Shown in pieces: positions 1 to 64,000 of a DNA stretch of 64,000 nucleotides. Location: the IMG/VR virus record IMGVR_UViG_3300045051_001511; one strand, 5' to 3'. The DNA is from an uncultured virus (IMG/VR IMGVR_UViG_3300045051_001511) (Duplodnaviria > Heunggongvirae > Uroviricota > Caudoviricetes). The position numbers were made by a program, and so were the translations under genes. Numbering within the stretch: position 1 is the stretch's first letter; every line of letters begins with the position of its first letter. The notes beneath the pieces are model-generated. The model ran no database searches. It saw only the letters and a list, made by a program, of their open reading frames with translations, and was not told where the DNA came from.

Positions 1-189
1 ATGAAATCGCCAGAACTGCCAATGGTAAGCATAAAGACCTTTGTGGTTGGCCCCAGGCATGATGCCCATCTCCCCAAAAACTGGCTCAAGAAGTTTGGAA
101 TCTCAGAGGGAGATGAGCTCACGATTTTTGAGGACACGTCGGGCCGCCTGATCATTGTGCCCGCAAAGGCTAGCGAGGCGGCGCGATGA
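1..189 (+). CDS. AbrB/MazE/SpoVT-family small DNA-binding protein
   Basis: Motif LPKNWLKKFGISEGDELTIFEDTSGRLIIVP. Confidence 0.7.
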   Translation: MKSPELPMVSIKTFVVGPRHDAHLPKNWLKKFGISEGDELTIFEDTSGRLIIVPAKASEAAR

Positions 190-731
190 AAGAAATGACA
201 GTCGCCGAGATTGCCGCGCTCTGCGAGGTGGACTACTCGACGGTTTGCAGATGGGCCAAAGAGGCCTCTGGCAAAATGCCAGAGATCTCTTGCAAAATGC
301 AAAAGGCCCGTGAGACCTCAAAACCCGCAACTTTTGCCGTGGAAGAGACCCTCGCCATCGTCCGCGCTGGCGGCAAGGCCACCCTGGCCGCCCTCCTCGA
401 AGAGAACGCTGCCAAAAACCTCCCCGCCCCAAAGCCCCGTATCCTCAACGGTAAACAGCTCGAATATCTCTATCGGATGACCGAGAAGAAGATGATCTCC
501 CCCTACCAGGTCCAGCTCCTCCTCGGCGTTGCCATTCCGCGGCAAAACGCGCTCCCCGAAGTTCCCGCTTCGCTTGAACAGGGCGAGGCTGCCTTCCAGG
601 AGATCATGTCGCGCTTTTCGAATCCAAAGCTTCCCTTCAGAAAGCACGAAATGGCGAAGAAGGCGATCGAAGGCCGAGCCATCGCCGAGTCGCAGCAAGG
701 GGCCCTGCCCCTCGAAGGAGGACACTCGTGA
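186..731 (+). CDS. N-terminal HTH DNA-binding phage protein
   Basis: MTVAEIAALCEVDYSTVCRW is an HTH pattern; ATGA overlap with the upstream gene. Confidence 0.7.
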   Translation: MKEMTVAEIAALCEVDYSTVCRWAKEASGKMPEISCKMQKARETSKPATFAVEETLAIVRAGGKATLAALLEENAAKNLPAPKPRILNGKQLEYLYRMTEKKMISPYQVQLLLGVAIPRQNALPEVPASLEQGEAAFQEIMSRFSNPKLPFRKHEMAKKAIEGRAIAESQQGALPLEGGHS

Positions 732-943
732 AAGCCCTCTACTCCCTCTCCACACTCGACCGGGCGGACCCTGTCCATATCGGCGCTCCGGACGGCAAGC
801 ACACCCTCTGCGGTGAGCCCCTTGTGATCTTCGGTGAGGCGCTCCCGGAGGAATATGCGCGGATGCATACGCCCTGCAAGCTCTGCACCCGGGTCGATGC
901 CCTCGCCCGGAAACAGGTCCGCGCCTGGGGAGCGCTGACATGA
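728..943 (+). CDS. Small Cys/His (putative Zn-binding) phage protein
   Basis: H...LCG...CKLC; similar to 52056..52232 and 8729..8935. Confidence 0.55.
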   Translation: MKALYSLSTLDRADPVHIGAPDGKHTLCGEPLVIFGEALPEEYARMHTPCKLCTRVDALARKQVRAWGALT

Positions 944-1056
944 CCTACGACCAGCTCAAGGGCTACTTCGGCCTTTATCGCCTGGGGAAGCTTACCCGCT
1001 GCGAGCTCGTCGCGGCGATCGGCCTCTGGCAGATATCAGGAGCGCGCTGTGAGTGA
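940..1056 (+). CDS. 38-aa hypothetical protein (not in ORF track)
   Basis: MTYDQLKGYFGLYRLGKLTRCELVAAIGLWQ; clear paralog at 52229..52345; ATGA coupling. Confidence 0.7.
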   Translation: MTYDQLKGYFGLYRLGKLTRCELVAAIGLWQISGARCE

Positions 1057-1354
1057 TCGCCCGGATCCGGCCAACGTCGTCCAGGTAAACACTTGGCTCA
1101 TGGACCACATCGAGGCCCTCGAGCGCGAGCGGGGCGAAACGCGATATTCGGCAACGGCCGCGGCGAAGGCCCTCGGCTTCCCGGCCTCCCATTTCCGCGG
1201 CCATCCCTGGCGCGTCCCTGAGTTCGGCCTCAAGGGTCGGCGGCATCCGCTGCGGGCCTGGAGGGAATGGAACGAGCGGCCAGAAATCGAGCTTCGCAGG
1301 GCTTGGGAGAAGATCCCGATCAAGGATCGCTCGGCCGCTGTGGGGAGCGTATGA
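1049..1354 (+). CDS. Hypothetical phage protein, possible HTH
   Basis: N-terminus nearly identical to 52342..52662 (RPDPANVVxVNTWLMDHIEALERERGE). Confidence 0.7.
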   Translation: MSDRPDPANVVQVNTWLMDHIEALERERGETRYSATAAAKALGFPASHFRGHPWRVPEFGLKGRRHPLRAWREWNERPEIELRRAWEKIPIKDRSAAVGSV

Positions 1355-1548
1355 GCGGCGCCGGCATGACTCCGCTCGCCTCGCCAGAGCAGGTCGCGGA
1401 CTTCCTGAATTTGGAGCCGCGAGAGGTCTGCCGCTTAGCGAAGGATGGGAAGCTGCCGTCGTATCGACTCAGCAAGAAGGTTATCCGCTTCGATATGGGC
1501 GAGGTTATGGCCTGGATGGAAAAGCACAAGATCGAGGTGAGAGCATGA
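1351..1548 (+). CDS. Excisionase-like HTH (HTH_17) protein
   Basis: SPEQVADFLNL...GKLPSYRLSKKVIRFD...WME pattern. Confidence 0.75.
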   Translation: MSGAGMTPLASPEQVADFLNLEPREVCRLAKDGKLPSYRLSKKVIRFDMGEVMAWMEKHKIEVRA

Positions 1549-1883
1549 GCGGGCGGATCCGGGTAGCTTCAAAAGAAGAGAGAACGCTCGATGGGATTCT
1601 CTTTGCCTCGAAGGCTGAGATGAATCGCTATGCCCTGCTCAAGATGCTCGAGCGAGCGAAGATTATCACCGACCTGGTGCTCCAACCTCGCTTTGAGATT
1701 TGCCCGGCTACGAAAACCGAAAAAGCAATGGAATATGTCGCAGATTTCGCCTATCGCGAACCTGGTTTTCCCCGTCGCATCGTAGAAGACGTGAAGGGAA
1801 TGAAAACCGACGTTTACAAAATTAAAAGGAAATTATTTCTCGCCAAATACCCGGACGTGGATTTCCGGGAAGTCAAAGCGTAA
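1545..1883 (+). CDS. DUF1064-family PD-(D/E)xK nuclease-like phage protein
   Basis: DGILFASKAE...LQPRF...YVADFAY...VEDVKG motif set. Confidence 0.8.
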   Translation: MSGRIRVASKEERTLDGILFASKAEMNRYALLKMLERAKIITDLVLQPRFEICPATKTEKAMEYVADFAYREPGFPRRIVEDVKGMKTDVYKIKRKLFLAKYPDVDFREVKA

Positions 1884-1893
1884 AGGAGGATCC

Positions 1894-2244
1894 ATGGGGA
1901 AACCGATCGAAAATCGGATGACGTTGAATAACGTCTCCAATGGGGCGCTGGAGGATCTTTTCCAGCGGGAGTTGCAGAAGGTTATGGCGAACATCGCGAG
2001 CGATGAAGTCCCGGCGACATCAGTCCGGAAGATCATCCTTGAGATCAAGTTCACCCCTTCCCAAAACAGGACAGAGATCGTCACGGCCGCTACCGCGATC
2101 TCGAAATGCCCCGAGGCTAATGGCGCAGTGATGGGCCTTATATATGCGGCGGCTGTCGATGGCGAGCTTATCGCCATCAGCAAAAACCCGACCCAGCTCA
2201 GCCTTGCTGACCAGCTCCAGGCTGCCAATGAAAGGAGGGCGTAG
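1894..2244 (+). CDS. Conserved phage protein
   Basis: RBS GGAGG; GALEDLFQRELQKVMANI...RKIILEIKF pattern common in prophages. Confidence 0.65.
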   Translation: MGKPIENRMTLNNVSNGALEDLFQRELQKVMANIASDEVPATSVRKIILEIKFTPSQNRTEIVTAATAISKCPEANGAVMGLIYAAAVDGELIAISKNPTQLSLADQLQAANERRA

Positions 2245-2991
2245 ATGGAATCCGATCTCACCGTGGCCGTAATCACCAAGATCGAGGAACTCGTCAAGAA
2301 GGGCGAGGAAAAAGGAAATCGTGTCATCCAGATCGGCGGGAAAGATTTCGACACGAAGTCGCTCACCAGGATCATCGACAACCCGAGGCCCAAGACCCTT
2401 ACGGTATCCTCCCTTTCGGCCATCTCGACCTACGTCAAGGAAAAGCTCGAAGGGCTTGATCCCTCCGGCGTTTTCATCCGCGTGGTCGGCCCCGCACAGG
2501 TCGAACTCCTGGAGGCGTTCTCCGGGGACGAGAAGATCCGGACGGAATACCTCAGGGCGAGCCTCGACAATGACGCCCAGCCCTTCCGGTTCAACACCTT
2601 CATGTCCTCCGAAGCCTTCATCATCGGCGCTATGTCCCTCTTCGAGGAGACCGAGGACCGGGTCAAGGCCATCTCCTTCGCATCCGGACTCGTCTCTGAA
2701 GCCAAACTCACGAAGACGGATTCGGGCGGCACCACGAAAACCCAGGCCCACCAAGGCGTCGTCAACCTTTCGGGCGAGGCAGAGCCTGGGGTCATCGTCC
2801 TCAAGCCCTTCCGGACCTTCCGCCAGATCGCCCAGCCCCAGAGCGCTTTCATCTTCCGCTACCGCGCCAATGGGGACGAAATCGAGGTTGCTCTCTTCGA
2901 GGCCGACGGCGGCGCCTGGAAGCATGAGGCGATGGAAAACATCGCCAAGTTCTTCGCGACCGAAGTCCCCGATCTCAAGGTTCTGGCATAA
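2245..2991 (+). CDS. Conserved phage protein (DUF2303-like)
   Basis: LKPFRTF.QI.QP.S.FIFR...ALFEADGGAWK motif. Confidence 0.65.
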   Translation: MESDLTVAVITKIEELVKKGEEKGNRVIQIGGKDFDTKSLTRIIDNPRPKTLTVSSLSAISTYVKEKLEGLDPSGVFIRVVGPAQVELLEAFSGDEKIRTEYLRASLDNDAQPFRFNTFMSSEAFIIGAMSLFEETEDRVKAISFASGLVSEAKLTKTDSGGTTKTQAHQGVVNLSGEAEPGVIVLKPFRTFRQIAQPQSAFIFRYRANGDEIEVALFEADGGAWKHEAMENIAKFFATEVPDLKVLA

Positions 2992-3080
2992 GGAGGTGAT
3001 CCCCATCTTCGCGGGGCCGATCCCCCCGCTCCTTCGATCCCTAGCGACCGTGCCGCATATAGCACGGGAAAGGATGAGAT

Positions 3081-3440
3081 GTGAAGAGACCCGTCGTGCT
3101 TCTCCTTGCGCTCCTCATGGCCTTGGCCGTGACCGCGCCCCTCGTCGCGTATACGCCCGGTGCTCCGCCCGGCGTAGTCCTGGCGGCGGACCTCGTCTCT
3201 CTCGAGATGCCCGCCGCCACCTTCCTTAAGATCGAGGCCGTCGGGGCCTCCCTCGAATCGGGCGCCATTCTTTTCGTGACCGACGCGCCCTCGGACTATG
3301 TGATTGCCGCGAAAGCGGACATGCTGGCCGGCCTCATGCGGGGCTTCGCGTTAAATCTCGATAACCACAACGCGAGCATCGCCCAGGATTATAGCTCGAG
3401 GACCAGCCTCGAATCCGCTATGGCCCTGGAGTGGGTTTAG
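3081..3440 (+). CDS. Hypothetical protein with N-terminal signal peptide
   Basis: MKRPVVLLLALLMALAVTA. Confidence 0.55.
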   Translation: MKRPVVLLLALLMALAVTAPLVAYTPGAPPGVVLAADLVSLEMPAATFLKIEAVGASLESGAILFVTDAPSDYVIAAKADMLAGLMRGFALNLDNHNASIAQDYSSRTSLESAMALEWV

Positions 3441-3629
3441 CAGCGCTCGTGTAGCCAATGATAGCTGGCGCGTCGGTGTGGCCGACGATAGCCAGAAGCG
3501 CGACGTGGCCTAAGGCCATTGCGCCGCGCATGAAGAGAGAAAATTAGGCCGACACCAACGGCCTGGGCCTGAGCCCACAATGAACGCGGCCGGTATATCG
3601 CTCGTAGCGCCAATCCGGCCGCTACTTTC

Positions 3630-3701
3630 GGGGACGTAGCTCAGTGGTAGAGCGGCGGCTTTGCAAGCCGTAGGTCGCGGGTTCAACCCCCGCTGTCTCC
3701 A
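3630..3701 (+). tRNA. tRNA-Ala(TGC)
   Basis: Full cloverleaf: acceptor GGGGACG/TGTCTCC with G3:U70, D arm GCTC/GAGC, anticodon loop TTTGCAA, T arm GCGGG-TTCAACC-CCCGC; CCA not encoded. Confidence 0.95.
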
Positions 3702-3810
3702 TCGCGCACAGCAAGGAGGTCACCAATGCGGGCCCCTTTGCGCGGTCGAACGCATTGAGAAAGGGCCGATGCAGATCAGCGGGAACCGCCCGGCGAATCG
3801 GGGCGGACGC

Positions 3811-3917
3811 GGGAGCGAGATAGCAGGCGTTCTAGCTTCCTCTATGCCTGCTGCGAAGAAGAGGCCCTGGGCTTCTCACTTCGAGGCGTCGAGCGGGTTC
3901 AATTCCCGCCGCTTCCA
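3811..3917 (+). ncRNA. tRNA-mimic structured RNA, copy A
   Basis: 7-bp acceptor GGGAGCG/CGCTTCC plus T arm GCGGG-TTCAATT-CCCGC enclosing two non-tRNA hairpins; 107-nt ungapped homolog at 53777..53883 with compensatory changes. Confidence 0.75.
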
Positions 3918-4026
3918 AGAGGCGATGTTACCTGACAGGGGCGTTGAGGGGAAAACGTAGACCCCTCCTGAAAAGAGCGATCCTGCCCTCGCCCGGGCTA
4001 GGCCGACCGACGCTCGGCTATTTCTT

Positions 4027-4098
4027 GTGACCGTCGTCCAAGGTTGGAGGACATCGGCGTAGCAAGCCGAGATTTGGGGTCAACGCCCAACGGTCACA
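4027..4098 (+). tRNA. Non-canonical tRNA-like gene, anticodon AGC
   Basis: Acceptor GTGACCG/CGGTCAC, D stem GTCC/GGAC, anticodon stem TCGGC/GCCGA with loop GTAGCAA, T stem TTGGG/CCCAA with loop GTCAACG. Confidence 0.65.
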
Positions 4099-4185
4099 GT
4101 CCTTGCGCTCACGGGACCATGCGGCGGGTTTCCTCCTTTGCCGCCGTCGCCGCGCAGTCCGGCGCCCGTGAGCTTCTTTTCCATG

Positions 4186-4273
4186 AGACGAAAGCGCCCG
4201 CTCCCTGGGCTCCTTGGGGCGAGCGCGCGAGGGCCTTTCGGACTGGATCGGCCGTCGCCGTCGAGGAGAAAAA
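4186..4273 (+). promoter_or_regulatory. Conserved structured leader upstream of the 4274 gene
   Basis: Homolog at 53891..53978; GACG/CGTC stem closes two hairpins right before RBS GAGGAG. Confidence 0.6.
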
Positions 4274-4543
4274 ATGCTGTACGAAGTCGAAGTTACGTGC
4301 CGCATCTATGTGTCGGCGGAGTTCGCGGACAAGGCCGCGGTCGAGAAACTCGTCGTGACGAGGGTCGCCTCGGAGGAGTGGCTGCTACAGGTCCGCGAGG
4401 GCGTCGAGTGGGGCGTGGGCAAGTACCTGCTTAAGGGCCTGTCCGCGGCCGTCGGGCCCGTCGAGCCCTTCCGGATGGATGGCACCGTCGCGGTGCGGCC
4501 GGTCGGTGAAGAGAAAGTGCAGGACGAAGAGGAGGAATCATGA
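4274..4543 (+). CDS. Hypothetical phage protein
   Basis: RBS GAGGAG; paralog 53979..54239 (MLYEVEV.CR.YVSAEF). Confidence 0.75.
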   Translation: MLYEVEVTCRIYVSAEFADKAAVEKLVVTRVASEEWLLQVREGVEWGVGKYLLKGLSAAVGPVEPFRMDGTVAVRPVGEEKVQDEEEES

Positions 4544-4647
4544 TCGGTACTGCAATCGGGATCGCGGTCGCTGTTGTCGTTCTCATCGTCTGGCCCGCGC
4601 TTGTCATCTCTGGCCGGCAATCCGACGCCGAGGAGAGGCTGGGATGA
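4540..4647 (+). CDS. 35-aa single-TM peptide
   Basis: MIGTAIGIAVAVVVLIVWPALVISG; ATGA coupled at both ends, RBS GGAGG. Confidence 0.55.
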   Translation: MIGTAIGIAVAVVVLIVWPALVISGRQSDAEERLG

Positions 4648-5006
4648 AAGCGACACTCACCTATGACGGGCGGACTTTCCACGTCGTGCCGCAGCGGCGA
4701 CGGGGCGCTTGCTCTTGCTATGGCTGCGCGCTGGCGTCCTCGCCCCCCTGCTCGGATATCGAGGGATGGAGGCAATGCACGGACGGTATGCTCGGGATCT
4801 GGCGCGAGACGCTTGGCTCTCGGCTCCGCCGCTTCTTCGCCGCGAGATCGACCCCGGACGAGAGCACGGCCGCCATACGCTACGGCACGACCGCGCGCCT
4901 CCTTGCCGAGCGAGATGCGCGAGCGGTGGGCGTGGCGGCCATCTCTCGCCGCGCAGCTGAGGCGGCGACGATCCTCGAGAAGGACGCTAAGGAAAAGCAA
5001 GCATGA
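4644..5006 (+). CDS. Hypothetical Cys-rich phage protein
   Basis: Coupled ORF with CSCYGC. Confidence 0.55.
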   Translation: MKATLTYDGRTFHVVPQRRRGACSCYGCALASSPPCSDIEGWRQCTDGMLGIWRETLGSRLRRFFAARSTPDESTAAIRYGTTARLLAERDARAVGVAAISRRAAEAATILEKDAKEKQA

Positions 5007-5686
5007 TAGCCGCCCTCTTTGTCGAGACAGGCGGGGCCTACTTCGGCCTACCGAATGTAGACCCATGGGACGAGTCGCGCGACGCTCGGCTCTATACGGG
5101 GCCGTGGCCTGTCGTCGCACATCCGCCCTGCGCTCGGTGGTGTAGGCTTGCCGCGCTTGTTGAAGCAACAAGGGGCTATAAGCGAGGCGAGGATGGGGGA
5201 TGCTTCGAATCGGCGCTAGCGAGCGTTCGACAATGGGGTGGTGTCCTTGAGCACCCGGCGTATTCGGATGCCTTTTATCGCTTTGGGCTCGGCCGACCCG
5301 AGGGCCCATGGCAGCGCACTATCGATGGTGGCTGGATTTGTCATGTGGAACAATGGCATTACGGCCATGCTGCAAAAAAAGCGACACGGCTTTACGCCTA
5401 TGGGATAGACCCGCCTCCACTTCGTTGGGGTAGAATTCCCGAGGATGCGATTACCGCATATGTGACTGATGGTGGCGGCGAGGTTAAGCGCCGAAAGCTT
5501 GCCTATGTATCTAGTGGCGGATTTGATAGGCATCCAGCGCAAATCTCATGGCTTAAGAATCATTCGGATCCTAATGACAAACGTCCGCGCCTTAGCGGGA
5601 AGGCGGCGTCTGCCACTCCTCAAGCCTTCCGCGACATCCTTATCGCCATGGCCGAATCTGCGCGGATAGCCGAGGTGGTGCGATGA
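5003..5686 (+). CDS. Short C5-cytosine DNA methyltransferase-like protein
   Basis: HPPC (motif IV) and VLEHP (ENV-like motif VI), C-terminal ATPxAF; no canonical FxGxG. Confidence 0.6.
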   Translation: MIAALFVETGGAYFGLPNVDPWDESRDARLYTGPWPVVAHPPCARWCRLAALVEATRGYKRGEDGGCFESALASVRQWGGVLEHPAYSDAFYRFGLGRPEGPWQRTIDGGWICHVEQWHYGHAAKKATRLYAYGIDPPPLRWGRIPEDAITAYVTDGGGEVKRRKLAYVSSGGFDRHPAQISWLKNHSDPNDKRPRLSGKAASATPQAFRDILIAMAESARIAEVVR

Positions 5687-6159
5687 AGCGCCTCCCACTC
5701 CTCGCGCTCGCCCTCCTTTGTGCCTCTCTCCACGCCGCGCCGATCTCCCCGGCTGTACACGACGCGGTGATGGTCATCGCCGACGCCGAGGGCGTCCCGC
5801 GGAGCGTAGCGAACTGGCTACAGATCGAGGAGTCGGGGGACAGGCGGACGGGCACCTGGGGCGATGCGCGGGCCGTGAGCCGGGAGGCTGTCCGCGGCTT
5901 CCACTCGGAGGGCCTCTTTCAAATCTTCGCCGAGCCGCGCCAGCTTGAGTATCTCCTCGCGGTCTATTGGCATGACGGCACCTTCGATATTTTCGATCCG
6001 GTCGATAATGCCACCCTCGCCCTCCGCTATCTCCATGCGCTTCATCGGCGCTTTGGGAGTTGGTATCTCGCCCTTTGCTATTTCAACCACGGCGACATCC
6101 TCCATATCCCAGAAGAGACAAAAGCCTACGCTCGCCGCATCTGCGAAGCGCATTACTAA
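5683..6159 (+). CDS. Lytic transglycosylase (SLT) with signal peptide
   Basis: QIEESG, GLFQI, FDPVDN...YL, YFNHG. Confidence 0.75.
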   Translation: MKRLPLLALALLCASLHAAPISPAVHDAVMVIADAEGVPRSVANWLQIEESGDRRTGTWGDARAVSREAVRGFHSEGLFQIFAEPRQLEYLLAVYWHDGTFDIFDPVDNATLALRYLHALHRRFGSWYLALCYFNHGDILHIPEETKAYARRICEAHY

Positions 6160-6173
6160 AAGGAGAAAGTGGC

Positions 6174-8732
6174 ATGATGATCGAAAATCCCAACTATAGC
6201 GAGTTCCTTCGCTCGAAAATCGTCATCGCGCCGGAATCAGGATTCGAGGTATCCGACGCGGATCTCTTCCCAGCCCTCAAGCCCCATGTCGCCGAGTCTG
6301 TGAAATGGATGATTCGCGGCGGCCGGCGCGCGCTCTTTTCGAGCTTCGGGCTACACAAGACGGTGACGCAGCTTGAGTGCCTTCGCCTTATCACCGCGCG
6401 CGAGCCAGGGAAGGCCCTCATCGTGGCGCCGCTCAATGTGGTGGACGAGTTCTATAGCGACGCTGCGACGCGCCTTGATGGGCTCCCGATCGAGTACATC
6501 CGCAACCAGCACGAGGCCGAGGCGGCAAGCTCGCGGATCCTCATTACGAATTATGAGCGCGTCCGCGACGGAGACATCGAGCCTGGCGCTTTCGTCGCGT
6601 CGTCGCTCGATGAGGCCTCGGTCTTGCGCTCTTACGGGAGCAAGACCTATCAGGAGTTCCTCCCTCGCTTCGGCGCGGTCCCCTATCGCTTCGTGGCCAC
6701 GGCTACCCCGAGCCCGAACCGCTTCAAGGAACTCATCCATTACGCCGGGTATCTCGGTATCATGGACACCGGCCAGGCTCTTACCCGTTTTTTTCACCGA
6801 GACTCGACTCAGGCAAATAATCTCACCCTCTACCCGCACAAGGAAAAAGAATTTTGGTTCTGGCTTTCAACCTGGGCTCTGTTCATCACGAAGCCCTCCG
6901 ATATCAGCCCAGTATTTTCTGACGAGGGTTATGTCCTCCCGGATCTCGATATCCACTATCACAAGGTCGACGTTGATCACGCCACGGCCGGCGCTGAGGA
7001 CGACGGACAAGTCAAGCTTTTCCGCGACTCCGCGATGGGCCTCAAGGATGCTGCTCGCGAAAAGCGAGACTCGATCGATATCCGCGTCGAGACCATGAAG
7101 GCGATTATCGACGAGGCCCCCGAGGATCACTTCATCCTCTGGCATGATCTTGAGGCCGAGCGTCATGCGATCGCGAAAGCCCTTCCCGAGGCGGAGGCCG
7201 TTTATGGCTCCCAGGACGTAGAGCTCAATACCGAAATCACGCGCCGCTTCAAGCGCGGCGAATCGAAGTACCTCCCGACGAAGCCGGACATTTCCGGCCA
7301 AGGCGGGAATCTCCAGCATTTCTGTCATCGCGCGATATACCTAGGGATCGGCTACAAGTTCAATGATTTCATCCAGTCGATCCATCGCCTATTGCGCTTC
7401 GGCCAGGATCATCAGGTCAGGCTCGATATCATCTATGCGGAGAGCGAGCAGACGGTCCTTGATACGCTGCTCGCAAAATGGCAACAGCATAAGCAGCTCG
7501 TCGAGAACATGGTCGCGATCATCCGCGAGTATGGCCTCGGCTCGACAAGCGTCATGGAAAAGCTTGCGCGGACGATCGGCATAGAGCGCGAAGTCGTAGC
7601 CGGTCGCAATTTCACGGCCGTCCTCAATGATAATGTGCTCGAGCTCTCAAAGCGAACTGGCTTCGAGACCTCGGACGCAATGGCGAAGCTCGCCGACAAC
7701 TCGGTCGACCTTATCCATACCTCCATCCCTTTCTCGAATCACTACGAATATACACCCACTTATAACGATTTCGGTCATAACGAAGACAACGCCCGCTTCT
7801 TCGAGCAAATGGATTATCTTACCCCCGAGCTCCTTCGCGTCCTAAAGCCCGGCCGCGTGGCGGCGATCCATGTCAAGGACCGGATCCTCTTCGGCAATGC
7901 GACGGGGACGGGCATGCCCACGGTAGATCCCTTCTCCGATCTCACGACCGCGCATTTCCTCTTGCATGGCTTCCAGTTCATGGGCCGCATAACGATAGTC
8001 ACAGACGTCGTGCGGGAGAATAACCAGACCTATCGCCTCGGCTGGACGGAGCAGTGTAAAGATGGGACCAAGATGGGCATCGGCTGCCCTGAATATATCC
8101 TCTTGTTCCGCAAACTTCCGAGCGATACTTCTCGAGCCTATGCTGACGAGCCCGTCACGAAGACGAAAGCCGAGTATCCCCGTGCCCGCTGGCAGATCGA
8201 TGCTCACGGCTTTTGGCGATCCTCCGGTGATCGACTGGCGACCCTCGAGGAGCTCCGGGACTCGCCGGTCTCTAGCCTCCAGGCCCGCTATCGCGAATAT
8301 TCCCGCGAGACTGTCTACAACTATGCGGAGCACGTCAAGCTCGCGGAGGACCTCGAGGAGGATGACAAGCTCCCTTCCTCCTTTATGGTCGTGGCTCCCG
8401 GATCCTGGACGCCGGACGTGTGGGACGACATCAACCGCATGCGGACGCTCAACGGAGAGCAGGCGCGGAAAGAACTCACCATGCATATCTGTCCGCTCCA
8501 GTTCGATATCGTAGAGCGGATCATCACCCGCTTCTCGAATCCCGGCGAGCTCGTTCTCGATCCTTTTGCGGGCCTCTTCACGGTCACCTATATGGCCATC
8601 AAGCTGGGCCGCCGAGGATATGGCATCGAGCTAAACCGCGAGTCTTTCCAAGATGGGCTTCGCTATCCGCGCGAGATCGAGCGCGATGTGGATGCGCCGA
8701 CCCTCTTCGACCTGATCGAGGCCGGGGCGTGA
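6174..8732 (+). CDS. SNF2-like helicase fused to N4/N6 DNA methyltransferase
   Basis: GLHKT, LDEAS, TATPSPN, QSIHRLLRFGQ; then TSIPF and C-terminal VLDPFAG. Confidence 0.85.
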   Translation: MMIENPNYSEFLRSKIVIAPESGFEVSDADLFPALKPHVAESVKWMIRGGRRALFSSFGLHKTVTQLECLRLITAREPGKALIVAPLNVVDEFYSDAATRLDGLPIEYIRNQHEAEAASSRILITNYERVRDGDIEPGAFVASSLDEASVLRSYGSKTYQEFLPRFGAVPYRFVATATPSPNRFKELIHYAGYLGIMDTGQALTRFFHRDSTQANNLTLYPHKEKEFWFWLSTWALFITKPSDISPVFSDEGYVLPDLDIHYHKVDVDHATAGAEDDGQVKLFRDSAMGLKDAAREKRDSIDIRVETMKAIIDEAPEDHFILWHDLEAERHAIAKALPEAEAVYGSQDVELNTEITRRFKRGESKYLPTKPDISGQGGNLQHFCHRAIYLGIGYKFNDFIQSIHRLLRFGQDHQVRLDIIYAESEQTVLDTLLAKWQQHKQLVENMVAIIREYGLGSTSVMEKLARTIGIEREVVAGRNFTAVLNDNVLELSKRTGFETSDAMAKLADNSVDLIHTSIPFSNHYEYTPTYNDFGHNEDNARFFEQMDYLTPELLRVLKPGRVAAIHVKDRILFGNATGTGMPTVDPFSDLTTAHFLLHGFQFMGRITIVTDVVRENNQTYRLGWTEQCKDGTKMGIGCPEYILLFRKLPSDTSRAYADEPVTKTKAEYPRARWQIDAHGFWRSSGDRLATLEELRDSPVSSLQARYREYSRETVYNYAEHVKLAEDLEEDDKLPSSFMVVAPGSWTPDVWDDINRMRTLNGEQARKELTMHICPLQFDIVERIITRFSNPGELVLDPFAGLFTVTYMAIKLGRRGYGIELNRESFQDGLRYPREIERDVDAPTLFDLIEAGA

Positions 8733-8935
8733 GCGATCAACTCGAGCTCGCCCTGGCCGACTCCGAGCCCACCCCTCCCCCTGATACCCGCCCTGTTCAC
8801 CTCTGGCCTAGCGAGAGCGCTGTCGAGATGCGAACGCTTTGCGGTAAGCGCGTCCTGGGGCTTCGCGTGACGGGGGAGGGGCGCGGGGTCACCTGCAAGA
8901 GATGCCGAAGGAAGATGAGGAGGGCCCGGGCATGA
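8729..8935 (+). CDS. Small putative Zn-binding protein
   Basis: VHL...TLCG...VTCKRC; GTGA and ATGA coupling. Confidence 0.55.
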   Translation: MSDQLELALADSEPTPPPDTRPVHLWPSESAVEMRTLCGKRVLGLRVTGEGRGVTCKRCRRKMRRARA

Positions 8936-10518
8936 CCGATCGCCTTCACCAAGCCGCTACGCGCCGGATCGCCCAGGAGATTGCCGCCGGCTCCGGCGTT
9001 TCGACGATTTATGAGTCCGTCACCCCGGGCGGCGGCAAGTCCGCCCTTCCCGGGATCCTGGCCGACCGCCTCATCCCGGCAGGGATTGTCGATCACCTCC
9101 TCTGGGTCGTCCCCCGGAACACGCTGCGCGAGCAGGGGGAGGGCGACTTCCCCGAGTGGAGCCGCTATCGGATCCGGGCCGCGGGGAATGAGGCCGACCC
9201 TTGCCGGGGCGTCGAAGGCTACGTCACCACCTACCAGGCGATCGTTGCCGACCCACGCCGGCATCAAGCCACGTTCTCCCGAGGGGGACGCTGGATGCTC
9301 TTCCTCGACGAGCCCCACCACGTCCTTGCAGGCGGCGCCTGGGACCAGGCCTTATCTCCCCTTGTTCGCGCCGCCCGCCTCTCCGTCTACGCCTCCGGAA
9401 CTTTCGCCCGCGGCGATGGCCAGAGGATCGCGGGCATCGAGTACGGGCCGACAGGCCTTCCCCTCCTCGGGCCGGCCCCGGGCCGCGCCGTCGTCACCTA
9501 CTCCCGATCTGACGCCCTCCGGGAGGGGGCCATCGTTCCCGTCCACTTCCGCCACCTGGACGGCCGCGCCGAATGGGAGGATGAGCAGGGCGAAGTACGC
9601 TCGGTCGATTCCCTGACCGGCCAGGACTACGCCGGCCCCGCCCTTTTCACGGCCCTTCGGACCGGCTATGCCCTCGAGCTCCTCGACGAATGTATCGCCG
9701 ACTGGATGGCCTATCGGGCCTCGACCTATCCCCAGGGCAAACTCCTCGTCGTGGCGCCGGACATTAAGACGGCCGGAGACTACCTGGCCCACCTGGGCCG
9801 CCGGCGGATCCCGGCGCTCCTCGCCACCTCCGACGACTCCCCGGCCGCGGCCGAGGCCATCGCCCGCTTCAAAGGCAAGGCCCTGCCCTCGGCGGAATGC
9901 CTCGTCACCGTGGCCATGGCCTACGAGGGCATGTCCGTCCCGGCCGTCTCGCACATCGCCTGCCTCACCCATATCCGCTCCATTCCCTGGCTCGAGCAAT
10001 GTTTTGCCCGGGGCAACCGGACGGCCCCCGGGAAGACCGAGGCGTTCGTCTTCGGGCCCGCGGATGCCCGCTATCGCGACGCTATCGCCTCCATCGAGGC
10101 CGAGCAGGTCCTCGGCCTCCAGGACTCGCCCTGGGGGCAGGAAGGCGGGTCGGGAAGCGAATCCGAGGAGGGGGAGAACGAAGGGAGCGAAGGGGGAGGG
10201 CCGGGCCGGCCGAAGATCGTCCCCCTCGAAAGTTCGGCCTACCGGGCCTCGGGCCCGGACCTCTTCAGCAAGGCGCCGGCCGCCCCTCGGCCTGACGGCG
10301 GCCTCACGCCCTCGGCGGCCCAGGCCCTCCTCCGTGGCGAGATCGACAAGCACATCAAGGCGATCCTCGCCAAGACGCTCGCGGGGAATGTGCAGACGAA
10401 GAGCAGGGTCATCCATGGGAGCTTGCGCGCGATCGTCGGTGGGAAGAAGCGGGGGGACTGCACGGTGGAGGAGCTCACGAGGCAGTGGGCCTACCTCAAG
10501 GACAGGTGGCCGGTGTGA
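8932..10518 (+). CDS. SF2 DExH-box helicase (ResIII-like)
   Basis: PGGGKS, LDEPHH, SGT, EQCFARGNR. Confidence 0.85.
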   Translation: MTDRLHQAATRRIAQEIAAGSGVSTIYESVTPGGGKSALPGILADRLIPAGIVDHLLWVVPRNTLREQGEGDFPEWSRYRIRAAGNEADPCRGVEGYVTTYQAIVADPRRHQATFSRGGRWMLFLDEPHHVLAGGAWDQALSPLVRAARLSVYASGTFARGDGQRIAGIEYGPTGLPLLGPAPGRAVVTYSRSDALREGAIVPVHFRHLDGRAEWEDEQGEVRSVDSLTGQDYAGPALFTALRTGYALELLDECIADWMAYRASTYPQGKLLVVAPDIKTAGDYLAHLGRRRIPALLATSDDSPAAAEAIARFKGKALPSAECLVTVAMAYEGMSVPAVSHIACLTHIRSIPWLEQCFARGNRTAPGKTEAFVFGPADARYRDAIASIEAEQVLGLQDSPWGQEGGSGSESEEGENEGSEGGGPGRPKIVPLESSAYRASGPDLFSKAPAAPRPDGGLTPSAAQALLRGEIDKHIKAILAKTLAGNVQTKSRVIHGSLRAIVGGKKRGDCTVEELTRQWAYLKDRWPV

Positions 10519-10538
10519 GGAGGGAGGAAGGAGGAGGG

Positions 10539-10703
10539 CTACTTCTGGAGACGCGGGAGAAGGTCTGGATGCTTCGTCCGGACGTAGTCGGTGATGGCGG
10601 CCTGTATGGCGTTGCTCCTCGAGTTGCGCGTCTCTCGATCGCAGATTTCGTCGATTACTTCGAGCATTTGCTGATCGAGATCGATGGACGTCTTCACCTT
10701 CAT
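10539..10703 (-). CDS. Ribbon-helix-helix (Arc/CopG-like) regulator
   Basis: MKVKTSIDLDQQMLEVIDEIC...SRSNAIQAAITDY; RBS GAAGGAGA. Confidence 0.75.
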   Translation of the reverse strand: MKVKTSIDLDQQMLEVIDEICDRETRNSRSNAIQAAITDYVRTKHPDLLPRLQK

Positions 10704-10740
10704 TTCTCCTTCATAGCACGAATTACCGCGCCATGCAACC

Positions 10741-10839
10741 AAAATACCGGGACGGGGTAGAAAAGTCAAGGTTTCTGTTGACAAAATACCGGCCAGCGGT
10801 ATATTTAGGTATACACCAAATACCGGTAGCCGGTATAAC
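10741..10839. promoter_or_regulatory. Divergent promoters with three ATACCG-N5-CGGTAT operators
   Basis: Plus strand TTGACA(10778)-16-TATATT; minus strand TTGACT-17-TATTTT; palindromes at 10744 (imperfect), 10786 and 10820. Confidence 0.75.
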
Positions 10840-10861
10840 GTGGTACAAAAAGGAGGTGACC

Positions 10862-11317
10862 ATGCTCGAATCCGTGTCCAGATCTCGAATCCAGGGCCCT
10901 CGCGCGCAGGCCCCCGTCGCCCTCCCCTCACGGAAGGCCGGGCGCCTCCAGGCCCGACCCGTGAAGGCTTCGGGCTTCCTCTGCGATCGCTGCCCGGACC
11001 GGGATGCCTGCATCCCTGGCCTACTCTGCCCCATGGTCGAGCCGGAGCCCGACGACGAGTACATCGACGAGATCAACGAGGCCGAAGCCCAGCGCCAGAT
11101 CGACGACTGGGCGGCTAAAGGAGCCACCATGCCCACCATCCCCGCGACCATCACGAGGAAGAACGACTTCCGCGCCCGCTACCAATCCTTTGCCACGGTC
11201 GAGGAGGCCATCGCCTACAGCCGGGCCCATCCCACCGAATGGGTCAGCCTCGACAGCGATCCCGAGCATTACTACCTGGCCGGCGAGCTCCGCGCTTTCG
11301 CCGCGTCCAGGACCTAG
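10862..11317 (+). CDS. Hypothetical protein (Cys cluster)
   Basis: RBS AGGAGG; CDRCPDRDAC. May include a second in-frame start. Confidence 0.6.
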   Translation: MLESVSRSRIQGPRAQAPVALPSRKAGRLQARPVKASGFLCDRCPDRDACIPGLLCPMVEPEPDDEYIDEINEAEAQRQIDDWAAKGATMPTIPATITRKNDFRARYQSFATVEEAIAYSRAHPTEWVSLDSDPEHYYLAGELRAFAASRT

Positions 11318-11356
11318 ATACCTCCCCATCCTGCCCGGGGCTCCCACTGGCCCCGG

Positions 11357-11424
11357 GGTCGCGGCGTGAAGCTCGCCGCCTGACGAGGGCGAAAGCCCCA
11401 TGGGCTCAAAGCAGGGCCGAAACC
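11357..11424 (+). ncRNA. Hammerhead ribozyme candidate (type III topology)
   Basis: GUC, stem I GCGGCG/CGCCGC, CUGACGA, branched stem II, GAAAC; stem III only 3 bp. Confidence 0.6.
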
Positions 11425-11441
11425 GAAGGAAGGAGGAAAAA

Positions 11442-12695
11442 TTGGATACCGCGAAAGCGCTAGCGATCATCAACCAGCATGCCGGGAAATCCCTCGTATT
11501 CGCATCGCGCGAAGAGGTGGAGAACGTTTCTCCGCAATACGAGCCGGTGGTCTCCATGCTTGAGCTCTCGAAGGACGATTTCACCGACGTTGGCCTAGGG
11601 AATATGTATCCCGGGAAATCCGCCACGAACAAGATCGCGGACGCGGCTGGCATTTCCTTCATTCCGGGGATCGGCGGCACCCGGGAGGAGGGATCTTGGT
11701 CCGCCGTTAGGCTCTTTCGCCAACCTGTCGGCGATAAGGGATTCTGGCAGGCACAGGGTGTATTCAAGGTCATCGGTGTTGCACAGGGGCAGCGGCTCAA
11801 GCCGGACGGTACCCCGCGCTATTCCTCGCCAAGGGAGTACGAGTTTAATCCGGTCGACCGAGCGAACGAGGATTTTCTCAAGGACTACCAGGAGAACAAG
11901 GGCAAATACATTTCGGAAATCTCTGCCCTCAAGCACCTCCAGGAGCTAAAGAAGTTCGCCACCCAGAGGGCCTCCACCGGTGCCCAGCTCGCCGTCATCC
12001 GCGAACTCGCCGGTGTCCCGACCGGGTTCAAGTCCAATCAACTTTTCACGGTCGAAGGCAAGGTAAAGCCCATGGTCTTCTCCCAGACCATCGAAAACAG
12101 CCGCTTCAAAATGGACATCGCCAAGGAAATCATGAAGACCCCGGACGGTCGCCAATCCATTGCCCAGGCCATGTTCGGCTCCTCCCGTGCCCTCTATGGT
12201 CCCCAGGGCCAGCCCCAGCAGGTCCAAGCTCCCCCCTCCGAAACCATCCGCGAGGCCGAGACCTTCGACGAGCCCGGCACAACCTCGGCCGGCTCGGCGC
12301 CCGAGGACTTCGGCGCCGCAGGAGATGCCAAGCCCGACCCGACCTTCGACACCCGCCTCGCCGAGGTCATCGGCGCTCTCTCCGATTGGTGCGCAGCCAT
12401 GGCCCTCCCCGAAGAGGTCGAGAAGGCCATCCAGCAGACCATCGATGCCGGCGAGACAAACCTCCGCGTCCTCGAGCCCCTCCTCGCCCTTGTCTCCCTG
12501 CTCGGCAACCGGCAGCTGTCAGCCCAGGGAGAGGTCACCGTCGCCAAGACCATCGCTGACGGCAAATACGACTGCATCGTCCTCGACGCGATGCTCGTCA
12601 AGGCGAAGCGAAACGCGGAAGTCTTCAAGGAAGCGAAAGAGGCCGCGGCCACGAAAGCCACCGCTCAGGCCGGGCAGACCCAGGGAGCGACGTGA
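11442..12695 (+). CDS. Conserved phage protein, candidate recombinase/single-strand annealing protein
   Basis: TTG start after AGGAGG; close upstream of the SbcDC fusion; homolog 55653..56900. Confidence 0.55.
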   Translation: MDTAKALAIINQHAGKSLVFASREEVENVSPQYEPVVSMLELSKDDFTDVGLGNMYPGKSATNKIADAAGISFIPGIGGTREEGSWSAVRLFRQPVGDKGFWQAQGVFKVIGVAQGQRLKPDGTPRYSSPREYEFNPVDRANEDFLKDYQENKGKYISEISALKHLQELKKFATQRASTGAQLAVIRELAGVPTGFKSNQLFTVEGKVKPMVFSQTIENSRFKMDIAKEIMKTPDGRQSIAQAMFGSSRALYGPQGQPQQVQAPPSETIREAETFDEPGTTSAGSAPEDFGAAGDAKPDPTFDTRLAEVIGALSDWCAAMALPEEVEKAIQQTIDAGETNLRVLEPLLALVSLLGNRQLSAQGEVTVAKTIADGKYDCIVLDAMLVKAKRNAEVFKEAKEAAATKATAQAGQTQGAT

Positions 12696-12849
12696 ACTGG
12701 CAGATAGTCATCACTGCGGACGGCACGGTCTGCACCTACCTCGTCCCGGGTGACACACGGAAGGAGGCCGTCGCCTACGCCAAGCGAAAGGCGCGGCGCG
12801 ACCTCCACGGACAGGACCTGCGCATCAGGAGCGCAGAAAGGATAACCAT

Positions 12850-15800
12850 ATGAAAATGCTTCATCTCGCGGACATCCACAAGAACACGAAGCGCTATCGC
12901 GATGTCGAGATCTCCCTCGACGTGGCCGAGGAGACGGCCAGGGGCGAAGAGATCGACCTCTTTGTCCTCGCCGGGGACCTCTATGACGGCGCCGAGCAGA
13001 ATAGCGAGATCGGGATGCACGACCCCTTCGCCGCTCGGATCCAACGCCTCGGCGATATCGCCCCGGTGGCGATCGTCTACGGGACCCCGACGCACGATAT
13101 CCCGGGGTCGCTCGACATCCTCGAGCGGCTGGCCTGCCGGTACGGGATCACAATCCTCCGCCCGGGCCAGGCCTACTTCCTCGACCAGCGCCAGATCGTG
13201 ACCGAGCCGACCTCGACATCCCAGGCCATCCTCTTCGGCATGCCCGAGCCTGGGCGATCCTGGATCGCCTCCCGCACGACCGAAGCCGGGAAGGCCAAGA
13301 CGGCCGAGGAGATCACCGCCGAGCTCAAGGAGCTCTCCGCCGCGATGCTCCTCGGCTACGGTGTCCGGCGCCGTGAATTCCCGTCCCTCCCGGCCGTCCT
13401 CGTCTATCACGGCCAGGTCCGCGGCTGCAAGCTCTCGAACGGCATGACCCTGCCCGACGGTCAGGTCTCGGCGGAGGACCTGCGCCAGGTCGGCGCCGAC
13501 TACTACGCCCTGGGCGACATCCACGAGCCCCAGCAGATCAAGGGGCTCCCGGCCTACTACCCCGGGTCGATCTATACGGACTGGGGGGAGTACCACAAGG
13601 CCGGTTGCAACCTTGTCGAGATCGCTCATCCTGTCGATCCCGAAACCAACGAGCTGTTTTCCTTCGACGGCACGGACGTCGATGTCAAGGTGACTCGCGT
13701 CCACTTCCCCCACCCGCAGCGCGCCAAGATCTGCATTCACTTCGGCGAGACCTTCCTCGGATCGGACATCAAGGGCCGGATAGTTTGGCTCGAGATGACG
13801 GCCACCAAGGAACAGGCCGCCGGTATCGATACCGATGAGCTCGAGGCCCTCCTCCTGAAATCGGGCGCCCTCCCCGGATCCCGCGCCATCCTCGACGTCC
13901 CACCGACCGAAACCGTCCGCGCCGGTGAGATCGCCAAGAAGGCGACCCTCGAGGAGAAGATCCTCGTCTGGGGCGAGAACTCCTCCATCGAGATCCCCGA
14001 TGGGGCCCGCGCGAAGGCCCGCGAGCTCGAGGCCGAGGTCGGCTCCCTGGCGGCGCTGTCAGGCCCCGAGCGCAGGATCCGCCAGATATGGACCCGCCTT
14101 CGCGGGAGCCGCGGCTTCTGGGCGAGGCAGAAGAAGGACGAGGTCTTTATTGACTGGGAGAGCTATGGCGAGGGCGTGGTGGCTTTTATTGGGCCGAATG
14201 GAAACGGCAAGACGACCACCTACGAATTCGGCAAGCCGTGGCCCATCCCTGTCTCTCGCCCCCCTAAAACGCTCAAGGCTCACTTCCGCCTGCGGGACTC
14301 CGCGATCGAGAATGTCTCCCTCGAGGAGGTTTCGGGCGTCTATTACCGGACCCTCGTCAACATCGATGGCGCCAACAAATCGGGCGAAGCGAAATACTTT
14401 TTCTACAAGGGCCCAGGCCGGGACGGTCCCTGGGAACCCTACAGTGCCGAGGCCACCTCCGGCCGCCAGGATCCCTTCCTCGCCGCGATCGACGAAGTTT
14501 TCGGTTCCATGGCGATCTACATGCGCACGGCTTTCGTCGCGCAGAAGGCGACGGCCGACTACCCGGATCTCGCTGACGCGACCAAGGGTGAGAAAAAGCA
14601 GCTCATCGCCGAACTCGTCGGCAAGGATTATTCGCCCTACGGCGCCGCGGCCAAGCTCCACGGCGATACCCTGGAGTCGGAGACGATCCGCCTCGACGCG
14701 ACGATCGCCGCGGCGGCCGGGGTCGACGACGACATCGCCCGGTTCGAGCTCGCGATCGCCGACGCCGAGGAGCGGGAGCGGGCCGCGGCCGGTGACGAGG
14801 AGCGGGCGATAGAGCGAGGCCTCCGGCTCAAGGCCGAGCGCGAGGCCTTCGTCCTCCTCGTCAAGGAGCTCGACCGCAAGGAGCAGCGCAGCGCCCAGCT
14901 AGAGCACGAGCTCGACGAGTGCCGGGCCGCGGTCACGAAGGCCGACGAGGAGGTCGCTCTTTTCTCGACCGCCGCGAATGGGCGGGGCGCGGCGGAGACC
15001 GAGCTTGCGAAAAGCGTCGAGCTCGAAAAGGAAGCCGGCGCCCTCCGGGCGGAGAAGGCCCGGATCGACGAAAAGAACCACGCCGCCCTCGTCGCCTACC
15101 AGGAAGAGCAGAGGGTGGCCGACCTCCGGCGGCGCTCGGCGCAGTCTGACCTAGACGCGGCACGAAAGGCGCTCGCCGAGGCGGAGAAGGCCGAGGCGCT
15201 CACCCTCGCCCAGGTAGACCCCGAGGCGGAGGCCAGGGTCGAGGCTGCCGAGAAGGAGGCCGCTGCGGCCGCCGCGGACCTCGACCTCGCCTTCATAGCT
15301 AAGGAATCGGCCGACAAGGAGCTTAAAGAGCTCGACGAAAGCCTCGAGGAATCGCGGCTCCAGCACCAAACCACCTTACAGAGCCAATTACAGAAGGCCC
15401 GCCAGGCAGTCTCCGAAGCAGAGCGCGCGTTAGCTGTCGCCCAGGCCAAGCTCGAGAGCAATCCGGAGCCGGCCGAGGACTGCCCCTACTGCGGGCAATC
15501 CCTCCCCGAGGGAATCTACGAGCCAAAGCTCCACGAGCACCATCAGGCCCAAGATGAAGTCAAACGCCTAGAGGGCCTCGTAGACGAGGCGGACAAGGTC
15601 CTGAAAGCGGCTCAGAAGGGATACGAGGATTGCGCCCGCGCATTCTCCGAGATCCAAGCCCGGCGCCCAGCCCTCGCAAACAAGGCCCTTGCAGCTCTGC
15701 AGGATGCCGGATCCGCGCAGCGCGCCGCCGATGCCGCGAAGACCTCCCTCGAGACGGCCAAAGCCGCCGCCCAAGCCTCAAAGGTAGCCCAGGAAGCCCT

Positions 15801-16836
15801 TGCCGGGCTCTCCGCGCAGGTCGTGGACGCTCGCGGCATCGTCGAGAGCGCCACGGCCAGGCTAGACGCCCTTTCCCTCCCCCCACCCCCGGAGCCCGTG
15901 CCCTTCCCCGGCGCCCAGCGCCTGGCCGAGCTCGAGGCGGACCTCGATTTCCTCGACCCCGCGGCCGCGCGCGACATCATCCGCAAGGCCGACGAGGCCG
16001 ACATCCGGATCTCCGAGGCCCGTCGACGGAAAGCCGAGAAGCAGGCCCGGGCCGAAGAGCTGGCCAGGGAGCGCACGGAGATCCTCGCCTGCATCCACGT
16101 CGACCCCTCTCGCTCCCAGCTCGCCTCAAAAGACGACGCCCTCGAGGCAGAACGCGAGCATCTCACGGCGGCCCGGAGCGCCGGCGCTGCGGCCAAGGCC
16201 TTCGGGCTGTCAGCCAAAGCAAGCCTCGAAGATGCAAGGAAGCGCGAGGCGGCGCGCGACGAGGCCAGCCGGGAGAGGAGCGTCAAAGAGACCGAGATCG
16301 CGCAATGGCGCCTCCTTGAGCGCGCCGTGGAGGGCGTCCGCGACCTCGAGCTCGATGCGCTCGCGCCCTCGATCGCCGATGTCGCCACGAAGCTCCTCCA
16401 GAGCTCCGGCCGCGAGGGCCACATCGAGATCGATACGACCCGGATGAGCTCGGGCAGCGCCAAGAAGGCGAAGCAGATCGAGGATTTCCTCATCTTCCAC
16501 GTCGGCCAGGACGGCGAGCGGCAGGATATCGCGACCTGCTCCGGCGGCGAAATGGTCTGGATCCGGAAGGCCCTCTATGACGGTTTCGCGATCATCCGCG
16601 CTAGGAACGCGGGGATTCGTTTCATGACCGCCTTCCTCGATGAGACCGACGGGGCCCTCTTCCCAAAGGATCGCCAGGACTACTACCGGATGCTCGAGGC
16701 GGCCCACCGCGAGAGCGGACGCTACCAGACCATCCTCACAACGCATTCGCCCGAGATCCAGGCGATGGCGGCGCAGACGATCGACGTGACCAAGCTCGAG
16801 GCCCGCGGGGCCGCGGGGAAGGAGAGTGCAGCGTGA
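12850..16836 (+). CDS. SbcD-SbcC (Mre11-Rad50) fusion nuclease/ATPase
   Basis: HLADIH, GDLYD, GTPTHD, GDIH; GPNGNGKT; coiled coil with CPYC hook; CSGGE, FLDE, TTH. Confidence 0.9.
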   Translation: MKMLHLADIHKNTKRYRDVEISLDVAEETARGEEIDLFVLAGDLYDGAEQNSEIGMHDPFAARIQRLGDIAPVAIVYGTPTHDIPGSLDILERLACRYGITILRPGQAYFLDQRQIVTEPTSTSQAILFGMPEPGRSWIASRTTEAGKAKTAEEITAELKELSAAMLLGYGVRRREFPSLPAVLVYHGQVRGCKLSNGMTLPDGQVSAEDLRQVGADYYALGDIHEPQQIKGLPAYYPGSIYTDWGEYHKAGCNLVEIAHPVDPETNELFSFDGTDVDVKVTRVHFPHPQRAKICIHFGETFLGSDIKGRIVWLEMTATKEQAAGIDTDELEALLLKSGALPGSRAILDVPPTETVRAGEIAKKATLEEKILVWGENSSIEIPDGARAKARELEAEVGSLAALSGPERRIRQIWTRLRGSRGFWARQKKDEVFIDWESYGEGVVAFIGPNGNGKTTTYEFGKPWPIPVSRPPKTLKAHFRLRDSAIENVSLEEVSGVYYRTLVNIDGANKSGEAKYFFYKGPGRDGPWEPYSAEATSGRQDPFLAAIDEVFGSMAIYMRTAFVAQKATADYPDLADATKGEKKQLIAELVGKDYSPYGAAAKLHGDTLESETIRLDATIAAAAGVDDDIARFELAIADAEERERAAAGDEERAIERGLRLKAEREAFVLLVKELDRKEQRSAQLEHELDECRAAVTKADEEVALFSTAANGRGAAETELAKSVELEKEAGALRAEKARIDEKNHAALVAYQEEQRVADLRRRSAQSDLDAARKALAEAEKAEALTLAQVDPEAEARVEAAEKEAAAAAADLDLAFIAKESADKELKELDESLEESRLQHQTTLQSQLQKARQAVSEAERALAVAQAKLESNPEPAEDCPYCGQSLPEGIYEPKLHEHHQAQDEVKRLEGLVDEADKVLKAAQKGYEDCARAFSEIQARRPALANKALAALQDAGSAQRAADAAKTSLETAKAAAQASKVAQEALAGLSAQVVDARGIVESATARLDALSLPPPPEPVPFPGAQRLAELEADLDFLDPAAARDIIRKADEADIRISEARRRKAEKQARAEELARERTEILACIHVDPSRSQLASKDDALEAEREHLTAARSAGAAAKAFGLSAKASLEDARKREAARDEASRERSVKETEIAQWRLLERAVEGVRDLELDALAPSIADVATKLLQSSGREGHIEIDTTRMSSGSAKKAKQIEDFLIFHVGQDGERQDIATCSGGEMVWIRKALYDGFAIIRARNAGIRFMTAFLDETDGALFPKDRQDYYRMLEAAHRESGRYQTILTTHSPEIQAMAAQTIDVTKLEARGAAGKESAA

Positions 16837-17774
16837 ACGACAGATATCAGGAATTCGGGGAGAAATACGCCCGGGAATATGGTTTCGATTCCAAGGAGGA
16901 AGAGGCGTTCATCGCGGCCCTGCGTAGCACTTTCCCGGAACACCAGCCCCAGGGCGCGGTGGTGGTTATCGAGGAGTTGAAAGGGCGCGCCCTGTCTCCA
17001 ATGTTGACGCCCCGCGCCCTGGTAGACCGTTTCGATTTCGCCATGGGATCGGAGGAGGGCCTGTCCGATAGCGAGATGCTCGCCCTCATCGAGGCGCATG
17101 ACGCGGCTCTCCTGGCCGCGGAACGGGCTGCTCTCGAAGCCATGCAGGATTCCTACCAGAAAGCCGAAGACGAACTATCGCAGACGCTCGACCAAACGAG
17201 GACCGAGCTCGCCGCCGCCCAGTCGAGCGAGAAGGCGCTACGAAAGGCGCTGGCCCGAAGTGACAAGGCCATCGGGCAGGCGCTTGAGGCCATCCATCGG
17301 AAGGAAAGCGCTTTGCGGCTTGTGATGCCCATCCTTGAGGCCGTCAGGCTTAAAGATCCAACGCCCCCAACCGAGGAAGCGTGGATCGCAATAACTACCG
17401 CCCTCGCCGCATCCTCGCCGAAGCCCGAGGTAGGGCCGCGTCCCCGCGTCGTCTGCCTCTGCGGCTCGACGCGCTTCATGGACGCCTTCCAAGCGGCAAA
17501 CCTTCGCGAGACGATCGCCGGTCGCATCGTGCTGACTATCGGATGCAACACGAAGAGCGAAGCCGACCTCATAGTCCTTGGGCAGCTAACACCGGAAGCC
17601 AAGGCCGCGCTCGACGAACTCCACAAGCGCAAGATCGATATGTCCGACGAGATCCTCGTCCTGAACGTCGGCGGGTATATCGGGGAAAGCACGCGCTCCG
17701 AGATCGAATATGCAAAGGCACACGGCAAGGCGATCCGCTATCTCGAGCCGAAGCCCGAGGGAGAGGAAGCATGA
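16833..17774 (+). CDS. Coiled-coil protein with C-terminal nucleoside deoxyribosyltransferase-like domain
   Basis: VCLCGSTRF...HKRKIDMSDEILVLNVGGYIGESTRSEIEYA. Confidence 0.65.
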   Translation: MNDRYQEFGEKYAREYGFDSKEEEAFIAALRSTFPEHQPQGAVVVIEELKGRALSPMLTPRALVDRFDFAMGSEEGLSDSEMLALIEAHDAALLAAERAALEAMQDSYQKAEDELSQTLDQTRTELAAAQSSEKALRKALARSDKAIGQALEAIHRKESALRLVMPILEAVRLKDPTPPTEEAWIAITTALAASSPKPEVGPRPRVVCLCGSTRFMDAFQAANLRETIAGRIVLTIGCNTKSEADLIVLGQLTPEAKAALDELHKRKIDMSDEILVLNVGGYIGESTRSEIEYAKAHGKAIRYLEPKPEGEEA

Positions 17775-17974
17775 AGAACAAATTCAAGCTTCAGCTTCCC
17801 GAAAATGGTTTCGGCTTCCCCTGCAATATCTGCGAAAATCACAACCAACCCGTCGAGAAATGCCGAGACTGCACCGGCTACGGCGGCCCTTTCGATGCGG
17901 ATATCTCGGATATTCGCAGGCTGATGGAATCGCACGAAGCCAAGGCCGAAGGCCGGGAGGAGGGGAGATGCTGA
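17771..17974 (+). CDS. Small Cys-rich hypothetical protein
   Basis: CNIC...CRDC; coupled start. Confidence 0.5.
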   Translation: MKNKFKLQLPENGFGFPCNICENHNQPVEKCRDCTGYGGPFDADISDIRRLMESHEAKAEGREEGRC

Positions 17975-18357
17975 CCCTAAGCATTCGCCAGCCCTGGGCC
18001 TGGCTTATCGTCAACGGCTGGAAGGATATCGAGAATCGAACCTGGCCGACAAAGCTCCGGGGGGCATTCCTCGTCCACGCAGGCAAGGGCATGACCCATG
18101 ATGATTATGACGAAGCGCGATTCCTGGTCATGCACATTCGCGGCAATCTCGACGGCTTCCCTGGATTCGGCGAACTCCTTCGCGGCGGGATTGTAGGGCA
18201 GGCAAGCATCGTCGATTGCGTTGGCGATTCCCCGAGTCCCTGGTTCTTCGGCCCTCACGGATTCGTCCTCAAGTATGCGCGCGTGATCCCATTTATCCCC
18301 AGTAAGGGCCAACTCGGATTTTATGATAGCGGTTTTATATTTGGAGGGAGATCATGA
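17968..18357 (+). CDS. ASCH-domain protein
   Basis: LSIRQPWAWLIVNGWKDIENRTW...HAGK...KGQLG. Confidence 0.9.
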   Translation: MLTLSIRQPWAWLIVNGWKDIENRTWPTKLRGAFLVHAGKGMTHDDYDEARFLVMHIRGNLDGFPGFGELLRGGIVGQASIVDCVGDSPSPWFFGPHGFVLKYARVIPFIPSKGQLGFYDSGFIFGGRS

Positions 18358-18575
18358 TCGAGTACGAGATCCACACGCGAGGTTCCTGCGCGAAGATCGA
18401 GGACGTGCCTTCTGGCGCGACGATCCTCGAGGCCGACGGCAAAGAGGTCATAGCCCGCTGCGAGGCTTGCGGGAAGCCTATCACCACCGGGGCAGACTGG
18501 AAGTGCGACGCCGAGGGCATGGAGTTCTGTATTCATTGCTGGAACGAAATGCTCGCGGCCGAGCCCGTAGAGTAA
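18354..18575 (+). CDS. Small Zn-finger protein
   Basis: CEAC...CIHC. Confidence 0.55.
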   Translation: MIEYEIHTRGSCAKIEDVPSGATILEADGKEVIARCEACGKPITTGADWKCDAEGMEFCIHCWNEMLAAEPVE

Positions 18576-18663
18576 TAGACGAGCGCGATGAGCGACACTG
18601 CCGGGCGAGAGACCTCGTCCGGCTTTTCTGCACGGGCTCGAGAAGGTATCGAAAGGAGATCCC

Positions 18664-19146
18664 ATGGCAACAATGAAATACGCCGAGGGAACGGATGTCC
18701 CCATCGACAGAAGTAAGTCCGAGATTGAGAAGGTCCTGGGCCGTTATGGAGCGGACGAATTTGCATACGGTATTAAGGCAGGTCGGGCGCTTGTAGGGTT
18801 TGTTGCGCACGGCAAGCAGGTCCGCTTCATCCTTCCTCTGCCGGACCCTGAGGCTCCCGAGTTCCGCAAGACTGCGACCGGAAGAGCGCGAAAGGGCAAT
18901 GCGGTGAACGAAGCTTTCGAGGCTGAGATGCGCCGCCGCTGGAGAGCCCTCGCCCTCGTGATCAAGGCGAAGCTCGAGGCCGTCTCGACGGGAATCGTCT
19001 CCTTTGAAGAGGAATTCCTCCCTTATATCGTGCTACCCGGAGGCCAGACGGTAGCAGAGAGAATACTGCCGGGCCTAGAAGATGCGTACCGAACCGGCAG
19101 GATTCCTGCACTACTCCCCGACCTTCGAAAGAAAGACCGAGATTGA
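18664..19146 (+). CDS. Conserved phage protein
   Basis: RBS AAGGAG; SKSEIE.VL.RYGA...RRWRAL.L.IKAKLEAV pattern. Confidence 0.7.
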   Translation: MATMKYAEGTDVPIDRSKSEIEKVLGRYGADEFAYGIKAGRALVGFVAHGKQVRFILPLPDPEAPEFRKTATGRARKGNAVNEAFEAEMRRRWRALALVIKAKLEAVSTGIVSFEEEFLPYIVLPGGQTVAERILPGLEDAYRTGRIPALLPDLRKKDRD

Positions 19147-19165
19147 CGTTTAGGGAAGGCATGAC

Positions 19166-20293
19166 ATGGGGCGCACATCGCTTAAGGGACTCGACTATTT
19201 TCCGATCGACACAACCTGGGAAACGAACGTCAAACTGGTTAAGGCCAAGTTCGGAACCCTCGAGGGCGCCGGATTCCTCGCCGAGCTCTGGGCCTCGATC
19301 TATCGAGAAAACTACTATCGCGACTGGACCGAGGAGACCGAGCTTCTATTCGCCGACGAGATCAAGCGCGACGTCGCATGGGTCCACGAGGTCGTCGAGT
19401 ACTGCTTCGAGAAAAAAATCTTCGACCGAGCCATCTACGACCGCAAAAAAGTCCTCACCTCGCACGGCATCCAAAAGCGCTATTTCAAGATCGCGCGCGA
19501 CTCCCTGAAGCGAACCGGCCTCGACTACATCGACGGCGTCACCTACCCGGATTTTATGCCCAAAAATAACCTCGGGGGAAAAGCCGATAACCCCGGAGGT
19601 TATACCGATAACCCCGGAGGAAAAGCCGAAAATCAAGGAGGTTATGACGACAAGCAAAGCAAAGCAAATTTAAATGAATTGAATTTAAACAAAGCAGCTA
19701 GCGCTGCAGAGGCCCGCCCGCTCGACCTTGTGGATAACTTGGGCGAGGAGCTTAGGAACGGAGGACTCGTCTTCTCGGAAGCGGACCTTCAGGCCCTCGC
19801 CCTCCGCTGTGTGACCCGAGGCCTCGACGCCGGATTCGTGTCGTATGCCATCGATAGGGCGGGGAAGACGCCGAAGACCAAGAACCCGAAAGGACTCGCA
19901 AAGCGCGGGCTCCTCGAGTACGACAACTGGGCGGAAGAGTACGCGGCCTCCTCGAAGCCGACGGACGAGCATGGCCTTGCTCCGCTTCCTGGCCCATGTT
20001 CATGCGGGGGACTCATCAAGGCGCAAATAAACATCGGGCAGGGCGTATGCAGCTCATGCGGCGACTTCTGGGAGTACGATTTCAAGGCCAAGGCCTGGCG
20101 CAAGACAAAGCCCGAGCCTGCCGTGTCTTGGAACTGCCCCGATTGCAAGACCTCTCTCGATGTCGACCACTCGGACCCTGTCCAGCCTCGGGCCTCATGC
20201 CCGAGCTGCGGCGGGCGATGGCTCCTGGACCACGACTGGGGCGAATGGGTCAGGGATCCCGAGCCTGCAGAGGCAATACGGGGAACGGGGTGA
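19166..20293 (+). CDS. Replication initiator (DUF4373-like N-terminus, C-terminal Zn ribbons)
   Basis: GLDYFPID...VLTSHGIQKRY; internal iterons. Confidence 0.8.
   Translation: MGRTSLKGLDYFPIDTTWETNVKLVKAKFGTLEGAGFLAELWASIYRENYYRDWTEETELLFADEIKRDVAWVHEVVEYCFEKKIFDRAIYDRKKVLTSHGIQKRYFKIARDSLKRTGLDYIDGVTYPDFMPKNNLGGKADNPGGYTDNPGGKAENQGGYDDKQSKANLNELNLNKAASAAEARPLDLVDNLGEELRNGGLVFSEADLQALALRCVTRGLDAGFVSYAIDRAGKTPKTKNPKGLAKRGLLEYDNWAEEYAASSKPTDEHGLAPLPGPCSCGGLIKAQINIGQGVCSSCGDFWEYDFKAKAWRKTKPEPAVSWNCPDCKTSLDVDHSDPVQPRASCPSCGGRWLLDHDWGEWVRDPEPAEAIRGTG
19568..19737. repeat. Putative origin: four 21-bp iterons, AT-rich tract, DnaA box
   Basis: AACCCCGGAGG-type units 19568-19651; AT-rich 19652-19695; TGTGGATAA 19729-19737. 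Confidence 0.75.
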
Positions 20294-20413
20294 TACGATT
20301 TTTGACGATTTTTCCGCGCTATTGTCTCTATTGGTCTCTATTGTCCGCATTATGCGCGATCCGCGAAATATTCAAACTTGACAATGATATTTGACGCGAT
20401 GTAGCCATAAACC

Positions 20414-21115
20414 ATGGCGAAGTCCAATAGCGCGAATGCAAAGGCCCCGGCGAAGAAGACCCCTGCGAAGGGTCGCTCCGCCGTGGGCGCGCGCTCTCGG
20501 ACCACGAAGGCTAGTACCTATGCGAAGAAACAAAGCCCGGGCAAGACCACTAAGCCCGCTCGGAAATCTTCGGCGCCCTCACGCGCGCGCGGAGCCGCGA
20601 AGAAGCCCGCCCCCAAGAAGCAGACCATCAAGCAAGCAGCCGCGGCCCTGGGTGCTGCCCTCGCTTCGCCCTCCATCCCCCTCGCCCCTCCGCCTCCTCG
20701 CGGCCGTGGCCGCCCGAAGGATACTCCTGACGTCTGGACGCAAGAGCATATCGAGGAAGTCGCAGAGCAGCTCTGGGACTATATCGAGTCGACACCGTGC
20801 CCGACCGAGGCCGAGTTCTGCTACAAGTTTCTCGTTGCCCATCAACGCCTCGGAGATATTCCGCTCCTCCGCCAGCTCAAGGAGTTCATGTTCGCGAAGC
20901 GCCAGGCCTTCACGATTGGGAAGGGCATCAAGCTTGGCCAGGGACAGGGACCGCTCGGTTCCTTCCTCGCGAAGCTTGCCGCGAACGCGGGGCCGTTCTC
21001 GATGGTCGAGAAGAGCGAAAGCACGATTCACAATCCCCGCCCGTTCTCGAACCTGAGCGACGAGGACCTCGAAAAGATCATCTCCGACGAGTTCTCGAGG
21101 CGCTCCAATGGATGA
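20414..21115 (+). CDS. Putative terminase small subunit
   Basis: Position before the large terminase; GRGRPK motif; basic low-complexity N-terminus. Confidence 0.6.
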   Translation: MAKSNSANAKAPAKKTPAKGRSAVGARSRTTKASTYAKKQSPGKTTKPARKSSAPSRARGAAKKPAPKKQTIKQAAAALGAALASPSIPLAPPPPRGRGRPKDTPDVWTQEHIEEVAEQLWDYIESTPCPTEAEFCYKFLVAHQRLGDIPLLRQLKEFMFAKRQAFTIGKGIKLGQGQGPLGSFLAKLAANAGPFSMVEKSESTIHNPRPFSNLSDEDLEKIISDEFSRRSNG

Positions 21116-22607
21116 CGCCATGTTCGCGGAAGCGATCAACGAAGCGCGCTCGAGGCGGGCCCTGCATTCCCATCTCGAGTTCATGGATTTTACCTGGGTG
21201 AAGAAAGAGCCCTTCGTCAAGGGCTTCCATACGCGCCGAATCTGCGTCGAGATCGATCAGGCCATGGACGCCTTCCGCCAGGGCAAGTCGACCTACATCC
21301 TGATCGCCGTCCATCCTCGATCCGGGAAAACGGATCTCGTCTCTCGCTATCTCGGACCTCATTTCCTCGGCGAATTCCCGGACAAGGAAGTCATCCAGGT
21401 TTCATATCAGGCGAATCTCGCGGCGACCTTTTCGACCTTTGGGCGCAATATCGTGCGCTCGCCCAAGTACCACTCGCTCTACCCGAACGTGCAGCTCTCG
21501 AGCGAGACGAACAAGAAAGACGATTGGGTCCTCGTCGACGAGACCGGGCAGCCGACGGGCGGGCGCCTCTACGCATCGGGTCTTCTCTCGGGCCTCACGG
21601 GCAATGGCTTCCACCTGGGCATCCTCGACGATTACTGCGCCGGCCGTGCAGATGCCGAGTCGAAGGTCTTCCGCGACAAGACCTGGGCGGCATTCACGGA
21701 CGACTTCATGACGCGCCGCGCTCCGGTCTGCATCACGATCGTCCTCGCGACGCAGTGGCACGTTGACGACATCAATGGCCGGATCAAGAAGGAGATGGAG
21801 AAGAACCCGGACTTCCCGCAGTTCAAGGTCTTGTCGTTCCCGGCGCGCGCTGCTGACTACCAGGGCGAGGGCGCCTATCCCGGGAAGTATCTCTTCCTCG
21901 AGCGCTATGACGAGGCCTGGTACCGGTCGCAGTATGCGACCCTCGGGCCCTACTCTTCCTCGGCCCTCTTCGACTGCAACCCCATCGTCCGCGAGGGCGG
22001 CCGTTTTGACCTGTCGACGATCGACTACCAAGACCAGATGCGCGTCGACACCGAGAAGCGGTGGATCCGCGTCTGGGATCTCGCGCACACCGCGAAGCAG
22101 CGAGCCGGGGACGATCCCGACTGGACGAGCGGAACGCTTCTCGCCTTCGTCGACGAGCCCGACGATCCGGTGCCGCACCTGTACGTCAAGGATGTGACGA
22201 GGACGCGAGAGGGCGCAGCCAAGAGAGACCCGATCATCGAGGGCGTTGCGAATGCCGATGGCGTTTTCGTCCGCCAGGCTCTCGGCCATTCCGTCGACGC
22301 CAAGGACGCCTTCGAGTACTTGCAGAAGGCGATGCCGCACATCTCCTGGACGGCGATCCTTGAGCAGGGCGACAAGGGCGCGCGAGCGACACCGCTCGAA
22401 GCGATATTCGCCGCGCCCGGCCATGTCCATGCGCAGCGCGGCGACTGGAACGAGGCCTGGATCGAAGAGCTCCTCCGCTTCGATGGATCCGGCAAGGATC
22501 ATGACGACCAGGTGGACAACCTCTCGGCGGGCTATCAAGAGCAACGCGGCGGGGCGCCCGCCGATCCCCGCGTGGGCGCTGCCCTCGCGGCACGGAGGAA
22601 GCGGTGA
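21108..22607 (+). CDS. terL: Terminase large subunit
   Basis: HPRSGKT, ILDD, TQWH.DD, RVWDLA, HDDQVD. Confidence 0.9.
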   Translation: MDDAMFAEAINEARSRRALHSHLEFMDFTWVKKEPFVKGFHTRRICVEIDQAMDAFRQGKSTYILIAVHPRSGKTDLVSRYLGPHFLGEFPDKEVIQVSYQANLAATFSTFGRNIVRSPKYHSLYPNVQLSSETNKKDDWVLVDETGQPTGGRLYASGLLSGLTGNGFHLGILDDYCAGRADAESKVFRDKTWAAFTDDFMTRRAPVCITIVLATQWHVDDINGRIKKEMEKNPDFPQFKVLSFPARAADYQGEGAYPGKYLFLERYDEAWYRSQYATLGPYSSSALFDCNPIVREGGRFDLSTIDYQDQMRVDTEKRWIRVWDLAHTAKQRAGDDPDWTSGTLLAFVDEPDDPVPHLYVKDVTRTREGAAKRDPIIEGVANADGVFVRQALGHSVDAKDAFEYLQKAMPHISWTAILEQGDKGARATPLEAIFAAPGHVHAQRGDWNEAWIEELLRFDGSGKDHDDQVDNLSAGYQEQRGGAPADPRVGAALAARRKR

Positions 22608-24058
22608 ACATCGAGATCCATAGCCGAAACGGCGGGTCCTTCTCATGGTCGAGCGGCAAGGAAAACGCGACCCCGACGAGGATGCCCGCCCGCCGCCCCG
22701 CACCTCGCGACATGACAGGCGACAAGCCCGTGAACGAGGAGATGCTCCGCGGTCTCTACCATGGCGACTATCGCGGCCTTCAGTTCGCTTCGCCCCTCGC
22801 CTTTACGCCGATCGCGAGGCCCGTATCCATGATGGGACTCCCGACGCCGACGAGCGAGGACGAGCGGACGCAAGAGGTCCTCGACGAGATCGTGGCCATG
22901 ATGGCCGACCGGATCCCAAAGCTCCACCGAACCTTCGCACTTCTCGGGACTGCCTGGCGCTGGCCGCGCTTCGACATCGATTCCGGGGCCCTCGTCTGGG
23001 AAGAGCTCCCCGATTCCATCGTGTCCGATATCCTCGTCGACCTCGTGACCGGACGCCCCGGCGCCATTCTCACCGACGAGCAGATCGCCATCTCGATCGC
23101 CGAGAACCAGGTGGTCTACATCCAGCGCAAACGGCGCTTCGATCCGGCCCAGGTGACCGTCCGCTATTTCGGCCAGAAGCCCCAAAGCATTCAGGATTTC
23201 ACGGCGCGTAACGTAGCCGGGATTCTCCCCTGCGTCTTTGCTCATGACGCTGACGAGGGCGAAATCCGAGGCCATTCCGCGCTTGCGCGCATCATCCGTG
23301 ACCTTAAGGATTATCACGATATCGACTATCGCGTTTCGGAGATCTTGACGAAGTTCCTGCCGAAGCAGGTACAGAGCACGGACGACGTCGGGAAATGGTG
23401 CGAGAACAACCTAGGCACCTCGGATCCCTCGAGCCTTGTCGACTATGACGTTGCTGGGAGCGACCTCGTCATCAACCGCAAAGGCGAAGAGACCGACTAC
23501 AAGCACCTTCCCGAAGAGGCGACGGCCGCCCACGAGAAGACCCTGGAGCGCAAGTACTACAAGATCATCGAGGGCTCGGGCATCCCCGAGCTCTTCTGGG
23601 GCCCCCTTGCGACGGGGAATCATGCCAGTACCGAGACGGACTACCAGCAGGCGATCGGATATGTCGAGGGCCTCCGCCGGGAGCTCGATCGTCCCTACCA
23701 TGAGCTTTTCGCCGCGAGCCTACGGATCCTCTCCATCGTCCGCGGAGAGAATTACCAGCCCTTCGAGGTGAAGTGGAATCTCCTCGAGTCGGTCTCGGCC
23801 GAGACGAAGTCCAAGATCTTCCAAGCCTTCGCCGCCGGGGTTTCGTCCCTCGCAGGATCGGCGACGATCACGAAGCCCATGCTCTACAAGATCTGGAAGA
23901 TGAACTACCCCGAATCGACCGATGCGACCTTCGAGGAGTTCATTGCGGGCATGGAAGAGATGGCGATTTTCAAGCAGTTCGTCGGCGAGACCTACGGGCA
24001 GGGCCTTGAGGACTTCCAGGCCAAAGCCGGGGCGGATGCCCAGGGGGCGACATCGTGA
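22604..24058 (+). CDS. Portal protein
   Basis: Size, position after terL, SGIPELFWG motif. Confidence 0.75.
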   Translation: MNIEIHSRNGGSFSWSSGKENATPTRMPARRPAPRDMTGDKPVNEEMLRGLYHGDYRGLQFASPLAFTPIARPVSMMGLPTPTSEDERTQEVLDEIVAMMADRIPKLHRTFALLGTAWRWPRFDIDSGALVWEELPDSIVSDILVDLVTGRPGAILTDEQIAISIAENQVVYIQRKRRFDPAQVTVRYFGQKPQSIQDFTARNVAGILPCVFAHDADEGEIRGHSALARIIRDLKDYHDIDYRVSEILTKFLPKQVQSTDDVGKWCENNLGTSDPSSLVDYDVAGSDLVINRKGEETDYKHLPEEATAAHEKTLERKYYKIIEGSGIPELFWGPLATGNHASTETDYQQAIGYVEGLRRELDRPYHELFAASLRILSIVRGENYQPFEVKWNLLESVSAETKSKIFQAFAAGVSSLAGSATITKPMLYKIWKMNYPESTDATFEEFIAGMEEMAIFKQFVGETYGQGLEDFQAKAGADAQGATS

Positions 24059-24366
24059 CCCTCCTTCGCCGCGTCGTCCTGCGCCTCCGGGGAAACCGGG
24101 GCGACTACGTCGACTGGCTTGCGGTAGCTCGCGATTACAGCTACGTCGCGATCGATGCCAAGCCGACGCTCGGCCGCGACGGTCAGGTTGTCTATGCGGC
24201 TGGCCGCCCCGTCGCCTATTCGAGCCCCGTCACTTTCGTTGATGGCCACTGGATCGCCCATGAGCTCCCCGAACATCGCCCGATGTATCTTCCCCTTGAG
24301 GCAATAGTCGGGCCGCTGCCCGGGCCCAAGGATAGCCTCCGCGCCAGGCCCAAGAGGCGAGCATGA
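24055..24366 (+). CDS. Hypothetical protein
   Basis: Coupled ORF between portal and head morphogenesis genes. Confidence 0.5.
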   Translation: MTLLRRVVLRLRGNRGDYVDWLAVARDYSYVAIDAKPTLGRDGQVVYAAGRPVAYSSPVTFVDGHWIAHELPEHRPMYLPLEAIVGPLPGPKDSLRARPKRRA

Positions 24367-25400
24367 GCGCTCCCCTCGTCCTCGTCAACGACAGGGCTGC
24401 CGGCATCGCCTCGAAGGCCGAGTATCAGCGCCGCTATGCCGAGGCCCGACGCAAGGCTGCGGCGATGGATATCGCGACGCGCCGGAAGCTCGCCCAGGTC
24501 TACCTAGTCGCAGCCGACGAGGCGGCGAAGGTCATTGCCGACACCCTCGATCGCGATCTCTCTCTGCTCACCGTCGAGCGCTGGCAAGTCCTTCGCGGCA
24601 AGCTCAAGGCCGCGGCCGACGCCCTTGCGACGGGGACGGAGAGCGAGACGCGCGGTCTCCTCTCCCGCGCTATCCCCCTCTTCCCCGAGATCGACGCAGA
24701 TTTCGTCTGGTCCGCCACGAAGCTCGCCGACGCTGGCCGCCGCATCACGAAAGACGGCCTTGGCCGCCTGGTCTCCGCGACGAGCGACAAGGTCATGGCC
24801 TCCCTCGCCTCCCGGCTCTGGGCCGATGGCCAGACTTTCAGCGATCGCGTCTGGGGATCCAATGGCGTCCGTGAGGACTGGCTCGAGCGGATCCGCCTCA
24901 CCGTCGCCGCGGGCATCGCCCAGGGCCGCGACCCCGCGAAGATCGCCCGGGACATCCAGGTATACACGGCCGACGGCAAAGTGGCCCTCGTCGAGCGCTG
25001 GGGCAAGCTCGTGCGCGGGACGCCCGAGTTTGCCAAACGCCTCCCAAGAAACCTCGACTGGCGCGCAACGCGCCTCGTTCGCTCTGAACTCGGCGCATCC
25101 CTCCAGGATGCTTCCGTGCTGTCCGGCGAAGCCAACCCGGGATGTGATGGGCTCTTCGACTGGGTACTCCAGCTCGGGCGCCTGCACTACGGATGCGAGT
25201 GCCCGGACTTGGCCGCCGGCGGGCCGTACAAGCGCGACGAGATCCCGACCTATCCCCATCCCCAGTGCGGATGCTGGATCCGGCCTCACCTGCGCGAGAT
25301 CGCGGTCTTCACGGCCGACCTCAAGCGGTGGGTGCGGGGTGGGAGCGTCGACTATATCGACAAGTGGTATACGGACACCTACAAGAAGGCGGCCGCATGA
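24363..25400 (+). CDS. Head morphogenesis / minor capsid protein (MuF-like)
   Basis: RLVRSE...CECPDLA...PHPQCGC. Confidence 0.75.
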   Translation: MSAPLVLVNDRAAGIASKAEYQRRYAEARRKAAAMDIATRRKLAQVYLVAADEAAKVIADTLDRDLSLLTVERWQVLRGKLKAAADALATGTESETRGLLSRAIPLFPEIDADFVWSATKLADAGRRITKDGLGRLVSATSDKVMASLASRLWADGQTFSDRVWGSNGVREDWLERIRLTVAAGIAQGRDPAKIARDIQVYTADGKVALVERWGKLVRGTPEFAKRLPRNLDWRATRLVRSELGASLQDASVLSGEANPGCDGLFDWVLQLGRLHYGCECPDLAAGGPYKRDEIPTYPHPQCGCWIRPHLREIAVFTADLKRWVRGGSVDYIDKWYTDTYKKAAA

Positions 25401-26779
25401 TGGAGGATTCGATGAAACGAAATCGCATAATCCGCAACGCGGCCATGCCCGATGGCATCGTCGTGCTCAACTACAAGCAGTCCCCCGGAGCGCTCCCCTC
25501 CGCCGAGGAGATCCCGACACTCGTCAATGACAAGGTGCTCGCGGAGATCATGAAGGACGAGAAGGGCGTTCCCGATCCGGATCCCTATTACTCCATCCAG
25601 GCGATCAAGTTCCCCGCTGTAGGCAATGGCCTGCGATACGGGTCCGTGGGCATCTACGAAAAAGCCTTCTTCAATTCCTTCATCAACAAGACCAAGAACG
25701 GACCCATCCCTGGCTCGAAGTTCGGCCATGAGTTCTCGCCCAAGCCGTCCAATGATTTCTACGTGGTCGGGGGGAAGATCGTCATGGACGCCGCCGATCC
25801 CAAGGCCGGGACTGCGTTCTTCAAGATGTACATCCCCGCCAAGGGCTACACGACCGAGAACCATGGATTCATCCGGGATGCCCGCGCCGGTCTCGTGCGC
25901 TACTCGCTCGTGGCCAAACCCGAGTACACGGTCAAGACCAATGGCGCCGGCGTGGAGGAATACCACATAACCGGTTCGCTCGGGTCCGAACGGAACGACG
26001 CCGTCGAGGATGGCGCTATGGACCAGATCGTCAACTCCGCCGACATGTCCCTCGATATTGGTGCCGCAAAAGCGCTCATCGCATCGGGGGCGTTCGATAA
26101 AGACTCCAGGATCAACGGAGAAGCCATCCAGAACGGCATCGTCTATCGTTCCGCGCTGAGGGTCATGCTCTCCCGCGCTAACGAACAGGATCGCCCCGCT
26201 CTCGCTGAGCTCGTCTCCATGATCGACAAATCCAAAGCAAGAAACGGAGGTAATTCCGTGGACAAGGAAGAGGCTCTGAAGCTCATCTCCAACCTCATCA
26301 AAAATGGAGCGGAGAATGTACAGGACGTCGCGAAGGGTCTCGGCATCGATGCCAAGCTCCGCAACGCGCAGGATGATGCGAATGCCGAGACCGTGAAGGC
26401 GCTCAACGCCAAGCTCGGCGACAAGCCCCTCGAGCGCCTCGACGCCATCCTCGTCGAGAACGCCGCAGCCCAGGCCGCCGTCATCGAGAAGGCCGTCGAA
26501 CCCGTCGCGGGTCCCAGGCTCATCGAGAACGCGAAGAAGGAGCCCGTCGAGAATCCGGCGCACAAGTATGCCGCGAAGGCTTGCGAAGGTCTCGCTGGCG
26601 AGGCCCTCAAGAACGCCGTGGAAGCGCTCAAGAAGGATCCGGTCATCATGGCGCTCAACGCACAGAGGGCGGACGGCGAGTCGCCGCTCTACAGGGTCGT
26701 CGAGGGCGGCGCGAAGCCGGTCGCGGCGAACAATGCCGGGGATGGCATCCCCACGATCAGGGTCGGAGGCCAGAAGTAA
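25397..26779 (+). CDS. Prohead protease/scaffold protein
   Basis: Position before capsid genes; GHE and YS motifs; helical C-terminus with internal RBS. Confidence 0.6.
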   Translation: MMEDSMKRNRIIRNAAMPDGIVVLNYKQSPGALPSAEEIPTLVNDKVLAEIMKDEKGVPDPDPYYSIQAIKFPAVGNGLRYGSVGIYEKAFFNSFINKTKNGPIPGSKFGHEFSPKPSNDFYVVGGKIVMDAADPKAGTAFFKMYIPAKGYTTENHGFIRDARAGLVRYSLVAKPEYTVKTNGAGVEEYHITGSLGSERNDAVEDGAMDQIVNSADMSLDIGAAKALIASGAFDKDSRINGEAIQNGIVYRSALRVMLSRANEQDRPALAELVSMIDKSKARNGGNSVDKEEALKLISNLIKNGAENVQDVAKGLGIDAKLRNAQDDANAETVKALNAKLGDKPLERLDAILVENAAAQAAVIEKAVEPVAGPRLIENAKKEPVENPAHKYAAKACEGLAGEALKNAVEALKKDPVIMALNAQRADGESPLYRVVEGGAKPVAANNAGDGIPTIRVGGQK

Positions 26780-27697
26780 ATGGGCAGCACCGTAGCGATC
26801 AGGAAGGAGGAGTCGGATAGCCTCCGTCTCGTCAACACCACGGGCGTGGCCCTGGTAGTCGGCGAGTTCACCGTTATGCGAGGCAAGGGTCTCGTCGCCC
26901 TCGAGGCCATCGGCATCTCGGGCGAGGGCGCCCTCGAGAACGTCTATGACTGCGAGTTCCAGGCAGCGGACTTCGATACCGGCGAGGCAACCTTCGCGTC
27001 CGCCGATCTCGCGGTCTACTGGGACCCGAGTTCGAAGAAGTTTTCCAACGCGGCCACGGTTGGCCACTACCTCATCGGCCACTCCAAGGGTGCCATCGCC
27101 TCCGGCGTCCTCGAAGTCATCGGCTGCGACCCCATCCTCGTCGTCGACAGCGTCGCCACCTTGGCCGCCGCGGTCGAGGACCTCAGCGTGGATGCCGAGA
27201 CGGCCCAGGCCTGCATCCTCGTCCCACTCAACGCGATCAGCCAGGAGGACGGCACCGTCCTGACGAAGCAGGCGACGACCGTTGCCGGTTTCGCGCAGCT
27301 AGCGAACAAGGAAATCGTCATCCAGATCCCGGTGAACTGCTCGGCGGGCGAGAATCTCCAGTTCTCGACCCCGGTCCCCCAGGATCTCGACGATGCGAAG
27401 GACATCACCGTCCACGTCCTCGTGGGCAAGGATGCGGACGCTGACGCGCTGACGCTCGACTGCGAGGTCTATCCCTGCGCCGTCGGCGACACCGCCAATG
27501 CGGACATCCAGGACACGGCCGCCCAGGCGATCACCCAGGCCGCTTCCGAGCTCATCTTCACCTGCGGCGCCGACGGCGTTCTCGCCGCCCCCGGTACCCT
27601 TTCCGTCGTGCTCGCGCTCGGCGGAACCAACGACGGTGACACCGTCTACATCTACGGCGCGTGGGTCGAGTATTCCCGCGTCATCCTGACGGCCTAA
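26780..27697 (+). CDS. Head decoration/cement protein (DUF2190-like N-terminus plus extra domain)
   Basis: VALEAI..GEGAL...VYWD...GHYLIG pattern next to the capsid gene. Confidence 0.55.
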   Translation: MGSTVAIRKEESDSLRLVNTTGVALVVGEFTVMRGKGLVALEAIGISGEGALENVYDCEFQAADFDTGEATFASADLAVYWDPSSKKFSNAATVGHYLIGHSKGAIASGVLEVIGCDPILVVDSVATLAAAVEDLSVDAETAQACILVPLNAISQEDGTVLTKQATTVAGFAQLANKEIVIQIPVNCSAGENLQFSTPVPQDLDDAKDITVHVLVGKDADADALTLDCEVYPCAVGDTANADIQDTAAQAITQAASELIFTCGADGVLAAPGTLSVVLALGGTNDGDTVYIYGAWVEYSRVILTA

Positions 27698-27707
27698 GGA
27701 GAAGGAC

Positions 27708-28910
27708 ATGAAGGTTTTTAACAGCGCCACCGTAGCCGAGGAGCGCAGGGAGAAGGCGAAGACCCTTAACACCGCCTACGCTTTCCGCGGCTCCAAGGAA
27801 GCCAACCTCGAGGGTGGCCGCGAGTTGGCGGTCAGATTCGAGGTCGCGGCCAATGCCGAGGACATGGACCACCTCAGGCATCGGATCATCACGAACCATA
27901 CCCAGGCCGAGCTCCAGCAGATCCTGCGGAACGCCGAGAGCGCTCCGGCGACGGCCGATCTCGAGGCCTTCTTTGGGCGCTTCTTTCTCGACGTCACGCG
28001 CCGAGCTCAGGAGGCACCCGACCTCACGAGCCTCATCGCCATGGAGCAGACGAATTTCAACTTCCCGAAGCTCCTATATCTCAAGGACGTGCTTCCCTAT
28101 ATCGGAGCCATGGAGGACGTCTCCGGCGAGGGCGATTCGGCCCCGCTAATCCAGGCGCAGACCGGCGAAATCGCCACGATGTCTCTCGCTATCAAAGCCG
28201 TCGGCTGGAAGGATTCCCTCGCGAACCGGCTTTGGAACGAGTGGTTCTCGATGGACAAGGTTGTCAAGGCCGCGGTCGATTCCTGGACCGATATGCGCAA
28301 CAAGGCTATCATCGGCGCGATTGTGGCCAGAACCACCGCGAACGCATTCGTCGCCTCCCAGAAGCAGGCTGCGATAACGACCTCGGGCCTGACCTACGAC
28401 GAAAAGGTCTATGAGACCTTGCTCGCGGGGATCAAGGTCCTCCGTGGCCTCCTCGACATCCAGACCAAGCGCAAGATCGCGGTCTCCGAGATCCGCTGGC
28501 TCGGCAACAGCGCGAATACCTGGTCGCTCGAGAATGTCATCCGTGGCCAGCTCAATGGCAACGGCTCGACCGCTCGCATGAGCAACAGGCCCGCCCTCGA
28601 TATCAGCCAGATCGTCGAATACGACAAGGGCATCAACGACGGCAAGGTCCTCGGCAAGAAGACCCTGTCCTTCCCCGGCGTCACCGCCGGCAAGGGCTAC
28701 CTCTACGTGCCCGACTATGCCCTCGTCGCGAACAAACGCCCCTTGACCATGGAGACGGGCATCGGCTCGGTGATCGAGTTCTCCACCGAAGAGCGCTCCT
28801 GGTATTCCGTCCAGGGCGAATACCTCGATTCCCTTCTCGGCAGCTCGGCCGTCACTCCCGCGGGCGGTGCGGCTGGCTATGGCGCCATTGTTGAGGTCAC
28901 CCTTCCCTGA
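27708..28910 (+). CDS. Major capsid protein
   Basis: 400 aa, strong RBS, position, followed by a terminator. Confidence 0.7.
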   Translation: MKVFNSATVAEERREKAKTLNTAYAFRGSKEANLEGGRELAVRFEVAANAEDMDHLRHRIITNHTQAELQQILRNAESAPATADLEAFFGRFFLDVTRRAQEAPDLTSLIAMEQTNFNFPKLLYLKDVLPYIGAMEDVSGEGDSAPLIQAQTGEIATMSLAIKAVGWKDSLANRLWNEWFSMDKVVKAAVDSWTDMRNKAIIGAIVARTTANAFVASQKQAAITTSGLTYDEKVYETLLAGIKVLRGLLDIQTKRKIAVSEIRWLGNSANTWSLENVIRGQLNGNGSTARMSNRPALDISQIVEYDKGINDGKVLGKKTLSFPGVTAGKGYLYVPDYALVANKRPLTMETGIGSVIEFSTEERSWYSVQGEYLDSLLGSSAVTPAGGAAGYGAIVEVTLP

Positions 28911-28929
28911 CCCGTGATCTGAACGAATC

Positions 28930-28961
28930 GGCCGGCCCTCGGGCAACCGGGGGCCGGTTTT
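28930..28961 (+). terminator. Intrinsic terminator after the capsid gene
   Basis: GGCCGGCCCTCGG-GCAA-CCGGGGGCCGGTT followed by T. Confidence 0.7.
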
Positions 28962-28975
28962 GAAGGAGGTACGCG

Positions 28976-29464
28976 ATGGCATCCTGGTCCGACCTTTCCG
29001 AGCTCCGCCTCCGCATCAAGGACCCCTTGGGCGCCATCGCCCTCCTGTCGGTCGCCAACGAGGCAGCCCGCCTCGCCATCACCGCGCCTGCCCGCCAGAC
29101 CGCCTACCTCCAGGCGGACGCAGGCGTCTATTACCTCTTCGACTCTGAGCTCGCTTCCTGGGATGCCCAGGACCTGCTCCTCTCCGATTCCAGGCTCAGC
29201 GTCCTCATCGATCTCTATGGTGTTGCAAAGGCGGCGCCGCGGGCGGTCAAGGACATCATGGCCGAGCTCGGCCGCAAGCTCTATATCGCCAGGACGAGCG
29301 ACGGGGCCGGGTCGACCGACTACCAGAACCTCACGACCATGAAGGACTTCTACAAGGACCTCGCCGCGAGCATGGAAGAGGAGGTCGCTGTCGACGCCGG
29401 GACCTCCACCGGCCGCTACCTCAGAATGCGCCGGCCGTCGGTCGGCGGGGGAATGTGCGGATGA
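28976..29464 (+). CDS. Head-tail adaptor protein
   Basis: Position; ELRLRIKD...LLSD..L pattern. Confidence 0.6.
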   Translation: MASWSDLSELRLRIKDPLGAIALLSVANEAARLAITAPARQTAYLQADAGVYYLFDSELASWDAQDLLLSDSRLSVLIDLYGVAKAAPRAVKDIMAELGRKLYIARTSDGAGSTDYQNLTTMKDFYKDLAASMEEEVAVDAGTSTGRYLRMRRPSVGGGMCG

Positions 29465-30126
29465 CTGCGGCCCTCCTCCAGCTTCGCGCCGGCATCAAGG
29501 CGCACATCGCCGAGGATCCGACGGTCATCATCCCCATGCGCTGCCCGCTCGTCTCCGACGGCTTCGGCGGCCAGGTCCGGATCGGACCGGCCGAGGCGCA
29601 GGGCAAGGCCCGCGTCCGTCTCCAGCATGAGTCCGGCAGCGTCCAGACAAACGGCGTTCGGCCCTCGGGCCTCGACACGGATCTCTCGCTCTATGTCCTC
29701 ACGGATCATCGCTCGCCGCTCGAGGAGGGGGACTCCTTCGACGCGCTGGGGCATATCTGGACCGTGGGACCAATCAACGGTTTCCGACGCCATGGCGGGC
29801 TCTACAAGACCGAGGCGCCGCTGACCAAGGGCACGGCCGTGCCCATCAACATCCCCGGCGACCTCGCAGCCGAGGCCTTGAGCGCCTCCGAGATCGACCT
29901 CTCCTGGACCGACGTCGGCGCGGTCAACACGTATTCCATCGAACGCAAGACCGGGAGCGCCGCCTTCGCCGTCGTCGGGACGGCGGCGGCCGGCGCCCTG
30001 GTCTTCCACGATAGCGGGCTCGAGCCCGCGACGCTCTACGTCTACCGCATCCGCGCCCTCTCGGGCACCGTCTTTTCCGCTTATACCCTCGAGGCTTCGG
30101 CCACCACGGAGGAGCAACCGTCATGA
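29461..30126 (+). CDS. Head closure protein with C-terminal fibronectin type III domain
   Basis: IDLSWTD...YSIERK...DSGLEPATLYVYRIRA. Confidence 0.7.
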   Translation: MTAALLQLRAGIKAHIAEDPTVIIPMRCPLVSDGFGGQVRIGPAEAQGKARVRLQHESGSVQTNGVRPSGLDTDLSLYVLTDHRSPLEEGDSFDALGHIWTVGPINGFRRHGGLYKTEAPLTKGTAVPINIPGDLAAEALSASEIDLSWTDVGAVNTYSIERKTGSAAFAVVGTAAAGALVFHDSGLEPATLYVYRIRALSGTVFSAYTLEASATTEEQPS

Positions 30127-30479
30127 AAGAATTCCTCGCCTTCCTCCAGCATCCAATTGTCGTGGCCCTCCTCACCGCGTTCGCGATGTGGATGGCCGGC
30201 TGGGTAAGGACCTTCCTCGCGAAACGTGTCCGGGTCCAGGGGCCCGAAGCCGAGGCCCTCAAGAAACAGGGCGAGACACTCGAAAAGCTCGTGCCCGCGG
30301 TCAACTGTCTCCTCGAGATGAAGGGGCCGGAAATCGATCTCCTGATAGCCGTTGCGGAGGCAGCCCAGGGCCATAACAACGGGAACGTCACGGCAGCACT
30401 CGAGCGCGCATATCCCGCGCGGGAGGGATTCAAGGTATTCCAGACCAAAGCCGCATGCATCGAGGTACCTAATGGCTGA
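30123..30479 (+). CDS. Single-TM membrane protein
   Basis: N-terminal hydrophobic helix; coupled start. Confidence 0.6.
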   Translation: MKEFLAFLQHPIVVALLTAFAMWMAGWVRTFLAKRVRVQGPEAEALKKQGETLEKLVPAVNCLLEMKGPEIDLLIAVAEAAQGHNNGNVTAALERAYPAREGFKVFQTKAACIEVPNG

Positions 30480-30726
30480 AGGCGAGGAGCTCGTCATTCC
30501 CCTCGGGGATCTTCCTTCCCCCGTCAGGCTTCCGCCCTCGGCTGCTGACGCGAGACCCGGAAGATCTGCGGAAGTCTCTGCCGAGGCGTACATCGTCAAC
30601 CCGATCTTTGGGCGGGAGAGGCTCACGCCCCTCGACGCCCTCCGCGCCATCGGAATCCTCTCCGCGACCCTCGAATCGGACGAGCACTATCGCGGGGTCC
30701 TCTATAATCGGAAGGCGCCCGAATGA
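30472..30726 (+). CDS. Hypothetical protein
   Basis: RBS GAGG; overlaps both neighbours. Confidence 0.45.
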   Translation: MAEGEELVIPLGDLPSPVRLPPSAADARPGRSAEVSAEAYIVNPIFGRERLTPLDALRAIGILSATLESDEHYRGVLYNRKAPE

Positions 30727-31109
30727 CCGATGTTGCCCGTAATCTCGATGCGATATTCGCCCGCAAGCGCGCGGCTGCCTTCGCCCTATGCCTCGCCTAC
30801 GCCGGCCAGATCCTGTCCGAGTTCCGGGTACAGCAGCTCGTCGGGCCGGGCGGCGGATCCTGGATCGATCGCTATAACGGGCGCGGGACGGGGCGCTATT
30901 GGAACAATCAGACCGAGACCGCAGCCAAGACCGTCTTCGCGGACGCCTTTACCGACGGGGACGATATCGGCTTCTTCATCGCCCACCTGGTCGAGTACGG
31001 CGTCTATCTCGAACTCGCGAACGACCGTCGGCATGAGGCCCTCCGGCCGCTCATCGAAAAGTTCTATCCGCTTTTCAAGCGCGATCTGGCGGCGATCTAT
31101 GCTGACTAA
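30723..31109 (+). CDS. Tail completion protein (HK97 gp10-like)
   Basis: WNNQTETA...HLVEYGVYLELAN...LRP. Confidence 0.7.
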   Translation: MTDVARNLDAIFARKRAAAFALCLAYAGQILSEFRVQQLVGPGGGSWIDRYNGRGTGRYWNNQTETAAKTVFADAFTDGDDIGFFIAHLVEYGVYLELANDRRHEALRPLIEKFYPLFKRDLAAIYAD

Positions 31110-31446
31110 AGTCGTGGCCGTCCTTAAGACGGGCAGCGTGAAAAACGTCGTCCCGTTTGGCTCGAAGCTTCCCGTGCCGCCCTATGACGTCGTCAAACCC
31201 GAGATCGTCCCCGGCATCGGAAGGCGCTTTCGCGTGATCGCACATCGCCTCCAGGGCGAGCAGATCCAGCTCGAGGACCACATCCGGGAAGTGATCGGCC
31301 TCCTCGAGGATTTCCAGGCTACGTCGCGGCACGGAGCGGTCAATCGCCTCGGCCGCGTTGAGAGCATAACGGATATCGGCGCTGTGAGCGACGATTCGAC
31401 AATCTCGATGGAGGCGGCCTTCGTTATGCCGACCCACACTTTCTAG
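31099..31446 (+). CDS. Putative tail terminator
   Basis: Size and position before the tail tube gene. Confidence 0.55.
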   Translation: MLTKVVAVLKTGSVKNVVPFGSKLPVPPYDVVKPEIVPGIGRRFRVIAHRLQGEQIQLEDHIREVIGLLEDFQATSRHGAVNRLGRVESITDIGAVSDDSTISMEAAFVMPTHTF

Positions 31447-31455
31447 GAGGTTCCT

Positions 31456-32418
31456 ATGTCCATGAGAGACTCGGGAGCGCGGTACAACTTCGGCCTTAGC
31501 CGCCTTCGCATCCGCGCCCGCAATGACGATCAGACGATCCCGACGCCCGCGAACATGATCGGCGGGGCAGGGCCCTTCGACTTCTCCGGCGCTGCCGCGC
31601 CGGCCGCGGTGACGGCCTTCATCAAGAAAAACGGCGAGGCCGTGAAGTCTTTCACGATCGACCTCGATGACGCCGGGATCACCATCGGCGCCGTCACGGT
31701 CGACCAGCTCGTCTCGGCCATCACGGCGGGCCTGGCCGCGGCGACGCCCGCGATCACCGGCTACGCCGCATCCAAGGTCGCGGCGACAGGCCGGGCCAAG
31801 TTCGTCCTGTCGTCCCCCGCCTCGGGCGATTATGTCCAGGTCTGGGGCGAGGCCTTCGAGCTCGCGATGTTCGGCCAGGGCAAGGGCCTCAAGGCTGTAT
31901 GCTCGGACACCGCGCAGACCATCAACTTCGCGCCCGACGTGAAGGCCGACACGCGCCAGACCGTGACGGACGCGAACATGAAGGACACCGAGGTCATCAT
32001 CGAGGGCTACAAGAAGGGGTGGACGGGGAAGCTCGTCGATACCGTCGAGGACTTCGAGATGATGGAGCTCGTCGAGTCGGGGAGCATCGATACCGACGGA
32101 TCCTATCTCGAGCCCGACTCCTCCACGAAGAAGGTGTCCTTCGAGATCGAGACCTACAACCCGATCTACCAGCGCGGGACGAACCTCGAGGACGAGATCG
32201 TTGGCTGGGAGCATATCCACGCGCTCTCCGTCAAGGGAAGCGTCGGCGAGGATGCGCTCGCGGGCGGTCACCGGGTCAAAACCTACGACCTCGTCGGCGT
32301 CAACTACAAGGACGCGGCCGGCGTCGAGTCCGGCGCTCGCAAGATCTCCCAGCTCGCCCTCACCGCCTGGTCGCCGAAGATCTTCGACGCCATGGTCGCG
32401 GTCGAGCCGGAGGCGTAA
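31456..32418 (+). CDS. Major tail tube protein
   Basis: Strong RBS AGGAGG, position, FGLSRLRI N-terminus. Confidence 0.65.
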   Translation: MSMRDSGARYNFGLSRLRIRARNDDQTIPTPANMIGGAGPFDFSGAAAPAAVTAFIKKNGEAVKSFTIDLDDAGITIGAVTVDQLVSAITAGLAAATPAITGYAASKVAATGRAKFVLSSPASGDYVQVWGEAFELAMFGQGKGLKAVCSDTAQTINFAPDVKADTRQTVTDANMKDTEVIIEGYKKGWTGKLVDTVEDFEMMELVESGSIDTDGSYLEPDSSTKKVSFEIETYNPIYQRGTNLEDEIVGWEHIHALSVKGSVGEDALAGGHRVKTYDLVGVNYKDAAGVESGARKISQLALTAWSPKIFDAMVAVEPEA

Positions 32419-32420
32419 GC

Positions 32421-33110
32421 ATGAAGGGGATATTCGGCCATGGCCGCGCGCGGGAGCTTCATCCCAAGTCGGCTCTCGACGTCATAAACGATGCCGAATA
32501 TCCCCTTGTCGCCACGAAGTGGAAAGGCGTATCCGTCCTCCAGCGGGTGCGCCAGCTTTCCCAGGTCCAGCTCATGGCCTGCGGGAATTTCTCTCTCATC
32601 GACCTGGGCGAGCTTTCGGCCGGTCCTTTCAATTGGGCGCGATGGGTCGAATATGCAGAGCTCAATTACCGGATTCTTCGCGCCTGCCTGGTGGCGCCGA
32701 CCTATGAGGAGTTATTCGCCCTCATCGGGAAGGGGCCCATGGTTCGGAATGCCGAGGCCGCATTCAAGGAGATAGGCGCCCTCCTCCTCGGCCTACCCAG
32801 GGGACCGAAGCGGCAAGAGCTCGAGCGAGAGCGCGACATGCTCCGCTGTACCTTCGACCTCCTCCTCCCTGACGATTACGTCGCGCCCATCATCGCCTAC
32901 ATCGTCGGCGCGGGAAAAACGGATATTGACAAGGTTACGCGCGAAATGCTCCTCACTGCGGCCGCACTGGCCGAGCGCGGGCATGACAATCCAGCGGACC
33001 ATATCGATGGCCTATTCACCCCATTTAACCGAGATGACATCAATCGCCGGGCCTGGGAAGTCCTTGCAGAAGAGCGGGATGAGCATACCCGGAAAAGGGC
33101 GAGACTATGA
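32421..33110 (+). CDS. Putative tail assembly chaperone
   Basis: Between tail tube and tape measure genes. Confidence 0.55.
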   Translation: MKGIFGHGRARELHPKSALDVINDAEYPLVATKWKGVSVLQRVRQLSQVQLMACGNFSLIDLGELSAGPFNWARWVEYAELNYRILRACLVAPTYEELFALIGKGPMVRNAEAAFKEIGALLLGLPRGPKRQELERERDMLRCTFDLLLPDDYVAPIIAYIVGAGKTDIDKVTREMLLTAAALAERGHDNPADHIDGLFTPFNRDDINRRAWEVLAEERDEHTRKRARL

Positions 33111-35839
33111 GCGTCGACGCTGGATCGATCAACAGCGAAGTCCGCGTAAAGCTTTCAGCTTTGAATGCCGATATCGCGGCCTGCAAGACCGCCTTCGACA
33201 ACCTAGGCGCGGAGTTCGGGGCCTCGGCCGAAAAGTATTCCACCCTCGCAGGCAAGCGCTATGTGAACGCGCTTAAGACCGTGCAGACGGAGATGGCGAA
33301 CGTCGAAGGCGCGGCCAGGGCCGGGGCCCTCTCCGAGTCCCAGGCGGTCACCCGCCTTATCGAGCTCCGGCAGCGCGAGCTCAAGATCCTCCAGGACAAA
33401 GCCGTCAAGGAGGGCACGGCCTCGGCGGAGACGGTCAATGCCATCAAGAAGACCGAGACCGCTCTCTCGGCCCTAGAGGAGAAGGAAAAGATTCTCTCTT
33501 CCGGAGGTCAGGCCGGAGGCGGATTGCTCGCTACTTTCGGAGTTATGCGCGATGCCATGCTCGGTCCAATTGCGATAATAAAAGAGATCATCGCTGTTCT
33601 TGGCGCGCTTAAAGCAAAGAGCGATGAGATGGAAAATGCTTGGGCCGGACAAACCGAAGCTTCGTCATTGCTTGATGCTATCATAAAGCAAACAGGCGCT
33701 GATGCCTGGACAACGCGAGAGCATCTCGAAGAAATAGCGGGATCGCTGCAGAAGCTGACTAAGTTCGGCGATGAAGAAATTGAATCAATGCAGGGTGTTC
33801 TTCTTGGTTTCCGCAATATCCAAGGCGTAAACTTCGATCGCGCGACGGAAGATATCCTCGACATGGCGACCGTCATGAAGATGGACCTTACTTCCGCGGC
33901 GCAGGTTGTCGGAAAGGCGCTTGACAACCTCGATTATGATGGACTCGCGAGGCAGGGATTTAAATTCACCGAGCAAGAAAAAGCCCAGATGAAAGCCATG
34001 AAAGACTCGGGCGATCTCGTCGGCGCGCAAGTCATTATCATGAAGGAGCTTGAAAAGACATACGGGGGCGCATCGAAAGCTGTCGGTGAACTAGATGTCA
34101 ATCTAAAGACGAAGCTTAAAAACGCGATAGGCGATGTAAATGAGGAGATCGGGCGCTCGATCTCTCATACCCTTGCCCCATTTCGCGAGCGTTGGCTAAA
34201 GATCGCTGAAGCGGTCGGCGCCGCCGTCAAGGCGCAGAATGATTTTCGAGAGGCAATGGATAGAACCGAAGCCGGGACGGCGACGGTAGACGATGCCCTC
34301 ACGATTCTTAATATACGTCTATCTGAATGGAAGAAGGCCCAGGACGAGGCTACCGATCCCGCTGCGATCCGTATGTATCAGGAATACATCGATGCCGGGA
34401 ATAAGAAACTCGAGACCCAGACTAAATTGGCGGAAAAACTAGCCGCAGTAAAGAATGCACGTGATAAGAAAGAACAAGACGCCGCCGATTCAGAATTCAA
34501 AAAGCAGAAGGCGATCGATGATCAGGCGAAGCTCGATCTTGAAATAGCGACTGCCAGGTTGGAGCTCCAGAAAAAATATGGGGAGGCAACAGCGAAAATC
34601 AATCTCGACGTGAAGAACGGGCTTATGACGGAAGCCCAAGGTCGAGAAGCGATAATCAGCGCTATTAACTCCGAAATTGGAGGCCTTGAGGATCTTCAGC
34701 TCAAATATGGAAAGGACACGGGCGCGAATACGCAGAAGCGCATCGAGGGCCAAAAGGCCGCGCGAGACGCCCTCGTCATGGCCATAAGCGAGGAGGACCG
34801 AGCCCTTGCAGATAATACTGCCCTCGCGGAAGAGAACGCGAACAGAGTCGAAGAGGGCGCGAAATCGCAAGAGCATGCCTTCGTGGCGAATGTGGATGCG
34901 ACAGAGTCGGTCGAGCGGATGACAGCGGCGATTAAGGATCAGATAAGCCGTCTCGGTGGCCATAAGGATAAAACAGAAAACCAGGCGGCCGCTCTTATCG
35001 AACTGGCACTTTCGGCGGGAGTGAGCAAAGAGGCGATCGATGCTCTTCAGGCCGCATTAGATGAACTTGAGAATAAACTTGAACAAGAAAAGGCCCTTAA
35101 AGATTGGCAATCCCGCGTGGAATCGACGGCTAATTCCATGATCGATATCGTGAATGCCCTGACGACGGTTACGACGGAAGCGATCGATAAACAGATCGAG
35201 GCTCTCGATGCCCAATACGCCCATCAAAAAGAGCTTATCGAAAACGACGGCATGACAAAGCGCGAGGCCCTCGCCAAGCAGCTTGAAGAGGCGAAGGCCG
35301 CGGGGAAAAACGAAGTAGCCGTGAACCTTGAGAAGCAGATCGAATTACTTGACGCAGAGAAGGCCTACAACAAAAAGAAGGCCGCCCTTCAGTATCAGGC
35401 GGACATGGCGGCATGGAATGCCAAAAAGGCCAACGCGATAGTCGACGCCGCGCAACTTGTCATGAATGGACTTCTTACTCAACCCTTCCCGGTTGGCCTG
35501 GTAATGGGCGGCATCGCTGCGGCGGCCGGGGCTGCCCAGATAATCGCGATCGACGCGGCCAAGCCGACCATGCCGAACGCGGCAACCGGAGGGATCGTCA
35601 TCCCGAAGAGCGGGGGGGTCCCGATCAACACTGCAGAGAACGGACATCGTGAGCTTCTTCTCAATGATGGCCCCGAAGGAAGCGCATTTCTTGAGGCCTT
35701 CGCAGAGAGGATAGTCGGCGCAATGGGAAGGGCTTCGGCAGAGCCGATTGTCATACCGCTCTCGCTGACCGTCGACGGCAAGGTACTTGCAAAAGTCACG
35801 GCGCGATATTTCAACGATGGCCTGGTGGTGCTCAAATGA
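33107..35839 (+). CDS. Tape measure protein
   Basis: 910 aa, Ala/Lys/Glu-rich helical; C-terminal ATGGIV...AENG..E...L.VDGKVLA. Confidence 0.85.
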   Translation: MSVDAGSINSEVRVKLSALNADIAACKTAFDNLGAEFGASAEKYSTLAGKRYVNALKTVQTEMANVEGAARAGALSESQAVTRLIELRQRELKILQDKAVKEGTASAETVNAIKKTETALSALEEKEKILSSGGQAGGGLLATFGVMRDAMLGPIAIIKEIIAVLGALKAKSDEMENAWAGQTEASSLLDAIIKQTGADAWTTREHLEEIAGSLQKLTKFGDEEIESMQGVLLGFRNIQGVNFDRATEDILDMATVMKMDLTSAAQVVGKALDNLDYDGLARQGFKFTEQEKAQMKAMKDSGDLVGAQVIIMKELEKTYGGASKAVGELDVNLKTKLKNAIGDVNEEIGRSISHTLAPFRERWLKIAEAVGAAVKAQNDFREAMDRTEAGTATVDDALTILNIRLSEWKKAQDEATDPAAIRMYQEYIDAGNKKLETQTKLAEKLAAVKNARDKKEQDAADSEFKKQKAIDDQAKLDLEIATARLELQKKYGEATAKINLDVKNGLMTEAQGREAIISAINSEIGGLEDLQLKYGKDTGANTQKRIEGQKAARDALVMAISEEDRALADNTALAEENANRVEEGAKSQEHAFVANVDATESVERMTAAIKDQISRLGGHKDKTENQAAALIELALSAGVSKEAIDALQAALDELENKLEQEKALKDWQSRVESTANSMIDIVNALTTVTTEAIDKQIEALDAQYAHQKELIENDGMTKREALAKQLEEAKAAGKNEVAVNLEKQIELLDAEKAYNKKKAALQYQADMAAWNAKKANAIVDAAQLVMNGLLTQPFPVGLVMGGIAAAAGAAQIIAIDAAKPTMPNAATGGIVIPKSGGVPINTAENGHRELLLNDGPEGSAFLEAFAERIVGAMGRASAEPIVIPLSLTVDGKVLAKVTARYFNDGLVVLK

Positions 35840-36540
35840 AAATCCTTTTTGAAAACGGCGCGCTTTCCGCTACGCGCTCCTCGCTATTCCCGAACGGGAA
35901 CTACCCCCTAGAGAATATCGCGCATCCATTTTTGAAGAAAATCTACAAATCGACCGCTGACGAAGACACCGTCACGCTCGAATGGACATCCGCTAAAGTA
36001 GTTAATTGTGTCTATATTGCCTTCACCAATGCACAATCTATTGAGGCAAGACTCTACAATGCCGACGCAGTTCTCCTAAAGATCGTGAGTCTTTCCGCCT
36101 CGGATTTGGGATCGACCTTTCTTGCCGTGGCCGGAGTACGGAGAGCGACTTTCTCTTTCGTGGCCCCGACCGATGAATATCTCTACGTCGGATCAATTGG
36201 GATCGGAGAGAGTTATGCGATGCCAGATCCAATCGCGGACTGGAAAGATGGTGGTCTCGATAATTCGGTCAAAGGAAGATCGAAAGATGGGCAGGTGTGG
36301 ATTAGTAAGGTCCCGACGCTCAGACAATTCGGAGCTAATTTCAAGGTCTTCTCTTTCGAAGAGCATCAAGAAATAAAGGCGCTCGTATTTGCGCTTAGTA
36401 GGCCCGTATTCGTTGATCTTTTCGAAACTGCCCATTCAAAGATGCCCCCGCTCTATTGCGATATTGATGGTGGATTCGCCAACCCCACAAAGGGCGAGCG
36501 CCAGTTCACCTTCTCCCTGACCTTCGTGGAGGCCCGCTAA
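35836..36540 (+). CDS. Distal tail-like protein
   Basis: Position after tape measure; C-terminal FSLTFVEAR. Confidence 0.55.
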   Translation: MKILFENGALSATRSSLFPNGNYPLENIAHPFLKKIYKSTADEDTVTLEWTSAKVVNCVYIAFTNAQSIEARLYNADAVLLKIVSLSASDLGSTFLAVAGVRRATFSFVAPTDEYLYVGSIGIGESYAMPDPIADWKDGGLDNSVKGRSKDGQVWISKVPTLRQFGANFKVFSFEEHQEIKALVFALSRPVFVDLFETAHSKMPPLYCDIDGGFANPTKGERQFTFSLTFVEAR

Positions 36541-36541
36541 A

Positions 36542-37531
36542 ATGGCACTCAAAAAGATCACTGCCCCCGGATCGCCCGTTGAGTCCATTGCGGACTGGGA
36601 TGCGGTTGTCGCCCAGCTCGCGAATCTCGTGCTCGACAAGGAAGCACCGATTCGTGTATTAGGATCAAACATCTTGAAAGGCGCGATCTTCAATCACGGC
36701 GGAGCGCTCTATATTGCAGACGCGGACACGGCGATATCCGGATCGGCGAGCGACTATGTCAAGATCACAGCGTCTGGCGATGATGATGCATCGGCCGCTT
36801 TTGTCTCCGACCTAACCGGCGTCGATTGGGATTCGGCCTATAAGGGCTACTATGACGAAGCTGGAAATCTCTATGTCTTCGATGAACTCAAGGCGCTAGC
36901 TCTTGAAGCGATCTCGGTACCGAAGAAGGAAAGTCTAGGGATAAAGAACCTCGCCGAAAGATGGGCCGCGAAACTCGTTCAGGGGATTCCCGGCGTCCCG
37001 ACTATCGAAAGAATCGCGAGCGGGTCCGGGACCTGGACTGCACCGGCCGGCGTCTATCGATTCAAAGTGGCCTGTATCGGAGGCGGCGGAGGCGGAGCAA
37101 ACGGTAGCGGAGCGGCGGCCGGCGGCGGCGGCGCAGGCACGAAAGTGAGCGACGTCATAGGCGACATAATCGAATGCAATCCCGGCGACACCTTCGCCTA
37201 TGCGGTGGGCGAGGGCGGAGCCGGAGGGGTCGGCGCTGACGGCGCGGATGGACAGAACACGACCTTCGCTGGGGCTACGACTGGCCCAGGAAGCAAGGGC
37301 GGCGGACTTCCGCGGACCGGCGGCGCTCCAGGCGGAGCCAGGAATGGAAATCCTGCGGGCGATTCGGGCGGGCCTGGATGCGGGACCTGGGGTGGGAAAG
37401 GTGGAGGCGCCGGAGGAGCAGGAGCATATGATACAAACGGCGAGGACGGCGGCATTGGTGGCGGAGGCGGCGGAAGCGCTACCGGCTCAGGCGGCCATGG
37501 CGGTCGCGGCATGATCATCATCGAGTATTAG
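36542..37531 (+). CDS. Tail protein with glycine-rich domain
   Basis: SGTWTAPAGV...IGGGGGG...GGRGMIIIEY. Confidence 0.7.
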   Translation: MALKKITAPGSPVESIADWDAVVAQLANLVLDKEAPIRVLGSNILKGAIFNHGGALYIADADTAISGSASDYVKITASGDDDASAAFVSDLTGVDWDSAYKGYYDEAGNLYVFDELKALALEAISVPKKESLGIKNLAERWAAKLVQGIPGVPTIERIASGSGTWTAPAGVYRFKVACIGGGGGGANGSGAAAGGGGAGTKVSDVIGDIIECNPGDTFAYAVGEGGAGGVGADGADGQNTTFAGATTGPGSKGGGLPRTGGAPGGARNGNPAGDSGGPGCGTWGGKGGGAGGAGAYDTNGEDGGIGGGGGGSATGSGGHGGRGMIIIEY

Positions 37532-39364
37532 ATGCAGTTAGCCGAGCTCGTCCGAAGCGGATCCTTCAGACTCCAGCCTTCATCCGTTTATCCTTTCGTC
37601 TATGCAGCGAAAGTGACGAGCTATACCTATGCCCCTTTCTGGATGAACGTCATCGGCGCGCCGGACGATTCGATCCATGTCCGCCAAAACGTTAAGCAGA
37701 TAACGCGCACATATCTTAACAAATATGCGAAAATGGAAAGCTACGAAAACTGCAAAGCGCAGGAGGCTAGCTTCTATTTCGATGATCCGACGCAGACGGT
37801 CTATATTCACATGGAGCATTCCGAAACGCCCTGGACCTCGACTCTCGGTTATGGGTTCGCATTCGGCATGACCGACGAAGAGGTGCTTTATATTGATGAT
37901 TATGAATATCTCCCTCTCATCGAATCGCTGCCTAGCCTTGAACGCCAGGCTGATATTATTAACGCGACCAAAATATCCGGAGCCGCAGGGAATGCCGAGC
38001 TCCTCAATATTGCGGTAGGCGATGACGGCCCCCTTGATTTCCTTATTGACGAGAATCTCTATGGAAACGACTTTTTTGTATTTGCCTACGATAAGGCGAC
38101 AGGCGTAAAAATGCCGCGAGCAGCTTTCTTCATCGAGGATTACACCTTTAGCCGTTCGCGCGTCACGCTCGATCTGCAAGACAAGCGAAAAGCCCAGAAT
38201 ATAAAAATACCAACTAATAGATATGATAAGGAGACATATCCATTCCTCGACGACGGAGATGTTGGCAAGATTATTCCATTGGCTTATGGCGTCCTCGGCG
38301 AAATTCCGCTCACGGCGATTAATGCGAATGATCGAGTGGACATCCCCGCTGTAAAAGCGCAGTATAGGATGCCAGACGGATTATCGGACATTGGCAGTGC
38401 TTATGTTTGGACTGGGGACAAAACCTGGAGCCCGGCAGTCAACCCTATTGCTGACTTTTCCACCATGATTCTGACAATCGATAATGGCCGAGATTCGAAC
38501 GGCGCAACGCTCAAAGTAAAGCTTGTCGGATGCAAGGGCATCATGTTCTCTGGGCATTCGTATCCCGCTGACATTATTCGCGACCTAAATTCGCGATTCC
38601 TCAACCTCGCCTTTACTTCCTCCAATTATGATATTACTGAATGGACCGCCGAGGCTGCCTCTCCCCTTATCGCCGCAGACATCGGTTTTATTCTTCAGGA
38701 TCAGAAGCAATTATTCGATGTTATCTTTGATATTACAAATAAATCGAAAACAATATTTCGTTATGAATATACGCCTGATGATCGAATAACGATCCGAGTT
38801 CGTGATTTCGATAGGCCGGCATCAGCTTTCATCCAGTCTTGCGATATCAAGAATCGCGACGAACTTCCGGTTGAGACCGACAAATCGAATGTTTTCGCGG
38901 AAGTAATAGAGAAATACGAGCATAGCTATATCACCGGCACAAGCAAGGCTGTCGTCAATAGAGATCATAAAGCGGAGGTTATTGCCAATTATCGAATGGA
39001 GCCTTCTCTCGAAGAGCCTGTTGACGGATTGTCTTTTCTTGCATTTGAGTCCGATGCGCGATATAGAGCATTAACACATGCTTCTTCCTATTCTTCGATT
39101 CCAAGAATAGCGAAGCTCGAGCTTGTTGATTATTTGGATTTGAAAATATTTGATATTATTTATGCAGATATGTCGGCAGACGACACCGATCCCAAAGCTA
39201 GGGAATATTTCGGGCCGCGACTACTGCTCGTGCTTTCTGTCAATCCGAATGATACGACAGGCATAAATAGCATAACCGCACAAATCAAAAAGCTTTATCC
39301 AATGCTTGATGAGAGCGGTGAAGAAATCCTCTTCGAAGATTTTAGCAACTGGATGGAGGAATAA
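37532..39364 (+). CDS. Tail tip/hub protein
   Basis: GKIIPLAYG motif; position. Confidence 0.6.
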   Translation: MQLAELVRSGSFRLQPSSVYPFVYAAKVTSYTYAPFWMNVIGAPDDSIHVRQNVKQITRTYLNKYAKMESYENCKAQEASFYFDDPTQTVYIHMEHSETPWTSTLGYGFAFGMTDEEVLYIDDYEYLPLIESLPSLERQADIINATKISGAAGNAELLNIAVGDDGPLDFLIDENLYGNDFFVFAYDKATGVKMPRAAFFIEDYTFSRSRVTLDLQDKRKAQNIKIPTNRYDKETYPFLDDGDVGKIIPLAYGVLGEIPLTAINANDRVDIPAVKAQYRMPDGLSDIGSAYVWTGDKTWSPAVNPIADFSTMILTIDNGRDSNGATLKVKLVGCKGIMFSGHSYPADIIRDLNSRFLNLAFTSSNYDITEWTAEAASPLIAADIGFILQDQKQLFDVIFDITNKSKTIFRYEYTPDDRITIRVRDFDRPASAFIQSCDIKNRDELPVETDKSNVFAEVIEKYEHSYITGTSKAVVNRDHKAEVIANYRMEPSLEEPVDGLSFLAFESDARYRALTHASSYSSIPRIAKLELVDYLDLKIFDIIYADMSADDTDPKAREYFGPRLLLVLSVNPNDTTGINSITAQIKKLYPMLDESGEEILFEDFSNWMEE

Positions 39365-39365
39365 T

Positions 39366-41816
39366 ATGACGGGAAAAAGAGTCTCCGATCGAGCGGCCCT
39401 TGATTCAAACGAGATCGACGGATCCGAGTACCTTCCCGTTGTACGCTCAGGGCAGACATTTAAGGCGAAGATAAGCTCGATCATAAGCAATGCCGCTCGG
39501 GTTGCCATGGAGATCGTTGGGGCGCTTGGCGTCGAGGGCCAGGTCCTTGCGATTAAAGCAGATCGATCCGGCGTAGAATGGCAGACAGTTCCGGGGATTT
39601 CGATTGAGCCCATGGCGAACCTTGCTGCTTTCCCGAATCCGGGCCTGATAAATATACGGTATAAGGATCTGTCGAATGCGAAGATTTATCAGTGGACCGG
39701 CGCTGGAACGGGATCGGGACCGGGCTCGGGCTATACTGAAGTATCTGCATCGCTGGCACTCGGCGAGACTTCGGCTTCGGCCTATCGAGGTGATCTAGGA
39801 AAAGAAGCCTCGCTAAGATCTAGCAAGGCTCCGAAAATAGTGCCTAGTCCAGATGGCGATAATAATAATTATGTTTCCAACTTCTCAGATAGCATTGATG
39901 GTTGGGCTTTGCAGCATGAGTCCACGGGGACGCTTTCTATAATCGATGGGGTTCTTAGATTTTCTCGTGTCGCTGCGGGGTATATTTCTCGAGCGCAGGC
40001 GATCGAAAGCGGCGACAAGGCATATTTCTATTTTAGGGTTACAGGAACTCCGCCCGATAATTACCTAACTATAAGAGGATTATCATCGGGACATTCGAGC
40101 TTTGTTCCTTTTGAACTTGGGGAAATAACCTATGCCGAGCTTGACTCGCCACCGGAAACGTCTTCTAGCGTTATCATTTGGGCAGGATCCGGCTATACCG
40201 GAAGCGAAGCATATTTACTCGAGATTTTTGGAATAACCATTGGGGATGGTTCATATAGCAACCATGGCCTCAGTAGACTAATTTTCGATAAACTACAGAA
40301 TAATGAGTTTGTCCGAGCGCACGATGCCGCCATAGCATATTCGGGCAATGCCCCCGTTCCTAATGGTGTGGGGAATGTATATCTATCGAACTTTGAGACT
40401 GGAATAGATTCGTTTTATGCTAGCAATGCGAATGGAAGCCTTACTGTCGAAAATGGGGAACTCGTTTTAACGCGAAGTGGAGCATGCTATTTTGGGAAAG
40501 CCGTGGCCGTCTTAGCGCGGCAAAAGCTATCCATACGATTCAAAGTAACAGGATCGCCAATTTCAAATATATTAGCAATTAGGTCGTTGTCTCTTGGCGC
40601 TACCCAGTTTATTCCTTTTGTGCTTGGTGAAGAAACGACAATTCAGCTCGATAAACCACTTCCAACAACCTCCGATTTGCTATTCTGGGCTGGCGATTCG
40701 TATTCTGGCTCCGAATCATACGTAATTCGTATTTATGGATTAAGCGTAGGCGATGGAAGTTTCAAGCCTAGGCAATTACTACAAAAAGCGAGCGATGAGG
40801 CGAACAGGCGGCCATCGCTTGATGGCCTTGCACTAACACATCAATATGCGATAGTCGGGCGCGAATATAATTTATATTTCGACAACCTCCTGGCGGAGGA
40901 TGCCTCCGATTATTATTGGGACGTAGCATGCTCAATAGGAAAGCAGGAAAATGATCGTTTCACGGTAATCCCCTCTGCCCCTGGCATCCAATCTCTGGCC
41001 ATCTATGCCTATGACAAGAAGACCTATTCCTTGGTTTACTATTGGAAGGGATATCTTTATATTGCAGATTCGACAAAGACAGCCACTGCTCCGAAGCTTT
41101 GCCTCATAGGCGATTCCACCACCGCCAACGGCGTTGTTGCAGAAGAAATATCCGCGCTATTTGCGGCAGATTCCTATATGGATATTGAACTCATAGGCAC
41201 GAAAGGGACCGCTCCCGCGTTGCATGAGGGTATTTCGGGGTGGAGATTATCTCAATTTGCCGGGAATCTATCGCCATTCTGGGATGGGTCTGCCATTAAT
41301 TTCGCTTGGTATATTTCACACAATTCGCTCTCGGGTTGTACTTTGGCAATAATCAATCTGGGTATAAATGATGTATTCAATTACACCGACGATGCCACGC
41401 TCGAATCGGCTATTGGTACCATGTTAGCGGATCTCGAAACTTTGATTTCCTCAATGCAGGCTTATAATGCGAGCATAAAAATAGGTATAGCATTAACGAC
41501 GCCACCTTCGCGCTATCAGGACGCGTTCGGAAATTCTTATGGAGCCGAGCAGACTCGGCGCAGATTCAAGCGAAATCTCGCAATTTGGTGGAAGAGGCTT
41601 TATTTACAGGTAAGGAATAGAACAAATATCATTATTGTGCCATATAACGCCTGTCTTGACACAATTAATAATATGCAATATGGATCCGCTGTGCCTGTAA
41701 ACTCAAGAAATACTGGCGTAACAATTACCAAGCAAAACAATGGCGTACATCCGGCGTCATCTGGGTATTATCAGGTTGCCGACGCGCTTTACGCAATGAT
41801 TAAGTACGTTATATAG
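39366..41816 (+). CDS. Tail fibre/receptor-binding protein with duplicated beta domain and SGNH esterase
   Basis: SLALGETSASAYRGD tail motif; two internal repeats; IGDS, HEGISGW, LGIND, GVHP. Confidence 0.75.
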   Translation: MTGKRVSDRAALDSNEIDGSEYLPVVRSGQTFKAKISSIISNAARVAMEIVGALGVEGQVLAIKADRSGVEWQTVPGISIEPMANLAAFPNPGLINIRYKDLSNAKIYQWTGAGTGSGPGSGYTEVSASLALGETSASAYRGDLGKEASLRSSKAPKIVPSPDGDNNNYVSNFSDSIDGWALQHESTGTLSIIDGVLRFSRVAAGYISRAQAIESGDKAYFYFRVTGTPPDNYLTIRGLSSGHSSFVPFELGEITYAELDSPPETSSSVIIWAGSGYTGSEAYLLEIFGITIGDGSYSNHGLSRLIFDKLQNNEFVRAHDAAIAYSGNAPVPNGVGNVYLSNFETGIDSFYASNANGSLTVENGELVLTRSGACYFGKAVAVLARQKLSIRFKVTGSPISNILAIRSLSLGATQFIPFVLGEETTIQLDKPLPTTSDLLFWAGDSYSGSESYVIRIYGLSVGDGSFKPRQLLQKASDEANRRPSLDGLALTHQYAIVGREYNLYFDNLLAEDASDYYWDVACSIGKQENDRFTVIPSAPGIQSLAIYAYDKKTYSLVYYWKGYLYIADSTKTATAPKLCLIGDSTTANGVVAEEISALFAADSYMDIELIGTKGTAPALHEGISGWRLSQFAGNLSPFWDGSAINFAWYISHNSLSGCTLAIINLGINDVFNYTDDATLESAIGTMLADLETLISSMQAYNASIKIGIALTTPPSRYQDAFGNSYGAEQTRRRFKRNLAIWWKRLYLQVRNRTNIIIVPYNACLDTINNMQYGSAVPVNSRNTGVTITKQNNGVHPASSGYYQVADALYAMIKYVI

Positions 41817-41825
41817 GGGGATCAA

Positions 41826-42440
41826 ATGCAGATATTCGATGATATTCTTGATGAGAACATTTTCTCGCGGCCTGGAAAGTTGCTCGATCGCGTCGAGATA
41901 ATCGTCGTACATGGCATCGGAAATCCGGGCCAGGGGCCGCGGGGCGCAAGGGATTATTGGAACGGCTTGAAGAATCAGAATCAGGCCGACCTTCTCCCGG
42001 ACATCTCTGCCTCGGCTCACGCGATCATTGGCTTCGATGGATCCGCCCTACGGACGATTCCCGAGATCGAAAAGGCCTTCCACTGCGGCGGCGCGAACTA
42101 CACCGCAATCGCGAAGGAATTGCTGGGCTCGTATTGCTCTCCCGACTCGAGCCCGAACCGCGTCGCGCTCGGCGTTGAGTTCTGCCACCCGGGTGGAGAT
42201 GGCAAACCGCTTCCCGCTACCGAGGCCGGCCTTATCGAATACGTACGGGATCTATGCATTCGCTACAATCGCGATCCCGGCCGTCATGTCCGCATGCATG
42301 GGGAGATCACGGGGAAGGTGTGCCCGAAGTGGTATTTCGAGCACCCCGAGGAGTGGGCCCGATTCCTCCGCCTCCTCCGCGCCGAGACGGAGTGGGCGAA
42401 GTCCCAGCCCGCGCACATCGGCAAAGGGGCCCTCGCATGA
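41826..42440 (+). CDS. Endolysin, N-acetylmuramoyl-L-alanine amidase (Amidase_2)
   Basis: IVVH, SAH, AFHCG, GVEFC, H..ITGKVCP. Confidence 0.9.
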   Translation: MQIFDDILDENIFSRPGKLLDRVEIIVVHGIGNPGQGPRGARDYWNGLKNQNQADLLPDISASAHAIIGFDGSALRTIPEIEKAFHCGGANYTAIAKELLGSYCSPDSSPNRVALGVEFCHPGGDGKPLPATEAGLIEYVRDLCIRYNRDPGRHVRMHGEITGKVCPKWYFEHPEEWARFLRLLRAETEWAKSQPAHIGKGALA

Positions 42441-42712
42441 TCACCTTATCCGCGCTCCGCGAGGCGCCGGTCGATGGCAAGCCTGGCCCCTTCAGTTTCC
42501 GGCGCTGCGCCTCGGTCTACCTCCTGGCCGCAGCTGTCGCCCTCTTCGTCCTCGGCCTCGAGACGGCGAAGACCCTGCCCGCGTCCGTCCCGGGCTGGGT
42601 CGTCCTTGTCCCGGGCGCCCTCTGCCTCGGCGGGGCGATCCTCATGCCCATCCTGACCACCATCGCCGACGTCGTCCAGTTCGTGCAGGCTGCCCGCGGG
42701 GGCAAGCCATGA
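42437..42712 (+). CDS. Holin candidate (2 TM)
   Basis: Two hydrophobic helices, coupled to the endolysin. Confidence 0.65.
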   Translation: MITLSALREAPVDGKPGPFSFRRCASVYLLAAAVALFVLGLETAKTLPASVPGWVVLVPGALCLGGAILMPILTTIADVVQFVQAARGGKP

Positions 42713-43266
42713 GGAGGTGTCTATGTCTCGCGCTCGTCCTTTCCTTATCGGCGCTCTGGTCGGCCTTATCCTGGGCGCAGGAGGTATCGCAGCCCTCGAT
42801 CGTATCCCCTCCGGAAGCCTCGGCCGCAGCCTCGCAGACGCCCGAGGCGAGCTGGATGAAGCTCGACGGGATGCTCGAGGAGCTCGAAAAGAAAGCGATC
42901 TCCTCCGCCGAGAGATCGGAGAATCTGGCGCTACAGCTAAAGCAATCGCAGGCCGACTCGGAAGAGCTGTCGCAGAAGCTGTCAGCCTCGGAAGCGAGGG
43001 CCGCGGCCTTGTCCTCCTCGCTCATGCGTGTCGAGTCGAGCTTGCAGGCCTCCTCGGAGGATCTCTTCAAGGCGGAGGCCCAGGCCCGGCGCCGTAGCCT
43101 AGAGGCGGGCCTCTGGCGCATCGCCGCGCTGTCCTTGGGCTCCGCGCTTGCCGGGAGCCTCCTGGACGCAGTGCCGGGCCGGGGCGCTGCCTGGGGCGCG
43201 GGGATTGGAGCGGCGGCCGGCGGGGTTTGGCTCGTCGTGGAGCTCTGGCCCAAAGGTATCAAATAG
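42709..43266 (+). CDS. Spanin-like protein (signal peptide, coiled coil, C-terminal hydrophobic segments)
   Basis: MRRCLCLALVLSLSALWSALSWA; Gly-zipper C-terminus; lysis cassette position. Confidence 0.6.
   Translation: MRRCLCLALVLSLSALWSALSWAQEVSQPSIVSPPEASAAASQTPEASWMKLDGMLEELEKKAISSAERSENLALQLKQSQADSEELSQKLSASEARAAALSSSLMRVESSLQASSEDLFKAEAQARRRSLEAGLWRIAALSLGSALAGSLLDAVPGRGAAWGAGIGAAAGGVWLVVELWPKGIK
42723..43097 (+). CDS. Nested i-spanin-like protein in an alternative frame
   Basis: Own RBS AGGAGG at 42712; N-terminal TM FLIGALVGLILGAGGIAAL plus coiled coil. Confidence 0.55.
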   Translation: MSRARPFLIGALVGLILGAGGIAALDRIPSGSLGRSLADARGELDEARRDARGARKESDLLRREIGESGATAKAIAGRLGRAVAEAVSLGSEGRGLVLLAHACRVELAGLLGGSLQGGGPGPAP

Positions 43267-43289
43267 CCGAAAGGCGAAGGAGAATAGTG

Positions 43290-43547
43290 ATGCTCGGAAA
43301 GATGATGCTCTACAAGATGAGGAAGGACGATGCACGCCCCGCCGGCGGTGGCAACCAGAACAGCCCGGGGGATCTCGTCCCCGCGATCATCACGGCGGTA
43401 TGGCCGGACGAATTCGCAGGCGAGAACGGAGGGCGAGTTCCCGGCTACAACATCACAGTATTTCCTGATGGCCGCGAGACCCTCTGGCGGACATCGGTCA
43501 AGATCGGTGACGAGGAAGGCGAGCTTCGGCCGATGCCGGAGGAATGA
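43290..43547 (+). CDS. Hypothetical phage protein
   Basis: RBS AAGGAG; PAIITAVW...NITVFPDG..LWRTSV. Confidence 0.65.
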   Translation: MLGKMMLYKMRKDDARPAGGGNQNSPGDLVPAIITAVWPDEFAGENGGRVPGYNITVFPDGRETLWRTSVKIGDEEGELRPMPEE

Positions 43548-43596
43548 TCTAGCCCGCGATTCGCTACCGCAGGACGTGCAGGGGACCACATAGTCC

Positions 43597-43863
43597 CTAC
43601 TGGCCGGGAGCTTCTCCCGGCCTTTTTGTCGCTATTACCTTGATCTGGATGGTCCCGAGCGCCGGGCCTCGGGCCACGCCGATGCAGTAGTCTGCGAGCC
43701 CGCCAGCCTCCATCTCGCGCCAGGTCTCAGCCCAGGAAGGGAGAGCCCTCGCCCGGTCGACGCCGCAGCCCAAGGACCAGAGCCAGTCGGCGAAGGCGGT
43801 GAAGCCGGCGAGGTTGATCTCCTCGGCATGGGTCATGCCGGGGGCCTTGTAGGAAATGGTCAT
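43597..43863 (-). CDS. Hypothetical protein
   Basis: Convergent 88-aa ORF at the prophage end. Confidence 0.4.
   Translation of the reverse strand: MTISYKAPGMTHAEEINLAGFTAFADWLWSLGCGVDRARALPSWAETWREMEAGGLADYCIGVARGPALGTIQIKVIATKRPGEAPGQ
43602..43627 (+). terminator. Intrinsic terminator ending the late operon
   Basis: GGCCGGGAG-CTT-CTCCCGGCC-TTTTT. Confidence 0.75.
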
Positions 43864-44141
43864 GCTTGAATCATGGCGAATTCCCTCCCCGGCTTCAATC
43901 GCCGGGCCTCCTCTTGCGCGTATTTGTGGGCATGATCTATCTTGACCCAAGGCAATACCAGATAGCGCCGGAAACCTTGAAGGAAGCCGAGATACTTGCT
44001 AACCTCATAGAGGAGTTACGCCATAGCCTTATAGCAGAAAGCGAGCGGGTTTCGACATAGGTTTGCGCCTATTCTGGCGGTTCCGGGTCTTTTTTAGATG
44101 CTTTTTTGTAAACTTTGGGCGCTTTATCCGCCCTAGGGGCT

Positions 44142-44180
44142 AAAAAGGCTTTCGTAACTCCTTGTTACGAAAGCCTTTTT
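44142..44180. repeat. Perfect 17-bp inverted repeat (bidirectional terminator / att-region element)
   Basis: AAAAAGGCTTTCGTAAC-TCCTT-GTTACGAAAGCCTTTTT. Confidence 0.8.
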
Positions 44181-44235
44181 CTTTTCACTGCTCGAAACAC
44201 TTCCCGAAACTATTCCTCTAGGCTAGATTCTGGGC

Positions 44236-45429
44236 ATGGGACGACCTGCAAAAGATATCCGCCACAAGCTCGATGGGGCCTCTGGGCGCTTCATGGTGAG
44301 TTTCGCGGAGAGCCCTGGCGCATATCACATGACGCCGGAGGACGACCTCGAGAAGGCCCTCGCCTGGGCCCGGAGGAACAAGAATAGGATCCTTTCCGCA
44401 CCTAAAAAGCCGCTCTTCATCCGTGATCTCGCTCCCGGCTTCTTTGATCCGGACGGGGTCTGGTATAAGGATCAGGTTCTCAAGGGTCGATCGATGACCC
44501 CCAAAAGTCTGTCAATCCGCCAGGCCCACATCATCAACTACATCGTTCCCTTGCTAGGAGATTTCGATATCCGCGACCTCACAGGCGAAGCAATAGATAG
44601 GGCAATTCTGGACGCTGAACGATTCACGGCCAGGAATGGGGAAAAGACTCCAACGGCTATGAAGCCCTTAGCCCGCGGGACGCGATCCAAGCTTCTCTAT
44701 TCCGTAAAGCTTATGTACGACCGCTGGATCTATCTGGGGCTCGTCCGGGAGAATCCTACCGCAGGGATTGTGAAATACTCAAAGACTCCCGAACGGCCCC
44801 GCTCCGCCCTCCCGGAGGAAGTACTCGATAGGCTCTTCCCACCAACCCACGGAGAGCTGGTGAGGGTCTGGGGCTCTGCGATGTGGGGCGCTTTGATGTT
44901 GACCCTATACGATACCGGCGCGCGTCCTGGAGAGGTCAGGGCGCCTCGCTGGAAGGCGTACTATCCCGACGAGAGATACCTACCGATAAAGATTGCCATC
45001 GAGTCCGGAACCGTGGGTAAGGAAAAGGGAACCAAGACCGACAGCATTCGCCCTGGGTACCTTCAGTTCCGCACCGCTCAAGAGCTCGCCATCTGGAGAG
45101 CCGAGTCCCGCTTCAATAGCGATGACGATTATATATTTACTGCTACTGGGAAAACGCCGATTTCAGATGCCGCAATTGGCAAAGCTTTCGAGCGCACCTT
45201 AAAATCTCTTGGCTATGATGCAACAGGTTGGACGCCTTATTGGCTGAGGCATACCTTCGTTACCCATGCCCTCGAAGTACTTGATGACTCAGATGTAATG
45301 ATGATGGCCGGGCACTCGAACATGGTGACCAACCAGATATACCGGCACGCAGACGATATAATCATGCTCAACAGATCACGCTCGATCCGAGATAAGCTGG
45401 ACAATTTGACATCGAAACTGGATTCATAA
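44236..45429 (+). CDS. int: Tyrosine recombinase / phage integrase
   Basis: TGARPGE, KT, YWLRHTF, AGHS, Y. Confidence 0.9.
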   Translation: MGRPAKDIRHKLDGASGRFMVSFAESPGAYHMTPEDDLEKALAWARRNKNRILSAPKKPLFIRDLAPGFFDPDGVWYKDQVLKGRSMTPKSLSIRQAHIINYIVPLLGDFDIRDLTGEAIDRAILDAERFTARNGEKTPTAMKPLARGTRSKLLYSVKLMYDRWIYLGLVRENPTAGIVKYSKTPERPRSALPEEVLDRLFPPTHGELVRVWGSAMWGALMLTLYDTGARPGEVRAPRWKAYYPDERYLPIKIAIESGTVGKEKGTKTDSIRPGYLQFRTAQELAIWRAESRFNSDDDYIFTATGKTPISDAAIGKAFERTLKSLGYDATGWTPYWLRHTFVTHALEVLDDSDVMMMAGHSNMVTNQIYRHADDIIMLNRSRSIRDKLDNLTSKLDS

Positions 45430-45480
45430 TTGACGGATTCTTATTACCTTCGCATACTATCCTTGTTTTATAAATAGGAA

Positions 45481-46047
45481 GTGATTATGAAGCTTACAGG
45501 CAAGAAGCTCCTGCTCTTGTTATTGATGCAGTCATATTCCGATAGCGGCAGCTTGCCTATCGCGGGTCGAACGCGCCTCATGAAAATGGTTTTCCTCTTC
45601 GAAAAGGAACTCTGGCCAGAGATAAAAAAAGAACGCCCGTCAGATGAATTCGTCCTCCCAGAATTTTTCGCTTGGAAATATGGACCATTTTCTTCCGAGC
45701 TTCTAGATGATTTGGAGTTCCTTGTAAACAGGGATTTCGTGTGCGTCCAGAAAGGATCCCGCGTAATTAATGAAGAACTCGAAGAATATGAATATTGGCT
45801 AGATTCCGGGCAAAATGAAAGTTCTGAATACGTGGGAGAAGAGTTTTCCTTGACGGGCAAAGGGGACGAAAAAGCGAAGGAAGTCTGGGACGCCCTTTCA
45901 GATTCACAGAAGGCGCTCATTAAGGATTTCCGAGAAGTCCTAGCAAAGGCGTCGTTAAGCAAGATTCTAGAATACGTGTACAAAAAATACGAAAAGGAAG
46001 GCTTTACCGGTCGCTCCCTCATACGCGATCGATATCTTAAATCATGA
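45481..46047 (+). CDS. SocA/Panacea (DUF4065)-like winged-helix protein
   Basis: GRTRLMKMVFL, FFAWKYGPFS, ILEYVYKKY. Confidence 0.65.
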   Translation: MIMKLTGKKLLLLLLMQSYSDSGSLPIAGRTRLMKMVFLFEKELWPEIKKERPSDEFVLPEFFAWKYGPFSSELLDDLEFLVNRDFVCVQKGSRVINEELEEYEYWLDSGQNESSEYVGEEFSLTGKGDEKAKEVWDALSDSQKALIKDFREVLAKASLSKILEYVYKKYEKEGFTGRSLIRDRYLKS

Positions 46048-46556
46048 CAACAACAATCGGCTGGATTCTTGCGGGACTTAATGTTCTGCTCACGATCCTC
46101 CTTGCCACCATTCGGAATGCTGACGAAAAAAACGAATGCCTCAAGGACGTAATTCGCGAAGAACTAAAAATGGCCTATAATGAATCTTTCGATCATGACA
46201 TGCAAACAGAGGCCGAATGGCGAAATATAGGGGCAAGTTCCGATCGTTCTTCAAGACTGGCACGTCTTCATTTCTCCCTCCTCAATGACTATTCTACAAT
46301 ATACAGAACAGGCAATTTGATTAGGCACGGTCTGCGAATAGCAATAATGCTTCTCATACTCTCCGTTGCTAGTGCCGTTTCCGCAGCAATCTTCATTACG
46401 CCATTGGTACCGAAAAGAATTGCGGCTGAAATCATCTTCTCAATTGTTATTCCCTTTCTTGGCTTCGTTATCCAACTCTCACTTCTAGGAGCACTGGAGC
46501 TAAAAGCAAGAACGGCTCGCGAGCTTACAGGCCGCTATACCCGCAAGGAATATTGA
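46044..46556 (+). CDS. Membrane protein (3 predicted TM)
   Basis: Hydrophobic segments; ATGA coupling. Confidence 0.7.
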   Translation: MTTTIGWILAGLNVLLTILLATIRNADEKNECLKDVIREELKMAYNESFDHDMQTEAEWRNIGASSDRSSRLARLHFSLLNDYSTIYRTGNLIRHGLRIAIMLLILSVASAVSAAIFITPLVPKRIAAEIIFSIVIPFLGFVIQLSLLGALELKARTARELTGRYTRKEY

Positions 46557-46557
46557 T

Positions 46558-46959
46558 ATGAATGAAAGCTTCATCACCGAGTCCGTATGCAAACAACTAC
46601 TTCTTGACGGATATAGTGTCGCTACTGAGGTCGCAAATTTTCATCGCAGCGCCGATATTGCCGCAATTGGACCACGCGGCGAAGTCCTTGTAGTTGAATG
46701 CAAATTATCAGACATCAAACATGCCTTGGTCCAGACCGCGACCCATCAAGTATCTGCTGATCTGGTAATGGTCGCTACTTATCGTAGAGAACTAAGGCCA
46801 CTTACAATTAGCCAGATAAAAGAAAAAGGTGTAGGTCTTTTCTTGGTAGACATCTCTGGTAAGGTTGAATTAGCATGGCCGCCCAAATCATGTGAAGCAA
46901 CATGGCCTCTTCGAAGAGAGCAATTAAGAAAACGAATCCTTGAGGAGCAAGTAAAGTGA
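46558..46959 (+). CDS. Small PD-(D/E)xK nuclease-fold protein
   Basis: E...SADIAA...VVECK...ALVQ...GVGLFLV. Confidence 0.65.
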   Translation: MNESFITESVCKQLLLDGYSVATEVANFHRSADIAAIGPRGEVLVVECKLSDIKHALVQTATHQVSADLVMVATYRRELRPLTISQIKEKGVGLFLVDISGKVELAWPPKSCEATWPLRREQLRKRILEEQVK

Positions 46960-48323
46960 CCCACGTACTTCATTACAACACACATGCTGAGAGACGCTAT
47001 TTTCTTGGAACAGATCGCGATCATTACGACTTAATCGGGCTGAATGGGAATATTGTTTCCCATTCGCCGGCAGGTGTCGCTGCCTTTCTTGCAACAGCCG
47101 CAAAACCATTCTACATTGATCCCCAGACACATGCTTTCCAGCATGCGACAATACATCTCAAGCGCCCGGTTTCCGGATCCGGCAAAGGATCAATTCTCGA
47201 ATTCAAGCCTTCTGTTGTTCGCCTTGCCAACGAACGGTTGGGCGAACCGTTCGCTACTGTTATTCGGGAGGACCGCCCCCTTTCTCCAAACGATTTTCTT
47301 GATTCTCCGAACAGCCCTCGCAAGGATCGAATCGATCAAATTTGTACCTCGGTTCTTGATTTTCAAACACACTTCTTGAGCGACTCCATTGACGCAGAGA
47401 TTAAAGAATTCATGGACGACCCAAAGGCGTTTCTTCCAGAATTCGTTATTGCCCCATATTTCTATCTACCACTTGTTTCATGGAAAGAATGGCTAGCAGT
47501 AAATATCGCATGCTATATTCAGGCAAAGAAAATGCCCTATTCCTTGCCTATTTATCTAGCACTGGTTTTGCCACATAGACTCCTAGAACAGGCCGACGAA
47601 ATATTCGAGGACATCGTCATGTCTCTCAAATCTGTAGATGGCTTCCTTTTGTGGATTGATGAGCAGGAAGAAGAGAGTCTCACAGAAAAGCAGATAAAGG
47701 ACTATATCAGTTTCCTAAAGAAGCTAAATAGCCTCAGTCGAAATGTAATAAATATTCATGGAGGATATCTCTCGACTCTCCTTTGTCATCATGAGGCCGG
47801 CCCCCTGCTTTCTGGTGTAGGTCATTCTGCGAATTACGGAGAGCACCGAGAAGTCGTTCCAATTGGCGGAGGAATCCCACGGGCACGTTTCTACCTAATG
47901 AAAGCCCACTCGCGACTACGGTATTCAGAAGCAGCGGAAATCGTCGTACCCAAAAAATGGCTAATCTCAGACGCAGCATATCGTAACAATGTCTGCGACT
48001 GTAAACAGTGCAACGAATTGATCAGAAAGTTAGGTGACGCCGAATCTGCTTTCAATGCTTACGGTGCTAGCAAAGTGACAGTCGTCCCTTCTCGTGGTTC
48101 GATATTGCGATTCGAGTATCCAACTCCAGAAGCAAAAGAGGCTGGAATTCGACATTATCTCTGTAATAAATTCGAAGAAATATCACGCCTAGATCGGATT
48201 CCTTTGACAATATTAGTCAAATCCCTCGAGGACGCTTATAAGGAAATATCCGAGGTTACCAATGGAGAATATGTTTCACATCTTGAGATATGGAAACGAG
48301 CACTTCTGGCCGCCTTTTTTTAG
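46956..48323 (+). CDS. TGT-like / beta-protein-like TIM-barrel protein with CxCxxC...H site
   Basis: FYIDPQT, IAPYF, VCDCKQC...RHYL. Confidence 0.5.
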   Translation: MTHVLHYNTHAERRYFLGTDRDHYDLIGLNGNIVSHSPAGVAAFLATAAKPFYIDPQTHAFQHATIHLKRPVSGSGKGSILEFKPSVVRLANERLGEPFATVIREDRPLSPNDFLDSPNSPRKDRIDQICTSVLDFQTHFLSDSIDAEIKEFMDDPKAFLPEFVIAPYFYLPLVSWKEWLAVNIACYIQAKKMPYSLPIYLALVLPHRLLEQADEIFEDIVMSLKSVDGFLLWIDEQEEESLTEKQIKDYISFLKKLNSLSRNVINIHGGYLSTLLCHHEAGPLLSGVGHSANYGEHREVVPIGGGIPRARFYLMKAHSRLRYSEAAEIVVPKKWLISDAAYRNNVCDCKQCNELIRKLGDAESAFNAYGASKVTVVPSRGSILRFEYPTPEAKEAGIRHYLCNKFEEISRLDRIPLTILVKSLEDAYKEISEVTNGEYVSHLEIWKRALLAAFF

Positions 48324-48373
48324 CGACCCAAGCATATCAATCGTTATCCATAAGGATGCTTCCGGAGGCTTTC

Positions 48374-49012
48374 ATGAAAAAAACAATTAGCAATTATTTT
48401 TCTGGTATGGACCCAGTTAAGCTTGACTTGATGGATATTGGAAATATTGTTGAAATAGTGCAATCAGTATGTGAAACCGTCGAAATAAGCACTAGTGGAG
48501 TTGTCTTTGATAATGTTGAAGATATTAAAAATCTTCAAATAGAAACATTAACAGAATTGAAAATAGAAGGATATAGTCCTTATATTTCTCTTGAATTTTC
48601 CCCTTCAAGAATCTGGCTATATATTGCTGAAGATACTCCCATTAGTAGGGGAGCGCTAGAGCAGGTGCGTACGGTATTATTAAAAAGTCGCCATAGGTTT
48701 TGGATACTTATAAAGAATTCCCGGAAAATAACGATACTCCTTATTCTTTTTATTGTATTTTTATTTTCATTTAATCTGGGTTCAAATAAGCCCAACGTAA
48801 TAATTAATTATTTAGATATAATATTAAGTATCTGCTGTATTCTAGTTTGGATAACATGCAGCCCAATCCTACGCAAAAAATATTCTCAAATATTCATTTT
48901 GGAAAGAAAGAACAATTCCTTCTGGAGAAAAAAGAGGGACGATATTAAGCTTGCAGTATTCACTGGAATACTAGGAATAATAGCTGGATACATTATTGGA
49001 CTCATAACCTAA
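48374..49012 (+). CDS. AT-rich membrane protein
   Basis: RBS GGAGG; three C-terminal hydrophobic helices. Confidence 0.65.
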   Translation: MKKTISNYFSGMDPVKLDLMDIGNIVEIVQSVCETVEISTSGVVFDNVEDIKNLQIETLTELKIEGYSPYISLEFSPSRIWLYIAEDTPISRGALEQVRTVLLKSRHRFWILIKNSRKITILLILFIVFLFSFNLGSNKPNVIINYLDIILSICCILVWITCSPILRKKYSQIFILERKNNSFWRKKRDDIKLAVFTGILGIIAGYIIGLIT

Positions 49013-49060
49013 ATATCCCTGCTATTTATATGAGCTGCTCCACAGATTGCGCCTATGATA

Positions 49061-49294
49061 CTATTTCGTCTTGCCATCCAACACTGGCGGTCTGCATATC
49101 GAACAAGGCCCTAACCCTCTGGTAACGGCGTCTCCTAGAGAAATCGAAATGCTAGACTTCGACAGATATCGACAGCCTGCCAAGTGGTACTTCAACCCTG
49201 TTTTAGTCGTGTGGACGATGGTATTCGCTGCAGCGGCAAAGACGAAGGCAGCAATCAGTATTCCCGCAACGACAAGTGCAATCTTTCGTCTCAA
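49061..49294 (-). CDS. Small secreted Zn-binding (Ada-like) protein
   Basis: Signal peptide; TKTGLKYH..GC...PCSICRP. Confidence 0.7.
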   Translation of the reverse strand: MRRKIALVVAGILIAAFVFAAAANTIVHTTKTGLKYHLAGCRYLSKSSISISLGDAVTRGLGPCSICRPPVLDGKTK

Positions 49295-49393
49295 CTTAAT
49301 ACCTCGTATTATTTATATCTAGTACAATTAATGTGGCCCCAGTCCCGCCCTTATCAAAGATCCGCTTGATCAGCTCCTATACGTCCTCAGCCC

Positions 49394-49810
49394 CTACTTC
49401 CTCGCTAGAATTGCGATGAGGTGCACGGTAGATTCCGCCGGAACCGTCCAATCGAAAACGTAAAGATATTGATTCTCAGAAATGGGTTGAATATATATAT
49501 CACTATCCTTCCCGCCTTGAGGTTGAAGGTATATTCCATTCTTTGTGGGGCGATAGAAGGCATTTACCTTTGACCCATCTTGAAGCGTCAGAATTGCCAT
49601 TCCGGAATCATTGAAAAGGAAAGAGACAATAGGTTGAGCTGCTCCTTGCCCGACAAAGGGAGCAAGACCCGGATCATCCCCGAAGTAAATTTCTCCGAGT
49701 TGATGCTGGAATTGTTTTTCGACATTCCAGGTGCCGGCGAGATTCAGGCTTTGGGTATACGCTGAGAGGCATAAGAACACGGCGATGGAAATAAGTACGG
49801 CCTTTTTCAT
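49394..49810 (-). CDS. Secreted beta-rich (lipocalin-like) protein
   Basis: Signal peptide; LAGTW motif. Confidence 0.6.
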   Translation of the reverse strand: MKKAVLISIAVFLCLSAYTQSLNLAGTWNVEKQFQHQLGEIYFGDDPGLAPFVGQGAAQPIVSFLFNDSGMAILTLQDGSKVNAFYRPTKNGIYLQPQGGKDSDIYIQPISENQYLYVFDWTVPAESTVHLIAILARK

Positions 49811-49868
49811 AATCCCCCGCTAACTATCCGGAAGCAAGGTTATCGATCACAAACGCATCATTCTTAAC

Positions 49869-50621
49869 CTAACTCGAAGGCCTAGCTCCACGGACGCGAA
49901 ATGGTTTTAGTGTATCTAGTTTATCGAAAAGATATGGAAATGCTTCTCCGTATCTCTTGAAATAGAGGCTCGGTTCGATGTGGCTTTTGCTTGCGTCGTC
50001 GATTATGATCTTCCTAACATCAGCGATAAGTTCCTCGTCTTCAACAAGCCCCGCAGGAGTTAGTTTTCTTCTATATAAGGGCAATATTTTCTTTTCGAAC
50101 AGCTCACCGATTTTGTCCATAGGCACCAATAGGCGTTCCAAGGCATTCGTCGGCAGGTGGTCAAATAACTGAAAACCGGCGATGATGCCTTCGTTCATTT
50201 TCTCATCGACGTTAGAAGACGGTTCGTTAACGAAGTTCTCTAGGAATCGAATTGCCTTGGGTATGGTCTGAACGTACTCACCACGAATGCCGTCCATTTT
50301 CTTGTCAACCATATGCAACAATTCATGGGCAATTGTTGTCTTCCTCGCTTTTTTTGACTCGAGGTCTTCGTATTTGAGACCTTTTTCAAGAACTAGATAG
50401 TGCATTATTTTTGAAGAAACATCCGGTCTGTAAATATACATCCCTGCAATTTCGTCGTCTTTTTTCTTTGAGAAATCCGCGTATGAAACGATAAGCCGTT
50501 CATTCTCAGAAAAAATAATGCCGTCTGCACTACCCGAGTAGGCGGGCAGCGAGACGGTCATTACATGAAAACTTTGTCCGGCAATATCTTCGAGTAGAAT
50601 ATTAAGGTTTTTGAAATTCAT
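49869..50621 (-). CDS. HExxH metallopeptidase (ImmA/IrrE-like)
   Basis: RKTTIAHELLH...LLVP. Confidence 0.6.
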   Translation of the reverse strand: MNFKNLNILLEDIAGQSFHVMTVSLPAYSGSADGIIFSENERLIVSYADFSKKKDDEIAGMYIYRPDVSSKIMHYLVLEKGLKYEDLESKKARKTTIAHELLHMVDKKMDGIRGEYVQTIPKAIRFLENFVNEPSSNVDEKMNEGIIAGFQLFDHLPTNALERLLVPMDKIGELFEKKILPLYRRKLTPAGLVEDEELIADVRKIIIDDASKSHIEPSLYFKRYGEAFPYLFDKLDTLKPFRVRGARPSS

Positions 50622-50624
50622 TTC

Positions 50625-50819
50625 CTACTCGATGATGAATTTTTCCCCAGACGCCTCTAGCTTAGCGTTGAGTTCCTGCGAACGATCAAAAATGCCGCTA
50701 CCAAAAACGCTTTCCATCGCAGTCACAACACCGGAAGCGGTCAGTTTGGGCGAGCAAAACTTCACGTCGGCAACGCCGAAGCTTTCCGCTCGGGCTTCCA
50801 AGCTACCCTGTGCTTCCAT
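50625..50819 (-). CDS. Small hypothetical protein
   Basis: RBS AAGGAG; stop 3 bp from the peptidase start. Confidence 0.55.
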   Translation of the reverse strand: MEAQGSLEARAESFGVADVKFCSPKLTASGVVTAMESVFGSGIFDRSQELNAKLEASGEKFIIE

Positions 50820-51074
50820 ATTCACTCCTTATGCGAATACACCTATGCAGCAAAGGGCTCTAACCCGTTGCTGATCTAATTCACTCTCTAGTAATTCTAT
50901 CGAGTTAACCTTAACGCTTTTGCCTACAAAGGTCTATTACCGCTTGACAAGCCCTAATAACGTCACTTTAGGGTCGCCGCTCGGCCCGGTCAAGCTAGAA
51001 ATGCGATTTAGTGCCATATTATGGCAATTTTTCTTCATTTTTGCGAATTTTATACCGGAGCTAACCATTCGGGG

Positions 51075-51734
51075 CTAGTACGGATGCGCATGCACCCATC
51101 CGTACACTTTACCTACGACCTCTACCGCCTGCCCGTCCGCCGATTCGATCCTATCCGGATACCTAGGATTTTCGCTCATGATCCTCAGCTTTTGGGAAAT
51201 CTCGTCGAACTCGACACGCTTGACGATCAGGGAATCGTTTACGCGGAGGACATAGATCCCGTCGCCTCGGATTGAACCAGGCACGAAAACGACCAGGTCA
51301 CCGTCGAAGATCTCGACCCCGGTCATGGAATCGCCTCGGACCTCGAGGGCCCTGGCCCGGGAGGGGTCAGCACCGCGGAGCATTCGCTTCAGGAAGGGGA
51401 GCGTCCCGACCACCTCGGCACTCTCCAGGATCTCCTGGCCGCGGCCGGCGGCGACCTTCTGATTGAGGATGGGCACCGCGTAGATGTTTGGGTCGGGGTC
51501 AATGCACTGGGGAGGCGCAGCGGCCGTTTCTTCTTGCCCTTCGCCGGTTATTAGATACTCGACGGTTGTCCCTAAGGCCTTCGCAACTTTTACAATGACA
51601 TCGGCGGTTGGGTAATTCCGCCGGTTCTTCCAGGATCCGATTGTTCCCGCAGGAATATCAAGATCTGCTGCAATTGCCTTGCGAGTGAGCCCATGGCGGT
51701 CGAGTTCGACCTCCAGCCTTTCCCAAAATTCCAT
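51075..51734 (-). CDS. CI-like repressor (XRE HTH plus S24 peptidase)
   Basis: HTH; VAAG cleavage site; GDSM and VKR catalytic Ser/Lys. Confidence 0.92.
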   Translation of the reverse strand: MEFWERLEVELDRHGLTRKAIAADLDIPAGTIGSWKNRRNYPTADVIVKVAKALGTTVEYLITGEGQEETAAAPPQCIDPDPNIYAVPILNQKVAAGRGQEILESAEVVGTLPFLKRMLRGADPSRARALEVRGDSMTGVEIFDGDLVVFVPGSIRGDGIYVLRVNDSLIVKRVEFDEISQKLRIMSENPRYPDRIESADGQAVEVVGKVYGWVHAHPY

Positions 51735-51830
51735 ACTGCAATTATCGTCCATTTCGTGCAATCATATGCAATCTTTTGCACTTGACTTTATTGCATTTGC
51801 AATCGATACTATGAATATGGATTGCAATAG
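51735..51830. promoter_or_regulatory. cI/cro divergent promoters with TGCAAT operators
   Basis: TTGACT(51782)-17-GATACT; palindrome ATTGCA-TT-TGCAAT in the spacer; several more TGCAAT half-sites. Confidence 0.75.
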
Positions 51831-52059
51831 CGATACTAAGTCGCAACCGCGACGCCCGATCTATGCCGATCTCACTCCAGATGAACAGGCAAGGTTCGAA
51901 GCATTCCTCGAGGTTCGGGGAGCCAAAAAGGGGCCCTTCACCAGGCAGCTCATCCTCCGGGAAATGGCAGCCGCAGACCATTCCGGCATGGCGGAGGACC
52001 TCCCTGCAACGCTTGGCGACCTCCGCGGATGCGGCGGCTCTGCTCGGGAGGGGAAATGA
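51817..52059 (+). CDS. Cro-position small regulator
   Basis: First gene divergent from cI; RHH-like pattern. Confidence 0.55.
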   Translation: MDCNSDTKSQPRRPIYADLTPDEQARFEAFLEVRGAKKGPFTRQLILREMAAADHSGMAEDLPATLGDLRGCGGSAREGK

Positions 52060-52232
52060 AGCGCTTCTCATCTAGCATCAATGCTTCGACCCCTTCCCAC
52101 CTAGCCATCCCGGGTGCAGATCGTGCCCTTTGCGGGCTACCCCTCAAGGGGCTCTGGGCAATTGCCCAGGACATGGCTTCCTGTTATGTGACCTGCAAGA
52201 AATGCGCTCGCTCCGAAGCGAGGATCGCATGA
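52056..52232 (+). CDS. Small putative Zn-binding protein
   Basis: HLA...ALCG...VTCKKC; paralog of 728..943. Confidence 0.55.
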   Translation: MKRFSSSINASTPSHLAIPGADRALCGLPLKGLWAIAQDMASCYVTCKKCARSEARIA

Positions 52233-52345
52233 AGAGCTATGCCGAGCTCATTGGCTATATGCGCCTCTTTCACCTCGGGAAGCTCGATCGCGCTGAGCTG
52301 GTCGCGGCTATCGCCCTCTGGCAGCATTCCGGGGCCCCAAAATGA
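52229..52345 (+). CDS. 38-aa hypothetical protein
   Basis: Paralog of 940..1056. Confidence 0.7.
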   Translation: MKSYAELIGYMRLFHLGKLDRAELVAAIALWQHSGAPK

Positions 52346-52662
52346 GCGACGTTGCCACCAGCCGCCCGGATCCCGCCAACGTCGTCCTAGTGAATACCTG
52401 GCTCATGGACCATATCGAAGCCCTCGAGCGCGAACGCGGAGAGCGCCGCATGAATGCCTCAGAGGCAGCTCGTGCCCTTGGGTACGATGATCGCTACTTC
52501 CACGGGAAGCGCCCCATTCGATACCCGCAATTCACTTTGGGTTTGTACCCCCTCCGCGACTGGAAGGCCTGGAACCTCGGCAAAACAGAAGCTGAGCGTC
52601 AGGCCGAATGGGACGAGATGCCTCTCAAAGAACGCAAGCGTCGCCTTGGGATCCACGTATGA
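52342..52662 (+). CDS. Hypothetical phage protein
   Basis: Paralog of 1049..1354. Confidence 0.7.
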   Translation: MSDVATSRPDPANVVLVNTWLMDHIEALERERGERRMNASEAARALGYDDRYFHGKRPIRYPQFTLGLYPLRDWKAWNLGKTEAERQAEWDEMPLKERKRRLGIHV

Positions 52663-53096
52663 GCTGGGACCTCTTCGTCGCATTCGATGTCCTTGGCATC
52701 CCCAAGGCCCAGCCAAGGGCAAAGGCTTTCGCCCGCGGGGGACATGCCGCCGTCTATAACCCGGCGACGGCTGAGGGCTGGAAGGGCTGCATCGCCCTCG
52801 CCGCCCGAGAGCATCTTCCCCGAGTGCCGCTCGATTGCCCCATCCGCCTTGGGCTGACAGTGTTCTTCCCTCGTCCCAAGTACATGCTCGCTCGGAAATA
52901 CCCTGGAGGCGCAATCCTCCACACGGCAAAACCGGACTCAGACAACACCAAGAAAGCGGTAATGGACGCCCTGACCCAAATCGGCATGTGGCGGGATGAT
53001 GCCCTCGTCTGCTCGTGGTTCGGGGACAAATACTACGCAGCCCGAGGCCAAGCTTCTGGGGCGCTCATTCAAATCTTCGTCCACAAGGAGGACTAA
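52659..53096 (+). CDS. rusA: RusA Holliday junction resolvase
   Basis: PKAQPR, KPDSDNTKKAVMDALT, WRDDA. Confidence 0.9.
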   Translation: MSWDLFVAFDVLGIPKAQPRAKAFARGGHAAVYNPATAEGWKGCIALAAREHLPRVPLDCPIRLGLTVFFPRPKYMLARKYPGGAILHTAKPDSDNTKKAVMDALTQIGMWRDDALVCSWFGDKYYAARGQASGALIQIFVHKED

Positions 53097-53098
53097 GC

Positions 53099-53626
53099 GT
53101 GAAGGCAAAGACTTTCGAGCTCGAACGCGGCGAGTACGCCGTAGTTGCAGAGTATTCGAACTTCAACGACGCCGCGGAATCGGAGGAGCTCACCACGATC
53201 CGGACCCATGAGCGTCCTCGCCCGCGGATGTATACGGATATCGCGACCCTCGCACTCCGCGCGCGGGAATACTACGGTCTCGGCGAACTCCCCCTCCGAG
53301 TAATCAAGCTGGCATTTTCCGAAAACGACGATGGCCGATTCTGCCGCCTCACCCTCGAGGACCAGACCAACTACATGCGGATCATGCCGACCAGGCTAAA
53401 TCGGAAGCCCGATACGAAGCCCGGGGACGACGAGCCGGACCCGGAGAGCAAGAAGAATATCCTCCTTGCGGCCGTCGACCTGGTCGAGAACCGGATCTCC
53501 GAGTATCTCGCTGGCGACAGAGAGCAGCCCGATCTTCCGGTTCATGAAGAGCCCGAAGTAAAGCAAGGCGGCTTGTTCGGAGTGCTCGGCAAAGGCAGAA
53601 AGCAGCGCGCCTCGGCGACCACCTAG
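53099..53626 (+). CDS. Hypothetical phage protein
   Basis: RBS GGAGG, GTG start. Confidence 0.6.
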   Translation: MKAKTFELERGEYAVVAEYSNFNDAAESEELTTIRTHERPRPRMYTDIATLALRAREYYGLGELPLRVIKLAFSENDDGRFCRLTLEDQTNYMRIMPTRLNRKPDTKPGDDEPDPESKKNILLAAVDLVENRISEYLAGDREQPDLPVHEEPEVKQGGLFGVLGKGRKQRASATT

Positions 53627-53776
53627 GCCTCCCCCATACAAACGGCCCGCGCTTGACGGCATCAAGCAACTCAGCCTGAGAGCATTCGGGAAGTCGGTAC
53701 GGTGTTTCGGCCCGGCCGGCGAAAGAAGGAAGAGAGGTGATCCGATCTCGCGGCCCGGCGCGTAATCCGGGTTCAT

Positions 53777-53883
53777 CGGGGCGAGATAGCAGGTGGGATT
53801 GCTTCCTCTACACCTGCGGCGAAGAAGAGGCCCTAGGCTTCCCACTTCGAGGCATCGCGTGGGTCCGACTCCCACCGCTCCGT
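53777..53883 (+). ncRNA. tRNA-mimic structured RNA, copy B
   Basis: Acceptor CGGGGCG/CGCTCCG, T arm GTGGG-TCCGACT-CCCAC; homolog of 3811..3917. Confidence 0.72.
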
Positions 53884-53890
53884 TTTTCGT

Positions 53891-53978
53891 AGACGACAGC
53901 ATCCGCCCTTGGGCTCCTTGGGCGAGTGTGCAAAGGCCTTTCGGACTGGAAGCTGCCTTCGCCGTCGAGGAGAAAAGA
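53891..53978 (+). promoter_or_regulatory. Conserved structured leader, copy B
   Basis: Homolog of 4186..4273. Confidence 0.6.
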
Positions 53979-54239
53979 ATGCTTTATGAAGTCGAGGTTC
54001 GTTGCCGGGTCTACGTCTCCGCGGAATTCGGAGGGCGGGATGCGGTCCAAAAACTCGTTCGCTCGCATGTCGTGAGTGAGGATTGGTTGCTCCAGGTGCA
54101 CGAGGGCACGGCGATGGGTCCAGGCAAGTTCCTTATTAAAGGCTTGTCAGCGGAAATCGGCGAGGCCCGGTTTTTTAAAGGAAATGGAGCGGTCGCCCCG
54201 CTCGAGCCTGCAGAAATGGAAGAGGAGATTTTGTATTGA
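53979..54239 (+). CDS. Hypothetical phage protein
   Basis: Paralog of 4274..4543. Confidence 0.75.
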   Translation: MLYEVEVRCRVYVSAEFGGRDAVQKLVRSHVVSEDWLLQVHEGTAMGPGKFLIKGLSAEIGEARFFKGNGAVAPLEPAEMEEEILY

Positions 54240-54520
54240 AGCGAGGGAAGAAACCTATCCCCGTCTGGATCGACGGGAAACGCTATGACTCGACAGCCCT
54301 CGCAAGAGCGAAGCTCGGCGTAACCTCGGCCTGTTATCGAGAATTCCAGGCAGCGCTTCGAGGCGTCTGCTTGTTTGACGGCCACGAGATTTCTTGTTCT
54401 CCTCCAACGCTCGCACATGCTCGTGCGTTTTCAGCTCCAAAGGGGAGAGAAAGCGAGCAGCCTCTGCTGAGTGAACTCTGCACGCACCGCATCGGTGTCT
54501 ATCACGGGGAGCGAGTGTGA
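54236..54520 (+). CDS. NUMOD1-like small DNA-binding protein
   Basis: PVWIDGKRYDS..LARAKLGV. Confidence 0.5.
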   Translation: MKRGKKPIPVWIDGKRYDSTALARAKLGVTSACYREFQAALRGVCLFDGHEISCSPPTLAHARAFSAPKGRESEQPLLSELCTHRIGVYHGERV

Positions 54521-55284
54521 GCCGTCGAAATCCAGTTCGCAATGTCCGCGCCCCTGCAGCGAAGGAATTCGTCAAAGCGCTCGAGGGTCTTGCATATCGT
54601 CGCTCGCGTTGGGAGGCCTTTGCGGACTGGACCATCCTGGCGGCTTCCTCGATCTACAACGGAATCCACCACGACCCGGTGATTGAAGCAGAGTATCTAG
54701 CAGTCGCGAATCGCTACACCGCTGATGAGCTCAGGACCATGGCCATGCTCCTGGCCCTTACAATTGACGGTCTTGAGGTAGAGCTCAGCGATTTCCTCGG
54801 ACAAGTGTACGAAGGAAGCATGCTCGCGAACGAAGGGCATGGCCAATTCTTCACGCCTTTTTCGGTTTCCCAAATGCTTGCGGCTATGACGTTCTCAGGT
54901 GATCTTCCAGCTAATCGCATTATCACGATCAGCGAACCAACGTGCGGCGCCGGCGGCATGGCTGTAGCTATTTGTTCGATCCTTCGCGACCGATCCTTTG
55001 ACTTCCAAAACTACGCCTATATCGAAGCTCAGGACATCGATCCCCTTTGCTTTCGAATGACGTATATCCAGCTATCACTCGTTGGTGCATCGGCGACAGT
55101 AATTCTGGGCGATACGCTCAAGATGGAACGTTCCCGCATTTGGACGACCCCCATGTATTCGATGACACAGATGGGGCCCCGCCTTGCTGCGCAGAACGGC
55201 CGCAATGAAGCATGGGATCCTCAGCCCCAAGTTCACGAACAGGTAGCAGGACCTCAACTTGAACTCTTTGGAGTATCCGCATAA
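54517..55284 (+). CDS. N6-adenine methyltransferase-like protein (short form)
   Basis: GQFFTP, EPTCGAGGM, QDID, GDTL; no NPPY/F seen. Confidence 0.7.
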   Translation: MSRRNPVRNVRAPAAKEFVKALEGLAYRRSRWEAFADWTILAASSIYNGIHHDPVIEAEYLAVANRYTADELRTMAMLLALTIDGLEVELSDFLGQVYEGSMLANEGHGQFFTPFSVSQMLAAMTFSGDLPANRIITISEPTCGAGGMAVAICSILRDRSFDFQNYAYIEAQDIDPLCFRMTYIQLSLVGASATVILGDTLKMERSRIWTTPMYSMTQMGPRLAAQNGRNEAWDPQPQVHEQVAGPQLELFGVSA

Positions 55285-55326
55285 GCGGAATATCGAATAG
55301 CGGCCACGGCCGTGGAGGAGAAGGAC

Positions 55327-55521
55327 ATGGACCAAGAAGCCACGAACAACAGGACCCGGATGAACTTCGCGATGGACGCAAAGGGCTTTGTGAAAATGGA
55401 CCTCACTGTCGAGTACGACACGCCCGAGACGACCGAGGAGCAGGCTAAGAAAGCGATCGACGCCTACAAGCGCATTTGCGATGAGAAGGGTTTGAAACTT
55501 CTCACTCCGACGGCCGCGTAG
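55327..55521 (+). CDS. Hypothetical protein
   Basis: RBS AAGGA; 64 aa. Confidence 0.55.
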   Translation: MDQEATNNRTRMNFAMDAKGFVKMDLTVEYDTPETTEEQAKKAIDAYKRICDEKGLKLLTPTAA

Positions 55522-55587
55522 GGAGCATTGAAGGACGAGGGGTGTCCGGTAGCAAATCGCCTGCTTCCGGGCTCCCCTCCTAGCCCA

Positions 55588-55638
55588 GCCGGGCGGGGGC
55601 GAACATCGTCCCCACGATGCCCGCCCGGCGTTTTTTTT
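55588..55638 (+). terminator. Intrinsic terminator-like hairpin before the recombination genes
   Basis: GCCGGGCGGG/CCCGCCCGGC stem followed by T8. Confidence 0.7.
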
Positions 55639-55652
55639 ACCAGGAGGACAAG

Positions 55653-56900
55653 ATGAATCAAGAGAATCTTCCGGCAGTCATCGAGGCATCCGCAAAAGCT
55701 CAGGGCCTCACCCTGACGAACGTTAATCTGATCATGCCTACCGAAACCTTTGGCGCGGTCCTGGGGCAGTTTGACAAGATCACGATTGAAACCGTCCGCG
55801 TATCCGCGGGCGACCCGCGCGAGACCTACGAGCCCAACGGCGAGGGAAAGGGCTTCGCCCTGACGAAAACCTCTCTCCAGAAAATCGCCTCTGCTCTCTC
55901 GATCCAGTGGCATCCCCAGTACACCGGCATCGTTGAAAGCACGGACAAGCGCAGCCGAGCCAAGGCCGTTGGCATCATGCGCAAGCCGAACGGCGAAACG
56001 ATCACCCAGACCGAAGAGAAGACCATCGACCTCGTTGTTGAGGAAGACGACCTTCGCATCAAAGCCGAAAAGGATTCAGAAGGCGGAAAGATCGTTGGTT
56101 GGGAAAAGAACGGGCAGACCGGCAAGAGCTATCCAAGGAAAGAGCCTTGGGCCAGTGAAGGGCAGCGCAAAGACTGGATCGAGCTCCGCATCAAGGAAGG
56201 ACTCAAGCAGAAAAGGAAGTTCAAAGATGAGCTCGCGGTTACCGGCGCAAAGGACCGCGTCATCCGAGCTTTCCTGGCCCTCAAGTCGACCTATACCTCC
56301 GAAGAGCTCTCCCGCCCCCTCGCCTTCCCCCGGGTAACTATGGACACAGGAAAGATGCTGGACGATCCCAGGATGAGGGATTTCGCAATTGGCATGATTG
56401 GGCAGTCAACCGCCTCGCTCTATGGTGCGCCCGCGCCGGCCGCGGAGATCGTCGAATCCGCTCAGCTTGGCCAAACACCGACCCCCTCTACCGCCCAGGA
56501 CGAGAGCCCCCGCCGCGTTGGTCCTGGCTTCGACGAGGAAGTGCCATCTCCTTCTTTGGGTTCCGCCGGCAAAGATCCTTTCGGTGACGACTTTGGAGAC
56601 CCTGCGCCGGCGAAGGATTCGCGCATCATCGTCATTTCGCAAGCGCTGGCCGATTGGTCGGTATCAGACAATGACGTATCCGGACGGGCCCAGCGGATTT
56701 TGGACAGAGGGGAATCGAACCTCAGGATCCTCGAGGCATCTCTCTCGCTCATCAAGTTCGCCGCCTCGGGATTCCTCCGCGAAAAGGGAATCGGCGCTTG
56801 CTTCGATGCCTTGGACAATCACGGAACCGACCCCATCATCCTCGAGAACGTTGCCACTCAGGCGAAGGCTGCATATGACGCCCGGGGAGGGAAGGCATGA
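55653..56900 (+). CDS. Candidate recombinase/SSAP, homolog of 11442..12695
   Basis: KIASALSI, TGAKDRVIRA; directly upstream of the SbcDC fusion. Confidence 0.55.
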   Translation: MNQENLPAVIEASAKAQGLTLTNVNLIMPTETFGAVLGQFDKITIETVRVSAGDPRETYEPNGEGKGFALTKTSLQKIASALSIQWHPQYTGIVESTDKRSRAKAVGIMRKPNGETITQTEEKTIDLVVEEDDLRIKAEKDSEGGKIVGWEKNGQTGKSYPRKEPWASEGQRKDWIELRIKEGLKQKRKFKDELAVTGAKDRVIRAFLALKSTYTSEELSRPLAFPRVTMDTGKMLDDPRMRDFAIGMIGQSTASLYGAPAPAAEIVESAQLGQTPTPSTAQDESPRRVGPGFDEEVPSPSLGSAGKDPFGDDFGDPAPAKDSRIIVISQALADWSVSDNDVSGRAQRILDRGESNLRILEASLSLIKFAASGFLREKGIGACFDALDNHGTDPIILENVATQAKAAYDARGGKA

Positions 56901-59900
56901 AGCTCCTCCATACCGCCGATTTGCACAAGGACCGGGAGCATTTTGCCGAGCTCGAGGCCTCCCTCGATGTCGTCGAGCGGGAGGCCCACGCCCGAAGCGT
57001 TGACCTAATCGCGATTGCGGGCGATCTCTACAACGGAGCAGAACAGAACTCGGAGCGTGATGCCCATGATCCTTTTATTGCGAGGATCCAGCGCCTCGGA
57101 AATATTGCGCCCGTCGCGATTGTCGGCGGAACGCCTTCCCACGATATCCCTGGAAGCCTGGACATGCTCCAGCGCCTGGCTTGCCAATATGGGATTACCA
57201 TCCTGCAGCCCGGGATCCCGTACTTCCTAGATAGATTCAATGGCTGTATCACAAAAACATATGTAGAGGGGCAGGACCTGGCCCTTCTCTTCGGTGTGCC
57301 GGAGCCACAAAAAAAGTGGCTCCTCGCAAATGGAGGAGCCACCGGAAAGGACGAGGGGGACCTTGCGGTCCGACAGGCAATGCGTGGACTGCTTCTTGGG
57401 CTTGGCGGCATCAGAAAGCAGACCCCCGACCTCCCTTGCATCCTGCTATATCATGGCCAGGTTTCCGGCGCAAGGACCGGAACCGGGTATGAAGCAGGAT
57501 CCGGAATCGCTATTTCGAAGGATGACCTCGCTCTTGTCGGCGCGGACTACATCGCCATGGGCGACATTCACTTCCCGCAACAGATACCTGGGCTGCCTGC
57601 ATTTTATCCGGGTAAAGCCTATGCAGGCGATTGGAAAGAGCAGGGCTATAGATTCGGCTGTAATCTCGCGACCGTCGAGTTCGAGCCCTGCTATAAGGAA
57701 GCAGGAAAAGACAGCAGCCTCTTCGGAACGCCGCAATTCGTGGCGACCGTCGAGCGAGTCGATTTCCCTCACCCTGAGCGCCTCAAGATCGAGAGGAAGC
57801 CCGGCGACGAGATTGCCTATGAGACCCTCCCCCTCGAGGGAAAGCTCGTGTGGGAAGACTGGGCCTTCACCCGCGATGAGGCTGAAGCTTTCGACGTGGC
57901 GACCCAGCTCGAGGGACTGCGATCCTTAGGTGCCTTGGAGGGATCGAAGGTCACGACGCGGATCCTCCCGACTGAAACCGTTCGCGCGGGCGAAATCACC
58001 GAGAAGCGCCGGCTACATGAAAAGGTAGTCGTATGGGCTACTAATTCTGCCATCGAGCTCCCTGAGGGAGTCCTCATCAAGGCAGATGAACTCGAGCGAG
58101 ACGCCCAGGCGTCAGGCGCGGCCGGCGACGGAGCATGGATTCGTATTGACCGCCTCGTCCTTCGTGGGGCCATCGGGATTTCGAAGAAGTCCAAGAAGGA
58201 CGAGATCGACCTCAACCTTGAAATGCTAGGCCCCGGTGTATTCGCCCTCGTCGGCCCGAATGGCACGGGCAAGACTACCATCGTCGAAAACATGCATGGC
58301 TGGGCGAGTCTCCTCACGCGCGACGGCACATTGAAGGATCACTTCCGGTTGCAGGATTCCTTCAGGGACTTGTACTTCACCGACTTGCACACTGGGATCC
58401 GTTATCGCGCCCTCATCAACATCCGGGCCGACATTGCTTCGGGAGCGACCGAGTACTTTCTTTTCGAGGACACTGGCGCCGGATTCAAGGCTTGCCCTGG
58501 CATCACAGGAAGGAAAGAGCCATACGAGGCTGCAATTACGAGGCTATTCGGAAGCCTGGAACTCTTCCTCAAAACGGCCTTCCAGACTCAGCGAACATCG
58601 AAGTACTCGCCCGATCTTGCAGACGCCACCCAGGGGCAGCGCAAGGCCCTTTTCGGAGAGCTTGCCGGCCTCGATTATCTAGAGCGCTATCGGGAAGCTT
58701 GCAAGACCCGTGCTGATGCCCTCGAAGTGGACCTCCGCGCGCTTGAAGCGACTATCGTTGCCGCAGCCGACGTCGACGAGGCTCTGCGCATTGCTAGAGA
58801 AGAGATCGAACTCCAGGAAGCCAACGCCCGAAATCGAAGCACCGACGCCGAGATCTCGCTGGAGAAAGGCCGAGGTCTCCGCTCGGAGCTCGATACCCTC
58901 ACCCTCAAGGTTCAAAACCTCTGGGGCAAAAGACAGCGTTATGCCACGATTAGCCGAAGCCTCGCCGAACTCAATGCCGAAATCTCCGCAGCTGATTCCG
59001 AGATCCGGAAATACCATGAGGCGGCCGCAGGGCAGGAAAGCGCACAGACGGAAATCCGTCGAGTTGACGAGCTTGCATCCGAGGCTGCCAGCCTGATAGC
59101 GGACAAGACAAAGCTCGACGAAGCGGACAAGAAACTCCTCGATGCCTTCTGGATCGCTCTCCGCGAGTATTCCCTGAAAGGAGAGGAGCGGAATGCCGAG
59201 CTAAACCGGGCCAAGGCGAGGCTCTCGACCGCTCGCCAAGCCTCGGCCGTTGCAAGGGCCAAACTCCTTGAACCCGTTGCCGATACCTGTCCTACCTGCG
59301 GTCAGATTCTTCCTGTTGATCGCCTTGAAGCTATCCGACACGCGCATGAAGAAGCCACCGAAAAGATCGGTGCCCTAGATTGTGAAGAGGAAAATGCAGA
59401 GGCCGAAGTCGCCCGCCTAACAATCCTCCTCGAGGAAGAGGCGAAAGCAAAACCGACAAAGCCTGATCCGACGCCCTACCCGGGAGACGCCCGCCTTCAC
59501 GAGATCGAGCGAGCCCTAGAATGGCTCGACAGGGCGGCCGCAGAGGCAACCCTTCAGATCGGCCGTGAAGCAAGTGTCAGGATCGAGGAAGGAGAGAGAA
59601 GGAAAGCGTCCGCGCTGACAAAGAAGCTCCCTCTTGACCGCGAGGCCGAAGAGATACGCCTCGAACTCGAGGCCGAAGAAGGCCCAGCTCTCTCTGCACA
59701 GGAAAACAAAAAGGCCGAACTCCAGGAAGAGCAGGAGAAATACACAACCGCCCGCGGCGCGGCTGAGGCGGCCCAGGCCCGCTCCGCGGCCGCTCGGCAG
59801 GCCTTGGCTGCCGCCGAGAAGCGAGGCATCGCGCGAGACGAAGCGAAGGGAAAGAGGGCCGCTGCCGCCCTCGAGCGAGAGGACTGGCGCCTGCTCGAAC

Positions 59901-60409
59901 GAGCGGTGGGCCCGAATGGAATCCAGGCCCTGGAGCTCGACGCACTCGCCCCCTCGATCATGTCGGTGTCAAACGCCCTCCTCTCCGAAGCCTATGGCTC
60001 GCGCTATCAGCTTGAAGTCAGGACAACACGTATTGCCGGCACTGGCTCACAGAAGAAGCAGGTTGAGGCCTTCGAAATCTTCGTCCTGGACACCGAGTCC
60101 GGAGACGAGCAGGAGATAGCCACCCTTTCCGGCGGCGAAGCGGTATGGATACGCAAAGCCCTCTATGACGGCTTCGCTATCATCCGTGCGCGGAACACCG
60201 GGACCAAGTTCCAGACTGTCTTCCTTGACGAGGCGGACGGCGCCCTAGATCCCGCGGCCCGGATGCTCTACCTCCGAATGCTCGAAGCCGCGCACCGTGC
60301 GAGCGGCCGCTTCCAGACGATCATCATCACCCATTCGACCGAGCTCCAGGCAATGGTCGAGCAAGTCATCGACATAGCGGCCCTAGGCCCGCGAAAGGAT
60401 AAGGCATGA
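56897..60409 (+). CDS. SbcD-SbcC (Mre11-Rad50) fusion
   Basis: HTADLH, GDLY, GTPSHD, GDIH; GPNGTGKT; CPTC; LSGGE, FLDE, ITH. Confidence 0.9.
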   Translation: MKLLHTADLHKDREHFAELEASLDVVEREAHARSVDLIAIAGDLYNGAEQNSERDAHDPFIARIQRLGNIAPVAIVGGTPSHDIPGSLDMLQRLACQYGITILQPGIPYFLDRFNGCITKTYVEGQDLALLFGVPEPQKKWLLANGGATGKDEGDLAVRQAMRGLLLGLGGIRKQTPDLPCILLYHGQVSGARTGTGYEAGSGIAISKDDLALVGADYIAMGDIHFPQQIPGLPAFYPGKAYAGDWKEQGYRFGCNLATVEFEPCYKEAGKDSSLFGTPQFVATVERVDFPHPERLKIERKPGDEIAYETLPLEGKLVWEDWAFTRDEAEAFDVATQLEGLRSLGALEGSKVTTRILPTETVRAGEITEKRRLHEKVVVWATNSAIELPEGVLIKADELERDAQASGAAGDGAWIRIDRLVLRGAIGISKKSKKDEIDLNLEMLGPGVFALVGPNGTGKTTIVENMHGWASLLTRDGTLKDHFRLQDSFRDLYFTDLHTGIRYRALINIRADIASGATEYFLFEDTGAGFKACPGITGRKEPYEAAITRLFGSLELFLKTAFQTQRTSKYSPDLADATQGQRKALFGELAGLDYLERYREACKTRADALEVDLRALEATIVAAADVDEALRIAREEIELQEANARNRSTDAEISLEKGRGLRSELDTLTLKVQNLWGKRQRYATISRSLAELNAEISAADSEIRKYHEAAAGQESAQTEIRRVDELASEAASLIADKTKLDEADKKLLDAFWIALREYSLKGEERNAELNRAKARLSTARQASAVARAKLLEPVADTCPTCGQILPVDRLEAIRHAHEEATEKIGALDCEEENAEAEVARLTILLEEEAKAKPTKPDPTPYPGDARLHEIERALEWLDRAAAEATLQIGREASVRIEEGERRKASALTKKLPLDREAEEIRLELEAEEGPALSAQENKKAELQEEQEKYTTARGAAEAAQARSAAARQALAAAEKRGIARDEAKGKRAAAALEREDWRLLERAVGPNGIQALELDALAPSIMSVSNALLSEAYGSRYQLEVRTTRIAGTGSQKKQVEAFEIFVLDTESGDEQEIATLSGGEAVWIRKALYDGFAIIRARNTGTKFQTVFLDEADGALDPAARMLYLRMLEAAHRASGRFQTIIITHSTELQAMVEQVIDIAALGPRKDKA

Positions 60410-60639
60410 GAAAAGGACAGTCACACGCCATCCAGTCCCGCGAGAAAATCCGGGACTGGAACATTGAGAACCGCGGGAAAGCCGTTCTTTGCCTCGATAC
60501 AGGCAAGGCCTTCGAAACCATCTCGGCCGCCGCAAGGAAGCTCCATGTCGCGCCGGTCCAGATATCCCGAGTCTGCAATGGCGAGCGCCAATCGGTCCGA
60601 GGCCATGCCTATCGCTTCATAGAGGAGGTTCAGCCATGA
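60406..60639 (+). CDS. NUMOD1-type HTH protein
   Basis: VLCLDTGKAFETISAAARKL....ISRVCNG. Confidence 0.7.
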   Translation: MRKGQSHAIQSREKIRDWNIENRGKAVLCLDTGKAFETISAAARKLHVAPVQISRVCNGERQSVRGHAYRFIEEVQP

Positions 60640-60899
60640 AGAAGCCCGAGGATCCGCGAGTAACCTACAAAATCGACGCCGATGAACATCTCGAGCTTTG
60701 GATCTTTGCCACCTATCGTCATGTCGGAGGGCAATACCCGATCAACTCTTTCGCGAAAGAAGCCGCATTCGCCTACATGAAGAAGTACCCCGTACCTGAG
60801 GCCGAAAAGGCGAAGCTTACGGCAAAGTACCGAGAAACCTTCTCCGACTCTCAGGCTGCACAGCCTGAGGGGTCAGGAGAGGCCAGAAGCGACAGCTGA
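60636..60899 (+). CDS. Hypothetical protein
   Basis: RBS GGAGG; coupled start. Confidence 0.55.
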   Translation: MKKPEDPRVTYKIDADEHLELWIFATYRHVGGQYPINSFAKEAAFAYMKKYPVPEAEKAKLTAKYRETFSDSQAAQPEGSGEARSDS

Positions 60900-60947
60900 G
60901 AATCGTTTGGCAGCTGCATTGTCTGGCCGCCCTTGGAGGAGAGCACC

Positions 60948-61790
60948 TTGAAGAACAACATTGGCTTTTTCACAACCGAAATCGAGGCCCTCGATGAGCG
61001 CCGGCATCTCATCCTCCGCGCCTACTACGGCGGCGACAAAGGCTGGGCAATGGAGTCAAGGTTCTACGGCCTCCAATGTCTCCTTGGTCGGGCGGAAGGC
61101 TGCAGACTCGATCTCTCGCAGAAAGGCGAGAAAGCCAGAATTGCCCGCGCGCTCGAGCTCAGCCTTGTTGATCTCGAGGAATTCCTCAACGTTCTCAAGA
61201 CCGAGGCCGAGCTGCTCCAGGAGGAAAACGGAAGGGTCTGGGTCAAAGAAATTGACGAAGATCTCGAGCGAGCGATGGCCGCCAGAGTTGAGGCCTCAAA
61301 CCGTCGAAAAGGCAAGGAAACGCCCGCGTCGGCCGACAATTCAAAAACGTCGGCCGACAAATTGAAAACGTCGGCCGACAAAACCCACGGAGAGGAGGGG
61401 AGAGGAAAGGAGAGGAGTAGAGAAGAGGGGGGAAGGAAGAGCCCCGCCGCCCCTGTGGATAACTTTCCTGAAGACCAAGAACCTGCCCTCTTCGCCTTCG
61501 CCCTGCAACGGATCCTTGCCAGGAAGAAACGACCTGGAGACCCGGATGCTATGGCGAGGAAGATCATGCACGAACCTGACGTCATCGCAGATTTCAACGC
61601 TTCCCGGTCCCCTGCCCCATCGCCGCCCGCAGAGCGACTAGCTCCTGCGCCGGGACCCTGCGATTGCAAGGGCACGATTCGCTGGGAGAACTCGCTCGGG
61701 GAAGGGAAATGCCTCGAATGCGGAGCCTGGTGGCGGTACGACTGGACTTGGGAACTTTGGAAGAAAGACCCAATTCCGCAAACGGGATAA
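60948..61790 (+). CDS. Replication initiator with internal iterons
   Basis: C-terminal PGPCDC...CLECG.WW shared with 19166..20293; repeated SADK/SADN. Confidence 0.7.
   Translation: MKNNIGFFTTEIEALDERRHLILRAYYGGDKGWAMESRFYGLQCLLGRAEGCRLDLSQKGEKARIARALELSLVDLEEFLNVLKTEAELLQEENGRVWVKEIDEDLERAMAARVEASNRRKGKETPASADNSKTSADKLKTSADKTHGEEGRGKERSREEGGRKSPAAPVDNFPEDQEPALFAFALQRILARKKRPGDPDAMARKIMHEPDVIADFNASRSPAPSPPAERLAPAPGPCDCKGTIRWENSLGEGKCLECGAWWRYDWTWELWKKDPIPQTG
61327..61462. repeat. Putative origin: three 21-bp-spaced GTCGGCCGAC iterons, purine tract, DnaA box
   Basis: CGTCGGCCGACAA at 61327, 61348, 61369; TGTGGATAA 61454-61462. Confidence 0.75.
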
Positions 61791-61875
61791 CGATTAGGGG
61801 TTTTTAATTCCATATTTCGTGTGATAGATTCCGAACTGCACGACGAACCCCGGGCATCGCCAGAGATGGCGGAGC

Positions 61876-62009
61876 CCCCTGCCAGTCCCAGGAGCGGGAT
61901 CGTCCGATGCAAGGAGCCCCAGGCGTTGCCTGGTCATCGAGGCCATTTGAAATGGTCCTGATATTTCCTTGCTCGGACGGTCCCGCTCTTGCGCTTTTGG
62001 GACCAGGGG
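61876..62009 (+). promoter_or_regulatory. Long structured leader upstream of terS
   Basis: GGAGCGGGATCGTCCGA-T-GCAAGGA pairs with TCCTTGC-TCGGACGGTCCCGCTCT; outer stems cover the RBS. Confidence 0.55.
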
Positions 62010-62018
62010 AACTGCTCA

Positions 62019-62654
62019 ATGGGTCGGAAGGAATCGAAGAGTCCGGCACAAACGAAAGCCCGGAAAGCGCCTGCAAAGCGAAAAGCCGCGGCCTCGAAAG
62101 ACGTGCCCTCGGATCTTGAGCTAGTCCAAGCTCGAGCCGACTTCGTCCGATTTCTCATTGAGCAAGACTTCCAGGACGCTCGCGGCGCTTATCGCAAGGC
62201 ATACCCAAAAGCGAATCTTTCGACGGCCGGCGTCGAGGCCTGCCGGCTCCTAAAAGATCCCAAAGTCCAGGAAGCTATCGCTGTCGAGCTCAAAGCCGTC
62301 CTTGACGACAAGCGCCTTCCACTCGAAAAGCGGATCCTCGATACATGGGTCGTTCGTGCGTTTTACGATCCCACCGAGATCCTTGACCTCAAGGGAAACC
62401 TCAAGATTACCGAGGCCGCACTTCGAAAGCGGGGCCTCCATGTCTGCATCGACTCGATCAATCGCAAGCTCAACGCTCAAGGCCTCTCCTACCTCGAGTA
62501 CAAGCTCGCGAATAGGGACACCGCGCTCGACATGCTCCAGCGCTATATCGCCATGATCAAGACCCCGGACCAGAAACCTCTCGAGGTCAACCTCTCGATC
62601 GGTCTACCACCAAAACCCTCCGATCTTCCGCCGGAAGGAGGGCAGGATGCGTAG
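62019..62654 (+). CDS. terS: Terminase small subunit
   Basis: AYRKAY...EACRLLKDPKVQ...AFYDP...KL.....AL.ML.R pattern. Confidence 0.8.
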   Translation: MGRKESKSPAQTKARKAPAKRKAAASKDVPSDLELVQARADFVRFLIEQDFQDARGAYRKAYPKANLSTAGVEACRLLKDPKVQEAIAVELKAVLDDKRLPLEKRILDTWVVRAFYDPTEILDLKGNLKITEAALRKRGLHVCIDSINRKLNAQGLSYLEYKLANRDTALDMLQRYIAMIKTPDQKPLEVNLSIGLPPKPSDLPPEGGQDA

Positions 62655-63939
62655 AGCGGCTGTCTTTCTTCTCATGCTCACAATCTCCGGAGCAGCCATG
62701 CCCCAAATAGATTTTGCGACTCTGCCCGCGTGGATGAATACGAAATTCTATCGAACGGTCTGGGATCATGCCCGGTTCAATGTCTGGAAAGGCGGCGCCG
62801 GTTCTGGGAAGTCCGTCGCCGCGGCACAGCGTTATGTGTATCGCCTCACTGCAGAGCGAGGGCATAACCTCATGTGCGTCCGCAAGGTCGGCGAGTCGAA
62901 CAGATTCAGCACCTTCGCGAACCTCGTCAATGTGATCCACTCCTGGAGGCTAGATTCCCTGTACGATATCAGCGAATCGAACCTCACCATCAGGAATCGG
63001 TTCAACGGCAATCAGGTAATATTCCGGGGAATGAATGACTTCAAGGCGCGCGAGCGCGTGAAGTCCGTAACCTTCACGTCGGGCCCACTGACCGACATTT
63101 GGATCGAAGAAGCGAGCGAGCTCGACCCCGATGACTTCAGGCAGCTCAACCTTCGCCTCCGTGGCCAAGCGTTGCAGCCCTTCCAGATATTGCTCACCTT
63201 CAACCCAATCAGCGTCGACCACTGGATAAAGTCCGAGTTTTTCGACAATCCAAAATTGAATGCCTCGATCCTCAATTCCACCTATCTGGATAATCGATTC
63301 ATCGATCGCGATTACCGATTCGAGCTCGAGTCCTACAAGGTAACAGACCCGACCTTTTATCAGGTTTATGCCTTGGGCGAATGGGGTCAGCTTGGTGACA
63401 AAGCTTTCCCGAATGCTATCTTCACGGTTTGTCCCTACAAGATGAGCGATTTCGATCGCGTCCTTTTCGGCAAAGACTTCGGCTTCCAGCATTACGACGC
63501 AACCGAGGGAATCGGCCTCAAGGATGGGGCGATCTACTCCTTCCGAGAGCTCTACGTGAAGCAGAAGACGAACCCAGAGATCATCTCGCTCGCCGAGCCC
63601 ATCCTTCCGAAGGCCCAGCGATGTACGGCCGACTCTGCCGAGCCCAAGAGCATAGCGGAATGGAACAATGCAGGCTTCCGTCTTGTGCCGGCCAAGAAAG
63701 GACCGGACTCCGTCGAAGCCGGTTTTGCGTTCCTTCGCTCGCGCCCTTGGTACATCGATCCCATAGCCTGCCCGGGCCTCGCTGCCGAGGCCCGCGGCGC
63801 TGTCTACAAGAAAGACCGCAATGGGCGACCGACCGAAGAAATATTCAGCTTCCACGACGATGCCCTGGCCGGCACGAGGTATGCGATCGAAGAGCTCATT
63901 CCGTCGAAGAAATCCGAAGCAAAGTCGCTGTGGGAATAG
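62647..63939 (+). CDS. terL: PBSX-family terminase large subunit
   Basis: GGAGSGKS, IWIEEASE, LTFNP, DFG, ADSAEPKSI, HDDALAGTRYAIE. True start may be 62698. Confidence 0.92.
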   Translation: MRRAAVFLLMLTISGAAMPQIDFATLPAWMNTKFYRTVWDHARFNVWKGGAGSGKSVAAAQRYVYRLTAERGHNLMCVRKVGESNRFSTFANLVNVIHSWRLDSLYDISESNLTIRNRFNGNQVIFRGMNDFKARERVKSVTFTSGPLTDIWIEEASELDPDDFRQLNLRLRGQALQPFQILLTFNPISVDHWIKSEFFDNPKLNASILNSTYLDNRFIDRDYRFELESYKVTDPTFYQVYALGEWGQLGDKAFPNAIFTVCPYKMSDFDRVLFGKDFGFQHYDATEGIGLKDGAIYSFRELYVKQKTNPEIISLAEPILPKAQRCTADSAEPKSIAEWNNAGFRLVPAKKGPDSVEAGFAFLRSRPWYIDPIACPGLAAEARGAVYKKDRNGRPTEEIFSFHDDALAGTRYAIEELIPSKKSEAKSLWE

Positions 63940-63947
63940 GGGGAAGG

Positions 63948-64000
63948 ATGAAAGATATAGGAATTGCGCTGGCTTCCAAGCGCCGAAGCGATCTCAAGGC
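63948..64000 (+). CDS. Start of next late gene (probably portal), truncated by window
   Basis: RBS and ATG right after terL. Confidence 0.4.
   Translation, partial: MKDIGIALASKRRSDLK

Follow-up and report, generated by a model that had tools for sequence, protein, structure and literature searches.

A tRNA-like RNA gene, apparently non-decoding, in two neighbouring prophages, with compensatory change between its copies

The window analyzed here, a stretch of 64,000 nucleotides from an uncultured virus (IMG/VR IMGVR_UViG_3300045051_001511), carries an element 107 nt long in each of two neighbouring prophages. An earlier note on this DNA had reported that 3811..3917 and 53777..53883 align without gaps, and this alignment was reproduced, with 85/107 positions identical and 22 differences; blastn returned the corresponding block as 3812-3913 vs 53778-53879 at 82%. 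The two copies, A and B, have the following parts (R1 is the covariance model of the element).

3811..3917, + strand: copy A, tRNA-like RNA gene (ungapped alignment, MFE fold, RNAalifold, pair counts, R1 128.9 bits)
3811-3817 with 3910-3916, + strand: copy A acceptor
3818-3822, + strand: copy A linker
3823-3829 with 3845-3851, + strand: copy A hairpin 1 stem, closing the loop 3830-3844
3835..3844 (copy B 53801-53810), + strand: invariant pyrimidine-rich 3' part of the hairpin 1 loop, GCTTCCTCTA (0/10 differ)
3853..3887 (copy B 53819-53853), + strand: nearly invariant hairpin 2 region, element positions 43-77 (2/35 differ)
3854-3883, + strand: copy A hairpin 2, tip 3867-3869
3884-3892, + strand: copy A 9-nt connector
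3893-3909, + strand: copy A T arm
3917, + strand: copy A discriminator A
53777..53883, + strand: copy B, tRNA-like RNA gene with the architecture of A (alignment, folds, pair counts, R1 127.6 bits)
53777-53783 with 53876-53882, + strand: copy B acceptor

Folded independently, A and B give a common four-way junction (MFE and RNAalifold). Its acceptor has 7 bp and its T arm 5 bp; between them stand a first hairpin of 7 bp, closing a loop of 15 nt, and a second, bulged one of 12 bp with a loop of 3 nt. The fold of copy A reaches -49.5 kcal/mol (z -2.54; 2/200 shuffles equally good) and that of copy B -46.7 kcal/mol (z -2.14; 7/200 shuffles equally good). With 30-nt flanks on both sides, copy B retains the cloverleaf but copy A adopts another structure at minimum energy. 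No ORF of at least 50 aa spans both copies in a common frame.

Stems contain 10 of the 22 differences, and a single pair of 31 is lost (50-66, A-U in A and A/C in B). Three pairs are changed on both sides from A to B: 1-106 (G-C to C-G), 18-36 (C-G to U-A) and 84-98 (C-G to U-A). One-sided changes that keep pairing occur at 3-104 (G:U to G-C), 4-103 (A-U to G:U) and 19-35 (G:U to G-C). The compensatory pairs that the earlier note had listed in the acceptor, T stem and internal hairpin are all recovered, and its description of the RNA as conserved in both prophages holds for the pairing kept between A and B, the conservation extending over two related copies only. In 200,000 simulations that randomly scattered 22 substitutions over copy A, one broken pair or fewer occurred at a frequency of 2.7e-4, which becomes 1.2e-3 when 10 substitutions are forced into stems; this covariation comes from one sequence pair, and the tested structure was derived from those same two sequences. 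The shuffle control of the pair-covariation tool has a floor of about 1 in 8 on two sequences and gave 66/500.

These changes bear on whether the element might be a decaying tRNA-Ala pseudogene, functionless and spread to both prophages by recent exchange. Such a remnant would account for noncanonical D and anticodon arms, for the aberrant T loop of copy B (TCCGACT), for the silence of tRNA detectors and for the great rarity of copies in databases. It is at odds with ten stem substitutions that cost one pair and include three double compensatory changes, and with an upstream flank that has diverged past alignment (blastn) while the element is 79% identical; we consider it extremely unlikely. 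Outside the element, A/B similarity by blastn is limited to a second block (4186-4448 vs 53891-54153, 74%). A shape kept by evolution in this manner points to a working small RNA rather than a dead tRNA, and the element is very probably a selected, structured, tRNA-derived RNA.

Constraint on sequence, beyond pairing, is unevenly distributed along the molecule. Positions 25-34 of the hairpin 1 loop (the GCTTCCTCT segment plus A) are unchanged, and the preceding five loop positions differ at 4/5; taken alone, the 10-nt invariance carries little weight, at about 0.04 by our own arithmetic from the 12 of 45 unpaired positions that changed. Differences number 2/35 in the hairpin 2 region vs 20/72 in the remaining element (Fisher p = 0.0096). 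The invariant loop segment and CGAAG/CTTCG arm that had been described, with an arm tip of CTG in A and CTA in B, were found again. Since hairpin 1 has changed in a compensatory manner, the body of the molecule, and not the acceptor and T arm alone, appears to be under selection.

A canonical tRNA gene lies 109 nt upstream of copy A.

3630..3701, + strand: canonical tRNA-Ala(UGC) with its own upstream hairpin (ARAGORN; Rfam tRNA 71.5 bits)

Apart from the two copies, R1 matches nothing in the window except this tRNA (20.3 bits). The 5' junction and hairpin 1 start of copy A align to its U8-D-stem segment, and the connector and T arm to its variable loop and T arm. Judged from these sequence similarities, the element appears to be a non-decoding tRNA-like gene descended from a phage tRNA-Ala. 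Shared with a canonical tRNA-Ala (RF00005) are the 7-bp acceptor, the 5-bp T arm with a 7-nt loop, the four-way junction, an unencoded CCA as in the neighbouring real tRNA-Ala, a location within a phage tRNA cluster, and the same kind of upstream hairpin. Copy A also carries G1-C72, G2-C71, G3:U70 and A73. Copy B has G3-C70, G4:U69 and U at position 107, and therefore neither G3:U70 nor A73; pair counts agree with the earlier assignment of the G3:U70 alanine determinant to copy A alone. RNase P, RNase Z and the CCA-adding enzyme recognize the coaxial minihelix that acceptor and T arm form. In the T loop, the position that is normally U55 is C in copy B, which together with the loss of G3:U70 and A73 may weaken tRNA-type recognition of that copy.

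The likeness to tRNA is confined to the top half, as had been noted. Unlike a canonical tRNA-Ala, the 107-nt element has neither a 3-4-bp D stem with a GG-bearing loop nor a 5-bp anticodon stem with a 7-nt loop and U33. The place of the D arm is taken by the 7-bp hairpin with its 15-nt loop and that of the anticodon arm by the 12-bp bulged hairpin with its 3-nt tip, so that the molecule could not read a codon. The acceptor/T-arm test found a 7-bp acceptor stacked with a T stem of 5 bp whose loop has 7 nt, whereas tRNA identity failed at the anticodon arm, for which hairpin 2 offers a 3-nt tip and hairpin 1 a 15-nt loop. An alanine anticodon read from U-[A/T]-G-C in loop 1 was dropped, given U at position 37, the 15-nt loop and a chance occurrence that we estimate at roughly 0.2.

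Detector programs gave a consistent answer. ARAGORN at default settings made no call at either copy, and the mutually inconsistent "intron" models that it produced with introns allowed and thresholds lowered to 80% were rejected as spurious. No Rfam tRNA-family match was obtained on either copy at gathering (the curated cut-off of RF00005 is 29 bits) or at E up to 10. Copy A received only a sub-threshold tmRNA match (RF00023, 25.8 bits vs a cut-off of 47) in which the element ends alone are aligned, and copy B had no Rfam match up to E = 10. That the element is neither tRNA nor tmRNA stands, and the families with which the earlier note had proposed comparing it (tRNA, tmRNA, YrlA and C4) yielded none at threshold on the element. 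A two-piece tmRNA was rejected at 15.8 bits for tmRNA_permuted (cut-off 47). The sole match of YrlA (RF02553), at 14.2 bits, falls on 3577-3684 over the real tRNA-Ala and not on the element; the C4 antisense RNA of P1/P7-type phages was set aside, with no such family in the Rfam listings for either copy. Scanning of 62 ORFs revealed no TROVE/Ro60 domain, in line with the earlier remark that no Ro60 gene is present, and no smpB-like domain.

Among known non-decoding RNAs, the stable species 1 and 2 RNAs of T4 (rnaC/rnaD) are encoded in the T4 tRNA cluster and matured together with its tRNAs, and the element resembles them as a small non-decoding RNA gene among phage tRNA genes; host, phage type and size differ. 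YrlA and other bacterial Y RNAs are likewise noncoding RNAs of ~110 nt with a tRNA-like module, and some of them are phage-borne (PMC4201824). In YrlA, however, the Ro-binding stem is built from the RNA ends, with the tRNA-like module inside, whereas the ends of the element form the acceptor.

TLD-only tmRNA is a further comparison, being phage-borne and combining an alanine-type acceptor and T arm with no anticodon. One such tmRNA-like gene is in print for mycobacteriophage DS6A, and a similar molecule is reported to have inhibited tmRNA (PMC4131195, PMC11915505). As a control, 18/20 phage loci with short TLD-like genes matched RF00023 at 42.3-69.9 bits, 16 of them at 47 or above. This identity was rejected for the element, which scores under 47 bits, shows gaps in the D-loop motif columns of the cmscan alignment and forms two local hairpins. 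In contrast to TLD-only tmRNAs, it has no D-loop motif after the acceptor and no long-range helix joining the 5' and 3' halves; phage forms measure 79-111 nt and score 42-70 bits vs 25.8 for copy A and none for copy B, which also lacks G3:U70.

The same comparison bears on a possible role as decoy or sponge, in which the element would capture a tRNA-binding factor: alanyl-tRNA synthetase, SmpB (as with TLD-only tmRNAs), a tRNA-cleaving defence nuclease or an enzyme that modifies tRNA. Viral contigs commonly contain TLD-only tmRNA-like genes of phages, for which DS6A is a precedent, phage tRNAs are known to counter tRNA-targeting defences (PMC10264068), and G3:U70 with A73 is found in copy A and in elements of related phages (L124, L125a and L125c), with a quick body turnover that would suit an arms race. 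Yet copy B lost both determinants while all else was kept, only 4/13 tRNA-like elements listed in the phage group carry G3:U70 by our own count, the tmRNA hallmarks named above are absent, and there is no anticodon loop to serve as bait for an anticodon nuclease. A decoy role is, in our estimation, improbable.

The surroundings of the two copies differ in extent and share a conserved gene.

3786..3806, + strand: GC hairpin of 6 bp with a 9-nt loop, stopping 4 nt short of the copy A 5' end
3916..4177, + strand: stretch present in prophage A only, between the element and the conserved leader, with GCTTC on both sides (blastn, leader alignment)
4026-4099, + strand: odd tRNA in the A-only stretch (ARAGORN)
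4107-4173, + strand: three-way structure in the A-only stretch (fold)
4128-4140, + strand: hairpin loop GTTTCCTCCTTTG of the three-way structure, rich in CCUCC
4174-4183, + strand: T-rich run after the A-only three-way structure
4186..4543, + strand: prophage A conserved leader (4186-4273) and small gene (4274-4543, 89 aa, starts MLYEVEV)
53754..53771, + strand: GC hairpin of 5 bp with an 8-nt loop, stopping 5 nt short of the copy B 5' end
53891..54239, + strand: prophage B conserved leader (53891-53978) and small gene (53979-54239, 86 aa)

In the gene order, the element follows RusA and a 203-aa protein, for which (upstream of copy B) no ESM Atlas match was found. The position after RusA, which in lambdoid phages belongs to the late promoter and its terminator, raises the alternative of a cis-acting role, with the element serving the late operon as leader or terminator: a GC-rich closing helix and a U run would halt transcription before the small gene unless antiterminated, the tRNA shape being incidental. 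The 3' acceptor strand of copy B leads directly into five T (53883-53887, opening with position 107), and the T-rich run homologous to it in prophage A comes after a different stable structure, that at 4107-4173. In prophage A, however, the element is 262 nt from this run and its structure is nonetheless kept. Pattern scans also speak against it: neither of the two placed a terminator-like site at either copy, the only one in the intergenic stretch near copy A being 4001-4019, and no promoter was detected. A four-way junction, moreover, is not a usual intrinsic terminator, and we judge this alternative very improbable. An attP copy of a tRNA or tmRNA end was considered and dropped, as the element lies 9.5 kb from the integrase with both halves present. 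Elsewhere in the window, a tRNA-like candidate at 43840-43913 near the prophage junction was discarded with no Rfam tRNA-family match.

The small gene is downstream of the element in both prophages, and its homologues in the related-phage contigs L125 and L129 are likewise downstream of tRNA-like genes. Its leader folds no better than shuffles (z -0.94 and +0.07). For the small protein, no PHROG family match was obtained, two-sequence patterns recovered no relative in viral or genome contigs, and a four-sequence pattern returned the L125 and L129 contigs only. A set of 5.8 billion proteins holds one near-identical entry, on a contig of 1410 bases, and the predicted structure is poor (pLDDT 61.5). 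The linkage of the element to this conserved small downstream gene, which gene order and similarity suggest, is new relative to the earlier note.

A further addition is that the element belongs to a phage-family tRNA hot spot and is not a lone oddity. In a small family of temperate phages, tRNAs and odd tRNA-like genes are concentrated between the early and late genes. Of 17 tRNA or tRNA-like genes in this phage group, 13 have a GC hairpin ending 1-7 nt upstream, including canonical tRNA-Ala, tRNA-Leu and tRNA-Met; the rate of such hairpins at 24,000 random positions is 7.0% (P about 2e-12). Both copies fit the group cassette (acceptor and T arm, GC hairpin 1-7 nt upstream, early/late junction), a class defined in this analysis. 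The same acceptor strands enclose other bodies at L124:2471-2552 and L125:1047-1122 and in L283 and L295, positional counterparts in L124, L125 and L129 have bodies quite different from that of the element, and L123 and L124 have both flanks in common with different tRNA-like bodies. It is well supported that the element is one of several fast-changing tRNA or tRNA-like cassettes in this family.

This turnover is what a pure processing signal would predict. In mitochondrial tRNA punctuation, tRNA-shaped elements guide transcript cutting, and the element could similarly be recognized by RNase P and a 3' nuclease that cut the transcript between modules, the excised RNA being functionless. The mascRNA of MALAT1 provides a parallel, a tRNA-shaped, non-decoding element cut from a longer transcript by RNase P and a 3' nuclease (PMC8457004, PMC11693755), although those systems are eukaryotic or organellar and cleavage of the element is putative. 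The upstream hairpin, present at 13/17 such genes, would protect the new 3' end; the site is between gene modules; no anticodon is needed; and across related phages the acceptor and T arm are kept while bodies vary freely, as between L123 and L124. What a mere cutting site leaves unexplained is why sequence, and not pairing alone, is kept in hairpin 2 and in the 3' portion of loop 1, and why hairpin 1 changed in a compensatory manner, a sign of selection on the body; canonical tRNAs in the same cassette form could, in addition, already serve. On balance this seems unlikely, if far from negligible.

The search for a third copy with the same body extended over several collections, and none was found in any of them. 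The suggested route of building a covariance model from the two copies worked to the extent that R1 recognizes both; it retrieved no further same-body copy. Against phage records, blastn returned one 25-nt T-arm match only. Exact patterns gave 0 matches in viral contigs and another pattern the L129 contig only; a pattern with a gap of 12-22, which excludes the true spacing of 11, gave 118 chance loci, of which 80 were scored with no R1 copy. A metagenome scan yielded 87 stretches, with a best R1 score of 24 bits among 80 of the 87; these were mostly ordinary tRNA clusters and tmRNAs (60 of 80 loci scanned). The last viral scan yielded 97 stretches, and the best R1 score among 80 of them, 29.4 bits, fell on a TLD-only tmRNA-like gene. 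The DNA itself is present at rhizosphere and wastewater sites. Among seven sequencing-run entries listed, none was of RNA, and contigs from sequencing runs contained near-identical copies of A or B that yielded neither ends nor new variants.

Our preferred reading is a mechanism in which an excised tRNA-like RNA acts via its pyrimidine-rich loop and hairpin 2. The element would be transcribed as part of the rightward phage transcript and excised in the manner of a tRNA, leaving a stable RNA of about 107 nt for which the tRNA shape would be a processing and stability scaffold. Its working surfaces would be the invariant hairpin 1 loop and hairpin 2, which barely varies, and we favor pairing of the CU-rich loop with purine-rich, Shine-Dalgarno-like sequences of phage or host mRNAs. 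The CCUCC-rich loop at 4128-4140 adds a second hairpin loop of similar composition, in prophage A only. The same cuts would give the upstream mRNA a protective 3' hairpin and the small-gene mRNA a new 5' end. As a whole, this mechanism is tentative, and we place it somewhat short of an even chance. Either function offered in the earlier note, an antisense regulator on an RNase P-processed scaffold or a tRNA decoy, may apply. Against a regulator, the counterparts in L124, L125 and L129 have such different bodies that the top half would seem the more important part. In the window, complements of the loop with one mismatch or fewer number 26 vs 24.1 expected, which is no excess, and no extended antisense target of the element was found in the window. 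Pairing to the ribosome-binding site of the small gene amounts to about 6 bp by eye, a match that any CCUC-containing loop would give.

The usual explanations of phage tRNA genes are codon supply or escape from tRNA-cleaving defences. The element keeps only the part of a tRNA that processing and charging enzymes read, and its other arms are kept compensatorily, which suggests that the tRNA shape is also put to some different use. It could be the scaffold of a regulatory loop, mark where long transcripts are cut, or lure a factor that binds tRNA. Excision and regulation could also be joined, in that these temperate phages, and perhaps many others, would carry fast-evolving non-decoding tRNA-derived RNAs that are excised by host tRNA-processing enzymes and re-used as regulators. 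We find this combined proposal rather doubtful. Were it true, each excision would leave a hairpin-protected upstream mRNA, a bacterial-virus form of "tRNA punctuation", and the tRNA scaffold of the element would present an anti-Shine-Dalgarno-like loop. Alongside the TLD-only tmRNA genes so numerous in viral contigs, this would then point to a broad, largely uncatalogued class of phage RNAs exploiting the acceptor/T-arm module. Genes of this kind escape standard annotation, ARAGORN and Rfam gathering scores having given nothing at either copy, and several look-alikes in related phages were likewise missed.

The window consists of two tandem, related prophages, each carrying one copy of a 107-nt tRNA-like RNA gene (the element) downstream of recombination and "nin-like" genes (DUF1064 in prophage 1, RusA in prophage 2). 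On the 3′ side of both copies follow a methylase block, a fused phosphoesterase-SMC protein, and terminase. The element is linked in both prophages to a conserved downstream block consisting of a leader of 88 nt and a small gene; in prophage A, ~262 nt with GCTTC at each side lie between element and leader, and a canonical tRNA-Ala lies 109 nt upstream of the element. The SbcCD-like phosphoesterase-SMC proteins (1328 and 1170 aa) are 46% identical in a global alignment, and this single-protein fusion, present in both prophages and 13 related loci, is a good marker of the phage family.

Prophages and their features
before position 1 to ~43.6 kb: prophage 1 (A), with terminase 21108-22607 and amidase 41826-42440
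3811..3917: element, copy A
4274-4543: small gene of prophage A, 89 aa
12850-16836 and 56897-60409, plus strand: fused SbcCD (calcineurin-like phosphoesterase and SMC/SbcC-like ATPase)
44236: integrase at the start of prophage 2 (B); the same prophage encodes a CI-like repressor (minus strand, 51075-51761), RusA, and, at 61989-63939, terminase genes
53777..53883: element, copy B
53979-54239: small gene of prophage B, 86 aa, 53% identical to that of A

The two copies align without gaps, with 85 of 107 positions identical and 22 differences. Only two blocks of the two loci resemble each other, and the sequence upstream of the element does not align. The first block is the element itself (3812-3913 versus 53778-53879, 82%), and the second (4186-4448 versus 53891-54153, 74%) begins 11 nt past the first in B and 272 nt past it in A. 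Each copy folded alone forms the same four-way junction (−49.5 kcal/mol, z −2.54 for A; −46.7 kcal/mol, z −2.14 for B), a structure also returned by RNAalifold on both copies.

Parts of the element in the fold of each copy
closing stem: 7 bp
hairpin 1: 7 bp, 15-nt loop
hairpin 2: bulged, 5 + 7 bp (B: 5 + 6), 3-nt tip
connector: 9 nt
T arm: 5-bp stem, 7-nt loop, abutting the closing stem directly

The structure of the element is conserved. Pairing is kept through double changes at pairs 1-106, 18-36, and 84-98 and through one-sided changes via G:U at 3-104, 4-103, and 19-35, and the single pair broken in copy B (50-66) is terminal. When 22 random substitutions were placed on copy A at the observed transition/transversion ratio (200,000 runs), the frequency of one broken pair or fewer was 2.7e-4 (1.2e-3 with 10 substitutions forced into stems), values somewhat flattered by a structure derived from the same two sequences. 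A shuffle control on pair conservation reached the observed value in 66 of 500 cases, two sequences being too few to inform. Against the fold, copy A with 30-nt flanks on each side adopts a different minimum-energy structure; copy B with the same flanks keeps hairpin and cloverleaf. No common-frame ORF of at least 50 aa spans both copies. The earlier note had described a gapless alignment, compensatory pairing, a tRNA-like top half, and a lower half unlike D and anticodon arms, and each of these points held. The element is, very probably, a selected, structured, tRNA-derived RNA; a pseudogene is scarcely credible.

None of the three ARAGORN gene calls in the window falls on either copy, and the sole window match at Rfam gathering thresholds is the canonical tRNA-Ala(UGC) (3630-3701, 71.5 bits). 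With E up to 10, copy A matches tmRNA (RF00023) at 25.8 bits (cut-off 47), aligning its acceptor strands and T arm only and skipping 324 model positions, and copy B has no Rfam match. YrlA and C4, proposed for checking, were set aside, as neither matched the element; the sole YrlA match in this search (14.2 bits) falls on the genuine tRNA-Ala. ARAGORN intron models at an 80% threshold were mutually contradictory and were disregarded. The proposed non-tRNA, non-tmRNA status stands, as does the absence of Ro60: 62 ORFs scanned against Pfam held no TROVE/Ro60, SmpB, RNA ligase, or nucleotidyltransferase domain. The element shares with tRNA the 7/5 top half and four-way junction but fails on D arm, anticodon arm, ARAGORN, and Rfam. 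It has no decoding arm, and the finding is real, with no Rfam family at threshold.

Outside the two copies, R1, a covariance model of the element, matches the window only at the neighbouring tRNA-Ala (20.3 bits). In this alignment hairpin 1 occupies the D arm position (both start TAGC), hairpin 2 the anticodon arm, and the connector the variable loop. Since copy A and its relatives also have an alanine-type acceptor, the element is most simply a tRNA-Ala with lengthened and remodelled D and anticodon arms. As previously noticed, G3:U70 is present in copy A, together with A73; copy B has lost both and kept all else, an argument against alanylation as the function that the copies share.

Of the 17 tRNA and tRNA-like genes of the phage group, 13 have a perfect, GC-rich hairpin (5-7 bp) whose end lies 1-7 nt upstream of the gene's 5′ end; among them are copies A and B, the canonical tRNA-Ala, and, in related phages, one tRNA-Leu and one tRNA-Met. 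Of 24,000 random positions in this DNA, 7.0% pass the same test (binomial P ~2e-12). This cassette form, common to the element and real tRNAs, connects the element with genes whose maturation by the tRNA pathway is certain. It also suggests a possible reason for the hairpin: once the tRNA 5′ end is cut, the upstream RNA would be left hairpin-ended. Excision of the element would be by RNase P and a 3′ nuclease, CCA would be added, and the product would be stable.

Constraint goes beyond pairing. In loop 1 the 10 positions at the 3′ side are invariant, as had been claimed, with four of the first five changed, and hairpin 2 (positions 43-77) has 2 changes in 35 nt, compared with 20 in 72 for the rest of the element (Fisher p = 0.0096). 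The invariant segment is pyrimidine-rich with CCTC in its middle and, by eye, could form ~6 pairs with the GAGGAG that precedes the start codon of the small gene; CCTCC in full occurs in a second loop, within the stretch that only prophage A has. These features speak for a sequence-specific role. On the other side, the loop complement occurs 26 times in the window versus 24.1 expected, i.e., at chance level, no extended antisense partner was found there, and loop invariance by itself is weak evidence. A processed scaffold with a trans-acting loop, for which the CU-rich loop and hairpin 2 would be the working parts, is the preferred but tentative reading, somewhat short of an even chance. A pure processing signal is unlikely. 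Five T directly behind copy B align with a homologous T-rich run after 4107-4173 in prophage A. A leader or terminator is a highly improbable role for the element. The evidence base is thin, namely two copies and their sequence.

A scan of viral contigs for long genes with an alanine-type acceptor and T arm gave 97 stretches, and 82 elements were taken from 80 loci. ARAGORN marked 12 as ordinary tRNAs with a chance upstream match, and many of the remainder (79-111 nt) show the characteristic features of the tRNA-like domain of tmRNA. Of 20 TLD-like loci picked by eye, 18 match RF00023 (42.3-69.9 bits), 16 at or above the cut-off; the sole gene resembling copy A in this set (L283) has no tmRNA match.

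Examples of tmRNA-like genes reduced to the tRNA-like domain (TLD-only) among viral contigs L222-L301
L224:1201-1285
L226:1201-1283
L240:1198-1279
L270:1201-1308

TLD-only tmRNA has been published for mycobacteriophage DS6A, and a molecule resembling this form is reported to inhibit tmRNA, perhaps via SmpB titration (PMC4131195, PMC11915505). Given many viral loci here versus the single published phage case cited, DS6A, TLD-only tmRNA may be much more widespread in phages than the record shows. The element lacks the D-loop motif and long-range helix of TLD-only tmRNA, and its scores (25.8 bits for A, nothing for B) are low beside those of the 18 loci, which rules out both tmRNA and its TLD-only form. 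A decoy for a tRNA-binding factor is a decidedly unlikely role for the element.

No further copy with the element's body was found in phage GenBank records (which gave nothing useful), exact-pattern scans of viral contigs, or metagenomes, where 87 stretches yielded a top R1 score of 24 bits among 80 of the 87. The small protein has a single near-identical entry in a 5.8-billion-protein set. Anchoring on the SbcCD-like protein retrieved four genome loci and nine viral-contig loci, among which L125 and L129 alone have small-gene homologues. At the same junction, R1 and a scan for a T arm with matching acceptor strands located further genes.

tRNA-like genes of related phages
L125: 1047-1122 (L125a), 1184-1300 (L125b), 1751-1831 (L125c)
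L129: 1487-1587
L124: 2471-2552
L123: 4234-4303, 4422-4515 (L123b)
L119: 2192-2291 (L119a), 2439-2511

R1 aligns acceptor and T arm only in these genes (12-25 bits). Four reach the Rfam tRNA cut-off (L125c, 41.5; L119a, 35.2; L123b, 34.5; L125b, 29.9 bits), with an oversized insert in place of the anticodon arm; those of L124 and L129 have no Rfam match. The acceptor strands of copy A, including G3:U70 and A73, recur in L124, L125a, L283, and L295, and the 5′ junction motif of both copies in L129 and L230. L124 is close to prophage A downstream (227-aa protein homologue, 91% identical over 75 aa). In the closely related phages L123 and L124, L123:4234-4303 (70 nt) and L124:2471-2552 (82 nt) are different tRNA-like genes with both flanks in common, which looks like cassette replacement. 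Such sharing of acceptors and flanks by differing bodies indicates a top half kept while the body turns over fast. The element is best seen as one of the tRNA-derived non-coding RNAs of phage tRNA clusters, not a new category; the stable RNAs in the phage T4 tRNA cluster are perhaps the nearest analogy. A more interesting lead is the wider pattern of aberrant tRNA-like genes overlooked by annotation, upstream hairpins, and many viral TLD-only tmRNA genes.

L220:1649-1739 (= L125:1098-1188), comprising the 3′ half of a tRNA-like gene, ~60 nt, and the next gene's 5′ strand, mimics a permuted tmRNA layout (tmRNA_permuted, 23.8 bits, cut-off 47), probably by coincidence of two adjacent genes. The ARAGORN wobble base of the group's aberrant genes tends to A (AGC in 4026-4099 and L125a, AGG in L123, AGA in L129), some calls arising only with introns allowed or thresholds lowered.

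Other structures and calls in the window
4026-4099, plus strand, prophage A-only stretch: odd tRNA, called Ala(AGC) by ARAGORN, no Rfam match; 8 acceptor pairs drawn, no G3:U70, odd T loop GTCAACG, fold z −4.5
4107-4173, plus strand, prophage A only: three-way structure with 9-bp closing stem and two hairpins, one with a 13-nt loop (GTTTCCTCCTTTG, containing CCTCC), the second small; T-rich run to 4183; z −2.2 versus shuffles
16587-16674, minus strand, inside the SbcCD-like ORF: 88-nt ARAGORN tRNA-Glu(CTC) call without Rfam support, probably false
43840-43913, plus strand, prophage junction: 74-nt candidate ~320 nt before the prophage 2 integrase

L123 also has a tRNA-Glu(CTC) call (16135-16208), on the opposite strand to and downstream of its SbcCD-like gene. 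In the 74-nt candidate the fold is closed by a stem of 7 bp, with G:U at 3-70, and includes a T-arm-like hairpin; it has no Rfam tRNA-family match and may be an attachment-site remnant.
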